A stretch of 32,681 nt of DNA from contig JAZKZM010000219.1 of the NCBI GenBank assembly GCA_045612685.1, forward strand, positions 1 through 32,681, given 5' to 3'. This stretch comes from Elusimicrobiaceae bacterium (lineage in GTDB: Bacteria; Elusimicrobiota; Elusimicrobia; Elusimicrobiales; Elusimicrobiaceae). Shown one piece after another: positions 1 through 32,681 of the stretch; position 1 is the stretch's first letter, and each line of letters opens with the position of its first letter. The position numbers and the translations under genes were made by a program. The notes beneath the pieces were generated by a model. It did not search any database. It had not been told where the DNA came from and saw only the letters and a program-made list of their open reading frames with translations.

Positions 1-95
1 GGTATTTAGCGCACACGGCGAAAATTTGAAATTTCCCGAAAAAATCAAAACCTAGCCATAAAAAGCCCAAAAAATAATTATAAAATTAAATAAAG

Positions 96-183
96 GGCTA
101 ACAAGTTAAATAATTGGCTAACTCAAAAAAAACAAGTTAAAAAACAAGTTAATTTTAGCTAATTTTAGCTAATTTTAGCTAAT
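96..183 (+). repeat. Repeat cluster upstream of terS: GGCTAAC x2, ACAAGTTAA x3, tandem AATTTTAGCT x3 (three palindromic TTAGCTAA sites 10 bp apart)
   Basis: GGCTAAC at 96-102 and 116-122. ACAAGTTAA at 101-109, 132-140 and 144-152. Exact 10-bp tandem units at 151-160, 161-170 and 171-180. The cluster lies directly upstream of the packaging genes. Confidence 0.8.
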
Positions 184-215
184 ACGCATAAAACGAGAAA
201 AGATGCACGATAAAT

Positions 216-231
216 GCGCCATAACGCAACA
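216..231 (+). repeat. Triple-pentamer motif copy 1 (GCGCC ATAAC GCAAC A), abutting the terS SD
   Basis: Read directly; followed immediately by AAGGAGG (232-238) and ATG at 244. Confidence 0.9.
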
Positions 232-243
232 AAGGAGGCAACA

Positions 244-546
244 ATGGAGCGATTTGATGAATTAGCGGCCGTGCTAAAAGATGTTAAAGAGCCTAAACGC
301 AGCTTTTTGCTTTCGTTGCTGAAAGACTTTGTAAAGCTGGAGGCCGATTTGCTGGCGTTGAGCACGGCGCAAGAGTATATTATCAATCCAAACAACCCAA
401 CCGAGCAAGTAGTGCTCCCGATCCATAAAGTTATACACGATAAGCAAGCCCAAAAAAACGATATAGCAACCAAGATTTTGCGCAGCCTTGACAACGAAAC
501 AACGGAGGAAAGCCCGTTATTAAAGGCATTGGCACGCTTTGAATGA
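244..546 (+). CDS. terS: Terminase small subunit (short, P27-family-like)
   Basis: ATG at 244 is preceded by AAGGAGG at 232-238, so it is preferred over the track start at 214. The stop overlaps the terL start. The C-terminal part resembles P27-type small terminases. Confidence 0.55.
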   Translation: MERFDELAAVLKDVKEPKRSFLLSLLKDFVKLEADLLALSTAQEYIINPNNPTEQVVLPIHKVIHDKQAQKNDIATKILRSLDNETTEESPLLKALARFE

Positions 547-2254
547 GTTAGCAAAGCGCTCGTATCTTTGGCAGTATTACGAGGCGATAAAAAGCGGCTA
601 TATCGAAATAAAGGGCGAGCGCAAGCGGCTTATTGTTGGCGCTAAAATCAAGAAAGCCGTTAAAAAGCTGATTGGCTACTTTGACGATGAGCGCTTTATC
701 TTTGATCCAACCGAGTGCTACAGGCGTTTTGAATTTATGGAAACGCTGTGCTTGCAAGGGTATGCGCCGTTTTATAACAAGCCCGTTGAGCTTATGCTCT
801 GGCAAAAGGCTTTTTATGAGGCCATATACTCTTTTTACGAAAAGGCAACGGGCTTGCGGCTGATCCATAAGGCCGAGCTAGAGGTGGCACGAAAGAACGG
901 CAAAAGCACGATGATTGCGGCCGACCTTAACACCGATTTATTTATTGGCGAGGGCGGCGTAAATATAGCTTGCGTTAGTAATGATGATAGGCAAGCAAAA
1001 TTTATCTGGAGCGAGGTAGCGGGGATGCGTGCGAGGCTTGACACCCGCAACGAGATCACCAGCCACAACCTTACCGAGATAAAGAACGATAAGAAAAATA
1101 TTAAAATCTTTAGGCTTTCAAGCAAAACGCAAAATAAAGATGGCTTTAACCTAAAGAAAGTGGCGCACGATGAAAAGCACGATGCCAAAACGGGCGAAAT
1201 TGCCGAGGCTGCCGACCGAGCGCAAAGCACGCACGAGGAACGGCTAACGGTTGGCGTTTCCACCAACGGCTTTATTAACGATGGCTTTTACGATAAAGAG
1301 CTAGCATACGCAAACGCTTGGCTTAATGATGAAATAGATGATATACATTATATCGCTTTCCTCTTTGAGCAAGATGATGAGGCCGAATGCTGGGGCGATA
1401 TAGAGCTTTTGCAAAAGAGCAACCCAAGCTTAATATACAGCGTTAAAAAATATAGCTTTCTGGAGCAGAGCCGACAAAAGGCGCTGATTGACAAAGAAAG
1501 CCGTATGCACTTTTTAACCAAGGATTGCAATATTAAATGCAGCAATAGCAGCGCTTGGCTTACTCTTGACGAATACAGCTACACGCAAGAGCCGTTTACG
1601 CTTAATGACTTTAGAGGCCAAGTATGCCTCGGTGCTGTAGATTTAGCAGATTGCGGCGATTTAGCCGTAGCAGAGGCGCTCTTTATGCGGCGTGGCGATG
1701 ATGTAAAGTATATCGTGGCGCAATTCTTTATCCCCGAAAGCAAACTAAAGGATAAAGACAACGGCGCACGCTATGAGGAATGGGCGCACACCATAAACCC
1801 CGTAACGGGAATGCCTTATATTACAGTTTGCAAAGGCAATAAAATTGACCAAAAATATATAGCCGATTGGTATCAAGCTTTACGAGATCGCTACGAGATC
1901 GAGCCTATAATGATTGGCTACGATCCGTGGCACAGCGATATATTTTTATTGTGGTGCGATAAAAAAACGGGCTACGGCTTTAATACAATGAAAATCTACC
2001 AAAATAGCAAGCTTATGAGCTTTCCAATGAAAACGGTAGAGCGAGATTTGCACGCAAAGCTTATAAATTACGGCGAAAACCCCGTTATTAAATATTGCTT
2101 TGGCAATATGAGCGCTAAAATTGTTGGGGATTTGATAATGCCAGAAAAAATAGATGGCAATTACAGCCGCAAAATTGATGGCGTGGTAGCAATGATTATA
2201 TTATACGCAACATTAGAAAAGAATGAGCTAACATTTAACCAATATTTGCAGTAA
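539..2254 (+). CDS. terL: Terminase large subunit (Terminase_1-like)
   Basis: 571 aa with typical N-terminal ATPase and C-terminal nuclease layout, directly upstream of the portal gene. TTG start overlaps the terS stop, suggesting translational coupling. Confidence 0.9.
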   Translation: MNELAKRSYLWQYYEAIKSGYIEIKGERKRLIVGAKIKKAVKKLIGYFDDERFIFDPTECYRRFEFMETLCLQGYAPFYNKPVELMLWQKAFYEAIYSFYEKATGLRLIHKAELEVARKNGKSTMIAADLNTDLFIGEGGVNIACVSNDDRQAKFIWSEVAGMRARLDTRNEITSHNLTEIKNDKKNIKIFRLSSKTQNKDGFNLKKVAHDEKHDAKTGEIAEAADRAQSTHEERLTVGVSTNGFINDGFYDKELAYANAWLNDEIDDIHYIAFLFEQDDEAECWGDIELLQKSNPSLIYSVKKYSFLEQSRQKALIDKESRMHFLTKDCNIKCSNSSAWLTLDEYSYTQEPFTLNDFRGQVCLGAVDLADCGDLAVAEALFMRRGDDVKYIVAQFFIPESKLKDKDNGARYEEWAHTINPVTGMPYITVCKGNKIDQKYIADWYQALRDRYEIEPIMIGYDPWHSDIFLLWCDKKTGYGFNTMKIYQNSKLMSFPMKTVERDLHAKLINYGENPVIKYCFGNMSAKIVGDLIMPEKIDGNYSRKIDGVVAMIILYATLEKNELTFNQYLQ

Positions 2255-2266
2255 AGGAGCGTAGGA

Positions 2267-3484
2267 ATGGCAAATAAAAACGGATGGCTTGCCAATTTGT
2301 TTAAGCCGAGGGAAAAGATCAAAAGAGGCTTTAACGATTTTGTAAGTATGGTGGGCTATGAGCCTAAATTTTCTAGCTTTGGCCGCCAAGCGCTCTATAG
2401 CAGTTTGGTTTTGAGCGCTCTGCAATTAAAGCAAAGCTTTTTCGGCAAGCTAGAGCCTCGGCACATTAGGCACGAGGATGGTAAAACCGTAACCGTGACC
2501 GATAGCACGGTAGCAAAGGTATTGCGGCGGCCTAATCATTATCAAACTACTTACGATTTTTTAACGCAAGCCTATTTTATGCGGGAAAAGGATAAAACTT
2601 GCTATATCCTTGTAGACCGTTACAAAACCACGGGCGGCTATTGGTATAACGAAAACCTTTTTATATTGCTGCCGAGCGATGCGCCAGAATTGGCAGAGGA
2701 AAACGGCCAGCTTTATTGGATTTTCACTTTTAACGGCTGGAACGAGCCTGTAGTTTTTAACTATGATGATATTATAGTTTGGAAAAAAGATATTGAGGAT
2801 AACCAATATATCGGCGGTGGCAGATATAGCACGGCCGCAAGCGCTGATTTGCTCAATACTTTGCAAGCGCACCGAACAATTACCGAAAGCGTGGCCGAGG
2901 CCGCAAAGCTCGGTTGTATGTTTGATGGCTTATTGAAAGTAAACGCCTACGGCGGCGATAATGAAAAAACGCAACGCATTAGGGATCAATTTTTAGAGGA
3001 TATACGCAGCAACAAAGGCGGCTTGCCCGTGCTGGATAACGGCGCTGATTATATCCAAGTACAACGCCAGCTAAAAATTGTTGACAGCGCCACGCTTAAC
3101 GAAATTAAAACAAGCGTATTGATCACCACAGGCGTTAGCATTGAATTTTTAACGGGCAAATATACCACGGCCGAAAAAGAGGCATTTTACGAGAGCCATA
3201 TTGAGCCAGCGGCAATAAGCCTCGGCCAAGCGATGGCAAAAGTAATGTTAAGCAGAGCTAACGAGGAGATAGCGCTTTACCCGCATAAGGTGCAGCTTAT
3301 GGCTACCAGCGAAATTGTTAGCGTAATCCAAAGCACGATAGCGGCGGGCGTTTTCACGAAAGACGAATACCGAGAAATGCTAGGCTATGCGCCTTTGCCT
3401 AATGGCGAGGGGCAAACGATGCCGAGAGGCTTTAACAACCTTGACGGGGGCGAAACCGTTGATAATGGAGGTGTGACAGAATGA
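2267..3484 (+). CDS. Portal protein (HK97 family)
   Basis: 405 aa between terL and the prohead protease; SD AAAGGAG lies upstream. Confidence 0.9.
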   Translation: MANKNGWLANLFKPREKIKRGFNDFVSMVGYEPKFSSFGRQALYSSLVLSALQLKQSFFGKLEPRHIRHEDGKTVTVTDSTVAKVLRRPNHYQTTYDFLTQAYFMREKDKTCYILVDRYKTTGGYWYNENLFILLPSDAPELAEENGQLYWIFTFNGWNEPVVFNYDDIIVWKKDIEDNQYIGGGRYSTAASADLLNTLQAHRTITESVAEAAKLGCMFDGLLKVNAYGGDNEKTQRIRDQFLEDIRSNKGGLPVLDNGADYIQVQRQLKIVDSATLNEIKTSVLITTGVSIEFLTGKYTTAEKEAFYESHIEPAAISLGQAMAKVMLSRANEEIALYPHKVQLMATSEIVSVIQSTIAAGVFTKDEYREMLGYAPLPNGEGQTMPRGFNNLDGGETVDNGGVTE

Positions 3485-4110
3485 AAGAAAAATTGCCAAA
3501 AGAGTTGCGGCTTGCAACGGAAAATTTGAGCGTGCGGGCTGACGATGGCGAGCAAAGCAAAATGATCGTGGAGGGCTACCCGATCGTATTTGATAAAGAA
3601 ACCTATATTGATTGTTTCTTTGATGGATGGTACGAGCAAGTAGACCGCAACGCCTTTGCTAATGCTGATATGAGCGATGTAGCGCTAAAGTATAACCACA
3701 ATGACAATATTTTTATTTTAGCTCGCACCCGTAACGGATCGCTCACGCTTACCGTTGACGATCACGGCGTATTTATGCACGCCGAGCTTATCGATACCAC
3801 AACCAATAGAGATGTATACGAAATGGTTAAAAGCGGCTTGCTCACCGAGGGCAGCTTTGCATTTACCGTTACCGATGATAGGCAGGAAATTAAAGATGGC
3901 CAAGTGCACCGTACTATTACAGGCATTGGCAAGCTATTTGATGTGGCTATATGCCCTAACGGGGCTTATGGTGATTTAACCGAGATTTACGCCCGATCTC
4001 TTGATTTGCTGGAGAGCAAAAAGCAAGGCAAAGTGGAGGCTTTGAAACGGTGCGCAATTATTAGGTTAAAGAATAAAAACAAAATTAAATTGATGAGGTG
4101 CAAAAAATGA
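3481..4110 (+). CDS. Prohead maturation protease (HK97/S78 family)
   Basis: 209 aa between portal and capsid; ATGA overlap with the portal stop. Confidence 0.85.
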   Translation: MKEKLPKELRLATENLSVRADDGEQSKMIVEGYPIVFDKETYIDCFFDGWYEQVDRNAFANADMSDVALKYNHNDNIFILARTRNGSLTLTVDDHGVFMHAELIDTTTNRDVYEMVKSGLLTEGSFAFTVTDDRQEIKDGQVHRTITGIGKLFDVAICPNGAYGDLTEIYARSLDLLESKKQGKVEALKRCAIIRLKNKNKIKLMRCKK

Positions 4111-5309
4111 GTATCAAGGAATTTTTGACCGCACAGGCGCAAAAGCGCTCTACTGATCTTGAAGAACTTGCAGCGAGAGTAGCGGCGCTGGAGAAGATCA
4201 ACAATGAGAGCGAGGATGAGGCCGAGCTTAAGGCGGCCAGCGATGAGCTTGACGAGCTGAACGCAAAAAAGGCAGAGCTTGAAAAGGAGCTTGCCGATAT
4301 TAACGCCCAGATTGCCGAGCTTGACAAGCCCGCCGAGGGCGAGGAAAACCCCCAGAGATCTAAATTAAACTTTATGAACAAAGAAAGTAGAGGTAAAAAT
4401 ACTATGACTATTGAAGAAAGAACGGCAGCAGCCGAAAAGTTTGTTGAAACCCGCAAGACCTCCGTTAGCACCGAGGAAACCAGAGCCGTGCTTGTATCTA
4501 GCGGCACTATCGCAACGCCTACGGCCGTTGATGGTATCACCGATAACGGCTTTGCAAAGGTATCCTCCATTGTTGACCTTGTAAGAGTTGTTAACTGTGC
4601 TGGTATGGGCGCTAATAAGATTGCATACCAGAAAACCGATGCTGTGGCGGCTGGGCAGACCGAGGGCGGCGCTATTGCGGCCAGCGATCCTACCTTTGGC
4701 TTTGTGACTATCACGCCCGAAAGCGTGGCCGTGCTTTCTAGCATTTCCAAGCAAGCCAAGAAGCAAACGCCTCTCCAGTATGAGGCCAAGGTAAAGGAGA
4801 GCGCTATGGTTGCGTTGCGCTCCAAGGTTGCGGCTATCATCACCGAAAAGGTGCTTGCCTCTACTCTGCTCGGCACGCAGACCGTTGCGGCGCTGGATCA
4901 TACCGCATTGCGCAAGATCGCCCTTGGTTACGGCGGCGATGAGGGCGTAAACGGCGAGGCTTACTTGTTCTTGAACAAGGCCGACCTTGTGGCGCTTGGC
5001 GATGCCAGAGGCACTAACGAGAAAAAGGCCGTTTTTGAGATCATCCCCGATACCGCCAACCCCAACACGGGCGTTATTAAGGATGGTGGCTTGACCGTGC
5101 GCTATTGCCTTAACAAGCACCTTACTGCTGGTACGCTGCTTTACGGCCAGCCCAAGAACATTGAGCTTGATTTGTTCTCTAACTACGAAATCGCAGTTAG
5201 CGAGGACTTTTACTTTGATAAGCTGATGGATGCCATCCGTGGCGATGTCGAGCTTGGCGCTGATGTGATTGCCCTTGGCGGTATGGTTAAGGTTACCGTT
5301 GGCGCATAA
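4107..5309 (+). CDS. Major capsid protein (HK97 fold) with coiled-coil delta/scaffold-like N-terminus
   Basis: The N-terminal Glu/Lys/Ala-rich coiled coil followed by an HK97-like body is typical. ATG at 4107 (SD GAGGTG at 4094-4099, ATGA overlap with the protease stop) is preferred over 4098. Confidence 0.9.
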   Translation: MSIKEFLTAQAQKRSTDLEELAARVAALEKINNESEDEAELKAASDELDELNAKKAELEKELADINAQIAELDKPAEGEENPQRSKLNFMNKESRGKNTMTIEERTAAAEKFVETRKTSVSTEETRAVLVSSGTIATPTAVDGITDNGFAKVSSIVDLVRVVNCAGMGANKIAYQKTDAVAAGQTEGGAIAASDPTFGFVTITPESVAVLSSISKQAKKQTPLQYEAKVKESAMVALRSKVAAIITEKVLASTLLGTQTVAALDHTALRKIALGYGGDEGVNGEAYLFLNKADLVALGDARGTNEKKAVFEIIPDTANPNTGVIKDGGLTVRYCLNKHLTAGTLLYGQPKNIELDLFSNYEIAVSEDFYFDKLMDAIRGDVELGADVIALGGMVKVTVGA

Positions 5310-5323
5310 TTAACTTTAAAAAA

Positions 5324-5363
5324 AGCGTGAGGGGTTTTGGTTGCCTCCTTTTCCTCCCACGCT
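5324..5363 (+). other. GC-rich hairpin after the capsid gene (no U tract)
   Basis: AGCGTGAGGGG (5324-5334) pairs with CCTCCCACGCT (5353-5363), with one mismatch and one GU pair. It could be an attenuator or an mRNA-stabilising element. Confidence 0.4.
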
Positions 5364-5385
5364 CCGACCTATGGAGGGTGATTAA

Positions 5386-5643
5386 ATGGCAAACGAAATT
5401 ATAGCAAATATGGCGAATTTGGCCGATAGCGGCCAAGATAGTTTTGTAGAAAACTACACCGAGCTTGCAAAGCTAACGCTTTACGAGCAAGGCGTAAGCC
5501 ATAGCTTTATAAATTCTGCCGAGGCTGCCTATGTTCTTGCCAAGATCGTTACCGATCTTGTAGAGGATGGCGCTTTGAGCAAATTTACTAACGATATGAT
5601 TGCGACCTTGCGCATTAACCACCCCCATAGCGAGGATAAATAA
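5386..5643 (+). CDS. Head-tail connector (gp6-like), by position
   Basis: 85 aa, first gene after the capsid gene in HK97-like order. Confidence 0.5.
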   Translation: MANEIIANMANLADSGQDSFVENYTELAKLTLYEQGVSHSFINSAEAAYVLAKIVTDLVEDGALSKFTNDMIATLRINHPHSEDK

Positions 5644-5655
5644 GGGGGTGTAGTG

Positions 5656-5994
5656 ATGTATAAACCCGCAAATATAAGGGAATTTGTAACGCCAGCGATC
5701 CACAAGAAAGCAACCAGCAAAACGGTGAACGGGCGAACGAAAAAAACGCTTGTAACGGTTGGCACGGTGCGTGGCAAATTCAAGCAAAAAGGCACGGCCG
5801 AAACAAACGCCAACGGCTTAACCGTTATAAACGAAAAAACAACATTTATAACTTGGTACAAGCCAGATTTTGCGGCGGCCGATGTTCTTACAATCGGCGG
5901 CGTAGATTTTGAGATTAAAGGCACGCCCGAAAATGTAGAGATGCGCAGCCGATATATCATTATCACGCTGGAGAGAATTGGAGGCGGGGCGTAA
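5656..5994 (+). CDS. Head closure / head-tail adaptor protein
   Basis: About 112 aa. Sequence pattern and position are typical of the Phage_H_T_join family. ATG at 5656 follows SD AAGGGGGTG. Confidence 0.6.
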   Translation: MYKPANIREFVTPAIHKKATSKTVNGRTKKTLVTVGTVRGKFKQKGTAETNANGLTVINEKTTFITWYKPDFAAADVLTIGGVDFEIKGTPENVEMRSRYIIITLERIGGGA

Positions 5995-6485
5995 TGGCAC
6001 TTAATAGCGGCTTTGGCATTGACTTTAAGGGATTTTTAGACCTTGCCGAAACCCTTGATGAAATGTACGGAACAGAGCACCTAATTTGGGCGGCCTCTAT
6101 TGCTCTGGAAAGAACAGCAGAATATGTTAACGGCGAAATTGCGAAAATAATTTATGTCGGCGGCGCAAGCAATTGGCACTTTTTTAAGGGTGATGCTTAT
6201 TCCCAAGGAAAAGCGCAAGAAAGCTTTGCCGAGGTATCTAATATGGCGGTGGAAACAAGAGGCACGGAGGTTACGGCTTACGCTGGCTTTGACCTTGAAA
6301 AAGCGCCAGAGGTTGCGTTGATTATATACGGCACACCTAACAAGGCAGCCGATAAAAAGCTATACAACGCAGTAAAAGTTAAAGGCAGAATTAAAACGCA
6401 AGTTGCCAGAATACAGGCCGCCACCTTTGCAAAAGCTCTGGATGATACATTGGCACGGGAAGAATGGAGGAAGCTACACCGATGA
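5994..6485 (+). CDS. HK97 gp10-like tail-completion/neck protein
   Basis: 163 aa; assigned by position and N-terminal pattern. Confidence 0.5.
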   Translation: MALNSGFGIDFKGFLDLAETLDEMYGTEHLIWAASIALERTAEYVNGEIAKIIYVGGASNWHFFKGDAYSQGKAQESFAEVSNMAVETRGTEVTAYAGFDLEKAPEVALIIYGTPNKAADKKLYNAVKVKGRIKTQVARIQAATFAKALDDTLAREEWRKLHR

Positions 6486-6838
6486 TTATTAGACTTGATA
6501 AAGACTTAACTTTGCTCAATTCTAACGGCGAGCTTATCCCCGTTTATATCGAGGGCGATGCGCCCGAAGATTTGCCGCCCGAATTTTTCACCGTTAGCGA
6601 GGATGCAACCAGCAACGCCGTGAGCGCCGATAACAAGGCACAGGCGCATTTATATGAGTTTACCTTGAAATGGTACACGCAAGACGAAACTAGGCTTTAT
6701 ACGGGGCTATGGGAGGCCATAGCTCTGCTAAAAACAAAATGCTACGATATTGAGGGCGTAGGCTACCATAACGGATCTTATCAAGGGTGGTATAGCCGAG
6801 CCGTAGATGTTGAAAAAATTGATTATTTGGAGGATTAA
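6482..6838 (+). CDS. Tail terminator-like protein (by position)
   Basis: ATGA overlap with the upstream stop; last gene before the major tail protein. Confidence 0.4.
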   Translation: MIIRLDKDLTLLNSNGELIPVYIEGDAPEDLPPEFFTVSEDATSNAVSADNKAQAHLYEFTLKWYTQDETRLYTGLWEAIALLKTKCYDIEGVGYHNGSYQGWYSRAVDVEKIDYLED

Positions 6839-6841
6839 AAA

Positions 6842-7453
6842 ATGCGACAATTTAGAGGCTGTAGCCGTTTGGTTTATGCTCCTTACACCTTTGCCGATGG
6901 CAAGGTAACTTTCGGCGCAGTAAAAACGCTGGCCGAGGTAAAGAGCGTTAGCCGTGAGATCAGCGCAGAAAACGAGGAGGTATGGGCAGACAATAAGCTG
7001 CAAGATACCACCTACGGCGGCACTAGCGTTACCCGCACTTTTGGCTGTATGCGACTTGATCCCGCAGTAGATGCCGAATTGCTCGGCAAGAGCGTTGTTG
7101 AGGTTGGCACTAACAAGCTTTACGGAACTGCGCCCGATGGATCTACCCGCCCTTACTTTGCCATTGGCTATGCGTTGCACGATGGCGATGCAAGCCGCCC
7201 GTGCGAGATCGTATGGGCTTACAAGGGCATTGTAAATTCTATCACGCAGACCGCCAACACCATTGACCGAGGCACGGGCAGCGAGGGGCAAGAGGTAAGT
7301 ATCACCTTTGCCGCACCCGATGTGGCTTGGACAAAGACGGGCAAAACAGAGCTTGATATGGCTATGCCCGTTACCGAGGCAAACAAGGCGCTTGTGGAAA
7401 AGTGGTTTGCCAAGGTTGTTACGCCCGACACGGCAGAAACCGACCTTGCATAA
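6842..7453 (+). CDS. Major tail protein (phi13-family-like)
   Basis: 203 aa; N-terminal pattern and location upstream of the chaperone/tape-measure genes. Confidence 0.8.
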   Translation: MRQFRGCSRLVYAPYTFADGKVTFGAVKTLAEVKSVSREISAENEEVWADNKLQDTTYGGTSVTRTFGCMRLDPAVDAELLGKSVVEVGTNKLYGTAPDGSTRPYFAIGYALHDGDASRPCEIVWAYKGIVNSITQTANTIDRGTGSEGQEVSITFAAPDVAWTKTGKTELDMAMPVTEANKALVEKWFAKVVTPDTAETDLA

Positions 7454-7480
7454 AGCGTTTCAAAAAAGGAGGCAAACTAA

Positions 7481-7774
7481 ATGAACGCAGTATTAAATAT
7501 TTACGCTGATTGCTCTAGCGAAAAACCTACAAAGCAATATATTTGCCGTAGGCTTTTGCTTGGCGTTAGTAAAAAGGTGCAAGCATTGAGCGAAAATATG
7601 GAGGGCAAAAACGAAAGAGAGCAAGAGGCTATAACGCTTGATATTCTCAAAACGATTTTCCCGACTTTCGCAGATGAGGACTTTAACTATATCGATCCTA
7701 CCGAATGGCTTGCATTTGTTTCGCAGATTGCACAGGAAACTAACGAAATTGTAACAAACGCAGCAAAAAAATAG
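7481..7774 (+). CDS. Tail assembly chaperone (gpG analogue)
   Basis: 97 aa, acidic, immediately upstream of the tape measure gene; ends in GCA AAA AAA TAG. Confidence 0.8.
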   Translation: MNAVLNIYADCSSEKPTKQYICRRLLLGVSKKVQALSENMEGKNEREQEAITLDILKTIFPTFADEDFNYIDPTEWLAFVSQIAQETNEIVTNAAKK

Positions 7775-8019
7775 AGGCGGGGGGAGGTAGCACAAACGGC
7801 GCTCCTCCCGTTTTCAAAAGCATAGAAGAAAGTTTTTTTGATTTAATCGATTGCCTTTGCGGGCGGTTTAACGGGCTTTCGCCGTTTGAAATCCTTAACC
7901 GACCAACAAGAGAGGTTTACGATTTATACGCTGATTGCGTGGTACACGATCTCAAGGCAAAGCAAGGCAACAATAAGCAAGATGTTTGGGTAACAAGCGC
8001 AAACGCTACTTGGCATTAA
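7481..8019 (+). CDS. Tail assembly chaperone frameshift product (gpGT analogue), -1 slip at A_AAA_AAA 7765-7771
   Basis: The -1 frame is open from the slippery heptamer to TAA at 8017-8019. It encodes about 82 further aa and fills the otherwise ORF-less gap before the tape measure gene. Confidence 0.7.
7782..7809 (+). promoter_or_regulatory. Stem-loop 10 nt downstream of the slippery site (putative frameshift stimulator)
   Basis: GGGAGG (7782-7787) pairs with CCTCCC (7804-7809), extended by AGC/GCT with one bulged nucleotide. Confidence 0.5.
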
Positions 8020-8033
8020 CGGAGGTGGTATAA

Positions 8034-9971
8034 ATGGCCGAGGAACGCACTATAACTACAGTTTTTAAGGCCGATATATCTAACTTTAGCGCAAGCACGC
8101 AACAGCTTAACAGATATGTTGCGCAAGTAAATAGTGAGTTTAGAAACGCCACGGCCTCTATGGGCAAGTGGAACGATAACGCCGAGGGCTTGCGGGCAAA
8201 GCTGGAGCAGCTTAACAAGGTGCACGATGCCGAAAGCCGAAAGCTTAAAGAGCTAGAGGCAAGCTATGCCGAGGTTGTGAGAACGCAAGGCGCTAACTCT
8301 AAAGAGGCGCAACGGCTTGCAACGGCTATTAACGAGCAAAGCGCCAAGGTTAAAGAAACAAAGAAAAATATTGATTATTACACCGATAGCTTACAGGAGC
8401 TAGAGAGGGCTGGCGTAGAAACCAAAGAGGAGCTAGCCGAGCTTAACAAAAAGCTAGAGGATCAAAAGCAAGCCGCAAAGGATTTAGGCGGCGGTATAGC
8501 CACGGGTGCGGCGGCGGGTATCGCTGGGATTGGTGCGGCGTGCATTGGTGCTATGGCTGGGCTTTCTAGCCTTGTTGAAGAAACCAAAGAGCTACGCACG
8601 CAAATGGGTATGCTGGAAAGCTCTTTTACCGAGGCGGGGCATAGTGTCGAAACGGGCGAAAAAACCTTTGGTGATCTGTTTGCAGTTTTGGGCGATAGCG
8701 GCGCAGCTACCGAGGCCTCGCTACATTTGGCCGAATTTGCAAAGAGCGAAAAGGAGCTTGAAAGCTTAACTAACTCCTTAACGGGCGCTTACTCTAAATT
8801 TGGCGCAAGCTTGCCCCTTGAAAATATAGCCGAGGGCGTAAGCACAACGCTAACGCTTAACCAAGCTAACGCTGGTATGGTTGATGCCATCGAATTTGCG
8901 GGCGGCAGCGTTGAGGATTTTAACGCTAAATTACAATCGCTTGATAGCGAGGAAGAAAAACGGGCGTTTATTTTGCAAACGCTAAACGATAGCTACGGCG
9001 AGGCTGGCGAAAAGTATAAAGAGGTTAATAAAGAGGTTTTGGCGGCGAACGAAGCCCAAAACAGATATAACCAAGCAATGGCCGATATTGCCGACAAGGT
9101 ACAGCCAGCAATGACAAGCTTTAAGCTGGCTATGGTTGGCGTTTTACAAACGGTGCTTGAGAAATTTAACGAGGTTGATTTAGAGGGGCTTATAGGCAAG
9201 ATCAGCGGCGCTATTACCTCGCTCGTTAATACTGCTTTGCCGCCTCTTATGACAGCCTTAACTTGGGTGCTTGACAATGCAAGCTGGCTTGTGCCTGTGC
9301 TCGGTGGCATCGTGGGGATCATCGGCGCTATAAGCGCTGGCATTAAAATTTATAACGGCGTTATGGCAATTGCAAAGGTTGTGCAGCTCGCTTGGAATGC
9401 GGCGCTTTTGGCTAATCCTATCGGCCTTATTATTGCGGCAATTGCCTTGCTAGTGGCTGCCTTTGTTACGCTTTGGAAAAAGTGCGATGGCTTTAGAAAT
9501 TTCTTTCTAAATATGTGGGAGGGAATAAAAAAAGCGGCCTCTGCTACTATGGAATTTTTGGGCAAGGTTTTTGGCGGCATTATCAACCTTTACAAAGGAT
9601 ATATCAACGGCATTATTAGCGGCATAAATATGGCCATTGGTTTGCTCAATAAAATTAAAATCCCCGATTGGGAGATTTTCGGCAGCTACGCTGGCAAGGG
9701 CATTAATATACCGAAGATCCCGAAACTGGCCGAGGGCGGTATAGTTGATAAGGCAACGCTTGCGATGGTAGGCGAGGCGGGGAAAGAGGCTATTATGCCT
9801 TTGGAAAATAATACGGAGTGGATCGATAAGCTGGCCGAAAAGCTCGGCGCAAGGATCGGCAACCATAGCACCACAAATAATATAACCAATGTATTTGAGC
9901 GAATGGAAACAAGCCGCCACGCTTTGCATAAGGCAAATTTGGAAACAAGGCGCATTTTAAGGGAGGTTTAA
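8034..9971 (+). CDS. Tape measure protein
   Basis: 645 aa with an N-terminal coiled coil, central Gly/Ala-rich hydrophobic segments, and the expected position. Confidence 0.9.
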   Translation: MAEERTITTVFKADISNFSASTQQLNRYVAQVNSEFRNATASMGKWNDNAEGLRAKLEQLNKVHDAESRKLKELEASYAEVVRTQGANSKEAQRLATAINEQSAKVKETKKNIDYYTDSLQELERAGVETKEELAELNKKLEDQKQAAKDLGGGIATGAAAGIAGIGAACIGAMAGLSSLVEETKELRTQMGMLESSFTEAGHSVETGEKTFGDLFAVLGDSGAATEASLHLAEFAKSEKELESLTNSLTGAYSKFGASLPLENIAEGVSTTLTLNQANAGMVDAIEFAGGSVEDFNAKLQSLDSEEEKRAFILQTLNDSYGEAGEKYKEVNKEVLAANEAQNRYNQAMADIADKVQPAMTSFKLAMVGVLQTVLEKFNEVDLEGLIGKISGAITSLVNTALPPLMTALTWVLDNASWLVPVLGGIVGIIGAISAGIKIYNGVMAIAKVVQLAWNAALLANPIGLIIAAIALLVAAFVTLWKKCDGFRNFFLNMWEGIKKAASATMEFLGKVFGGIINLYKGYINGIISGINMAIGLLNKIKIPDWEIFGSYAGKGINIPKIPKLAEGGIVDKATLAMVGEAGKEAIMPLENNTEWIDKLAEKLGARIGNHSTTNNITNVFERMETSRHALHKANLETRRILREV

Positions 9972-9974
9972 AAA

Positions 9975-10850
9975 TTGAAATTAACTTTAGTAAATAAAAA
10001 TAATCAATCTTTAGACCTCCTCGGCAACAAGGACAAATTTATTTTGACCGCCGCCGAGGGCTTGCACGGTATCGAAACCGATATAGCCGAGAGCGAAACG
10101 CCCTACACCGATGGCGCAACCGTGGAAAGCGTAAAGGCCTTGCCGAGAGGCATAGAGCTTACCTTTGCTTTGCGTGGGGATATTCAAGCTAGCATTGATG
10201 CTTTTACGGCCGTTGTAAAGAGCAAGCAGCTTGTAACCTTACAGGAGGACAAAGGCGGGCGCACGATTGCCGTTAAGGGCATTGCCACAATTACGCCTTA
10301 TAGCCGAATGCTACAAAGCTGCAAGCTCACGCTAACGCTTTATTGCGGGCAACCGTATTGGGAAGATGTTAATTATATCGTTGAAACAATAAGCGAATTT
10401 TTGGCGTTGCTTTGCTTTCCCCAAGCTGGGCAGTATTTCACCGAATACGGGCGGCCTTTCGGCGCTATTGATACAAACCTAACCAAGAGCTTTTTTAACG
10501 CCAGCGATACGGCCGTAGGGATGCGCATTGAAATGCTTGCTATAGGCGAGGTTGTCAAGCCTCGCATAAGTTGTAGCACGGGCGAGCAAAACGGCTGGTA
10601 TATGCAATTAAATTTAACGCTTGCCGCCGATGATCTGCTTGTTATTGATACGGCCAAAGGCAGAAAGAGCATAACCATTAACGGCCTTGACACCTACGGA
10701 GGCGAGCCGATCCTAAACAAGCTGGAATGGCTGGGCGATGAGTGGCTACAGCTTGAAACGGGCACAAATACTTTTAGCGTTACCACCGAGGGCGGCGCTA
10801 CCAATAGCAATTTGCATTTTTCGCTAATTTATAAAGGGCGGTATGAGTGA
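9975..10850 (+). CDS. Distal tail protein (Dit)
   Basis: 291 aa directly after the tape measure gene; TTG start with SD GGGAGG. Confidence 0.7.
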   Translation: MKLTLVNKNNQSLDLLGNKDKFILTAAEGLHGIETDIAESETPYTDGATVESVKALPRGIELTFALRGDIQASIDAFTAVVKSKQLVTLQEDKGGRTIAVKGIATITPYSRMLQSCKLTLTLYCGQPYWEDVNYIVETISEFLALLCFPQAGQYFTEYGRPFGAIDTNLTKSFFNASDTAVGMRIEMLAIGEVVKPRISCSTGEQNGWYMQLNLTLAADDLLVIDTAKGRKSITINGLDTYGGEPILNKLEWLGDEWLQLETGTNTFSVTTEGGATNSNLHFSLIYKGRYE

Positions 10851-11920
10851 TGATACCTTATCTAGAAATTAGAGATAAATACACGCTTAAAGCGCTTGCG
10901 CTGGTTGAGCCGCAAGAGTGCTGGTTTGAATTGAGCTATCAAGAGGTAGGCCAATGCGAAATTTATTGTAGCGCCACAAAAGCCAATTTAAGCGCTCTGC
11001 AAAAGGGGCGTTTCGTGACGATCCCAAACAAGCGCTTTATTTGGATCATAACGGCGGTGCAATACACGCTTACCGAGGGCGGCGCACGGATGATAAGCGC
11101 CAGAGGCTACGAGGCTAAATGGCTATTAAGCAAGCGGTGCATTTTAACGCCTAAAGAGCTAAACGGCACGATAACAAGCGCCGTTTACGGCCTTGTTAAT
11201 AGCGCATTAGGCACGGCGGCAACGGCCGAGCGATCTATAAAGGATCAAAACGGAATTAGCAAGTTTTTTGTATCAACAAATAAGCTGCTAATTGATATTA
11301 GCGGCACGCAAGCGCCGAGGGGCAATTTGCTGGAATTTGTAAGCGCATTGCTAACGCAATACAATTGCGGCCATATTGTTGAGCTTGCAAACAATCAGCT
11401 TATTTACCGAATTTTCACGGGTGCGGTAAAGGTTGCAAGCGTTGTTTTTGCGCAAAGCCTAGATAACTTGCTTACAAGCTCTTATTTAAGCGATGATGCC
11501 GAGAAAGCCACAAGCGCCCTAGTGGTTAGCACCGTTGAGGATGTGGAATACACCAAAGCGCACGATAGCGGCGCTACAGGCATTGACCGTGCCGAGGTTG
11601 TTTTAGAGAGCAATATTAGCACTAAATACGAGGATGCCAACGGCGCCGAAAAGGAAACAACGCCAGATAGCGACCTATATCAAGGCTGGATGCTGGAGGA
11701 GGGCAAAAAGGCGCTTGCCGAGCGCATAACGCTGGAGGAGATCGCCGCCGAGCTTGATTTGCTCAATTCACGATATGCCTTTGATGTTGATTATTTTTTA
11801 GGCGATATGGTGCGGGCGAGAGATGAATTTTTTGGCTTTACGGTAGATGCCGTAATTAGAAAGTACACCATTAAACAAGATGCCAACGGCTACGGCGAGG
11901 AGGCCGAATATGGGAGGTAA
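10847..11920 (+). CDS. Tail hub/tail-associated protein (Siphovirus Gp37-like)
   Basis: 357 aa after Dit with a Gp37-like N-terminal pattern. The start could be GTG 10847 or ATG 10850. Confidence 0.55.
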   Translation: MMIPYLEIRDKYTLKALALVEPQECWFELSYQEVGQCEIYCSATKANLSALQKGRFVTIPNKRFIWIITAVQYTLTEGGARMISARGYEAKWLLSKRCILTPKELNGTITSAVYGLVNSALGTAATAERSIKDQNGISKFFVSTNKLLIDISGTQAPRGNLLEFVSALLTQYNCGHIVELANNQLIYRIFTGAVKVASVVFAQSLDNLLTSSYLSDDAEKATSALVVSTVEDVEYTKAHDSGATGIDRAEVVLESNISTKYEDANGAEKETTPDSDLYQGWMLEEGKKALAERITLEEIAAELDLLNSRYAFDVDYFLGDMVRARDEFFGFTVDAVIRKYTIKQDANGYGEEAEYGR

Positions 11921-11923
11921 AAA

Positions 11924-13594
11924 ATGAGTAAAGCACTATTTTTTAACGCATTGCCGAGCGAAACGAGCCAAACGGGTTATGATCGCAATTATAACGCAGA
12001 TGATTTGAGCGATTTTTTAAGCATTGTTTGCGATATTGGCGTAGTAAAGAGCAATAACGATGCAAGCGGCACGCCGCAAGGCTTAAAGGTTGTAGCCTCT
12101 AGCGGTATGACCGTTAATGTTAATGCTGGTAAGGCGGTTATTAAGGGCAAGGCCTTTATTAACGAGGCGCTTGCTAGCTTTGTTGTTGCCGCAAACGGAA
12201 CGGCGGCCATCCGTTACGATTTGCTTGTTATTAAATTTGACAACAACATAAGCGCCCGCAATATTACGCTTGAATTGCGCACAGGCACAACGGCCAAGCC
12301 TACCGTTGCGAGCTTGACTAGAAACGATAAAGTATACGAGCTGCTTTTGGCCTATATCGAGGTTGCGCCGAGCGCTACCAGCATTGCGCAAACAAACATT
12401 ACCGACACCAGAGGAGATGCCGAGCTTTGCCCGTGGTTTACAGCCGTAAAGGGCTATGATGATTATTACGATGCAATTTTGCAAACGCACGAAAGCACCG
12501 TAACCTTGCCGAGCGCCACCGATACCGTTGTAACGGATCTGCCTAGCTCGCTCTTTAACGGCAAATATTCTTTGATTGATGTATACACCAACGGCATTAA
12601 AGAGGCCGAGAGCGCCTTTACTGCCTCGGTAAGCGGCGGCTTTATCGTTGTTAAATTTGCGGCGCAAAAGGGCGCTGGGCAAAAGGTAACGGTTGTGCTT
12701 AATAACTTTGTTGATGGCGAGGGAATGAGCACGGCGCTTGCGCAATATACGCAGCTTTTGCAAGATGTGGCCGACCTTAAAGGCGCTGGCGAATTTAACT
12801 ATATTTGCAACGGGGTTAATGATAATATTTTAATATCCAACCTTGTTAGAGCCTTTTATAGCACCGATGATTACAGCAGCTTGAAAATCAATGTTATTGG
12901 CAATATTGGTATAGCTGGCGCATTTGGCGGCACGGGAACAAGCGCAGATGCTTTTATTTGGTTTAACTTTATGAGCCCCAGCTTTACAAATAGAGTGGCA
13001 ACGGTAGACTTTACCAGAGCGAGCGCAATTTTACCGCCAATAGCTGGCGGCAAGAGTAATGTTATTTTTCGCACAAACAAAATTAATATTATTGGCGCTA
13101 ATGTTTTCGCCAGCGAAACGGATGTTGGCACAGTAATTAGAGTGGCTAACGCATCAAGCGGCGCAATCAAATACGAGAATTGCCGTTTTTGGATTACTGC
13201 TTATCAAGATAGCTATATTGCACTTCACGGCACTTTCACTAATTGCCGGGGATTTGTAGCCAACACGATTAACAATAGTTATTGCTTTTCTGCCTCCTAT
13301 AGCGATAGCTTTGTAAAGCTCAATGGTGGCGAGTATTACGCCTACACGGGCGATGCAAACCGCCAAAGCGCAATTGTTGGGCAAAGCGGTGCGGATGCGG
13401 TATGCATCTTATACGGCGTTAGCGCACCTACGCAAGCACGATCTGGCTATTATCAAACAAATTCACTTTTGCAATGGGTAGGCGGCGGCGAGCTACGCTG
13501 CACCGACCTAATGAGCGAATTGCCTATGATCGTTGTTGCTGGCATAGCAGAGATTAGAGGAACAATAACAAAGAGTAAAGCCAATGTGGTTTAA
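11924..13594 (+). CDS. Tail fibre / receptor-binding protein
   Basis: 556 aa, last gene of the tail module. Its N-terminal pattern is typical of Firmicutes phage minor structural/fibre proteins. Confidence 0.6.
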   Translation: MSKALFFNALPSETSQTGYDRNYNADDLSDFLSIVCDIGVVKSNNDASGTPQGLKVVASSGMTVNVNAGKAVIKGKAFINEALASFVVAANGTAAIRYDLLVIKFDNNISARNITLELRTGTTAKPTVASLTRNDKVYELLLAYIEVAPSATSIAQTNITDTRGDAELCPWFTAVKGYDDYYDAILQTHESTVTLPSATDTVVTDLPSSLFNGKYSLIDVYTNGIKEAESAFTASVSGGFIVVKFAAQKGAGQKVTVVLNNFVDGEGMSTALAQYTQLLQDVADLKGAGEFNYICNGVNDNILISNLVRAFYSTDDYSSLKINVIGNIGIAGAFGGTGTSADAFIWFNFMSPSFTNRVATVDFTRASAILPPIAGGKSNVIFRTNKINIIGANVFASETDVGTVIRVANASSGAIKYENCRFWITAYQDSYIALHGTFTNCRGFVANTINNSYCFSASYSDSFVKLNGGEYYAYTGDANRQSAIVGQSGADAVCILYGVSAPTQARSGYYQTNSLLQWVGGGELRCTDLMSELPMIVVAGIAEIRGTITKSKANVV

Positions 13595-13601
13595 TATGTG
13601 A

Positions 13602-13619
13602 AATATACGGGTAATATAC
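13602..13619 (+). repeat. Pair of AATATAC(R) direct repeats 11 bp apart (putative integrase arm-type sites, one arm)
   Basis: AATATAC at 13602-13608 and 13613-13619. Confidence 0.5.
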
Positions 13620-13692
13620 AAATGCCCGTAGAAAGCCTATTTTATCGCATTCAACGGCTTTGTTCTTGAAAGCACACGGATAAACAAACAAA

Positions 13693-13731
13693 CCCCATAA
13701 AGCCTTTTATATCAAGGTTTTGTGGGGTTTT
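13693..13731. terminator. Bidirectional intrinsic terminator between the tail operon (+) and the int operon (-)
   Basis: A 14-bp stem, CCCCATAAAGCCTT / AAGGTTTTGTGGGG with 2 GU pairs, and a 7-nt loop. TTTT follows on the + strand and TTTGTTTGTTT follows on the - strand. Confidence 0.75.
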
Positions 13732-13775
13732 AATATTCTGCAAAATAGCATAAAAAAGCACGAAATAACGCTTAT

Positions 13776-13793
13776 AATATACAAGCAATATAC
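13776..13793 (+). repeat. Second pair of AATATAC(A) direct repeats 11 bp apart (putative arm-type sites, other arm)
   Basis: AATATAC at 13776-13782 and 13787-13793, in the same orientation as the first pair. Confidence 0.5.
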
Positions 13794-13797
13794 ACGG

Positions 13798-14838
13798 TTA
13801 ATAGCTAAATAGATCAATCGCTTTTATTAGATCCTCTGTATTTGTATCGGTGTAATGCTCTGTTATATCTGCATCGCTATGCCCTACAATGCGCTTGACG
13901 GTTAAACGGTCAATATTTAATCGGTGCGCCTGTGATATAAAGGTGTGCCGTGTTTCGTGCAGCGTGTGGTTTATTCCGTGCTTTTCGGCAAAAGGGTTGT
14001 ACCGATCCTTACGGAAAGTATCAGCGCCAAAGCCACGGCCTAAACTATTAACAAAGAGGCACGGTTTATTTGCGCTATAATGCTTTTGGATAATTGGCAA
14101 TATTTCTTTGCTTATCGGCACAAAACGAATGCCCGAGGGCGTTTTAGATTTTTCAATAAAAAGCAGCCTTTCGGCTATATTTACATTTTCCGTTTTTAGC
14201 TCTACTAGCTCGCTTATGCGCATTCCCGTATACAAAAGCACTAAAAGCATATCGGCTACAATGTGGCCTTGCATCGCCCATATTTGGGCGATCTCTTTTT
14301 TTGTAAATGGTATTTTATCGGTTTTCTTTTCTACTTTCGGGATCTCTATAAAATCGCTATATTTCTTGTCGCAAATATCGTGCTTTAAGGCGTATGCGTA
14401 TAATTGCGAAAAAAAGACCTTAAAAGAGGCTACATAAGAGGCCGTTTTGTTTTCATCAACAAGCGCCTGTAAATGCGCCGTTTTTATATCCTTAAACGGC
14501 AAATTATAAAGGCTTTCGCACTTGCGGTAAAGCATCGTATAGTTTTTAGCGGTTGATGTTGCTATTTTTTCGTACTTGCGTGCGCTCCATTCAGCATACA
14601 CCTCGTTAAATGTTGTTTTGTTGCTTACCCCGTAAGGGTTTTTATTATACTCAACAAGGCAAGCCAAAGCCTCGGTGCGCTTTTCAAAATAGCCTATATA
14701 TTTATATTTTTGCCTGTATTGCATTACGCCGTTTACCTCGCCCTTTTCATCATACCCAGCCGTAACACGCACGGCAAATGGCTTGCGGCGTTTCTTGCCG
14801 AGGTTAATAATTGAGCCGTAGCCGTTGGCAAATCTCAT
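13798..14838 (-). CDS. int: Tyrosine integrase with N-terminal arm-binding (AP2-like) domain
   Basis: 346 aa with catalytic signatures GMRISEL, HETRHTF and GHSD..TEHYT. Confidence 0.9.
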   Translation of the reverse strand: MRFANGYGSIINLGKKRRKPFAVRVTAGYDEKGEVNGVMQYRQKYKYIGYFEKRTEALACLVEYNKNPYGVSNKTTFNEVYAEWSARKYEKIATSTAKNYTMLYRKCESLYNLPFKDIKTAHLQALVDENKTASYVASFKVFFSQLYAYALKHDICDKKYSDFIEIPKVEKKTDKIPFTKKEIAQIWAMQGHIVADMLLVLLYTGMRISELVELKTENVNIAERLLFIEKSKTPSGIRFVPISKEILPIIQKHYSANKPCLFVNSLGRGFGADTFRKDRYNPFAEKHGINHTLHETRHTFISQAHRLNIDRLTVKRIVGHSDADITEHYTDTNTEDLIKAIDLFSY

Positions 14839-15005
14839 AAGCCGATATATTCCTTTACCTTTTCTGGATAAATAATGTAGGTGTATTTGCTAGATGTTTT
14901 TACGGCTGATCCAAAGGGCAGCGCTCCCCGTTGCAACCCAATACGCACGCTTTGCGGGCTAACGCCTAAAGCCTCGGCCACCTCGTTTACCGTTATTTTC
15001 CCCAT
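14835..15005 (-). CDS. xis: Excisionase-family HTH DNA-binding protein (56 aa, not in the ORF track)
   Basis: Hand translation gives MGKITVNEVAEALGVSPQSVRIGLQRGALPFG.... The stop overlaps the int start codon. Confidence 0.6.
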   Translation of the reverse strand: MGKITVNEVAEALGVSPQSVRIGLQRGALPFGSAVKTSSKYTYIIYPEKVKEYIGL

Positions 15006-15011
15006 TTCTTT

Positions 15012-15338
15012 TTAATCCTCCATATCAAGATATATTTTCATAATCTCTTTATAGGCTTGCGCCTTTTCCTCGGCGCTTATTGTTTCATCGGCAAAAAGCA
15101 CTTTGGCACGGGCTACCAGATCTACGGCGGCGCTACCGCCAAAGCCGAAATACTCTAGATTAACGCCTAGCGCCTCGCTTATGGCCTCTAGCTCCTTTAT
15201 GTGCGGCGATCTGCGGCCGATCTCATAATTAGAGATAGTGGCACGCTTTACCTTTAATTTTTCGGCAAGCTGTTGCTGTGTTAAGCCTCTTGTTTTTCGT
15301 AAAATTTTAATCTTTTGGCCTATTTCCTCTTTTTCCAA
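15012..15338 (-). CDS. XRE/cI-type HTH repressor, short form without S24 peptidase domain
   Basis: Contains LRKTRGLTQQQLAEKLKVKRATISNYEIG. TTG start with SD GGAGGTG. It diverges from the early genes. Confidence 0.8.
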   Translation of the reverse strand: MEKEEIGQKIKILRKTRGLTQQQLAEKLKVKRATISNYEIGRRSPHIKELEAISEALGVNLEYFGFGGSAAVDLVARAKVLFADETISAEEKAQAYKEIMKIYLDMED

Positions 15339-15350
15339 AATTTACACCTC

Positions 15351-15364
15351 CAAACAAGTGTTTG
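15351..15364. promoter_or_regulatory. Perfect 6-2-6 palindrome CAAACAAGTGTTTG in the repressor leader (putative operator)
   Basis: Read directly; lies 13 bp upstream of the repressor start codon. Confidence 0.45.
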
Positions 15365-15381
15365 CATTTGCTAAAATAAAA

Positions 15382-15397
15382 GCAACGAAACGCAACA
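15382..15397 (+). repeat. Triple-pentamer motif copy 2 (GCAAC GAAAC GCAAC A) in the divergent immunity region
   Basis: Read directly. Confidence 0.9.
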
Positions 15398-15457
15398 ATT
15401 TATTTATAGGGTAACACAAAAAATTTACTTTAGGCAAGAGAGGGGCAATATGTTTTT

Positions 15458-15649
15458 ATGGCGAAAAAATTTTTTTTAGAAAGAAATATGGAAATATTAA
15501 AAAATAACCGTGAAAAAACAAAGGGCGATTTGTTGAGAATGTTTGAGCTAATAACATATTTGGCCGTAAATCAAGAGATCACGCTTGACGAGGCCGAGCA
15601 CCACGCCTATTTATTATTTAAGATGCTGGAGGAGGTGGGGGAGAGTTAA
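15458..15649 (+). CDS. Hypothetical early protein (63 aa)
   Basis: ORF diverging from the repressor gene; no recognisable HTH. Confidence 0.45.
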   Translation: MAKKFFLERNMEILKNNREKTKGDLLRMFELITYLAVNQEITLDEAEHHAYLLFKMLEEVGES

Positions 15650-15690
15650 GCCCTTGCGTTTATGAACGAATTGTAAATAGTAAAAATATT

Positions 15691-15703
15691 TCACATAATG
15701 TGA
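15691..15703. promoter_or_regulatory. Perfect 6-1-6 palindrome TCACATAATGTGA just upstream of the -35 (putative operator)
   Basis: Read directly. Confidence 0.5.
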
Positions 15704-15712
15704 AAAAAACTA

Positions 15713-15741
15713 TTGACAAAGTAAAAAAACTATGGTAAAAT
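15713..15741 (+). promoter_or_regulatory. Near-consensus sigma-A promoter: TTGACA, 17-nt spacer, TGgTAAAAT (extended -10)
   Basis: -35 at 15713-15718, TG at 15733-15734, -10 at 15736-15741. Confidence 0.7.
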
Positions 15742-15795
15742 AGTATCAAGAAACAACCGAACAGATGTTCGGTAAAATGAAAGGTAAAAAAGAAA

Positions 15796-15939
15796 ATGAA
15801 ACATTATTACAGAGTAGATGTGATCGAGGAAAAAGAAATCATAAGCGTGTTTGCAAGCGAAGATTACGAAGAGGCTTGCCGAGTGTACGATGTATGGGCG
15901 CAGACACACGCAGTAATGATGCACGAAATCAACCTTTAA
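15796..15939 (+). CDS. Small hypothetical protein (47 aa, not in track)
   Basis: MKHYYRVDVIEEKEIISVFASEDYEEACRVYDVWAQTHAVMMHEINL. It lies downstream of the promoter and is more plausible than the Arg-rich 15765-15965 track ORF. Confidence 0.45.
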   Translation: MKHYYRVDVIEEKEIISVFASEDYEEACRVYDVWAQTHAVMMHEINL

Positions 15940-15978
15940 TAAACCAGCCGAGGGCGGCGGCTTAAAACCGCCCACAAA

Positions 15979-15994
15979 GCTACACAACGCAACA
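15979..15994 (+). repeat. Triple-pentamer motif copy 3 (GCTAC ACAAC GCAAC A)
   Basis: Read directly; 24 nt upstream of ATG 16019. Confidence 0.9.
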
Positions 15995-16018
15995 TTATAA
16001 AACGAAAGGTAACAGGAA

Positions 16019-16222
16019 ATGAAAAACGGAAGAATTTACAACAACGCAATTTACGGCTTTAAGAGAGTTAACGGCGAGCTTATCGCTTGCGTTTGCAACG
16101 GTGGCAAGCCCTACGAGTTTAAGCTTACAGGCAAGAGCGTTACGGCGTGCGTAAAGGAAATGCGCAAGGCTGGCATTGTTGTTATGGATTATGCAATAGC
16201 ATCGCTCAAAACATACTTTTAA
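16019..16222 (+). CDS. Hypothetical protein (67 aa)
   Basis: ORF co-oriented with the early operon. Confidence 0.5.
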   Translation: MKNGRIYNNAIYGFKRVNGELIACVCNGGKPYEFKLTGKSVTACVKEMRKAGIVVMDYAIASLKTYF

Positions 16223-16229
16223 TCTAAAA

Positions 16230-16245
16230 GCTACACAACGCAACA
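16230..16245 (+). repeat. Triple-pentamer motif copy 4 (GCTAC ACAAC GCAAC A)
   Basis: About 20 nt (AAAGCTACACAACGCAACAT) are identical to copy 3; followed by AAAGGAGG and ATG 16265. Confidence 0.9.
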
Positions 16246-16264
16246 TAAACAAAGGAGGCAACCA

Positions 16265-16402
16265 ATGTTTAGAGTTATTAAGAGGCTTTTTAAAAAGCAA
16301 CCGCCTAAAGCGGTTGTGCATAGCAAAGGCAAGGTTTATGAGTTTTCAACGCTGGAGCAAGCTATGGCATTTGTAATGCGCAAAAAGGGGGTGAGAATTT
16401 GA
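16265..16402 (+). CDS. Small hypothetical protein (45 aa, not in track)
   Basis: Strong SD AAAGGAGG 8 nt upstream. The stop overlaps the TTG start of the next gene. Confidence 0.5.
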   Translation: MFRVIKRLFKKQPPKAVVHSKGKVYEFSTLEQAMAFVMRKKGVRI

Positions 16403-16794
16403 AAAAGGAGCTATTAAAGCTTATAGCGCTAAAGGGGCGAAAGGCCGAGGCGCTGGCCGATGCTATTATAGCGGCTGGCTGGCGCAAGCTGCCCGTTAGC
16501 GTAGGGCAAACGGTGTGGGTGCTAGAGGTATCAAACTTTAACGAAAAGCACGCTATTTGCCCTTACAAGGTGGCCGAAATCCACGAGCGAGAGGCTGGCT
16601 TTGTAACCTTTGTGGCCGATAAGCTCTATAGCGGCGGTGGGCGGTATTCTTTCACATTTGCCGAGGCTGCCGTAGGCGCTAGCGTTTTTGCAACCGAGGC
16701 CGATGCTATTAAAGCTTATCTAAAGCATTTTAGGCAATACGGCGCAATGCCAGATTATCCAATGCTTGAAAACGGAAAGGAGAAATTTAATTGA
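16399..16794 (+). CDS. Hypothetical protein (131 aa)
   Basis: ORF in the operon, TTG start. Confidence 0.55.
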   Translation: MKKELLKLIALKGRKAEALADAIIAAGWRKLPVSVGQTVWVLEVSNFNEKHAICPYKVAEIHEREAGFVTFVADKLYSGGGRYSFTFAEAAVGASVFATEADAIKAYLKHFRQYGAMPDYPMLENGKEKFN

Positions 16795-16997
16795 AAAACA
16801 AAGAGCTAATTATCCTACGCATTAACCACGATCTTACACAGCCAGAAATGGCGGCCGAGTGCGGCGTAAGCACCACAACCTACAATTTGATCGAGAACGG
16901 CAAGCGCCGAGGATCTAAAGCCTTTTGGCAAAGCTTGCAAAGCAAATTTGGCTTGGATGGTGAGCAAATGTGGAAACTGCAAAACCAAGAAATTTAA
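16791..16997 (+). CDS. Small XRE-family HTH protein (Cro-like)
   Basis: Contains LTQPEMAAECGVSTTTYNLIENGKR. Confidence 0.65.
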   Translation: MKNKELIILRINHDLTQPEMAAECGVSTTTYNLIENGKRRGSKAFWQSLQSKFGLDGEQMWKLQNQEI

Positions 16998-17038
16998 GGC
17001 TACTAACCAACAAACAAAGCAAAGCGCACGCATTTAAT

Positions 17039-17054
17039 GCGCCGCAACGCAACA
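17039..17054 (+). repeat. Triple-pentamer motif copy 5 (GCGCC GCAAC GCAAC A)
   Basis: Read directly; 22 nt upstream of the erf ATG. Confidence 0.9.
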
Positions 17055-17076
17055 AAAAACCAAAAGGAGGCACAAT

Positions 17077-17640
17077 ATGACGATCTACAAAAAATTACAA
17101 GTAATCCAAGAAAAGCTTAAAGCGCCAAAAAGCCAATGGAACAAATTCGGCGGGTACGCTTTCCGTAGCTGCGAGGATATTTTAGAGGCTGTAAAGCCGT
17201 TATGCGCCGAGGTAAAGGCGGCCGTGGTTTTAACAGATGCTATAGAGCTTATCGGCGGCCGTTATTATGTAAAGGCAACGGCAAGGCTTTACGATGCCGA
17301 TATAGAAAGCTTTGTTGAAAATGTGGCTTTTGCTCGGGAGGATGAGAGCAAAAAGGGAATGGATGGGGCGCAGCTTACAGGCGCTACCTCAAGCTATGCC
17401 CGCAAATATGCGCTTAACGGCCTATTTGCTATCGATGATACCAAAGATGGCGATAGCGGCGAAACAACCGCAGCGCCGCAAAGCTCGCTAGATCCAAAGC
17501 TACTGGCCGAGGCCGAGCGCCTTAAAATCGAGCTTGCCAATATTGCGGCGTATCTTAAAAAGCCCGTTGAGAATTTAACTAACGAGGATCTTGCAAAATG
17601 CATCGAAACTAAAAAGAAAGCGCTGGAGGGGGCAAAATGA
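17077..17640 (+). CDS. erf: ERF-family single-strand annealing recombinase
   Basis: As I recall the P22 Erf sequence, the N-terminal 130 aa align closely with it: RSCEDILEAVKPL, GGRYYVKATA, KKGMDGAQLTGATSSYARKYALNGLF. Confidence 0.85.
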   Translation: MTIYKKLQVIQEKLKAPKSQWNKFGGYAFRSCEDILEAVKPLCAEVKAAVVLTDAIELIGGRYYVKATARLYDADIESFVENVAFAREDESKKGMDGAQLTGATSSYARKYALNGLFAIDDTKDGDSGETTAAPQSSLDPKLLAEAERLKIELANIAAYLKKPVENLTNEDLAKCIETKKKALEGAK

Positions 17641-18521
17641 TTGAATTTAGAGAAGAAAGCCACGAGTATTTTTTAGATGGCAAAAAGCTTATTAGCGTTA
17701 CGCAGCTTATGCGCAAGCACGGCCTAGCGCCGAGTTATGACAGCGTGCCAAGCGAGGTGCTGGCGGCAAAGGCGGCAAGAGGCACTTTTGTGCACAAGGA
17801 AATCGAGCGATATATAAAAGATGGCGAAATAGGCTTTACCACAGAGCTTACGGAATTTATCACGCACACAAGCCTTAACGCCGTTAAGGTGCTTGCCAGC
17901 GAGCTTATGGTGTATAGCGATGTAGCGGCGGGCACGGTTGATTTGGTTTTGCTTGACGATAACGGCGAGCAGATTGTGGCAGATATTAAAACAACGGCAA
18001 CGCTGCACAAAGAGGCGGTAAGCTGGCAGCTTTCCATCTATGCGTATTTGATTTTGCAAAACACAGGAAACCTAATTGAGAGAGGGCAAGCTTACCATTT
18101 TAACGCCGAGGGCGAGCTAAAGGTGGTTGAGATCCAGTTAAAGCCGCAAGCTGAGGTAGAGAGGTTGCTAGAGTGCGAGCGAAACGGCGAAAGCTACACC
18201 CCGCAAGGCTTGGCCGTGAGCAATGCCACGCTTGCCGAGCTTGTAGAGGTTGAAAGCCTTATTAGGGAGATCGAGGAGCGCAAGAAAGCGGCCGAGGCAC
18301 AGGCGTTAGAATTGAGGGCGGCGCTTATGGCAGCAATGGAGGCCAACGGCGTTACCAGCTTTGAAAACGAAAGCTTAAAAATTACATATGTAGCAGAAAC
18401 GGAAAGAGCGAGCATTGACGGTGCAAGGCTTAAAAAAGAATTGCCCGAAATCGCCGCAGAATACACCAAGCGTAGCAAGGTAAAGGCCTCGTTGCGTATC
18501 ACGATTAAGGAGGGCAAATAA
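17637..18521 (+). CDS. PD-(D/E)XK (RecB/Cas4-like) exonuclease with C-terminal coiled coil
   Basis: Motif VDLVLLDDNGEQIVADIKT; partner position next to the recombinase. Confidence 0.65.
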   Translation: MIEFREESHEYFLDGKKLISVTQLMRKHGLAPSYDSVPSEVLAAKAARGTFVHKEIERYIKDGEIGFTTELTEFITHTSLNAVKVLASELMVYSDVAAGTVDLVLLDDNGEQIVADIKTTATLHKEAVSWQLSIYAYLILQNTGNLIERGQAYHFNAEGELKVVEIQLKPQAEVERLLECERNGESYTPQGLAVSNATLAELVEVESLIREIEERKKAAEAQALELRAALMAAMEANGVTSFENESLKITYVAETERASIDGARLKKELPEIAAEYTKRSKVKASLRITIKEGK

Positions 18522-18692
18522 ATGGCAATGGTAGAAATGGCAAGCGATACGATCACCGTTAAACAATCAAAATACGATAACTTACAGCGAGATAGCGAGC
18601 AATTGCGAATTATTAAAGCTTTCGTGCGATCCGAGGAAATCATTTGTAAAAAAGATATTGTGCAGCTTATTGATGCAATGGAGGAGCAATAA
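18522..18692 (+). CDS. Small hypothetical protein (56 aa, not in track)
   Basis: ATG directly after the upstream stop, with SD AAGGAGGG upstream. Confidence 0.45.
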   Translation: MAMVEMASDTITVKQSKYDNLQRDSEQLRIIKAFVRSEEIICKKDIVQLIDAMEEQ

Positions 18693-18693
18693 A

Positions 18694-19092
18694 ATGAACA
18701 AAGTTATTTTGAGCGGCAATTTGTGCCAAGATATTGAATTAAAGCAGAGCGCCAACGGTAAGAGCGTTGTAACCAATTGTATTGCCGTAAAGAGAGAATA
18801 CAAGAACGCTAACGGCGAATATGAGAGCGATTTTATCAATCTCGTTATTTGGGGATCACAGGCAGAATATTTAGGCCGTTACGCCAGCAAGGGCGATAGG
18901 GTGGAGCTTGTAGGGCGCTGGAGCGTGCGCAAGTACCAAGCCAACGATGGCACGCAAAGAACGGTTAACGAGTGCGTTGTGGAGAGCATCACGGTATTTA
19001 GCAAGCCAAAGGATGCGGCCAACGAGGGCGCAAAGCCGAAAGCGGCGGCAGAATTTGAGGAGGTAACAAGCGTGGGCGATCTGCCCTTTTAA
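18694..19092 (+). CDS. ssb: Single-stranded DNA-binding protein
   Basis: OB-fold pattern MNKVILSGNL...DFINLVIWG and the acidic C-terminal tail ending DLPF. ATG 18694 follows GGAGGAG. Confidence 0.9.
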   Translation: MNKVILSGNLCQDIELKQSANGKSVVTNCIAVKREYKNANGEYESDFINLVIWGSQAEYLGRYASKGDRVELVGRWSVRKYQANDGTQRTVNECVVESITVFSKPKDAANEGAKPKAAAEFEEVTSVGDLPF

Positions 19093-19104
19093 GGAGGTTT
19101 GAAA

Positions 19105-19401
19105 ATGGCACGCATAACAAAGGTGCAACCGTTAGTTTTTGAGGCGCTTAAACAGCGCCCAGAAACTAGGGCAGATGATTATTTGCTAGTTTTGGAGGTT
19201 TACAAAAACTTTATTAGCGTTGATATGAGCTTAAAAACCATTTTAGAGCACCATATAGAGCTTGGCTTGCCGAGCTTTGCAAGCATCGTAAGAATACGGC
19301 GCAAGCTGCAAAAGTGTTACCCAGATCTAACAACCGAGGCCGCAAGAGCTATGCGAAAAAAAGAAGAAAGCGAGTATAAAAATTATGCGCTCAATAATTA
19401 G
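19105..19401 (+). CDS. Hypothetical phage protein
   Basis: ATG 19105 follows AAGGAGG. Confidence 0.5.
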   Translation: MARITKVQPLVFEALKQRPETRADDYLLVLEVYKNFISVDMSLKTILEHHIELGLPSFASIVRIRRKLQKCYPDLTTEAARAMRKKEESEYKNYALNN

Positions 19402-19678
19402 CGATGAAAAGCAATGTTTAATTTGTGAAACGCCATTTAACTTACATAAGCACCACATCTTTTACGGCGCAGGGCGGCGGCAGAAAAGCGAGCAATACGG
19501 GTGCTGGTGCTATCTTTGCTCACGCCACCACAACGGCAGCAGCGCTGGCGTTCATCTTAACGCCGTTGCAGATCGGCGGCTTAAACGATTTGCGCAACGG
19601 CGCTTTGAGGCCGTTTACCCAGATTTAGACTTTTTGCAGATCTTTGGCAAAAATTATTTTACGGAGGATGAGCAATGA
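19385..19678 (+). CDS. Cys/His-rich (HNH-like zinc-binding) protein
   Basis: Contains CLIC...HKHHI...LCSRHHNGSSAGVH. Confidence 0.45.
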   Translation: MRSIISDEKQCLICETPFNLHKHHIFYGAGRRQKSEQYGCWCYLCSRHHNGSSAGVHLNAVADRRLKRFAQRRFEAVYPDLDFLQIFGKNYFTEDEQ

Positions 19679-19901
19679 CAGACGAGCAGATTATTAAGGG
19701 GTTAGAGTGCTTGGCGAGCGAAAAAGATGTGCTTTGCGCTGGGTGCGAGTATCGGCATTTTCGGGGCTACACTTGCCACAAGGCTAATGCCAAAGATGCC
19801 ATCGCCCTCATCCAACGGCAGAAAGCCGAGATTGATAAGTTAAAGGTGTTATTGCGTAATGCTGATGCATCTATGTATGCTTTACTTTATGGAGGCGAAC
19901 A

Positions 19902-19905
<4 letters not shown>
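19675..19905 (+). CDS. Hypothetical Cys-containing protein
   Basis: ORF with ATGA-type overlap. Confidence 0.45.
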
Positions 19906-20701
<796 letters not shown>

Positions 20702-20710
20702 GAGGTTGAA

Positions 20711-20902
20711 ATGGAGCATTTTATTGAGATAACAAACATTAGCGGCGAAAAAGAGTTTATTAACACTCGGTATATTGTGAGCATATCCGTTTGGGATCGT
20801 GGCTGCAATATGCCATTGATTACTCAAATATCACTTGCAAATAATAGTTTTCCAAAAACTTACGAAAGCTATGATGATATTGTTTCAAAAATTGTTTTTT
20901 AA
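20711..20902 (+). CDS. Hypothetical protein (63 aa)
   Basis: ORF with SD GGAGG. Confidence 0.45.
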   Translation: MEHFIEITNISGEKEFINTRYIVSISVWDRGCNMPLITQISLANNSFPKTYESYDDIVSKIVF

Positions 20903-20913
20903 GGGAGGCTAAA

Positions 20914-21330
20914 ATGAGAGAAATACTTTTTAGAGGCAAGGCGGCAAATAGGAAAAAGAGCGTGTGCTACCGAACGAATTATAAAAACGGCGATTGGGTT
21001 TATGGCTTATTAACGATGCACGAAAATTATGTAGGATTTGCCGAAATGACAAACACCGATGGAATTAACGGCATTGAGGTTGATCCAGAAACCATAGGGC
21101 AATACACGGGGCTTACCGATCGTAACGGCAACAAGGTTTTTGAGGGAGATATAGTAAATATTATTTATGATTGTGACGAAAAGGCGAGCGTAATAGAATT
21201 TTACAACGGCGGTTTTTGCGTGAATATAAATAATATTTTCTTTAATTTTCAAGAAAACAATGTATATGAATTTGAAAAAATCGGCAATGTATACGATAAC
21301 CCAGAGTTGTTGGAGGGCAAAAGTGAATAA
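20914..21330 (+). CDS. YopX-family protein
   Basis: Contains REILFRGK...GDWVYG...IGQYTGLTDRNGNKVFEGDIV...IGNVYDNPELL. Confidence 0.8.
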   Translation: MREILFRGKAANRKKSVCYRTNYKNGDWVYGLLTMHENYVGFAEMTNTDGINGIEVDPETIGQYTGLTDRNGNKVFEGDIVNIIYDCDEKASVIEFYNGGFCVNINNIFFNFQENNVYEFEKIGNVYDNPELLEGKSE

Positions 21331-21493
21331 TCAATACGCATTTTGCTCCATATGCGGTAGGTATGAGCGCAAAAGAAAAATGAGGCCTATTTATACGGCT
21401 GCTTCAAGCAGTATGCCGCCAAAATTGCTTTGCTATTTGTGCGATGCTTGCTTTGCCGATGCTTTAGAGCGATGCGAAATTAGCGAGCCGTAG
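21323..21493 (+). CDS. Small zinc-ribbon-like protein (56 aa)
   Basis: GTG 21323 follows GGAGGG; carries CxxC...CxxC pairs. Confidence 0.4.
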   Translation: MNNQYAFCSICGRYERKRKMRPIYTAASSSMPPKLLCYLCDACFADALERCEISEP

Positions 21494-21516
21494 GTATGTA
21501 AGCATACATACTAAAA

Positions 21517-21532
21517 GCAACGCAACGCAACA
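21517..21532 (+). repeat. Triple-pentamer motif copy 6 (GCAAC GCAAC GCAAC A)
   Basis: A perfect (GCAAC)x3; lies 28 nt upstream of the -35 at 21560. Confidence 0.9.
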
Positions 21533-21559
21533 TTTCTAAAAGAAAATACGCCAAAGTGG

Positions 21560-21587
21560 TTGACTTTTCTAAAAATTTGATTATAAT
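21560..21587 (+). promoter_or_regulatory. Near-consensus sigma-A promoter: TTGACT, 16-nt spacer, TATAAT
   Basis: -35 at 21560-21565 and -10 at 21582-21587. Confidence 0.65.
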
Positions 21588-21593
21588 AATTAG

Positions 21594-21776
21594 TGTGAGG
21601 TTAGCACACCCTATGGCGGCGCTTTCGCCCAGATGCGAAAGATAGACACGCTATAGGGCGGCGGCCTCCGTTAGTTGGTAGTATTGGCCGATGCTACTAG
21701 CGCAATTCAATATTACCAACGGCAAAGGCATTTACTGCACGAGGCGGCCACCTCTAGCGGTAAGTGCTTTTTGTTT
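21594..21776 (+). ncRNA. Structured GC-rich leader or small RNA ending in an intrinsic terminator, upstream of the replisome-organizer gene
   Basis: Hand-folded helices: 21593-21597/21605-21609; 21609-21614/21653-21658 enclosing 21622-21628/21635-21641; a 15-bp interrupted helix 21668-21686/21708-21722; then the terminator. No ORF is present. Confidence 0.45.
21728..21776 (+). terminator. Intrinsic terminator about 20 nt before the start codon at 21796
   Basis: GCATTTACTGC/GCGGTAAGTGC (11 bp, 2 GU) plus GAGG/CCTC, with a 6-nt loop, followed by TTTTTGTTT. Confidence 0.7.
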
Positions 21777-21795
21777 ATATTAGCAAGGGGGATTT

Positions 21796-22524
21796 ATGGC
21801 AACTATTAGAGTTAACAAAACCAAAGATTATACCGTGATGAGCAATCACCATTTCAAGGAAAAGGGAATGAGCCTAAAGGCAAAGGGTTTGCTTTCGCTT
21901 ATGTTGTCCTTGCCCGATAATTGGGATTATTCTATAGCTGGGCTTGCCACGCTTTCCAAAGATGGCAAGGATAGCGTTATGGGGGCATTAAATGAGCTTG
22001 AAAAGTTTGGGTATTTGATCCGCACCAAGTGCGTTGATGCTAAAGGGCGCTTTGCGGGCTACGATTACGATATATACGAAAAGCCGCACACGGAAAAGCC
22101 GAAAGAGGATGCACCGTATGCGGAAAAACCGAACACGGAAAAGCCGCCGCAATTAAATACTAATGAATTAAGCACTAAAAAATCAATTACTAATCAATCA
22201 ATAATTAAAGATATTATTGATTATTTGAACGAAAAAGCCGAAACGCAATATAGAGCAACAACGCCGAAAACAATAGAGCTAATTAGCGCTAGATTAAAAG
22301 AGGGCTTTACCATTGATGATTTTATTTTAGTAATTGATAAAAAAGTAGCAGAATGGAAAGGCACAGATTTTGAGCAATATATAAGGCCAGCAACGCTATT
22401 TGGCACTAAATTTGAGGGCTACCTAAACGCCAAGCCAAAAGCGGCGGCCAAGCCTACTAGCGGCATTATGGATGATTACAGGAGAATGCAAGAAAAAATT
22501 GATAACGGGGGGCTATTTGACTAA
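21796..22524 (+). CDS. Replisome organizer / replication initiator (N-terminal wHTH, C-terminal Phg_2220_C-like domain)
   Basis: N-terminus KDYTVMSNHHF...LKAKGLLSLMLSLPDNWDYS. C-terminus IIDYLNEKA...YRATTPKT...RLKEGFTIDDF...W. Confidence 0.75.
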   Translation: MATIRVNKTKDYTVMSNHHFKEKGMSLKAKGLLSLMLSLPDNWDYSIAGLATLSKDGKDSVMGALNELEKFGYLIRTKCVDAKGRFAGYDYDIYEKPHTEKPKEDAPYAEKPNTEKPPQLNTNELSTKKSITNQSIIKDIIDYLNEKAETQYRATTPKTIELISARLKEGFTIDDFILVIDKKVAEWKGTDFEQYIRPATLFGTKFEGYLNAKPKAAAKPTSGIMDDYRRMQEKIDNGGLFD

Positions 22525-23132
22525 TGAGGGCTTTAACCATTGAGGATGTTAACAAGTATATTACTATGATCCGCATAAACTTTGAAAACGCCTATAAATC
22601 GCATAACGATGAGGAGCGAGAAATGCTTTTACAATCGTGGTATGCTATTTTAAGAGATTACCCAAAGGAGATCTGCGATAAGGCCGTAATTAACGCCATT
22701 AAAAACGCAGAGTTTGCGCCTCGCATCGGTGCTATTGTCAAAGAAATAGAAAAGATGCTAGAGGCGTATGAAAAGACAGATGGCGAGCTTTGGGAGGAGC
22801 TTAAACGCTGCTTGCGTGAGGTTGCCAATTGCGCCTATAAGTTTAGGTTTAACTTTATAGAGGCCAACGGCAAGACGCAGGGAGAAAATGCCCGTGAACG
22901 GGTAGAGGCAATTTATAGCGCCCTATCGCCAGAGCTTAAAGAGTATGTGCGCAGCGTGCACGCACTAATCGAAATGGCACAGCTTACCGAGGAGCAGCTA
23001 GGCTACGAGCGCAACCGATTTGCCAAAACAGCGCCGCAGATCAAGCAGCGCACCCGAACACGGGCAGAGATTGGCGGCAGCTTGTCGGGGCTTATCCAAG
23101 GAATTAACGAGCGCTATTTGATCGAGGGGTAA
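22524..23132 (+). CDS. G39P-like helicase-loader protein
   Basis: The N-terminal pattern (LLQSWYAILRDYPKE...FAPRIG) resembles SPP1 G39P. TAATG overlap with the organizer gene. Confidence 0.5.
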   Translation: MRALTIEDVNKYITMIRINFENAYKSHNDEEREMLLQSWYAILRDYPKEICDKAVINAIKNAEFAPRIGAIVKEIEKMLEAYEKTDGELWEELKRCLREVANCAYKFRFNFIEANGKTQGENARERVEAIYSALSPELKEYVRSVHALIEMAQLTEEQLGYERNRFAKTAPQIKQRTRTRAEIGGSLSGLIQGINERYLIEG

Positions 23133-23144
23133 CGGAACGCAACA
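23129..23144 (+). repeat. Triple-pentamer motif copy 7 (GTAAC GGAAC GCAAC A)
   Basis: Overlaps the TAA stop at 23130-23132; 17 nt upstream of ATG 23162. Confidence 0.9.
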
Positions 23145-23161
23145 AATAAACGAGGTTTGAT

Positions 23162-23854
23162 ATGTTAGAGATCGACAATATTTATAATATGAATTGTTTA
23201 GACGGTATGCGCCTTATGCAAGCGCAAGGGCTAAAAGCCGATTGGCTAATAGCAGATCCACCATACGGCATAGGAGTTGGCTCTCTCGCTTACACAAACG
23301 GTGTAGAGAGGGTTGGAAACGCTCTTGCTAATAGGCGTGATTATTCTGCTACAGGCGAATGGGATAAAGAACGCATAAGCAAAGATATTATGGATTTAAT
23401 GTTTGATAGGAGCAAAGATCAAATAATTTTTGGTGGCAACTATTATACAGATTTTTTGCCACCTACAAAAAGCTGGGTTGTGTGGGATAAACGATCACCG
23501 ACAAAAAATGATAGAAATGATTTTGCAGATTGCGAGCTAGCGTATTGCAGCAAGGGCGTTGCAAGGGTGTTTAATTATATCTACAACGGAATGATACAAG
23601 GCGATATGAAAAACAAGGATTACCGTTTTCACCCAACGCAAAAGCCAACGCAGCTTTACGAAATGCTATTGAGTTATTACACGAAAGAGGGCGATTTAAT
23701 TTTAGATCCCTTTGCTGGTAGTCAATCACTACGCATAGCGTGCCACAAACTGCAAAGGCGGTATATAGGGTTTGAGTTAGATAAAGGCTATTATGAGCAA
23801 GGCTGCAAATGGTTTGCAGAAAGCACGGCGCAATTATCTATTTTTGATTTGTGA
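23162..23854 (+). CDS. Orphan DNA methyltransferase (beta-class N6-adenine/N4-cytosine)
   Basis: DPPYG (motif IV) lies N-terminal and DPFAGSQS (motif I) lies C-terminal. No adjacent restriction enzyme gene. Confidence 0.85.
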   Translation: MLEIDNIYNMNCLDGMRLMQAQGLKADWLIADPPYGIGVGSLAYTNGVERVGNALANRRDYSATGEWDKERISKDIMDLMFDRSKDQIIFGGNYYTDFLPPTKSWVVWDKRSPTKNDRNDFADCELAYCSKGVARVFNYIYNGMIQGDMKNKDYRFHPTQKPTQLYEMLLSYYTKEGDLILDPFAGSQSLRIACHKLQRRYIGFELDKGYYEQGCKWFAESTAQLSIFDL

Positions 23855-23866
23855 CACAACGCAACA
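23851..23866 (+). repeat. Triple-pentamer motif copy 8 (GTGAC ACAAC GCAAC A)
   Basis: Overlaps the TGA stop at 23852-23854. Confidence 0.9.
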
Positions 23867-23902
23867 AACAATTTGAAAAGTTAACGAAAAGGGGTATATA
23901 AT

Positions 23903-24097
23903 ATGACTATGCAAGATATGAGATTAGTAAGAATGCTGGCCGAAAGAATAGGCATTAAAACGGTGGGCGAGCTAGAGGAATTTAAGCGCCGCACGGGTGT
24001 AACATCTAACGATATGCTAATAAAGAGGCTGGCGCTTTATGTGGCTAGCGATACAAGCTATGCGGAGGTGATCGATTATAAACCAATTTCTGATTAA
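23903..24097 (+). CDS. Hypothetical protein (64 aa)
   Basis: ORF with SD AAAGGGG. Confidence 0.45.
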   Translation: MTMQDMRLVRMLAERIGIKTVGELEEFKRRTGVTSNDMLIKRLALYVASDTSYAEVIDYKPISD

Positions 24098-24449
24098 GCA
24101 AAAGCTACCGAGCCTTAACGATTATACGGCGGCTTGCCGTGCTAATAAGTATGTTGGCGCTAAATTTAAAGCAGAGGTTGAGGAGGTTATAGGCTGGGCT
24201 ATTAAGCAAGCTTTGGCCTCCAAAAGCCTACGCAAGCCAACGGGGGCGGTGGTTGTTTCTTTTGAATGGCACGAGAGAACAAAAAAACGAGATGCCGACA
24301 ATATCGCCAGCGCCAAAAAGTTTATTTTGGATGCGCTCGTAAAATGCGGCGTGCTGGTTGATGATAGCCGCAAATATGTGAAAGGCTTTCACGATACAAT
24401 AATTGATGATAGCGCCGACTTTGTAAGAGTTGAGCTAATAGAGGTTTGA
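24075..24449 (+). CDS. rusA: RusA-family Holliday junction resolvase, probable ATT (or ATA) start
   Basis: C-terminal RDADNIASAKKFILDALVKCGVLVDDS is RusA-like. RusA-like N-terminal sequence (KLPSLNDY...RANKYVGAKFK) runs upstream of the first TTG (24213) to an in-frame TGA at 24069-24071. GGAGG at 24064-24068 lies 6 nt before ATT 24075. Confidence 0.6.
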   Translation: MINQFLIKQKLPSLNDYTAACRANKYVGAKFKAEVEEVIGWAIKQALASKSLRKPTGAVVVSFEWHERTKKRDADNIASAKKFILDALVKCGVLVDDSRKYVKGFHDTIIDDSADFVRVELIEV

Positions 24450-24450
24450 T

Positions 24451-24466
24451 GCGCCACAACGCAACA
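24451..24466 (+). repeat. Triple-pentamer motif copy 9 (GCGCC ACAAC GCAAC A)
   Basis: Starts 1 nt after the rusA stop; followed by AAAGGAGG and ATG 24481. Confidence 0.9.
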
Positions 24467-24480
24467 TAAAAGGAGGCTTT

Positions 24481-25311
24481 ATGCAAGATTATATCGTGGT
24501 TAATTTTAGCGGTGGCAAAGATAGCACGGCATTGGTGCTGCGAAAGATAGAGCTTGGCGAGCATATTGATGAGGTTGTTTGTTGCGATACCTATAAAGAG
24601 TTTCCAGCGATGTATAGGCATATTGAAAAGGTGCGCAAGGTAATAGAGAGCAACGGCATTAAGTTTACATTGATACGATCGGAAAAAACATTTGATTACT
24701 ATATGTTTGAATATGAGCCGAAAAAGGGAGAAAACCGAGAAAAAATGGGCTTTGGCTGGCCTTATCCTACTATGCGCTGGTGTACTGGATATTTGAAAAG
24801 GGATTTAACGAGAAAATACTTTAGAGAGTTGCGCAAAAAATATAACATTATTCAATGCATCGGCATTGCTGCCGATGAGGGGTACAGGCTGGAACGAAAA
24901 AACAACCAGCAAGAAAACCATAGACACCCGTTAATAGAGTGGGGCTGGAGCGAGAAAGATTGCCTCCAATACTGCTATAGCAAGGGCTATGATTGGGAGG
25001 GGCTATATGAGATTTTTAGCCGTGTTTCGTGCTGGTGCTGCCCGTTGAAATCTTTAGAGGAGTGTCGCAAGCTATGGCGGCATTACCCAGAGCTTTGGCA
25101 AGAATTAAAGGAAATGGATAAAAAGGCTTATAATTCATTCAAAAAGGATTATACCGTAGAAGATCTAGAAATACGCTTTGCCTTTGAGGAAGAACGAAAA
25201 GCGCAAGGCTTGCCTACAAATGGCCGAGAATTTCACACCGAGCTAAAAAGGTTGCTTGGGCGGCCGATCGAAACAAAGCGGGATAAAAGGCAAATAAGCT
25301 TTTTTGATTAA
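24481..25311 (+). CDS. PAPS-reductase-family PP-loop protein (IbrA/DndC-like)
   Basis: The PP-loop FSGGKDST lies at the N-terminus; a CxxC lies near the C-terminal half. Confidence 0.8.
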   Translation: MQDYIVVNFSGGKDSTALVLRKIELGEHIDEVVCCDTYKEFPAMYRHIEKVRKVIESNGIKFTLIRSEKTFDYYMFEYEPKKGENREKMGFGWPYPTMRWCTGYLKRDLTRKYFRELRKKYNIIQCIGIAADEGYRLERKNNQQENHRHPLIEWGWSEKDCLQYCYSKGYDWEGLYEIFSRVSCWCCPLKSLEECRKLWRHYPELWQELKEMDKKAYNSFKKDYTVEDLEIRFAFEEERKAQGLPTNGREFHTELKRLLGRPIETKRDKRQISFFD

Positions 25312-25340
25312 AAACAATTAAATAAAGAAAGGTTAAAAAA

Positions 25341-26864
25341 ATGGAAAGCAAAAAAATTGTAATGATGCCGTTGGATAGCATTATACCTTACGGCAACAAT
25401 CCCCGTGTTAACGATGGGGCGGTGGAAATGGTAGCGCAAAGCATTAAAGATTTTGGCTTTAAAAATCCCATTATCGTTGATAAAAATAATGTTATTATTG
25501 CAGGCCATACGAGGTTAAAGGCGGCCTATAAATTAGGCTTGACCGTTGCGCCCGTGATCGTTGCAGATGATCTTGACGAGGACAAAGTAAAAGCATTTAG
25601 GTTGGTGGACAACCGCACGGCCGAGGTTGCGGCGTGGGATTTTGCAAAGCTGGAGGCAGAGCTAGCCGCAATAGAGATGCCGTTAGATGCTTTTGATTTT
25701 GATTTTGAAAGTATGGGCTTTGAGGCGGCGGCCGATGATCCTAAAGAAATTATTGAGGATGATGCGCCAGAGGTAGACGAGGAGAGCGAGCCTATTTGCA
25801 AGCTCGGTGATATTTGGCAGCTTGGCGAGCATCGGCTTATGTGCGGTGATAGCACAGATGCCGAAACGGTTGCAAGGCTGATGAACGGTGCAAAGGCCGA
25901 TCTTGTTTTTACAGATCCTCCCTACGGGATGAAGAAAGAGAAAGACGGAGTATTAAACGATAACCTAAACTTTGATGATTTGCTTGAATTTAATAAGCAA
26001 TGGATACCTTTAACTTTTGATGCGCTAAAGGATAACGGGAGCTGGTATTGTTGGGGGATTGATGAGCCTCTAATGGATATTTACGCATTTATTTTGAAAC
26101 CGATGATGCGTGCAAATAAAATTACTTTTAGAAACTTTATAACTTGGAAAAAACAAAATGACAACCCCACGATGCTTTTTAACGGCGCTTGTTCTTCTAA
26201 CAATAGAAGCTTTTACACGAACGAAAAATGCCTTTTTGTTATGTGCGGCGTGCAAGGCTTTAATAATAATAAAGATCATTATGATGAAACTTTTGAGGGC
26301 GTGCGTGCTTATTTAGAGGGGGAGGCAAAACGGGTAGGCTTAACTAGCAAACTGCTAACCGAAATAACGGGCGTGCAGATGTACGGGCATTGGTTTACAA
26401 AAAGCCAGTTTACTATTATACCAGAGGCGCATTATAAAAAGTTACAAGAACATTATAACGGCAAGGCTTTTGCTATGCCTTATAATGAGTTGCAAAATCT
26501 TTTTAATGCAAAAGAACACGAAACGCTAAAAGCGGCAGTTATGGCAAAGCGTGCATACTTTGACGGAACGGCAACGCAATGCATCGATGTTTGGGTTAGC
26601 GATGTAACGAGCCAAAAAGAAAGAGAGTTTAGCGGCGGGCACGCAACACCAAAGCCTATTGCTATTTGTGAAAGAGGCATTAAATCAAGCAGCCGAGAGG
26701 GGGAAATAGTGCTTGATGTTTTCGGCGGTAGCGGTAGCACGCTTATTGCTTGCGAACAATTAAACCGCAAGTGCTATATGATGGAGCTTGATCCTAAATA
26801 TTGCGATGTTATTATAAAGCGCTGGGAAACCTTGACGGGCAAAAAAGCGGTTTTGTGTGAATGA
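25341..26864 (+). CDS. ParB-like nuclease domain fused to a DNA methyltransferase
   Basis: N-terminus NPRVND...IIAGHTRL (ParB/Srx). C-terminus FTDPPYG and LDVFGGSGST. Confidence 0.85.
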   Translation: MESKKIVMMPLDSIIPYGNNPRVNDGAVEMVAQSIKDFGFKNPIIVDKNNVIIAGHTRLKAAYKLGLTVAPVIVADDLDEDKVKAFRLVDNRTAEVAAWDFAKLEAELAAIEMPLDAFDFDFESMGFEAAADDPKEIIEDDAPEVDEESEPICKLGDIWQLGEHRLMCGDSTDAETVARLMNGAKADLVFTDPPYGMKKEKDGVLNDNLNFDDLLEFNKQWIPLTFDALKDNGSWYCWGIDEPLMDIYAFILKPMMRANKITFRNFITWKKQNDNPTMLFNGACSSNNRSFYTNEKCLFVMCGVQGFNNNKDHYDETFEGVRAYLEGEAKRVGLTSKLLTEITGVQMYGHWFTKSQFTIIPEAHYKKLQEHYNGKAFAMPYNELQNLFNAKEHETLKAAVMAKRAYFDGTATQCIDVWVSDVTSQKEREFSGGHATPKPIAICERGIKSSSREGEIVLDVFGGSGSTLIACEQLNRKCYMMELDPKYCDVIIKRWETLTGKKAVLCE

Positions 26865-26910
26865 TTGAGCATAAAGCTCTACAAGCAATTTATCTTTTGT
26901 TTAACGCATA

Positions 26911-26974
26911 CTTGCACGCTAAATGCAAAATAGCGTGCAAGGTGCGTGCAAGATTGGTATAAGATGCGTGCAAG
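26911..26974. repeat. Four GCGTGCAAG sites (one inverted) with starts at 26911, 26933, 26944 and 26966, spaced 22, 11 and 22 bp
   Basis: Read directly. Two copies extend to TGCGTGCAAGATT. They lie upstream of the endolysin gene, and TATACT is at 26983-26988. Confidence 0.8.
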
Positions 26975-27029
26975 ATTATCAGTATACTATCAATCTTTTG
27001 CGCAAATAATTCATAAAGGGAGCGATAAT

Positions 27030-27533
27030 ATGGCAAAAGTGGTAATTAACGCTGGACATACGAAGATAGGCACGGGGAGAGGGGCAAGCGGTCATTTGAA
27101 CGAAAGCGCCGAAACGAGAAAGATAGCTTACGAGCTTATGAAATTATTAGCCGATAGCAAGCACGAGGTAATCCCAGCCGTTTACGATAAATCGGCCAAC
27201 AATCTAAAAGAGGCGGTGCAGCTTGCCAATAACAAGGCCGCCGATCTGTTTGTAAGCATTCATTTGAACGCTGGCGGCGGTACAGGATGCGAGGCTTACA
27301 CTTGGCAAGGGCAGCAAGTGCCGCAAGCGGTAAAGGCGTGCTCTTACCTTAAAAAGCTTGGCTTTAAAAACCGAGGCATTAAAAACGGTAGCGGTATGTA
27401 TGTAATCAAACATACCAAATGCACGGCTATTTTAATAGAGGTGTGCTTTGTTGATAATGCGGCCGATGCCGATCTATACAAGCAAATTGGTTGCGGCCAG
27501 ATCGCAAAGGCCATTTGCAACGCAATTGTTTAA
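27030..27533 (+). CDS. N-acetylmuramoyl-L-alanine amidase endolysin (Amidase_3, catalytic domain only)
   Basis: Contains VVINAGHT...DLFVSIHLNAGGG...ILIEVCFVDN. ATG 27030 follows AAAGGGAG. The track start at 26946 would translate the repeat array. Confidence 0.85.
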   Translation: MAKVVINAGHTKIGTGRGASGHLNESAETRKIAYELMKLLADSKHEVIPAVYDKSANNLKEAVQLANNKAADLFVSIHLNAGGGTGCEAYTWQGQQVPQAVKACSYLKKLGFKNRGIKNGSGMYVIKHTKCTAILIEVCFVDNAADADLYKQIGCGQIAKAICNAIV

Positions 27534-27552
27534 AAAATATTTTTGTAATATA

Positions 27553-27581
27553 TTGACAAATTAAAATTATTGTACTATACT
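27553..27581 (+). promoter_or_regulatory. Consensus-like sigma-A promoter: TTGACA, 17-nt spacer, TATACT, flanked by TTGTA(A/C)TATA repeats
   Basis: -35 at 27553-27558 and -10 at 27576-27581. TTGTAATATA at 27543-27552, TTGTACTATA at 27570-27579 and TTGTAAAATA at 27586-27595. Confidence 0.6.
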
Positions 27582-27613
27582 ATATTTGTAAAATAATGTA
27601 AAGGGTGGTAAAT

Positions 27614-28108
27614 ATGGGCAAGAGGGGAGCAAAAAGCAAATACGAGCGCCTCGTGCAACCATACCTAACCGAGATCAATAAAAAGGTGCGAGAGGGGGTA
27701 ACCGAGGCCGAAATAGCAAAGAGCTTGGGCATATCGGTTGCCTCTCTTAACAATTACCGAAACCAGCACCCAGAGTTTGCCGAGGCATTAAGCAAAGATA
27801 AGGGCGCAGATGTATTAAACGCTTTAACCAATGCGGGCATTGAGAGCGCAATAGGCTATTACCGAGATATTGAAACAACGGTTATTATACTTGATGAAGA
27901 TGGAAAACCGACCAAGCGGCAAAAGACAATACAAAAGCAATGGTTTCCAGCAAACGCAGCGCTTAACAAGTTTTATGCGCAGATATTTGGCAAGGATCAA
28001 GGCTACACAAGCGATCCGTTAGCGCACGAGTTTAGGGTGCGTAGGCAAGAATTTGAGGAAGAATTGGAACGGCGCAAAAACTGGTTTTTATTTACCGATA
28101 AAAAATAA
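27614..28108 (+). CDS. HTH DNA-binding protein resembling HTH-type small terminase subunits (possible regulator or second terS)
   Basis: Contains GAKSKYERLVQPYL...GVTEAEIAKSLGISVASLNNYRNQHPEFAEAL. ATG 27614 follows AAAGGGTGG. Confidence 0.45.
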   Translation: MGKRGAKSKYERLVQPYLTEINKKVREGVTEAEIAKSLGISVASLNNYRNQHPEFAEALSKDKGADVLNALTNAGIESAIGYYRDIETTVIILDEDGKPTKRQKTIQKQWFPANAALNKFYAQIFGKDQGYTSDPLAHEFRVRRQEFEEELERRKNWFLFTDKK

Positions 28109-28146
28109 TTTTAGAATTATTAGAGCTTTATAGGGGGGGCGGCGAT

Positions 28147-28287
28147 ATGCTAAAAAAGTTTATGACTTTTGTATTTATTGCAAGCACCTCGGCCAGCATT
28201 GGCGTTATAGTGTTGCTTATTCTAACTTTCCTCTACCCAGATAATGCGGCCAAGGCCGTTGAGATCGTGAGAGGCTTTTTGCCGTGA
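28147..28287 (+). CDS. Small single-pass membrane protein (46 aa, not in track), holin candidate
   Basis: MLKKFMTFVFIASTSASIGVIVLLILTFLYPDNAAKAVEIVRGFLP. SD AGGGGGGG upstream; GTGA overlap with the next gene. Confidence 0.5.
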   Translation: MLKKFMTFVFIASTSASIGVIVLLILTFLYPDNAAKAVEIVRGFLP

Positions 28288-29186
28288 TTGAGTTTATAAA
28301 AAAGTATTGGGATATTCTCTTTGGGGCGGCGGTAGGGGTAGGATTGGCGGCAATAGAGAAATTTGAGCTAGAAAGCGTGCAGCTCGTTTACTCTGTTTTG
28401 ATCCTAATACTTGTAAGCATAGGATGCGCAAGGGTACTGCGGCAGGCTTTTGAAAAGAAACGGCAGCAACGCAAGCGCACGGCTATTGACAGCATAGTAG
28501 ATAGCCAACGCACGCTAAAAGCTATTAAGCTAGCACAAGCGCCCACCGAGGAGGGCGAAAAAATAGGAAAGTTTATAATTACATTTTTGGAGGGTTTGAA
28601 AATGTTTATGGATAAGGTTAGAAATTTCTTTAGCAAATTCAAGGGCTATATGCTCACCATTGCACTTGCGGTGCTTACCGTGGTTGAGATGTGCGGCGGC
28701 TTTATCAATGAGGCGCTGGGCGATGTGCTGACGGTCAACGGCATTGAGATCGTGCCAGTTGTAACGCTGGTTGCGGCCGTTATTGTTGGCTTGCTGTCTA
28801 ACGGCTACAGCAAAGAGCAGTTAGAAAAGATTAAGGCGCTCTTTAGCAAATCTAGCACAAATGAGCTTGTGCTTGAGCAGATCAAGAAAACCATTAAGGA
28901 AAAAACGGCGTTGCTTGCACAGTTTACCAAGGCGCTTGCAACACAGGAGCGAGAGCTTGAAAACATTTTGAGCGAGCTTGAAACGCTTAACAACGCATTA
29001 CAGGCGAAAAAAGAAATGTTTGGTATGATCCCGCAGCTCGCAACCGAGGCCGATGTGCAGCTTGCGCAAAACGAGGTTATTAACTGCCAGAGCCGCCGAG
29101 AGGCTAAAAAGGCAGAGATTGCCGACACCAAGGCAACCATTGAAAACCTTACCACCACCATTAACGCTTTGAGAAGCCAGCTTTAA
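28284..29186 (+). CDS. Four-TM membrane protein with about 125-aa C-terminal coiled coil; in-frame internal SD and ATG-TTT-ATG at 28602
   Basis: Hydrophobic segments at about aa 11-24, 32-52, 122-141 and 157-173. Heptad-rich C-terminus. GGAGGG at 28589-28594 lies 7 nt before ATG 28602. Confidence 0.6.
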   Translation: MIEFIKKYWDILFGAAVGVGLAAIEKFELESVQLVYSVLILILVSIGCARVLRQAFEKKRQQRKRTAIDSIVDSQRTLKAIKLAQAPTEEGEKIGKFIITFLEGLKMFMDKVRNFFSKFKGYMLTIALAVLTVVEMCGGFINEALGDVLTVNGIEIVPVVTLVAAVIVGLLSNGYSKEQLEKIKALFSKSSTNELVLEQIKKTIKEKTALLAQFTKALATQERELENILSELETLNNALQAKKEMFGMIPQLATEADVQLAQNEVINCQSRREAKKAEIADTKATIENLTTTINALRSQL

Positions 29187-29197
29187 GGAGGCATAAA

Positions 29198-29419
29198 ATG
29201 AAAGAGATTTTTGAAAGAAAGATTGAGGAATTGGAGCGAGAGGTAGCATATCACCACGAGCAGCTTACAAAGGCAACCGCAAAGCTTGACCTTTTGCACG
29301 AGCTGATCGGTGAGGAAAACGCTTTTTTCTCTGCTACCGATACCGAAACGAACGAGGAAACAACCGAGGCAACGGGCGAGGAGTTAGCGCCCGATCCTAT
29401 GGCAAGCTCGGTGTTTTAA
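29198..29419 (+). CDS. Small acidic coiled-coil protein (73 aa)
   Basis: ORF with SD AAGGAGG; Glu/Thr-rich C-terminus. Confidence 0.5.
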   Translation: MKEIFERKIEELEREVAYHHEQLTKATAKLDLLHELIGEENAFFSATDTETNEETTEATGEELAPDPMASSVF

Positions 29420-29420
29420 T

Positions 29421-30167
29421 TTGCGGCGCTATGAAAGCCTTGCGCAGTTTTACAACGGCGCTGATTGGGCTTTTTGCAAAAATCAAGTTACGCAAGAACG
29501 GCTAAAGGATGGCGCTTTATATTGTGAGCGTTGCGGCGGGATTATCTTAAAAAGCTTTAATCCTAATGCAAATAACAATAAAAGCGCCGCCGTATTTCAC
29601 CACAAAATTTACTTAACGCTTGACAATGTAAACGATGCCTCTATTTCAATCAATCCCGCAAATATAGCGGTTTTGCATTGGAGCTGCCATAACGAGGAGC
29701 ACAACCGTTTTAACGGCGTAGCCGTGGCGATCGAGCGCAAGGTATACATTGTTACAGGCGCACCGTGTAGCGGCAAAACAACCTTTGCACGGGAACGGCT
29801 GGCCGAGGGCGATATTTTGCTAGATATAGATGATATTTGGCAGACGGTTAGCGGCCAGCCACGCTACACCAAACCGAACGCATTAAAGCCTATTGTGTTT
29901 AATTTGCGTTTGGCATTAAAAGAGCAGATCGCTAAAGGCGCTGGTAGCTGGCGCAATGCTTTCATTATTGAGAGCTTGCCTTTGGCTACAGATCGCAAGC
30001 GAGAGGCCGAGCGCTACAGGGCGCATAACACAGAAATTATAACGATGGAGGCAACCCGTGAGGAGTGCCTTAATAGGCTTTATGCGATGCCAAACGGCAG
30101 AGATATTAAGGCCTATGAGAATTTTATAAACAATTACTTTGAAGAATACACGCAAGGCGAATTTTAG
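29421..30167 (+). CDS. HNH endonuclease fused to a P-loop kinase-like (AAA_33/PNK-like) domain
   Basis: The N-terminus has CERCGG...FHHK...HWSCHNEEH. The C-terminus has the Walker A motif VTGAPCSGKTT. TTG start. Confidence 0.7.
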   Translation: MRRYESLAQFYNGADWAFCKNQVTQERLKDGALYCERCGGIILKSFNPNANNNKSAAVFHHKIYLTLDNVNDASISINPANIAVLHWSCHNEEHNRFNGVAVAIERKVYIVTGAPCSGKTTFARERLAEGDILLDIDDIWQTVSGQPRYTKPNALKPIVFNLRLALKEQIAKGAGSWRNAFIIESLPLATDRKREAERYRAHNTEIITMEATREECLNRLYAMPNGRDIKAYENFINNYFEEYTQGEF

Positions 30168-30178
30168 GAGGGTAACAG

Positions 30179-30940
30179 ATGGCAACGCCTACCGTTTATG
30201 TTATTTGCGATAATAATTGCAAATTTGAAAGTATGACAAAAGAGCAAATTTATACCGCAATTATGCAAGCCGTGGAAACTGGCAAAATTAGCGATATAAA
30301 TACAGGCTTTGTATCTACCATTAAAACGATCACCAACCAGCCCTTGCGTTTTTTTGTAGGTACGCAAGCGCAATATAACGGACTTGCAGAGGCTGCCAAG
30401 GAAAACCTTTTTGCGATTATCACAGACGATACCACAAAAGAGGGCATTATCAATTTGCTAAATGATTTGATTGCACGGGCAACCTCGTTGGAAAACCGAG
30501 CAACGGCGCTGGAGGGCAAAGCCGATAAACTAGAGCCAGCCGTTAGCACTCTGCAAACCGAGATGCGAACGGCTAACGCCAATATTGATGATCTTAGCGA
30601 AAACGCCTTAATGGGTGGTTGTATCTACAAAGGCGAAACCAAAACCGAGGGCGGTTACACGGTAATTACAAGAGATTTTGCCAAGGGCAGCTTGATGCTT
30701 TTGCACGGCGATGTTGGTGAATTTAAGTATGCCGTAGGCGGAAAGATCACGGGGCTTGGATATAAAGGGGCTTATGGTGATGTTTTAGAAACGCCATATA
30801 TAAACGGATCTTATAAATATGCGATTGCTGGCGAGTGGCTTGTTATTGGAAGATTTTCAAATACAGAGGCTATATATATTAGCACTAACGAGGGGCATAA
30901 AAGAACAACTTACCCTTATTACCTTATCCAAAGAATTTAA
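30179..30940 (+). CDS. Tail-fibre-like protein (fibre N-terminal motif plus coiled coil)
   Basis: The pattern FVGTQAQYNGL...NLFAIITDD is typical of phage fibre N-termini. It is followed by a coiled coil and a small C-terminal domain. Confidence 0.55.
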   Translation: MATPTVYVICDNNCKFESMTKEQIYTAIMQAVETGKISDINTGFVSTIKTITNQPLRFFVGTQAQYNGLAEAAKENLFAIITDDTTKEGIINLLNDLIARATSLENRATALEGKADKLEPAVSTLQTEMRTANANIDDLSENALMGGCIYKGETKTEGGYTVITRDFAKGSLMLLHGDVGEFKYAVGGKITGLGYKGAYGDVLETPYINGSYKYAIAGEWLVIGRFSNTEAIYISTNEGHKRTTYPYYLIQRI

Positions 30941-30952
30941 GGAGGCTAACCG

Positions 30953-32290
30953 ATGGCTTATATAAACGGCAACGAGGTGCTTTTTAGTGCAGCGGTTACA
31001 CCCGTTGCAAATAATATTGATGTGGTACAAGGCACGGGCGATAGCGCCGAGGCGGTTATGTCGCAAAAGGCGGTTACCGCAGAGCTTTGCAAGATCGGTG
31101 CAAAGGTTGCCAATTTGGAAAGCGTGGCAAGGGGCGTGGCGTTTGAATTTGAAACCGATGATAGCGTAGGCTATCAAAAGTTTGTACCGACCAAGGCCGC
31201 ACCATTTGCGATGCTTGACCGAGTAGGGAGCGCAAGCGTTAGAAAGCTTGTAGGCGAAACTTGGGAATTGACCGAGAACAAGCCCACCGCCTTGCGTGCG
31301 ATGAGCAAAAACCTTTTGGATTTTTCGCAACAGCCGTGGTTTGTAAAGCAAGCGGATGGTACTTGGCTTTGCGAGGGGAGCAACTACCCTAATACAACCA
31401 TCATTCTCCCTCTAAATTTGCCCGTTGGCACTTACACACTTACAAGCACATTCAAGGGCAACACTGGATTAAATTACCGAGTTAGAGTTTATTGTGCAGA
31501 TGGTACGAACCAAGACACTTATATATCATCTAACGGTGATTGGCTCACTAAATCCATTACGGTTGAGAACAAAGCGATCATAGGTTGGGGCCTTTATTAT
31601 TCCGATCAAGGCTTAAACACGCAAAGATGGTTTAAGAATGTTCAATTAGAGCGAGGAGAAACCGCCACCGAGTATGTACCTTATGGCGAAATCAGCACCA
31701 CGCCTATCACCGACCTCTCCGACCTTGACGGATGGGGGCAAGGCGTGCCGAGCGTAGGCGGTAATTACATTGAGTTTACCGATGATGGGCGAGTGCTGTA
31801 TCAGCGGACTACCGAGAGAATTGTGCTGTCTGGTCAAGAGAGGTGGCACACATCACAAGCCACGGATGGGGTAACCTCATTAGGCAACCGCTTTTATGTG
31901 CAATTGACGCAACTGTCGCAGTTTATCAATGCCGCTATTCTTGTTCCAAGCCTTTGCAACGCATACGAAACACTAACAGGCAACGAAACCTATAAAGGCA
32001 TTGAGGGGGTTTCTGTTGAACGAGATAGCGCAAGATTTTACAATCCAGCCTATGCTTATGGAACTGTTGACGAGTGGAAAGCCTATGTTGCCGCACGATA
32101 TGCCGAGGGCAACCCTATCATTATCGAGTATGCGCTTGCAGAATTGCCAGCGCCTATAGATGTTACCGCACGCTTTACGGGTAGTGGCATTATTAGCGTA
32201 GAGCCTAACGGCTATATTGTAGCAGACAACGCAAACGGTGAGGCATTGCCGAGCGCCGTAACATATCAAGTGAGCTTACGGGAGGCGTGA
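30953..32290 (+). CDS. Tail-fibre / receptor-binding-like protein
   Basis: The motif VQGTGDSAEAVMSQKAVT is common in phage fibre/appendage proteins. The beta-rich C-terminal region looks like a carbohydrate-binding domain. Confidence 0.5.
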   Translation: MAYINGNEVLFSAAVTPVANNIDVVQGTGDSAEAVMSQKAVTAELCKIGAKVANLESVARGVAFEFETDDSVGYQKFVPTKAAPFAMLDRVGSASVRKLVGETWELTENKPTALRAMSKNLLDFSQQPWFVKQADGTWLCEGSNYPNTTIILPLNLPVGTYTLTSTFKGNTGLNYRVRVYCADGTNQDTYISSNGDWLTKSITVENKAIIGWGLYYSDQGLNTQRWFKNVQLERGETATEYVPYGEISTTPITDLSDLDGWGQGVPSVGGNYIEFTDDGRVLYQRTTERIVLSGQERWHTSQATDGVTSLGNRFYVQLTQLSQFINAAILVPSLCNAYETLTGNETYKGIEGVSVERDSARFYNPAYAYGTVDEWKAYVAARYAEGNPIIIEYALAELPAPIDVTARFTGSGIISVEPNGYIVADNANGEALPSAVTYQVSLREA

Positions 32291-32292
32291 CA

Positions 32293-32526
32293 ATGGCAAG
32301 CAGATATAGCACGATTAATAAAAGGCAAATAGAATTGTGCCGAGCCAACGGAACGCTTGGCGCTCTTAAAGATGAGCTAGTAGAGGAGTTGGTAGCAGAG
32401 CGCTACACGCTAAAGCAAGAGGTTGCTTTGTTACGCCAACGAGATACCAAGCCTACAGAGTTTGCCGAGTATAACGCATATGTAGAGCAATGCAAGGCAA
32501 AGGTTAAGGCATTGCTTGGCATTTAA
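32293..32526 (+). CDS. Small protein following the fibre genes (possible fibre assembly/XkdW-position protein)
   Basis: ATG 32293 follows GGGAGG; assigned by position only. Confidence 0.4.
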   Translation: MASRYSTINKRQIELCRANGTLGALKDELVEELVAERYTLKQEVALLRQRDTKPTEFAEYNAYVEQCKAKVKALLGI

Positions 32527-32681
32527 TTAACCAATAGCGCTGGGTGCGTTTTGGGCATATCTTCCTTTCTGTAGTGAAAAAACATTGTTGGCGCACAGTT
32601 TGGCTATGTTTCTTAACTGCAATTAAGTTTTTTAGGCTAAACAATCCCCCCGTTAAAAAAAATTTGGGGCGTGGGTAGGAC

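Follow-up and report, generated by a model that had tools for sequence, protein, structure and literature searches.

A strand-specific 16-nt motif in the early-gene gaps of a rumen-type temperate phage and its possible role as a repressor site

The repressor sites of Bacillus phage phi105 are confined to the immunity region, and the operators of coliphage P1 are located at promoters. The Bacillus subtilis regulator SinR has the target GTTCTYT in an inverted or tandem arrangement, and both SinR and the C repressor of phage P2 recognise half-sites in direct repeats as well as in inverted ones. The repressors of phi105 and of the P1/P7 coliphages bind several non-palindromic operators instead of a small number of symmetric ones, and the phi105 case makes the initial statement that the motif described below has no equivalent in Firmicutes phages too strong (PMC1934351). 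The stoperators of cluster A mycobacteriophages (L5 gp71) are short asymmetric sites that are repeated many times in short intergenic gaps, in one orientation with respect to transcription and with one copy at the early promoter and immunity switch (PMC1934351, PMC9283540, PMC6550527). The SAS and ESAS sequences of cluster K phages are also asymmetric, present in one orientation and associated with non-structural genes only. They are located just upstream of start codons and sometimes over the upstream stop codon, with an inverted repeat upstream of about half of the copies and with varying gene families, and as of 2025 SAS had no assigned function (PMC3203893, PMC12699233). The motif analysed here shares with each of these two mycobacteriophage systems the features given for it and was identified in a 32,681-nt stretch of phage DNA, referred to as the window.

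Sequence, position and conservation of the motif

The 9-mer AACGCAACA occurs nine times on the + strand of the window (positions 223, 15389, 15986, 16237, 17046, 21524, 23136, 23858 and 24458) and not once on the - strand, with 0.38 copies expected and a maximum of two copies in 100 dinucleotide-preserving shuffles. All nine copies are outside ORFs with coding support, and the copies found inside genes carry one mismatch, such as AACGCAACC on the - strand at 4808 and 6311. The initial annotation had described this distribution by eye, including the near-misses inside genes, and the computed counts confirmed it. Of the ten gaps exceeding 25 nt in the region from 15.3 to 24.5 kb, eight hold a copy, and the remaining copy is in the terS leader.

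The 9-mer extends to a 16-mer, G-Y-N-M-C-R-N-W-A-C-G-C-A-A-C-A, with A/T-rich flanks, and the alignment was confirmed as originally tabulated. A more fitting view than three tandem pentamers is a direct repeat with a 10-bp period (GYNMCR / GCAACA), whose halves are joined by a conserved AC. The first pentamer is degenerate (GCGCC in three copies), and the internal 10-bp self-similarity comprises G1/G11, C5/C15 and R6/A16. Positions G1, C5, A9, C10, G11, C12, A13, A14 and C15 are invariant among the window copies, and the same nine positions are near-invariant across 48 non-coding copies from ten genomes. The motif ends 12-36 nt before start codons in the window, in general agreement with the 14-36 nt first reported, and three copies overlap or abut the upstream stop (TAA at 23130, TGA at 23852 and TGA at 24447), an overlap that had been noted for some copies. 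Six of the nine copies have no nearby promoter and are found 4-27 nt from a Shine-Dalgarno sequence (SD). The copies and their neighbouring features are as follows.

216-231, + strand: terS-leader copy GCGCCATAACGCAACA; ATG 244 follows after 12 nt
15012-15338, - strand: 108-aa XRE-family CI-like repressor, built from an HTH domain, a Gly-rich linker and two helices at the C-terminus
15382-15397, + strand: switch copy GCAACGAAACGCAACA; divergent region that separates the repressor from the first early gene
15411-15423, + strand: second, partial copy GTAACACAAAAAA, which follows the switch copy after 13 nt
15758-15771: Cheo box; the phage already uses host LexA
15979-15994, + strand: motif copy GCTACACAACGCAACA, preceded by hairpin 15952-15973; ATG 16019 follows after 24 nt
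16230-16245, + strand: motif copy GCTACACAACGCAACA; stop 16220-16222 precedes it by 7 nt and ATG 16265 follows after 19 nt
16791-16997, + strand: 68-aa XRE HTH protein, alternative candidate binder, always followed by hairpin and motif
17039-17054, + strand: motif copy GCGCCGCAACGCAACA; the stop of the 68-aa HTH gene precedes it by 41 nt and erf ATG 17077 follows after 22 nt
21517-21532, + strand: motif copy GCAACGCAACGCAACA; the -35 box of the replication-module promoter follows after 27 nt
21560-21587, + strand: predicted sigma-70-type promoter of the replication module, TTGACT-16-TATAAT
23129-23144, + strand: motif copy GTAACGGAACGCAACA, over stop TAA 23130-23132 and 17 nt before methyltransferase ATG 23162
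23851-23866, + strand: motif copy GTGACACAACGCAACA, over stop TGA 23852-23854; promoter 23873-23902 has its -35 box 6 nt further downstream
23873-23902, + strand: predicted promoter before ORF 23903, TTGAAA-18-TATAAT
24451-24466, + strand: motif copy GCGCCACAACGCAACA; stop TGA 24447-24449 precedes it by 1 nt and PAPS-reductase ATG 24481 follows after 14 nt

Conservation was examined in the window and nine related metagenomic phage contigs of approximately 32 kb (213 kb in total) using a matrix built from the nine window copies. The scan of the ten genomes returned 60 matches on the early-gene strand and none on the other, compared to 1.6 in shuffled sequence, and the motif was found at syntenic gaps of related phages, a comparison suggested at the outset. 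Two positions are anciently shared, namely the repressor/early-gene switch, which holds GTTACAAAACGCAACT or variants in all relatives possessing the repressor, and the spot upstream of the replication-module promoter. The clade of the window has gained extra copies in front of many early genes. The 21517 copy is kept as a unit with the replication promoter in rel1, L194, L274, L277, L278 and L280, and homology between relatives begins exactly at this motif and continues through the promoter. The 23851 copy is kept together with promoter 23873-23902 in rel1, L194, L278 and L284, and the partial copy at 15411 is kept in rel1, L277 and L281. At the site equivalent to the terS leader, relative L164 carries a decayed copy, GTGCCGTTACGCACA.

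Promoter geometry and candidate binding proteins

The distance from the end of the motif to the predicted -10 box is 28-30, 38-39 or 48-49 nt depending on the promoter class, and these classes differ by steps of about 10.4 bp. The distances are those of helical phasing with promoters predicted by consensus, a pattern seen in only three to five independent promoter classes. The switch copy is flanked by an ATTATA box (TATAAT on the repressor strand) and by a TGnTA..T-type extended -10 box located 12-14 nt downstream, and the -35 positions of both predicted divergent promoters fall within it. If these predicted promoters hold, the switch copy is probably untranscribed on either strand.

Butyrivibrio virus Arian is the nearest cultured relative, with a TerL that is 49% identical and a repressor that is 42% identical. 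Its genome uses the same half-site, TGCAACA: GTAACATTGTGCAACA is followed 14-15 nt later by an inverted TGTTGC half-site, and at one locus the two make up a palindrome, TGTTGCA-ata-TGCAACA, overlying a predicted -35 box (TTGCAA-17-TATTAT). Of the three Arian loci, two are placed between an annotated terminator and a predicted promoter, and the distances from motif to -10 box are 38, 39 and 90 nt, again in steps of about 10.4 bp. Neither the two orientations nor such spacers would be expected of a sense-only RNA element.

The most likely binder of the motif is the 108-aa repressor encoded at 15012-15338. Sequence matches and a model indicate a SinR-like protein with an HTH, a flexible GFGGS linker and two C-terminal helices. 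Its HTH residues TQQ, R32, T34, S36-N37-Y38-E39-I40, RR and P45 are invariant from the window to Arian, a putative counterpart to the invariant GCAAC core. The match between repressor and site is imperfect, because relative L179 has the same recognition helix as L171 yet lacks the motif at its switch. Alternatively, the motif might be bound by the 68-aa HTH protein or by a factor of the host.

The reading favoured here, tentatively, is that the 16-mer is the DNA site of the SinR-like XRE repressor. At promoters it would serve as an operator, and away from them as a roadblock with orientation or an auxiliary site, in a stoperator-like manner. The motif, its strand bias, conservation and positions, the phasing with predicted promoters and the Arian palindromes are observed; that a protein binds the motif, which protein it is and what its binding does are inferred. 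A phage-encoded helix-turn-helix regulator would recognise the 16-mer as double-stranded DNA, with a strong half-site, GCAACA, and a weaker one, GYNMCR, one helical turn upstream; the 10-bp self-similarity is what tandem half-sites on one helix face would give. The switch copy, covering the -35 positions of the divergent promoters, would act as the operator, and the copies before the replication promoter and the 23873 promoter would share one helix face with respect to RNA polymerase. Those copies that are wedged in between a stop and the ribosome-binding site of the following gene would be oriented roadblocks or insulators, or alternatively auxiliary sites that raise the local repressor concentration, and either way the early operon would be silent in the lysogen. 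The initial suggestion of a stoperator-like operator is favoured in kind by the switch copy, the phasing, the Arian palindromes and the invariant HTH, but the small SinR/XRE-type repressor is unrelated to L5 gp71.

Alternative readings of the motif

An unlikely alternative, though the most probable of the three considered, makes the 16-mer a C/A-rich single-stranded sequence in the polycistronic early mRNA, serving either as the target of an RNA-binding protein (from phage or host) or as an RNase cleavage site. It would then control translation initiation or transcript stability of the following gene, a role of the sort proposed for RegA targets and cluster K SAS. Every copy is on the sense strand and most are between a stop and the next SD, 4-27 nt from the latter, and the six promoterless copies sit exactly where an RNA translational signal would. 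Motif, SD and spacer are kept as a unit ahead of unrelated genes: the hairpin, motif and SD leader of the 15979 copy precedes different genes in L277 and L278, and the TAAT-GCGCCANAACGCAACA-SD junction of the 24451 copy precedes other genes in L277, L280, L281, L284 and L285. The motif region is predicted to be unpaired. At the 17039 copy the first pentamer forms the 3' arm of hairpin 17024-17042, and this hairpin and the 41-nt spacing are kept in nine relatives regardless of the following gene, with a compensatory double change in L274 (GGCAC/GTGCC) and a G-U pair, an RNA-type signal, in L194. However, the switch copy, which is the most conserved, and the class d/e copies are upstream of the predicted promoters of the genes they precede, the Arian half-site is also inverted and its repeats fall between an annotated terminator and a predicted promoter, and helical phasing with promoters is meaningless for RNA. 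No RNA-binding domain was found among the early proteins, the motif region had no match in Rfam, motif regions folded no better than shuffled sequence, and neither a terminator or RNA structure associated with motif copies nor an antisense partner of the motif was found. With only three pentamers, these null results and several copies upstream of a promoter, the TRAP/HutP/RegA-type site first proposed received no positive support.

It is improbable that the 16-mer, often with a stop and SD, is a standard junction for cassette swaps between relatives by the Erf/exonuclease/NinB system of the phage, with regulation secondary or absent. Homology blocks start or end 0-12 nt from a motif at at least six junctions (rel1/L194 blocks end at 15068 and start at 20756, and window/rel1 homology starts at 23860). 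Homology islands of 41-45 bp composed of motif and SD are found between unrelated genes, such as the 45-bp island that the 16230 copy shares with L194 between non-homologous genes. Sub-families of copies have common flanks, for example AAAGCTACAC... and TAATGCGCCA..., and one copy that is read in frame inside a replication gene in rel1, L277 and L281 resembles a junction fusion. Against this, approximately a quarter of early gene boundaries carry the motif and an estimated quarter of breakpoints are at motifs, so breakpoints are not enriched there beyond their location at gene boundaries, and 16 bases is short for homologous exchange. The switch position, the promoter phasing and the strict conservation of nine positions over deep divergence are also left unexplained. 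The linker or enhancer raised initially may still apply, and several breakpoints between relatives are close to motifs, though no more often than expected at gene boundaries.

There is similarly little reason to expect a DNA site for a host factor, such as a winged-helix OmpR/PhoB-type response regulator that would tie early phage expression to a host signal: such regulators bind 10-11-bp direct repeats at or upstream of -35 boxes, the motif has a 10-bp direct-repeat anatomy (xxAACA-N4-GCAACA), the switch site occupies the -35 position of a promoter that has a -10 box alone, other promoters are in helical phase, host LexA is already used at the Cheo box and the motif persists alongside diverged regulators, but the promoterless copies adjacent to SDs are unexplained and the co-conservation of repressor HTH residues and core sequence is the simpler explanation.

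Comparison with described systems

Two window copies, when reverse-complemented, read TTGC-N6-TTGC (e.g. TGTTGCGTTTCGTTGC) like the lambda CII site, which has the same 10-bp period and an offset of about 13 nt to the -10 box. No -10 box at a fixed distance was found on the reverse strand, where the nearest -10-like hexamers are about 3-10 nt off, and a CII-dependent leftward promoter was rejected on this geometry. The cluster K SAS includes the SD within it and comes to 3-7 bp from the start codon, whereas the motif precedes the SD, at 12-36 nt from the start, and is likewise present upstream of promoters and in the immunity switch; the two sequences are unrelated. Unlike the operators of phi105, P1 and P7, most copies here are intercistronic with no promoter, and the sequences and proteins are unrelated.

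The candidate binder resembles SinR in its HTH, linker and C-terminal helical pair within about 110 aa. As for XRE repressors, a single half-site appears in varied arrangement, tandem in the clade of the window and inverted in Arian. SinR itself differs in being a host biofilm regulator without dispersed oriented copies between cistrons.

Compared to the cluster A stoperators, the L5 sequence GGTGGMTGTCAAG is unrelated to the motif, and the L5-type repressor is a monomer with two DNA-binding domains where the candidate here is a 108-aa SinR/XRE-type protein. The window site looks like two tandem half-sites, unlike the L5 stoperator, and there are 6-9 copies in the early region only versus about 25-30 genome-wide in cluster A. 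The host here is a rumen Firmicute, and binding and an elongation block are putative. If the repressor-site reading is true, this rumen-type temperate phage and its relatives would carry a type of silencing system for which the known examples come mainly from mycobacteriophages.

The window phage and its relatives

The window represents one whole contig of a mosaic, temperate siphovirus, and its genes run in this order:

Left arm: terS, terL, portal, protease, capsid and tail genes, in that order
13798-14838, - strand: integrase, followed by the gene for a 56-aa HTH_17-like protein and then by the repressor gene
15012-15338, - strand: 108-aa XRE repressor
Rightward early operon: small ORFs, 68-aa XRE HTH protein, Erf, exonuclease, SSB, NinB and YopX, continuing with a replication organiser, two methyltransferases, PAPS reductase and amidase

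Several repeats accompany these genes. AATATACA / TAATATACA repeats that look like attP integrase arm-type sites are found in the gap (13613-13794) that separates the integrase from the final tail gene, and similar TAATATACA copies are found in the same place in the related contigs L172 and L173. Three exact tandem copies of TAATTTTAGC at 150-179, approximately 40 nt upstream of the motif copy in the terS leader and not present in the related contig L164, might be bound by a late-promoter activator or act as a signal for packaging. At 26933-26974, in a 165-nt gap that precedes the amidase (endolysin) gene, GCGTGCAAG(ATT) occurs as three direct repeats. A further oligomer, CCGAGGGCG, occurs 11 times on the + strand and 0 times on the - strand of the window between 4333 and 30645, with 0-4 copies in the relatives; it was rejected as a Chi-like signal since eight of the 11 copies share one codon phase, encoding (A/T)EG(G/E), and it is regarded as a coding by-product.

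Megablast of the window against GenBank phages returned zero nucleotide matches. The closest cultured phages by protein are the Butyrivibrio viruses Arian and Bo-Finn (TerL 49% and repressor 42% identical), and hundreds of metagenomic contigs of 30-34 kb encode a TerL 75-92% or a repressor 71-90% identical to that of the window. The relatives used for the motif were retrieved via the tail protein, integrase and repressor, the last of which gave no more than two close loci in a metagenome scan. IMG/VR relatives retrieved via the replication initiator and Erf (160 loci) are distant, AT-rich and free of the motif. The exonuclease query against the genome collection gave a single, irrelevant match, and the exact sequence of Erf was absent from the record searched. 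In three related contigs (L274, L280 and L286) the repressor gene directly adjoins the tail genes, and both the integrase and the 56-aa gene are missing; within the family, these may represent prophages that do not integrate or that resemble plasmids.

Counts, strand and contexts of the motif

The motif is real, strongly non-random and conserved. The initial annotation had described its 9-mer core, AACGCAACA, as occurring nine times, only on the + strand and only in non-coding DNA, and this was borne out: the 32,681-bp window holds nine copies on the + strand and 0 on the - strand, against an expectation of 0.38 and a maximum of 2 in dinucleotide-preserving shuffles, and all nine lie outside genes.

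223, 15389, 15986, 16237, 17046, 21524, 23136, 23858 and 24458, + strand: starts of the exact matches to AACGCAACA

Of the ten gaps that exceed 25 nt in the interval from 15.3 to 24.5 kb, eight carry a copy, and the ninth copy is located 12 nt 5' of the terS start. Allowing one mismatch in the 9-mer gave 26 matches in the window versus 11.9 expected, with the surplus mostly within genes. A position matrix built from the window copies and rescanned on the window found 0 matches on the - strand and one weak additional match on the + strand, at 7957. Applied to both strands of the window and nine relatives (213 kb), the matrix matched 60 times on the early-gene strand and 0 times on the opposite strand; the control, mononucleotide shuffles, gave 1.55 matches with both strands summed. 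The relatives' copies are mostly intergenic.

The 16-nt alignment put forward in the initial annotation was reproduced by aligning the window copies. The consensus of 48 non-coding copies is AAW-G-Y-N-M-C-R-N-W-A-C-G-C-A-A-C-A-WWW, with A/T-rich flanks and near-invariant positions G1, C5, A9, C10, G11, C12, A13, A14 and C15. Its description as a triple pentamer fared less well than the alignment itself. The motif resembles itself at a 10-bp shift (G1/G11, Y2/C12, M4/A14, C5/C15, R6/A16) and is therefore better described as two half-sites separated by one helical turn, the first degenerate (GYNMCR) and the second strong (GCAACA).

Motif copies in the window and its relatives recur in six contexts:

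(a) the switch, the divergent region between the repressor gene and the first early gene (window copy 15382-15397); most close relatives have GTTACAAAACGCAACT here, and distant relatives have a variant of it
(b) after a LexA-controlled promoter and a GGGCGG...CCGCCC hairpin, with an SD next
(c) exactly 41 nt past the stop of the 68-aa HTH gene, whichever gene comes next
(d) before the replication-module promoter, with 26-27 nt to its -35 box
(e) before a TTGAAA-N18-TATAAT promoter, with 5-7 nt to the -35 box
(f) the junction TAA-T-GCGCCANAACGCAACA-N4-13-SD, before assorted genes

The motif is thus present in related phages, and the switch and replication-promoter contexts, (a) and (d), are common even to the distant relatives L171, L175, L179, L181, L173 and L170. 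The other contexts are limited to the window's clade, in which the copies multiplied. The switch motif has an ATTATA box (TATAAT on the repressor strand) on one side and a TGnTA...T or TAACAC box 12-14 nt downstream, and so lies where each of the two divergent promoters predicted here would have its -35 box; the predicted rightward one has only an extended -10 box, with the motif copy in place of a -35 box. In context (c), a GGCGCA...TGCGCC hairpin takes its 3' arm from the first pentamer. The motif itself contains no SD and ends 12-36 nt from the start codon, and in three copies the SD begins 4-8 nt past it.

Other elements are found in the same regions. A strong promoter, TTGACA-17-TGgTAAAAT, lies at 15713-15741, and just downstream of it is a perfect Firmicutes LexA (Cheo) box, CGAACAGATGTTCG, at 15758-15771 (CGAACGCGTGTTCG in the same place in the related contig rel1), so this early promoter seems to be under direct host SOS control. 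Upstream of the promoter is a perfect palindrome, TTTCACATAATGTGAAA, at 15689-15705. Related palindromes, GTTTCAYGTGAAAC / GTGAAATGTTTCAC, are located 4-14 nt downstream of motif copies in four relatives:

L164, 142-170
L181, ~3136-3149
L194 (flipped), ~11093-11106
L274

The palindrome is a second cis element of the family and may be bound by the other HTH protein or by a host factor of the Crp/Fnr or Rex type. The replication promoter is separated from the initiator gene by a G+C-rich untranslated leader of ~200 nt (21590-21795), which could be an origin or a leader RNA and has no match in Rfam; a short island within it (21724-21776) is kept in rel1 and L194.

The candidate repressor and alternative readings

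The most conserved copy, that of context (a), and those of (d) and (e) come before the predicted promoters of their downstream genes and, for that reason, cannot act in the RNA of those transcripts. The distance from the motif end to the -10 hexamer clusters in three narrow ranges, 28-30 nt for (e), 38-39 nt for L181 and L179, and 48-49 nt for (d); it is 38, 39 and 90 nt in Arian. These spacings differ by steps of ~10.4 bp, as would fit a bound protein that needs to face RNA polymerase, which is suggestive and not proof because the promoters are only predicted and form only 3-5 independent classes.

Arian (L287, MN882551.2) encodes a repressor homologue at 17239-17565, annotated as hypothetical, and has operator-like repeat loci at 17636, 19101 and 20423. 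These three early intergenic loci carry GTAACATTGTGCAACA (GTTACACAATGCAACA at the switch), and two of them have an annotated terminator on one side and a predicted promoter on the other. At two loci, 14-15 nt further on, there is a TGTTGC half-site in inverted orientation, and TGTTGCA is found ~65 nt downstream at the switch. At one locus, the palindrome TGTTGCA-ata-TGCAACA covers the predicted -35 box (TTGCAA-17-TATTAT). Judged by sequence, this is the anatomy of a classical operator, with the same half-site in both orientations within spacers predicted to be untranscribed.

The repressor matches ImmR, SinR, P2 C and Stl-type repressors in sequence. Its structural model, of moderate confidence (mean pLDDT 72), has an XRE domain of five helices joined through a GFGGS linker to a C-terminal pair of helices, and a fold search with this model did not go beyond the level of 'XRE HTH' (E >= 0.036). 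SinR and P2 C accept tandem half-sites as well as inverted ones. Conserved HTH motifs are found in both the repressor and the 68-aa XRE protein, and both proteins are encoded in nearly all motif-bearing genomes whose sampled stretch extends that far; the repressor is preferred as the candidate binder because the anchor site falls within its own control region. Overall repressor identity between the window and Arian falls to 41-42%. The residues TQQ (helix 2 start), R32, T34, S36-N37-Y38-E39-I40, R42-R43 and P45 are nevertheless invariant across the family, from the window to Arian, and these predicted DNA-reading residues would fit the invariant GCAAC core. The related contig L179 is an imperfection in this case: its recognition helix is the same as that of L171, and its switch lacks the motif. 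Two other candidate binders were rejected, the 56-aa HTH_17-like protein since L274, L280 and L286 retain the motif although they have neither this protein nor the integrase, and the 63-aa first early protein, which has no family or PDB match and is present in L168, a contig with no extra motif copies. Our favoured, though tentative, reading of the motif is that of an oriented half-operator, predicted to be bound by the phage's SinR-like XRE repressor and spread through the early operon, which would be a new variant of the stoperator idea.

A role in RNA leaders would suit the six of nine window copies that lack a nearby promoter and have an SD 4-27 nt from their end. Motif, SD and spacer persist together as an island of 41-45 bp with unrelated genes on either side, structure prediction leaves the motif region unpaired, and the hairpin of context (c), first pentamer included, is maintained by a G-U pair in L194 and by a compensatory double change (GGCAC/GTGCC) in L274. 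Such a role is nevertheless unlikely. No RNA-binding domain was found in the early proteins, and a structured RNA was rejected because Rfam 15 gave 0 matches at E <= 1 over the whole window and the folding z-scores of -1.2 to +1.0 are no better than shuffled. An antisense or sRNA partner was likewise rejected, with no complementary TGTTGCGTT at <=1 mismatch in any non-coding stretch. The TRAP/HutP-type site suggested in the initial annotation had to be abandoned as well, since such sites comprise 6-11 or doubled triplet sets by a terminator or antiterminator, and here there are three pentamers only and no intrinsic terminators on the + strand of the early gaps.

Homology between relatives often starts or stops 0-12 nt from a motif (window/rel1 at 21505 and 23860; rel1/L194, with an end at 15068 and a start at 20756; window/L194, with an end at 17058), as would be seen if the motif were primarily a recombination linker. 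In three relatives, the replication-organiser gene includes one copy midway along its reading frame, as though two genes had fused at a junction:

rel1, 21592-21607: in-frame motif (GTAACGGAACGCAACA or GATACGGAACGCAACA) and former SD
L277, 2230-2245: the same
L281, 1842-1857: the same

These copies suggest gene fusion at a former intercistronic junction. However, about one quarter of early gene boundaries carry a motif and about one quarter of breakpoints fall at motifs, which is the coincidence that gene-boundary mosaicism alone would give; a primary recombination role is improbable, and exchange at the motif is likely to be a side effect and not its purpose. It would be highly speculative to combine both functions, so that stop codon, 16-mer and SD form a standardised portable junction that is read by the regulator, placing a new gene under immunity control at once, and that offers short homology for cassette swapping by Erf, exonuclease and NinB. 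This would amount to an integrase-free, integron-like building and silencing of the early operon in Lachnospiraceae phages. That the motif is instead the site of a host factor is a slight prospect.

If the repressor does bind the motif, stoperator-like prophage silencing would exist outside actinobacteriophages. Its parts would be oriented half-operators and a repressor of the ordinary SinR/XRE type, and the Lachnospiraceae phages that use it, from rumen and gut, form a family that is abundant but has hardly been studied. Immunity groups and operators could then be recognised in metagenomic phage contigs by a simple signature in the sequence, and there would be a route from the classical palindromic operator of Arian to dispersed one-directional sites.

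Comparison with known regulatory systems

Promoter elements were rejected as an explanation of the motif. The lambda CII promoter has TTGC-N6-TTGC straddling the -35 region and a -10 box ~13 nt downstream on the same strand; for CII-type leftward promoters, the repeat is complete in two of nine copies, and minus-strand -10-like hexamers lie at a variable ~3-10 nt. Sigma-70 -35, ECF, sigma-54 and T4 MotA boxes were dismissed for the lack of a consistent -10, CGT or GC partner at a fixed distance downstream. The XRE/SinR-type operator, a half-site repeated at one helical turn or inverted near promoters, has its counterparts in the pairs G1/G11, C5/C15 and R6/A16 and in the Arian palindrome TGTTGCA-N3-TGCAACA.

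In appearance, the motif is very like the start-associated sequences (SAS/ESAS) of cluster K phages, sharing with them a single orientation, a restriction to non-structural genes and a position before unrelated gene families. The cluster K element is a 13-bp GGGATAGGAGCCC-type sequence with the SD inside it and only 3-7 bp between it and the start codon (PMC3203893), whereas the motif has no SD, keeps its longer distance of 12-36 nt and also occurs at promoters. The function of the cluster K sequences is still unknown (PMC3203893, PMC12699233), and the motif offers a second, unrelated system for asking what repeats of this type do.

Repressors that bind multiple asymmetric operators are known from P1/P7 and from the Firmicutes phage phi105 (PMC1934351). 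The paper on Arian and Bo-Finn annotates no repressor, assigns no function to the repeats and calls the phages virulent (PMC7372960), from which the system appears to be undescribed for this phage group; a literature search on the 9-mer returned unrelated papers only. Like Arian, however, Bo-Finn encodes a homologue of the repressor, annotated as hypothetical, and three operator-like repeat loci. If the present reading is true, both phages may carry a repressor/operator module.

Cluster A stoperators are asymmetric, numerous and intergenic, lie in one orientation and also serve as the operator (PMC1934351, PMC9283540, PMC6550527). The motif shares with them an asymmetric site in many copies far above chance (9 versus 0.38 in the window, 60 versus 1.6 in shuffles) and a location in short gaps in one orientation relative to transcription (nine of nine window copies non-coding and on the + strand). 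In copy number, placement and orientation, the stoperator-like system proposed in the initial annotation is supported. An L5 gp71-type monomeric immunity repressor is not, the candidate here being the 108-aa XRE/SinR-like protein, with no gp71-like protein among the scanned switch and early-region proteins. Because its sequence and repressor type are unrelated, the motif is not a member of the stoperator family, and by analogy of behaviour the stoperators appear to be the closest known system.

What the first reader, a model, noticed from the sequence alone, without database searches (positions are those of the whole stretch)
21560..21795. Promoter, structured GC-rich leader and strong terminator immediately upstream of the replisome-organizer gene: candidate riboswitch/attenuator or phage sRNA
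Seen in the sequence: the 302-bp gap 21494-21795 has no plausible ORF but contains three elements in order.
- A near-consensus promoter: TTGACT, 16 nt, TATAAT (21560-21587).
- About 135 nt of unusually GC-rich sequence that folds by hand into several helices, including a 15-bp interrupted hairpin at 21668-21722. GGCGGC(C/G) words recur at 21615, 21660 and 21743.
- A convincing intrinsic terminator (21728-21776, stem plus TTTTTGTTT) that ends about 20 nt before ATG 21796, with the SD (AAGGGGG) in between.

GCCTCC at 21664-21669 could pair with the GAGGC segment at 21741-21745 inside the terminator. That would be a possible antiterminator alternative.

This architecture is classic for a cis-acting attenuator or riboswitch controlling replication initiation, or for a stand-alone sRNA of about 180 nt. 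I could not match it to any riboswitch class I know; there is no T-box sequence and no GEMM, preQ1 or SAM features.
Basis: partly seen in the sequence, partly recalled or inferred. Interest (0 to 1): 0.7.

Follow-up and report, generated by a model that had tools for sequence, protein, structure and literature searches.

The report
Conserved self-pairing leader RNA before phage rep
The gap in front of this phage's replication-initiator gene encodes a roughly 180-nt highly folded RNA that ends at a strong terminator; it belongs to an apparently undescribed RNA family, found before the replication genes of many gut and rumen phages, in which the terminator's loop always base-pairs with a box further upstream.

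Summary
There is an 11/12 sigma-70 promoter (21560-21587), a roughly 180-nt RNA folding into three hairpins (MFE -83.6 kcal/mol, z = -6.3), and an interrupted terminator hairpin plus UUUUUGUUU ending 20 nt before the rep ATG.

No Rfam family matches. However, H2+H3 (21672-21772) is a member of a conserved RNA family:
- A covariance model built only from three other phages hits this site alone in the window (29 bits, E 4e-4).
- A second model finds 31 loci, all sense-strand and upstream of Rep genes, and none in 920 kb of control contigs.
- Stems covary and are strand-specific, with G·U pairs on the + strand only.

The defining feature is that the whole 6-9-nt terminator loop (X', window CGGCCA, 21745-21750) is Watson-Crick complementary to a box X in the internal loop of the preceding hairpin (UGGCCG, 21685-21690). 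There are 19 different X/X' alleles. They include compensatory swaps between near-identical phages and 7/7 out-of-sample confirmations.

A riboswitch is not supported.

The best reading is an RNA-level attenuator, with a terminated small RNA, that gates rep. X:X' would be the switch and specificity element, in the manner of P4 CI RNA or IsrK. That mechanism is inferred, not shown.

The parts
21560..21587 (+). sigma-70-type promoter (-35 TTGACT at 21560-65, 16-nt spacer, -10 TATAAT at 21582-87); predicted start near 21593-21595
   Evidence: 11/12 match. A sense promoter lies at the equivalent place in 8 of 10 family members scanned.
21595..21669 (+). H1: extra 5' hairpin (75 nt, GC-rich), specific to this phage; role unknown, possibly a 5' stabiliser
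   Evidence: z = -3.98. It is not covered by family models R2 and R3. The closest relative, L354, has only a short 5' hairpin there.
21674..21720 (+).
   Evidence: R2 alignment. Helix 1 of the family alignment is 93.8% paired, and 12 of 13 pairs show changes on both sides.
21685..21690 (+). Box X (UGGCCG), on the 5' side of the internal loop of hairpin A, directly after the conserved GUAU
   Evidence: duplex with X' -11.9 kcal/mol. Predicted about 50% unpaired. It sits at the homologous position in 19 alleles.
21703..21714 (+). Conserved 3'-side motif of hairpin A (CAAUUCAAUAUU; family consensus AAACUGAAUAUU)
   Evidence: These are the only invariant columns in plain MAFFT alignments of the family.
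21728..21767 (+). Terminator hairpin T (= H3): an 11-bp lower stem, an AC/UA hinge, a 4-bp apical stem and a 6-nt loop
   Evidence: Family helices 4 and 5 are 96.6% and 93.8% paired, and every pair shows changes on both sides.
21745..21750 (+). Box X' (CGGCCA): the entire apical loop of T, complementary to box X
   Evidence: predicted unpaired probability 1.0.
21768..21776 (+). U-tract (UUUUUGUUU) of the intrinsic terminator
21785..21798 (+). Shine-Dalgarno AAGGGGG (21785-91) and the rep start codon (21796)
21796..22524 (+). rep: replication initiator / replisome organizer (HTH_36 + Phg_2220_C), the gene gated by the element; followed by a G39P-like helicase loader at 22524-23132

Best explanation
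The gap encodes a sense-strand leader RNA unit that gates transcription into the replication module. The unit is a promoter, a 5' hairpin H1, hairpin A and a terminator T.

**Shown**
- The RNA is a member of a conserved, strand-specific structured RNA family placed just upstream of phage Rep genes.
- In that family the terminator loop (X') is always perfectly complementary to a box X upstream in the same transcript.
- The two boxes change together from phage to phage.

**Inferred mechanism**
- Most transcripts from the promoter stop at T and are released as a small RNA, about 180 nt here and about 100 nt in relatives. Only read-through reaches rep.
- X:X' is the switch. X' is transcribed before the 3' arm of T, so X can capture it first. 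In this class that would give a pseudoknot stacked on the lower stem of hairpin A. In the class lacking hairpin A it would give a plain hairpin.
- Capture of X' would delay closure of T and allow read-through. Hairpin A partly sequesters X and so would favour termination.
- The released RNA displays X' in an open loop. It can therefore occupy X on nascent or read-through leaders of the same allele in trans. That would give product feedback, or immunity, on rep expression with allele-specific recognition.
- This resembles P4 CI RNA and the IsrK short and long isoforms. Which way the switch acts (cis, trans, or both) is not established.
For: **Homology and placement**
- Model R2 was built from L301, L302 and L303 only. 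Its sole significant window hit is 21672-21772 (+): 29.1 bits, E 4e-4, with the next hit at 10.5 bits.
- Model R3 finds 31 loci. All are on the sense strand and upstream of Rep genes. It finds nothing in 920 kb of unrelated viral contigs.

**Structure**
- Family members fold with z between -4 and -10.
- The covariation score is 0.84 against 0.23 in shuffles (0 of 500 as high) and at most 0.12 when partners are slid.

**RNA rather than DNA**
- The + strand folds better than the - strand in 14 of 14 members, typically by about 14 kcal/mol. There are 85 G·U pairs on the + strand.
- A sense promoter is present in 8 of 10 members scanned, and there is no consistent antisense promoter.

**X:X' pairing**
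- In an anchor-based alignment of 14 alleles, 94 of 94 cells are Watson-Crick pairs. Permuted partners average 53 and never exceed 76 (0 of 5000).
- In the CM alignment, which does not model this pairing, the cells are 71-84% paired and 5 of 6 pairs show changes on both sides.
- Shuffle tests give P of 0.001-0.03 for most loci, with a Fisher combination of 5e-15.
- All 7 further loci found by the CM show a perfect 7-nt X:X' at the homologous place. So do 4 of 4 unselected look-ups.
- Only 9% of 468 background terminator-like hairpins have any loop complement of 6 nt or more.

**Natural compensatory swaps**
- L302 and L303 carry GAGCAG/CUGCUC and AAGCAG/CUGCUU. Their Rep proteins are identical and their flanks are 100% identical, yet the element is only 72-82% identical.
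- L341 and L337 carry GUACGAG/CUCGUAC and GUGUGAG/CUCACAC.

**Two-state behaviour**
- In the class without hairpin A, transcripts cut just after X' fold into the X:X' hairpin at -13 to -23 kcal/mol. The full-length RNA folds into T.

**Precedents**
- P4 CI RNA and the IsrK isoforms (PMC4825925).
- The tR'-terminated small RNA StxS (PMC7547250).
- A regulatory role for terminator loops (PMC11979758).
Against: - There are no expression data. The promoter, the transcription start, termination and read-through are all predictions.
- In the window alone the 6-nt X:X' match is not significant (P = 0.18). Its weight comes from its position and from the family.
- Fully paired 6-7-nt loops can kiss without opening their stems. 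X:X' therefore need not block the terminator and could be a static tertiary contact.
- A lower T stem of about 10 bp might still terminate while X:X' is formed.
- The diversification hotspot is clear in one pair only. L341 against L337 looks like ordinary drift.
- The first loci were picked by eye, so there is selection bias. The CM hits and the unselected look-ups mitigate this.
- The stem counts come from an alignment fitted to the model.
Confidence: 0.5

Rival explanations
1. A protein-dependent antitermination checkpoint, as at lambda PR'-tR'. The promoter fires constitutively and RNA polymerase stops at T unless a phage antiterminator (Q-, N- or put-like) modifies it. The short RNA is a by-product that may have gained a function of its own, and X:X' merely shapes that RNA.
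For: - The architecture is identical in kind: a near-consensus promoter, a leader of about 100-190 nt and a strong intrinsic terminator directly before an operon.
- The StxS paper describes exactly this arrangement (PMC7547250).
- The conserved single-stranded motif AAACUGAAUAU in hairpin A could be a protein site.
- A recurrent CAACGCAACA motif lies upstream of this promoter and of another one.
Against: - Pfam detects no Q-, N- or LoaP-like protein among the 30 window ORFs scanned.
- This reading does not explain why the terminator loop must complement an upstream box in every allele, or why the two boxes co-vary.
Confidence: 0.2
2. A stand-alone structured small RNA whose X:X' kiss is a static intramolecular tertiary contact. 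The two parallel hairpins would be bridged at the T hinge. The RNA's real function would lie elsewhere, for example as a sponge or decoy, against host defence, or on a trans mRNA target. Its position before rep would serve only as a terminator and insulator.
For: - The height of X on hairpin A (about 11-17 nt) is similar to the height of the hinge in T (about 10-12 bp).
- X' is always unpaired and X is partly unpaired.
- The centre-to-centre distance is nearly constant at 55-68 nt.
Against: - In the class without hairpin A, X lies only 4-9 nt from the base of a perfect 17-26-bp T stem. An intramolecular contact with the folded T is sterically implausible there. This is my own reading of the sequences, not a computed result.
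- The strict linkage to Rep genes, even those with different N-terminal domains, argues for a rep-related role.
- No convincing trans target was found in the window.
Confidence: 0.15
3. A DNA-level or replication-origin element. X and X' would be inverted protein-binding sites (Rep iterons or operators), or the transcript would activate or prime an origin next to rep, as in ColE1-like RNA-based origins or the RNA-based origins of mycobacteriophages.
For: - It lies next to rep.
- The boxes are inverted repeats spaced about 60 bp apart.
- RNA-based prophage origins exist (PMC7157519).
- In another Rep subgroup the boxes are direct repeats flanking the promoter and SD region.
Against: - The stems rely on G·U pairs present on one strand only.
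- X' always occupies an RNA hairpin loop.
- L302 and L303 encode identical Rep proteins but carry different X/X'.
- The spacing is broken in L299, which has an insertion of about 70 nt, and in the class without hairpin A.
- A strong terminator ends the transcript before rep.
Confidence: 0.07
4. A metabolite- or ion-sensing riboswitch controlling rep.
For: It has a promoter, a structured leader and a terminator. A pseudoknot involving the expression platform is a known riboswitch design.
Against: - There is no Rfam match even at E of 10 or less.
- Sequence conservation is confined to about 12 nt.
- The helices are long and near-perfect.
- The most constrained element is hypervariable in sequence (19 alleles), which does not fit a conserved ligand pocket.
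Confidence: 0.05
5. Countertranscript-driven attenuation of the pT181/pIP501 type, with an antisense RNA made from the opposite strand of the leader.
For: In Firmicute plasmids a terminator just 5' of the rep SD is the hallmark of this mechanism (established knowledge; reviewed in PMC5703833, of which I saw only the search listing).
Against: No consistent minus-strand promoter exists in or downstream of the leader across 10 members. The minus strand folds much less well.
Confidence: 0.03

Closest known systems
Satellite phage P4 immunity: CI RNA (seqB) with its targets seqA and seqC in the leader of the replication operon
   Same: An untranslated leader lies upstream of the replication genes. 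It carries both a short regulatory sequence and its complement(s) on the same transcript. RNA-RNA pairing controls premature transcription termination, so that replication genes stay silent (as summarised in PMC4825925).
   Different: - P4 is a Gram-negative satellite phage, and its CI RNA is cut out of the transcript by processing.
- No sequence or Rfam (C4/IsrK) similarity was found here.
- Here the regulatory box is the loop of an intrinsic terminator, and the RNA would be made by termination rather than processing.
- Function is untested.
IsrK of the Gifsy-1 prophage (short terminated isoform acting on its own read-through isoform)
   Same: One promoter gives a terminated small RNA and a read-through mRNA. 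The short form binds the long form in trans (PMC4825925).
   Different: IsrK activates translation of downstream genes. Its targets are not replication genes. There is no terminator-loop/upstream-box rule and no homology.
Lambda / Stx phage PR'-tR' unit (6S RNA, StxS)
   Same: A strong promoter is followed within about 200 nt by a strong intrinsic terminator in front of an operon. A short RNA is made as a by-product and can act as a small RNA (PMC7547250).
   Different: That unit gates late genes rather than rep and depends on the Q protein. No Q homologue was found here. It has no covarying loop-box pairing.
pT181 / pIP501 / pAMbeta1 rep-leader attenuators (countertranscript-driven)
   Same: An intrinsic terminator lies immediately 5' of the rep SD in Firmicute replicons. 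Kissing-loop RNA recognition sets the termination decision and the incompatibility specificity.
   Different: Those systems use an antisense RNA from the opposite strand. Here no antisense promoter was found, and the 'antisense' sequence sits in the sense transcript's own terminator loop.
P1/P7 c4 RNA (immI)
   Same: A small RNA and its complementary target boxes lie on one transcript. Heteroimmune alleles differ in the paired boxes.
   Different: c4 blocks a ribosome-binding site and thereby Rho-dependent expression of ant. The Rfam C4 model does not match. A subgroup of Rep leaders (L072 and the gut cluster) does have loop-to-SD complementarity, but the window does not.

Membership tests
New 'Rep-leader' RNA family defined here (hairpin A + terminator T with X:X') | Significant match to a covariance model built without the window sequence | tested here: met
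   R2, built from L301, L302 and L303, hits window 21672-21772 (+) at 29.1 bits, E 4e-4. The next hit scores 10.5 bits.
New 'Rep-leader' RNA family defined here (hairpin A + terminator T with X:X') | The terminator loop is fully complementary to a box on the 5' side of the internal loop of hairpin A, just after GUAU | tested here: met
   UGGCCG 21685-90 pairs with CGGCCA 21745-50 at the homologous columns. Taken alone the match has P = 0.18; its significance comes from position and family.
New 'Rep-leader' RNA family defined here (hairpin A + terminator T with X:X') | A sense promoter just 5' of the element, a U-tract terminator 20-40 nt 5' of a Rep gene (or of a small inserted ORF followed by Rep), and the 3'-side motif AAACUGAAUAU | tested here: met
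   The window motif is CAAUUCAAUAUU.
Riboswitch (any Rfam class) | Match to a curated aptamer model; conserved ligand-pocket nucleotides | tested here: not met
   No hit at gathering threshold across the window. Only noise (miRNA and snoRNA models, E of 0.4 or more) appears in 21400-21900. Relatives give none.
Riboswitch (any Rfam class) | Ligand-dependent structural change | not testable with these tools
   Needs in-line probing or ITC.
Intrinsic-terminator attenuator | A promoter, a leader and a terminator hairpin with U-tract directly upstream of the regulated gene | tested here: met
Intrinsic-terminator attenuator | A mutually exclusive antiterminator structure | tested here: inconclusive
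   X:X' precedes the 3' arm of T. In the class without hairpin A it is the MFE fold of the nascent RNA. In the window class it would be a pseudoknot, which the folding tools cannot score, and a loop-only pairing may not exclude the stem.
C4 / IsrK / P4 CI-type phage immunity RNAs (Rfam C4 clan) | Sequence and structure match to the Rfam models | tested here: not met
C4 / IsrK / P4 CI-type phage immunity RNAs (Rfam C4 clan) | Regulator box and complementary target box(es) on the same leader transcript, upstream of the controlled genes | tested here: met
   X and X' lie on one predicted transcript upstream of rep.
C4 / IsrK / P4 CI-type phage immunity RNAs (Rfam C4 clan) | Trans action conferring immunity or termination | not testable with these tools
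   Needs genetics.
Countertranscript (antisense) attenuation, pT181/pIP501 type | An antisense promoter and antisense RNA within the leader | tested here: not met
   No consistent minus-strand promoter in 10 members. The minus strand folds 1-20 kcal/mol worse.
Lambda-type Q/N antitermination unit | A phage-encoded antiterminator protein | tested here: inconclusive
   No Pfam antiterminator domain among the 30 window ORFs scanned. Such proteins are diverse and many ORFs have no hit at all.
Replication origin / iteron array | Strand-independent repeats bound by Rep and co-varying with Rep | tested here: not met
   Structure is strand-specific. Identical Rep proteins go with different X/X'.

The most novel reading that the evidence does not exclude
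Temperate phages of Firmicutes carry an RNA-only, self-contained control circuit for replication. The terminated leader of rep is itself the repressor. Its terminator loop would kiss box X on nascent leaders of the same allele and force termination. This would give copy-number feedback and superinfection immunity whose specificity evolves by paired X/X' changes. It would be a sense-strand analogue of plasmid antisense copy control and of P4 RNA immunity.
Probability: 0.3. Interest if true: 0.85.

Novelty: new variant of a known kind. Interest (0 to 1): 0.68.

Why it matters
How temperate phages of gut and rumen Firmicutes time and limit replication is largely unknown.

This element is a compact (about 100 nt), widespread and easily recognisable RNA module sitting exactly at the entry to the replication genes. 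Its rule, terminator loop pairs with upstream box, can be tested directly with single and compensatory mutants.

If the pairing sets termination or acts in trans, three things follow:
- It would add a new design to the attenuator repertoire, with an antiterminator or regulator embedded in the terminator's own loop.
- It would be a candidate basis for RNA-encoded heteroimmunity or incompatibility among prophages.
- It would supply a set of orthogonal natural alleles (19 seen here) of use to synthetic biology.

It also gives annotators a marker for replication modules and a candidate new family for Rfam.

Tried and rejected
- **Rfam.** Nothing at gathering threshold over the whole window, nothing but noise at E of 10 or less on 21400-21900, and nothing in relatives.
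- **tRNA/tmRNA scan.** No genes found.
- **blastn of the gap against GenBank phages.** No match. The wider region matches only within rep.
- **Exact 29-mer scan of IMG/VR.** No match.
- **15-mer GGGCGGCGGCCTCCG scan.** A poor choice: it returned 120 chance hits in high-GC phages. Those loci were reused as the negative control for R3.
- **Single-sequence model R1 (including H1).** It found no relative, because H1 is window-specific.
- **Exact look-ups of the window's Rep and its upstream ORF.** Neither is on record. The window's Rep is a singleton, with its nearest relative at 71% identity.
- **Species-representative genomes.** Only distant Rep relatives were found.
- **Plain MAFFT alignments.** They are not structural, and RNAalifold predicted 0 pairs. 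I used an anchor-based hand alignment and CM alignments instead.
- I mis-indexed the pseudoknot columns by one, so its helices 2-3 are meaningless. One search is the corrected count. Residual unpaired cells there come from 1-nt register shifts in an insert region that the CM does not align.
- **Antisense RNA.** No conserved minus-strand promoter.
- **DNA-level palindrome or iteron reading.** Rejected on strand asymmetry and on identical Rep proteins with different boxes.
- **Trans targets in the window.** Only matches near chance level were found: 14975, 16454 and 16568.
I saw no counterpart in the relatives read by eye; GCCUCC lies in H1, which they lack.
- **Diversification hotspot.** Seen for L302 against L303 but not for L341 against L337, so it is not a general claim.
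- Timed out.
Full report
**Context**

The window is a temperate, Firmicute-type phage.
- Packaging and structural genes occupy about 1-13.6 kb.
- An integrase lies at 13798-14838 (-) and a CI-like HTH repressor at 15012-15338 (-).
- A rightward early block follows, with ERF (17077-17640), a PD-(D/E)XK exonuclease, SSB, NinB and YopX.
- Then come the gap under study, Rep (21796-22524; HTH_36 + Phg_2220_C, phrog_428) and a G39P-like loader (22524-23132).
- After those lie methyltransferases, a PAPS-reductase-like gene and an amidase.

- TTGACT-16-TATAAT at 21560-21587 is the best promoter match in 17-27 kb, at 11/12.
- RNA 21594-21780 folds into H1 (21595-21669), H2 (21674-21720) and H3 (21721-21775). 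The MFE is -83.6 kcal/mol and z = -6.26. Each part is significant on its own.
- H3 is an interrupted hairpin (21728-21767, -25.8 kcal/mol) followed by UUUUUGUUU, and it ends 20 nt before the ATG. The simple terminator scan missed it only because that scan does not allow internal loops.
- Rfam has nothing, at gathering threshold or at E of 10 or less.
- GenBank phages have no similar DNA.

**Relatives**

- The window's Rep is a singleton, with its nearest relative at 71% identity.
- Upstream of the nearest Rep genes (L216, L217, L218) the sequence is different but the architecture is the same. There is a promoter, a hairpin of about 55 nt ('A'), a long terminator hairpin ('T'), a U-tract, an SD and then rep. 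These fold with z between -6.2 and -7.8.
- I surveyed 168 Rep-upstream regions, which fall into 37 sequence clusters. All eight clusters with a strong terminator 18-27 nt before the ATG showed one feature: the terminator's apical loop is complementary to a box upstream.
- Four further look-ups, chosen only by Rep similarity (L299-L302), all showed it too.

**Homology is statistical, not just visual**

- A covariance model made from L301, L302 and L303 only (R2) gives a single significant hit in the window, at 21672-21772 (+): 29.1 bits, E 4e-4, with the next hit at 10.5 bits. It also finds L216, L004/6/7 and L219.
- The second-round model R3 finds 31 loci, all on the Rep strand and upstream of Rep. 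It finds none in 920 kb of unrelated viral contigs.
- Some hits (L354, L344, L338, L337, L341, L404) precede Rep genes that matched the query Rep only over its C-terminal Phg_2220_C region. The RNA therefore goes with the replication module rather than with one Rep lineage.
- H2 is hairpin A and H3 is T.
- H1 lies outside the models. It is replaced by a short hairpin in the closest relative, L354.

**It is an RNA on the + strand**

- In 14 of 14 members the + strand folds better than its complement, by 1-20 kcal/mol. There are 85 G·U pairs on the + strand.
- Sense promoters sit just 5' of the element in 8 of 10 members. No antisense promoter recurs.
- On the CM alignment of 18 sequences, the lower stem of hairpin A and the lower and apical stems of T are 94-97% paired. 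Changes on both sides occur in 27 of 28 pairs.
- The overall covariation score is 0.84, against 0.23 in shuffles (0 of 500 as high) and at most 0.12 for slid partners.
- These stem counts lean on an alignment fitted to the model.

**The X:X' rule**

- The entire 6-9-nt loop of T (X') is Watson-Crick complementary to box X. X lies on the 5' side of the internal loop of hairpin A, right after a conserved GUAU. It faces the conserved 3' motif AAACUGAAUAU.
- The window has UGGCCG (21685-90) and CGGCCA (21745-50), with a duplex energy of -11.9 kcal/mol.
- Nineteen distinct alleles were seen. Examples are GGUUACGG/CCGUAACC, GUUGCGG/CCGCAAC, GAGCAAG/CUUGCUC, UAGCGG/CCGCUA, AGUGCG/CGCACU and ACUAGCCCU/AGGGCUAGU.
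- In an anchor-based alignment of 14 alleles, 94 of 94 cells are Watson-Crick with 2.8 pair types per column. Permuting partners gives a mean of 53 and a maximum of 76 (0 of 5000).
- In the CM alignment, which knows nothing of this pairing, the six pairs are 71-84% paired, and five of them show changes on both sides. The unpaired cells are 1-nt register shifts.
- Shuffling the upstream sequence gives P of 0.001-0.03 for most loci, with a Fisher combination of 5e-15. The window alone gives only P = 0.18, because H1 is GC-rich.
- Out of sample, 7 of 7 new CM hits have a perfect 7-nt X:X' at the right place.
- The background rate of any loop complement of 6 nt or more is 9% of 468 terminator-like hairpins, mostly AT-rich.
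- X' is always predicted to be unpaired. X is predicted to be 2-87% unpaired. The X-to-X' distance is 55-68 nt.

**Natural compensatory mutants**

- L302 and L303 encode the same Rep protein (P0046). They are 100% identical for about 950 nt upstream and nearly so downstream.
- Their RNA element, however, carries about 25 substitutions (72-82% identity). By my reading nearly all of these preserve pairs. X/X' changes from GAGCAG/CUGCUC to AAGCAG/CUGCUU.
- L341 and L337 have identical T stems but carry GUACGAG/CUCGUAC and GUGUGAG/CUCACAC. Here the whole locus is about 90% identical, so this looks like drift with compensation rather than a hotspot.

**A second class**

- L074/L069, L298/L020/L026 and L092 lack hairpin A.
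- X (9-15 nt) forms the first nucleotides of the transcript. T is a perfect stem of 17-26 bp, and X' lies in its large loop.
- X sits too close to the base of T for an intramolecular contact with the folded terminator. That is my own steric reading, not a computed result.
- Transcripts truncated after X' fold into the X:X' hairpin (-13 to -23 kcal/mol), whereas the full-length RNA folds into T.
- X:X' is therefore either an alternative fold that forms first, or an intermolecular contact.

**Mechanism (inferred)**

- I favour an attenuator in which T stops most transcription before rep and releases a small RNA, with X:X' as the switch.
- In cis, early capture of X' by X would hinder closure of T. 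Hairpin A, by holding X, would favour termination.
- In trans, the released RNA offers X' in an open loop to X on other leaders of the same allele. This would give feedback or immunity.
- The logic mirrors four known cases:
  - P4 CI RNA, where complementary boxes in the leader of the replication operon control premature termination (PMC4825925).
  - IsrK, where a short isoform acts on the read-through isoform (PMC4825925).
  - The StxS by-product of PR'-tR' (PMC7547250).
  - The reported regulatory role of small-RNA terminator loops (PMC11979758).
- None of these is homologous to this element.
- Literature searches found no description of this family.

**Limits**

- There are no transcript data.
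- Loop-only pairing may be compatible with a closed terminator.
- The first examples were chosen by eye.
- E-values from the short model calibration are rough.
- The family size in nature is unknown, because the model could only be run on loci already fetched.

Noticed in passing
window 212-231, 15388, 15985, 16236, 17035-17054, 21518-21532, 23135, 23857, 24447-24466 (+ strand): The motif CAACGCAACA occurs 15 times at up to 1 mismatch, against 2.6 expected. All exact copies are on the + strand, in intercistronic or 5' regions. A 20-nt form, AATGCGCC(R)(Y)AACGCAACA, heads three gene blocks. One copy sits 7 nt 5' of the -35 of a second 11/12 promoter (23873-23902). A tandem copy sits 28 nt 5' of the -35 of the promoter studied here. 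It is probably a phage regulator site or an RNA-level signal.
   Followed up: partly
window 16454-16464 and 16698-16707: Box X with its 3' flank (TGGCCGATGCT, 11 nt) recurs inside the early ORF 16399-16794, and GGCCGATGCT occurs once more. This could be a coding repeat (..ADAI..) or a second target for the terminator loop.
   Followed up: partly
window 14975-14984: CGGCCACCTC (the T loop plus its 3' arm) is repeated on the + strand between the repressor and integrase genes. The minus-strand transcript there would therefore be complementary to the terminator loop over 10 nt. About 0.3 such matches are expected by chance.
   Followed up: no
window 15450-16400: The longer ORFs listed on the - strand (15730-15987, 15995-16321) look spurious. 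The region is filled with small + strand genes that have SD sequences, behind a TTGACA / extended -10 promoter near 15714.
   Followed up: partly
L010, L013, L022, L024, L028 and about 50 further human-gut loci; L072: This is a different Rep-leader design. A tRNA array is followed by a terminator whose loop (CUUCCGCU) complements two AUCAAGCGGAG boxes downstream, the second of which is the rep SD. L072 has the same design with CCUACGA and two copies of UCGUAGG. The boxes do not vary among 52 sequences, so no covariation test was possible.
   Followed up: partly
L225, L255, L309, L315, L316, L321-L328, L335 (about 40-60 nt upstream of rep): Another Rep subgroup has no structured leader. It has a conserved CCGCAACTGGAC(W)(W)TCCGC box next to an extended -10 promoter, downstream of the preceding operon's terminator. 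It is a possible operator.
   Followed up: no
L299 1139-1498; L302/L303 1109-1495; L216 2817-3014; L411: In several relatives an HNH_3 endonuclease gene or a small ORF lies between the RNA element and rep. The element therefore gates a small operon rather than rep alone.
   Followed up: no
L302 vs L303, locus about 2201-2250: A second short patch of divergence (82% identity in flanks that are otherwise 100% identical) lies at the rep stop and helicase-loader start.
   Followed up: no
L354 430-524 vs window 21672-21772: This is the closest relative of the window's element. The lower stem of hairpin A (UAGUUGGUAGUAU) and the base of T are identical, but X/X' differ (UGUGCAA/UUGCACA) and the 5' hairpin is short instead of H1. 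It would make a useful natural allele pair for experiments.
   Followed up: partly
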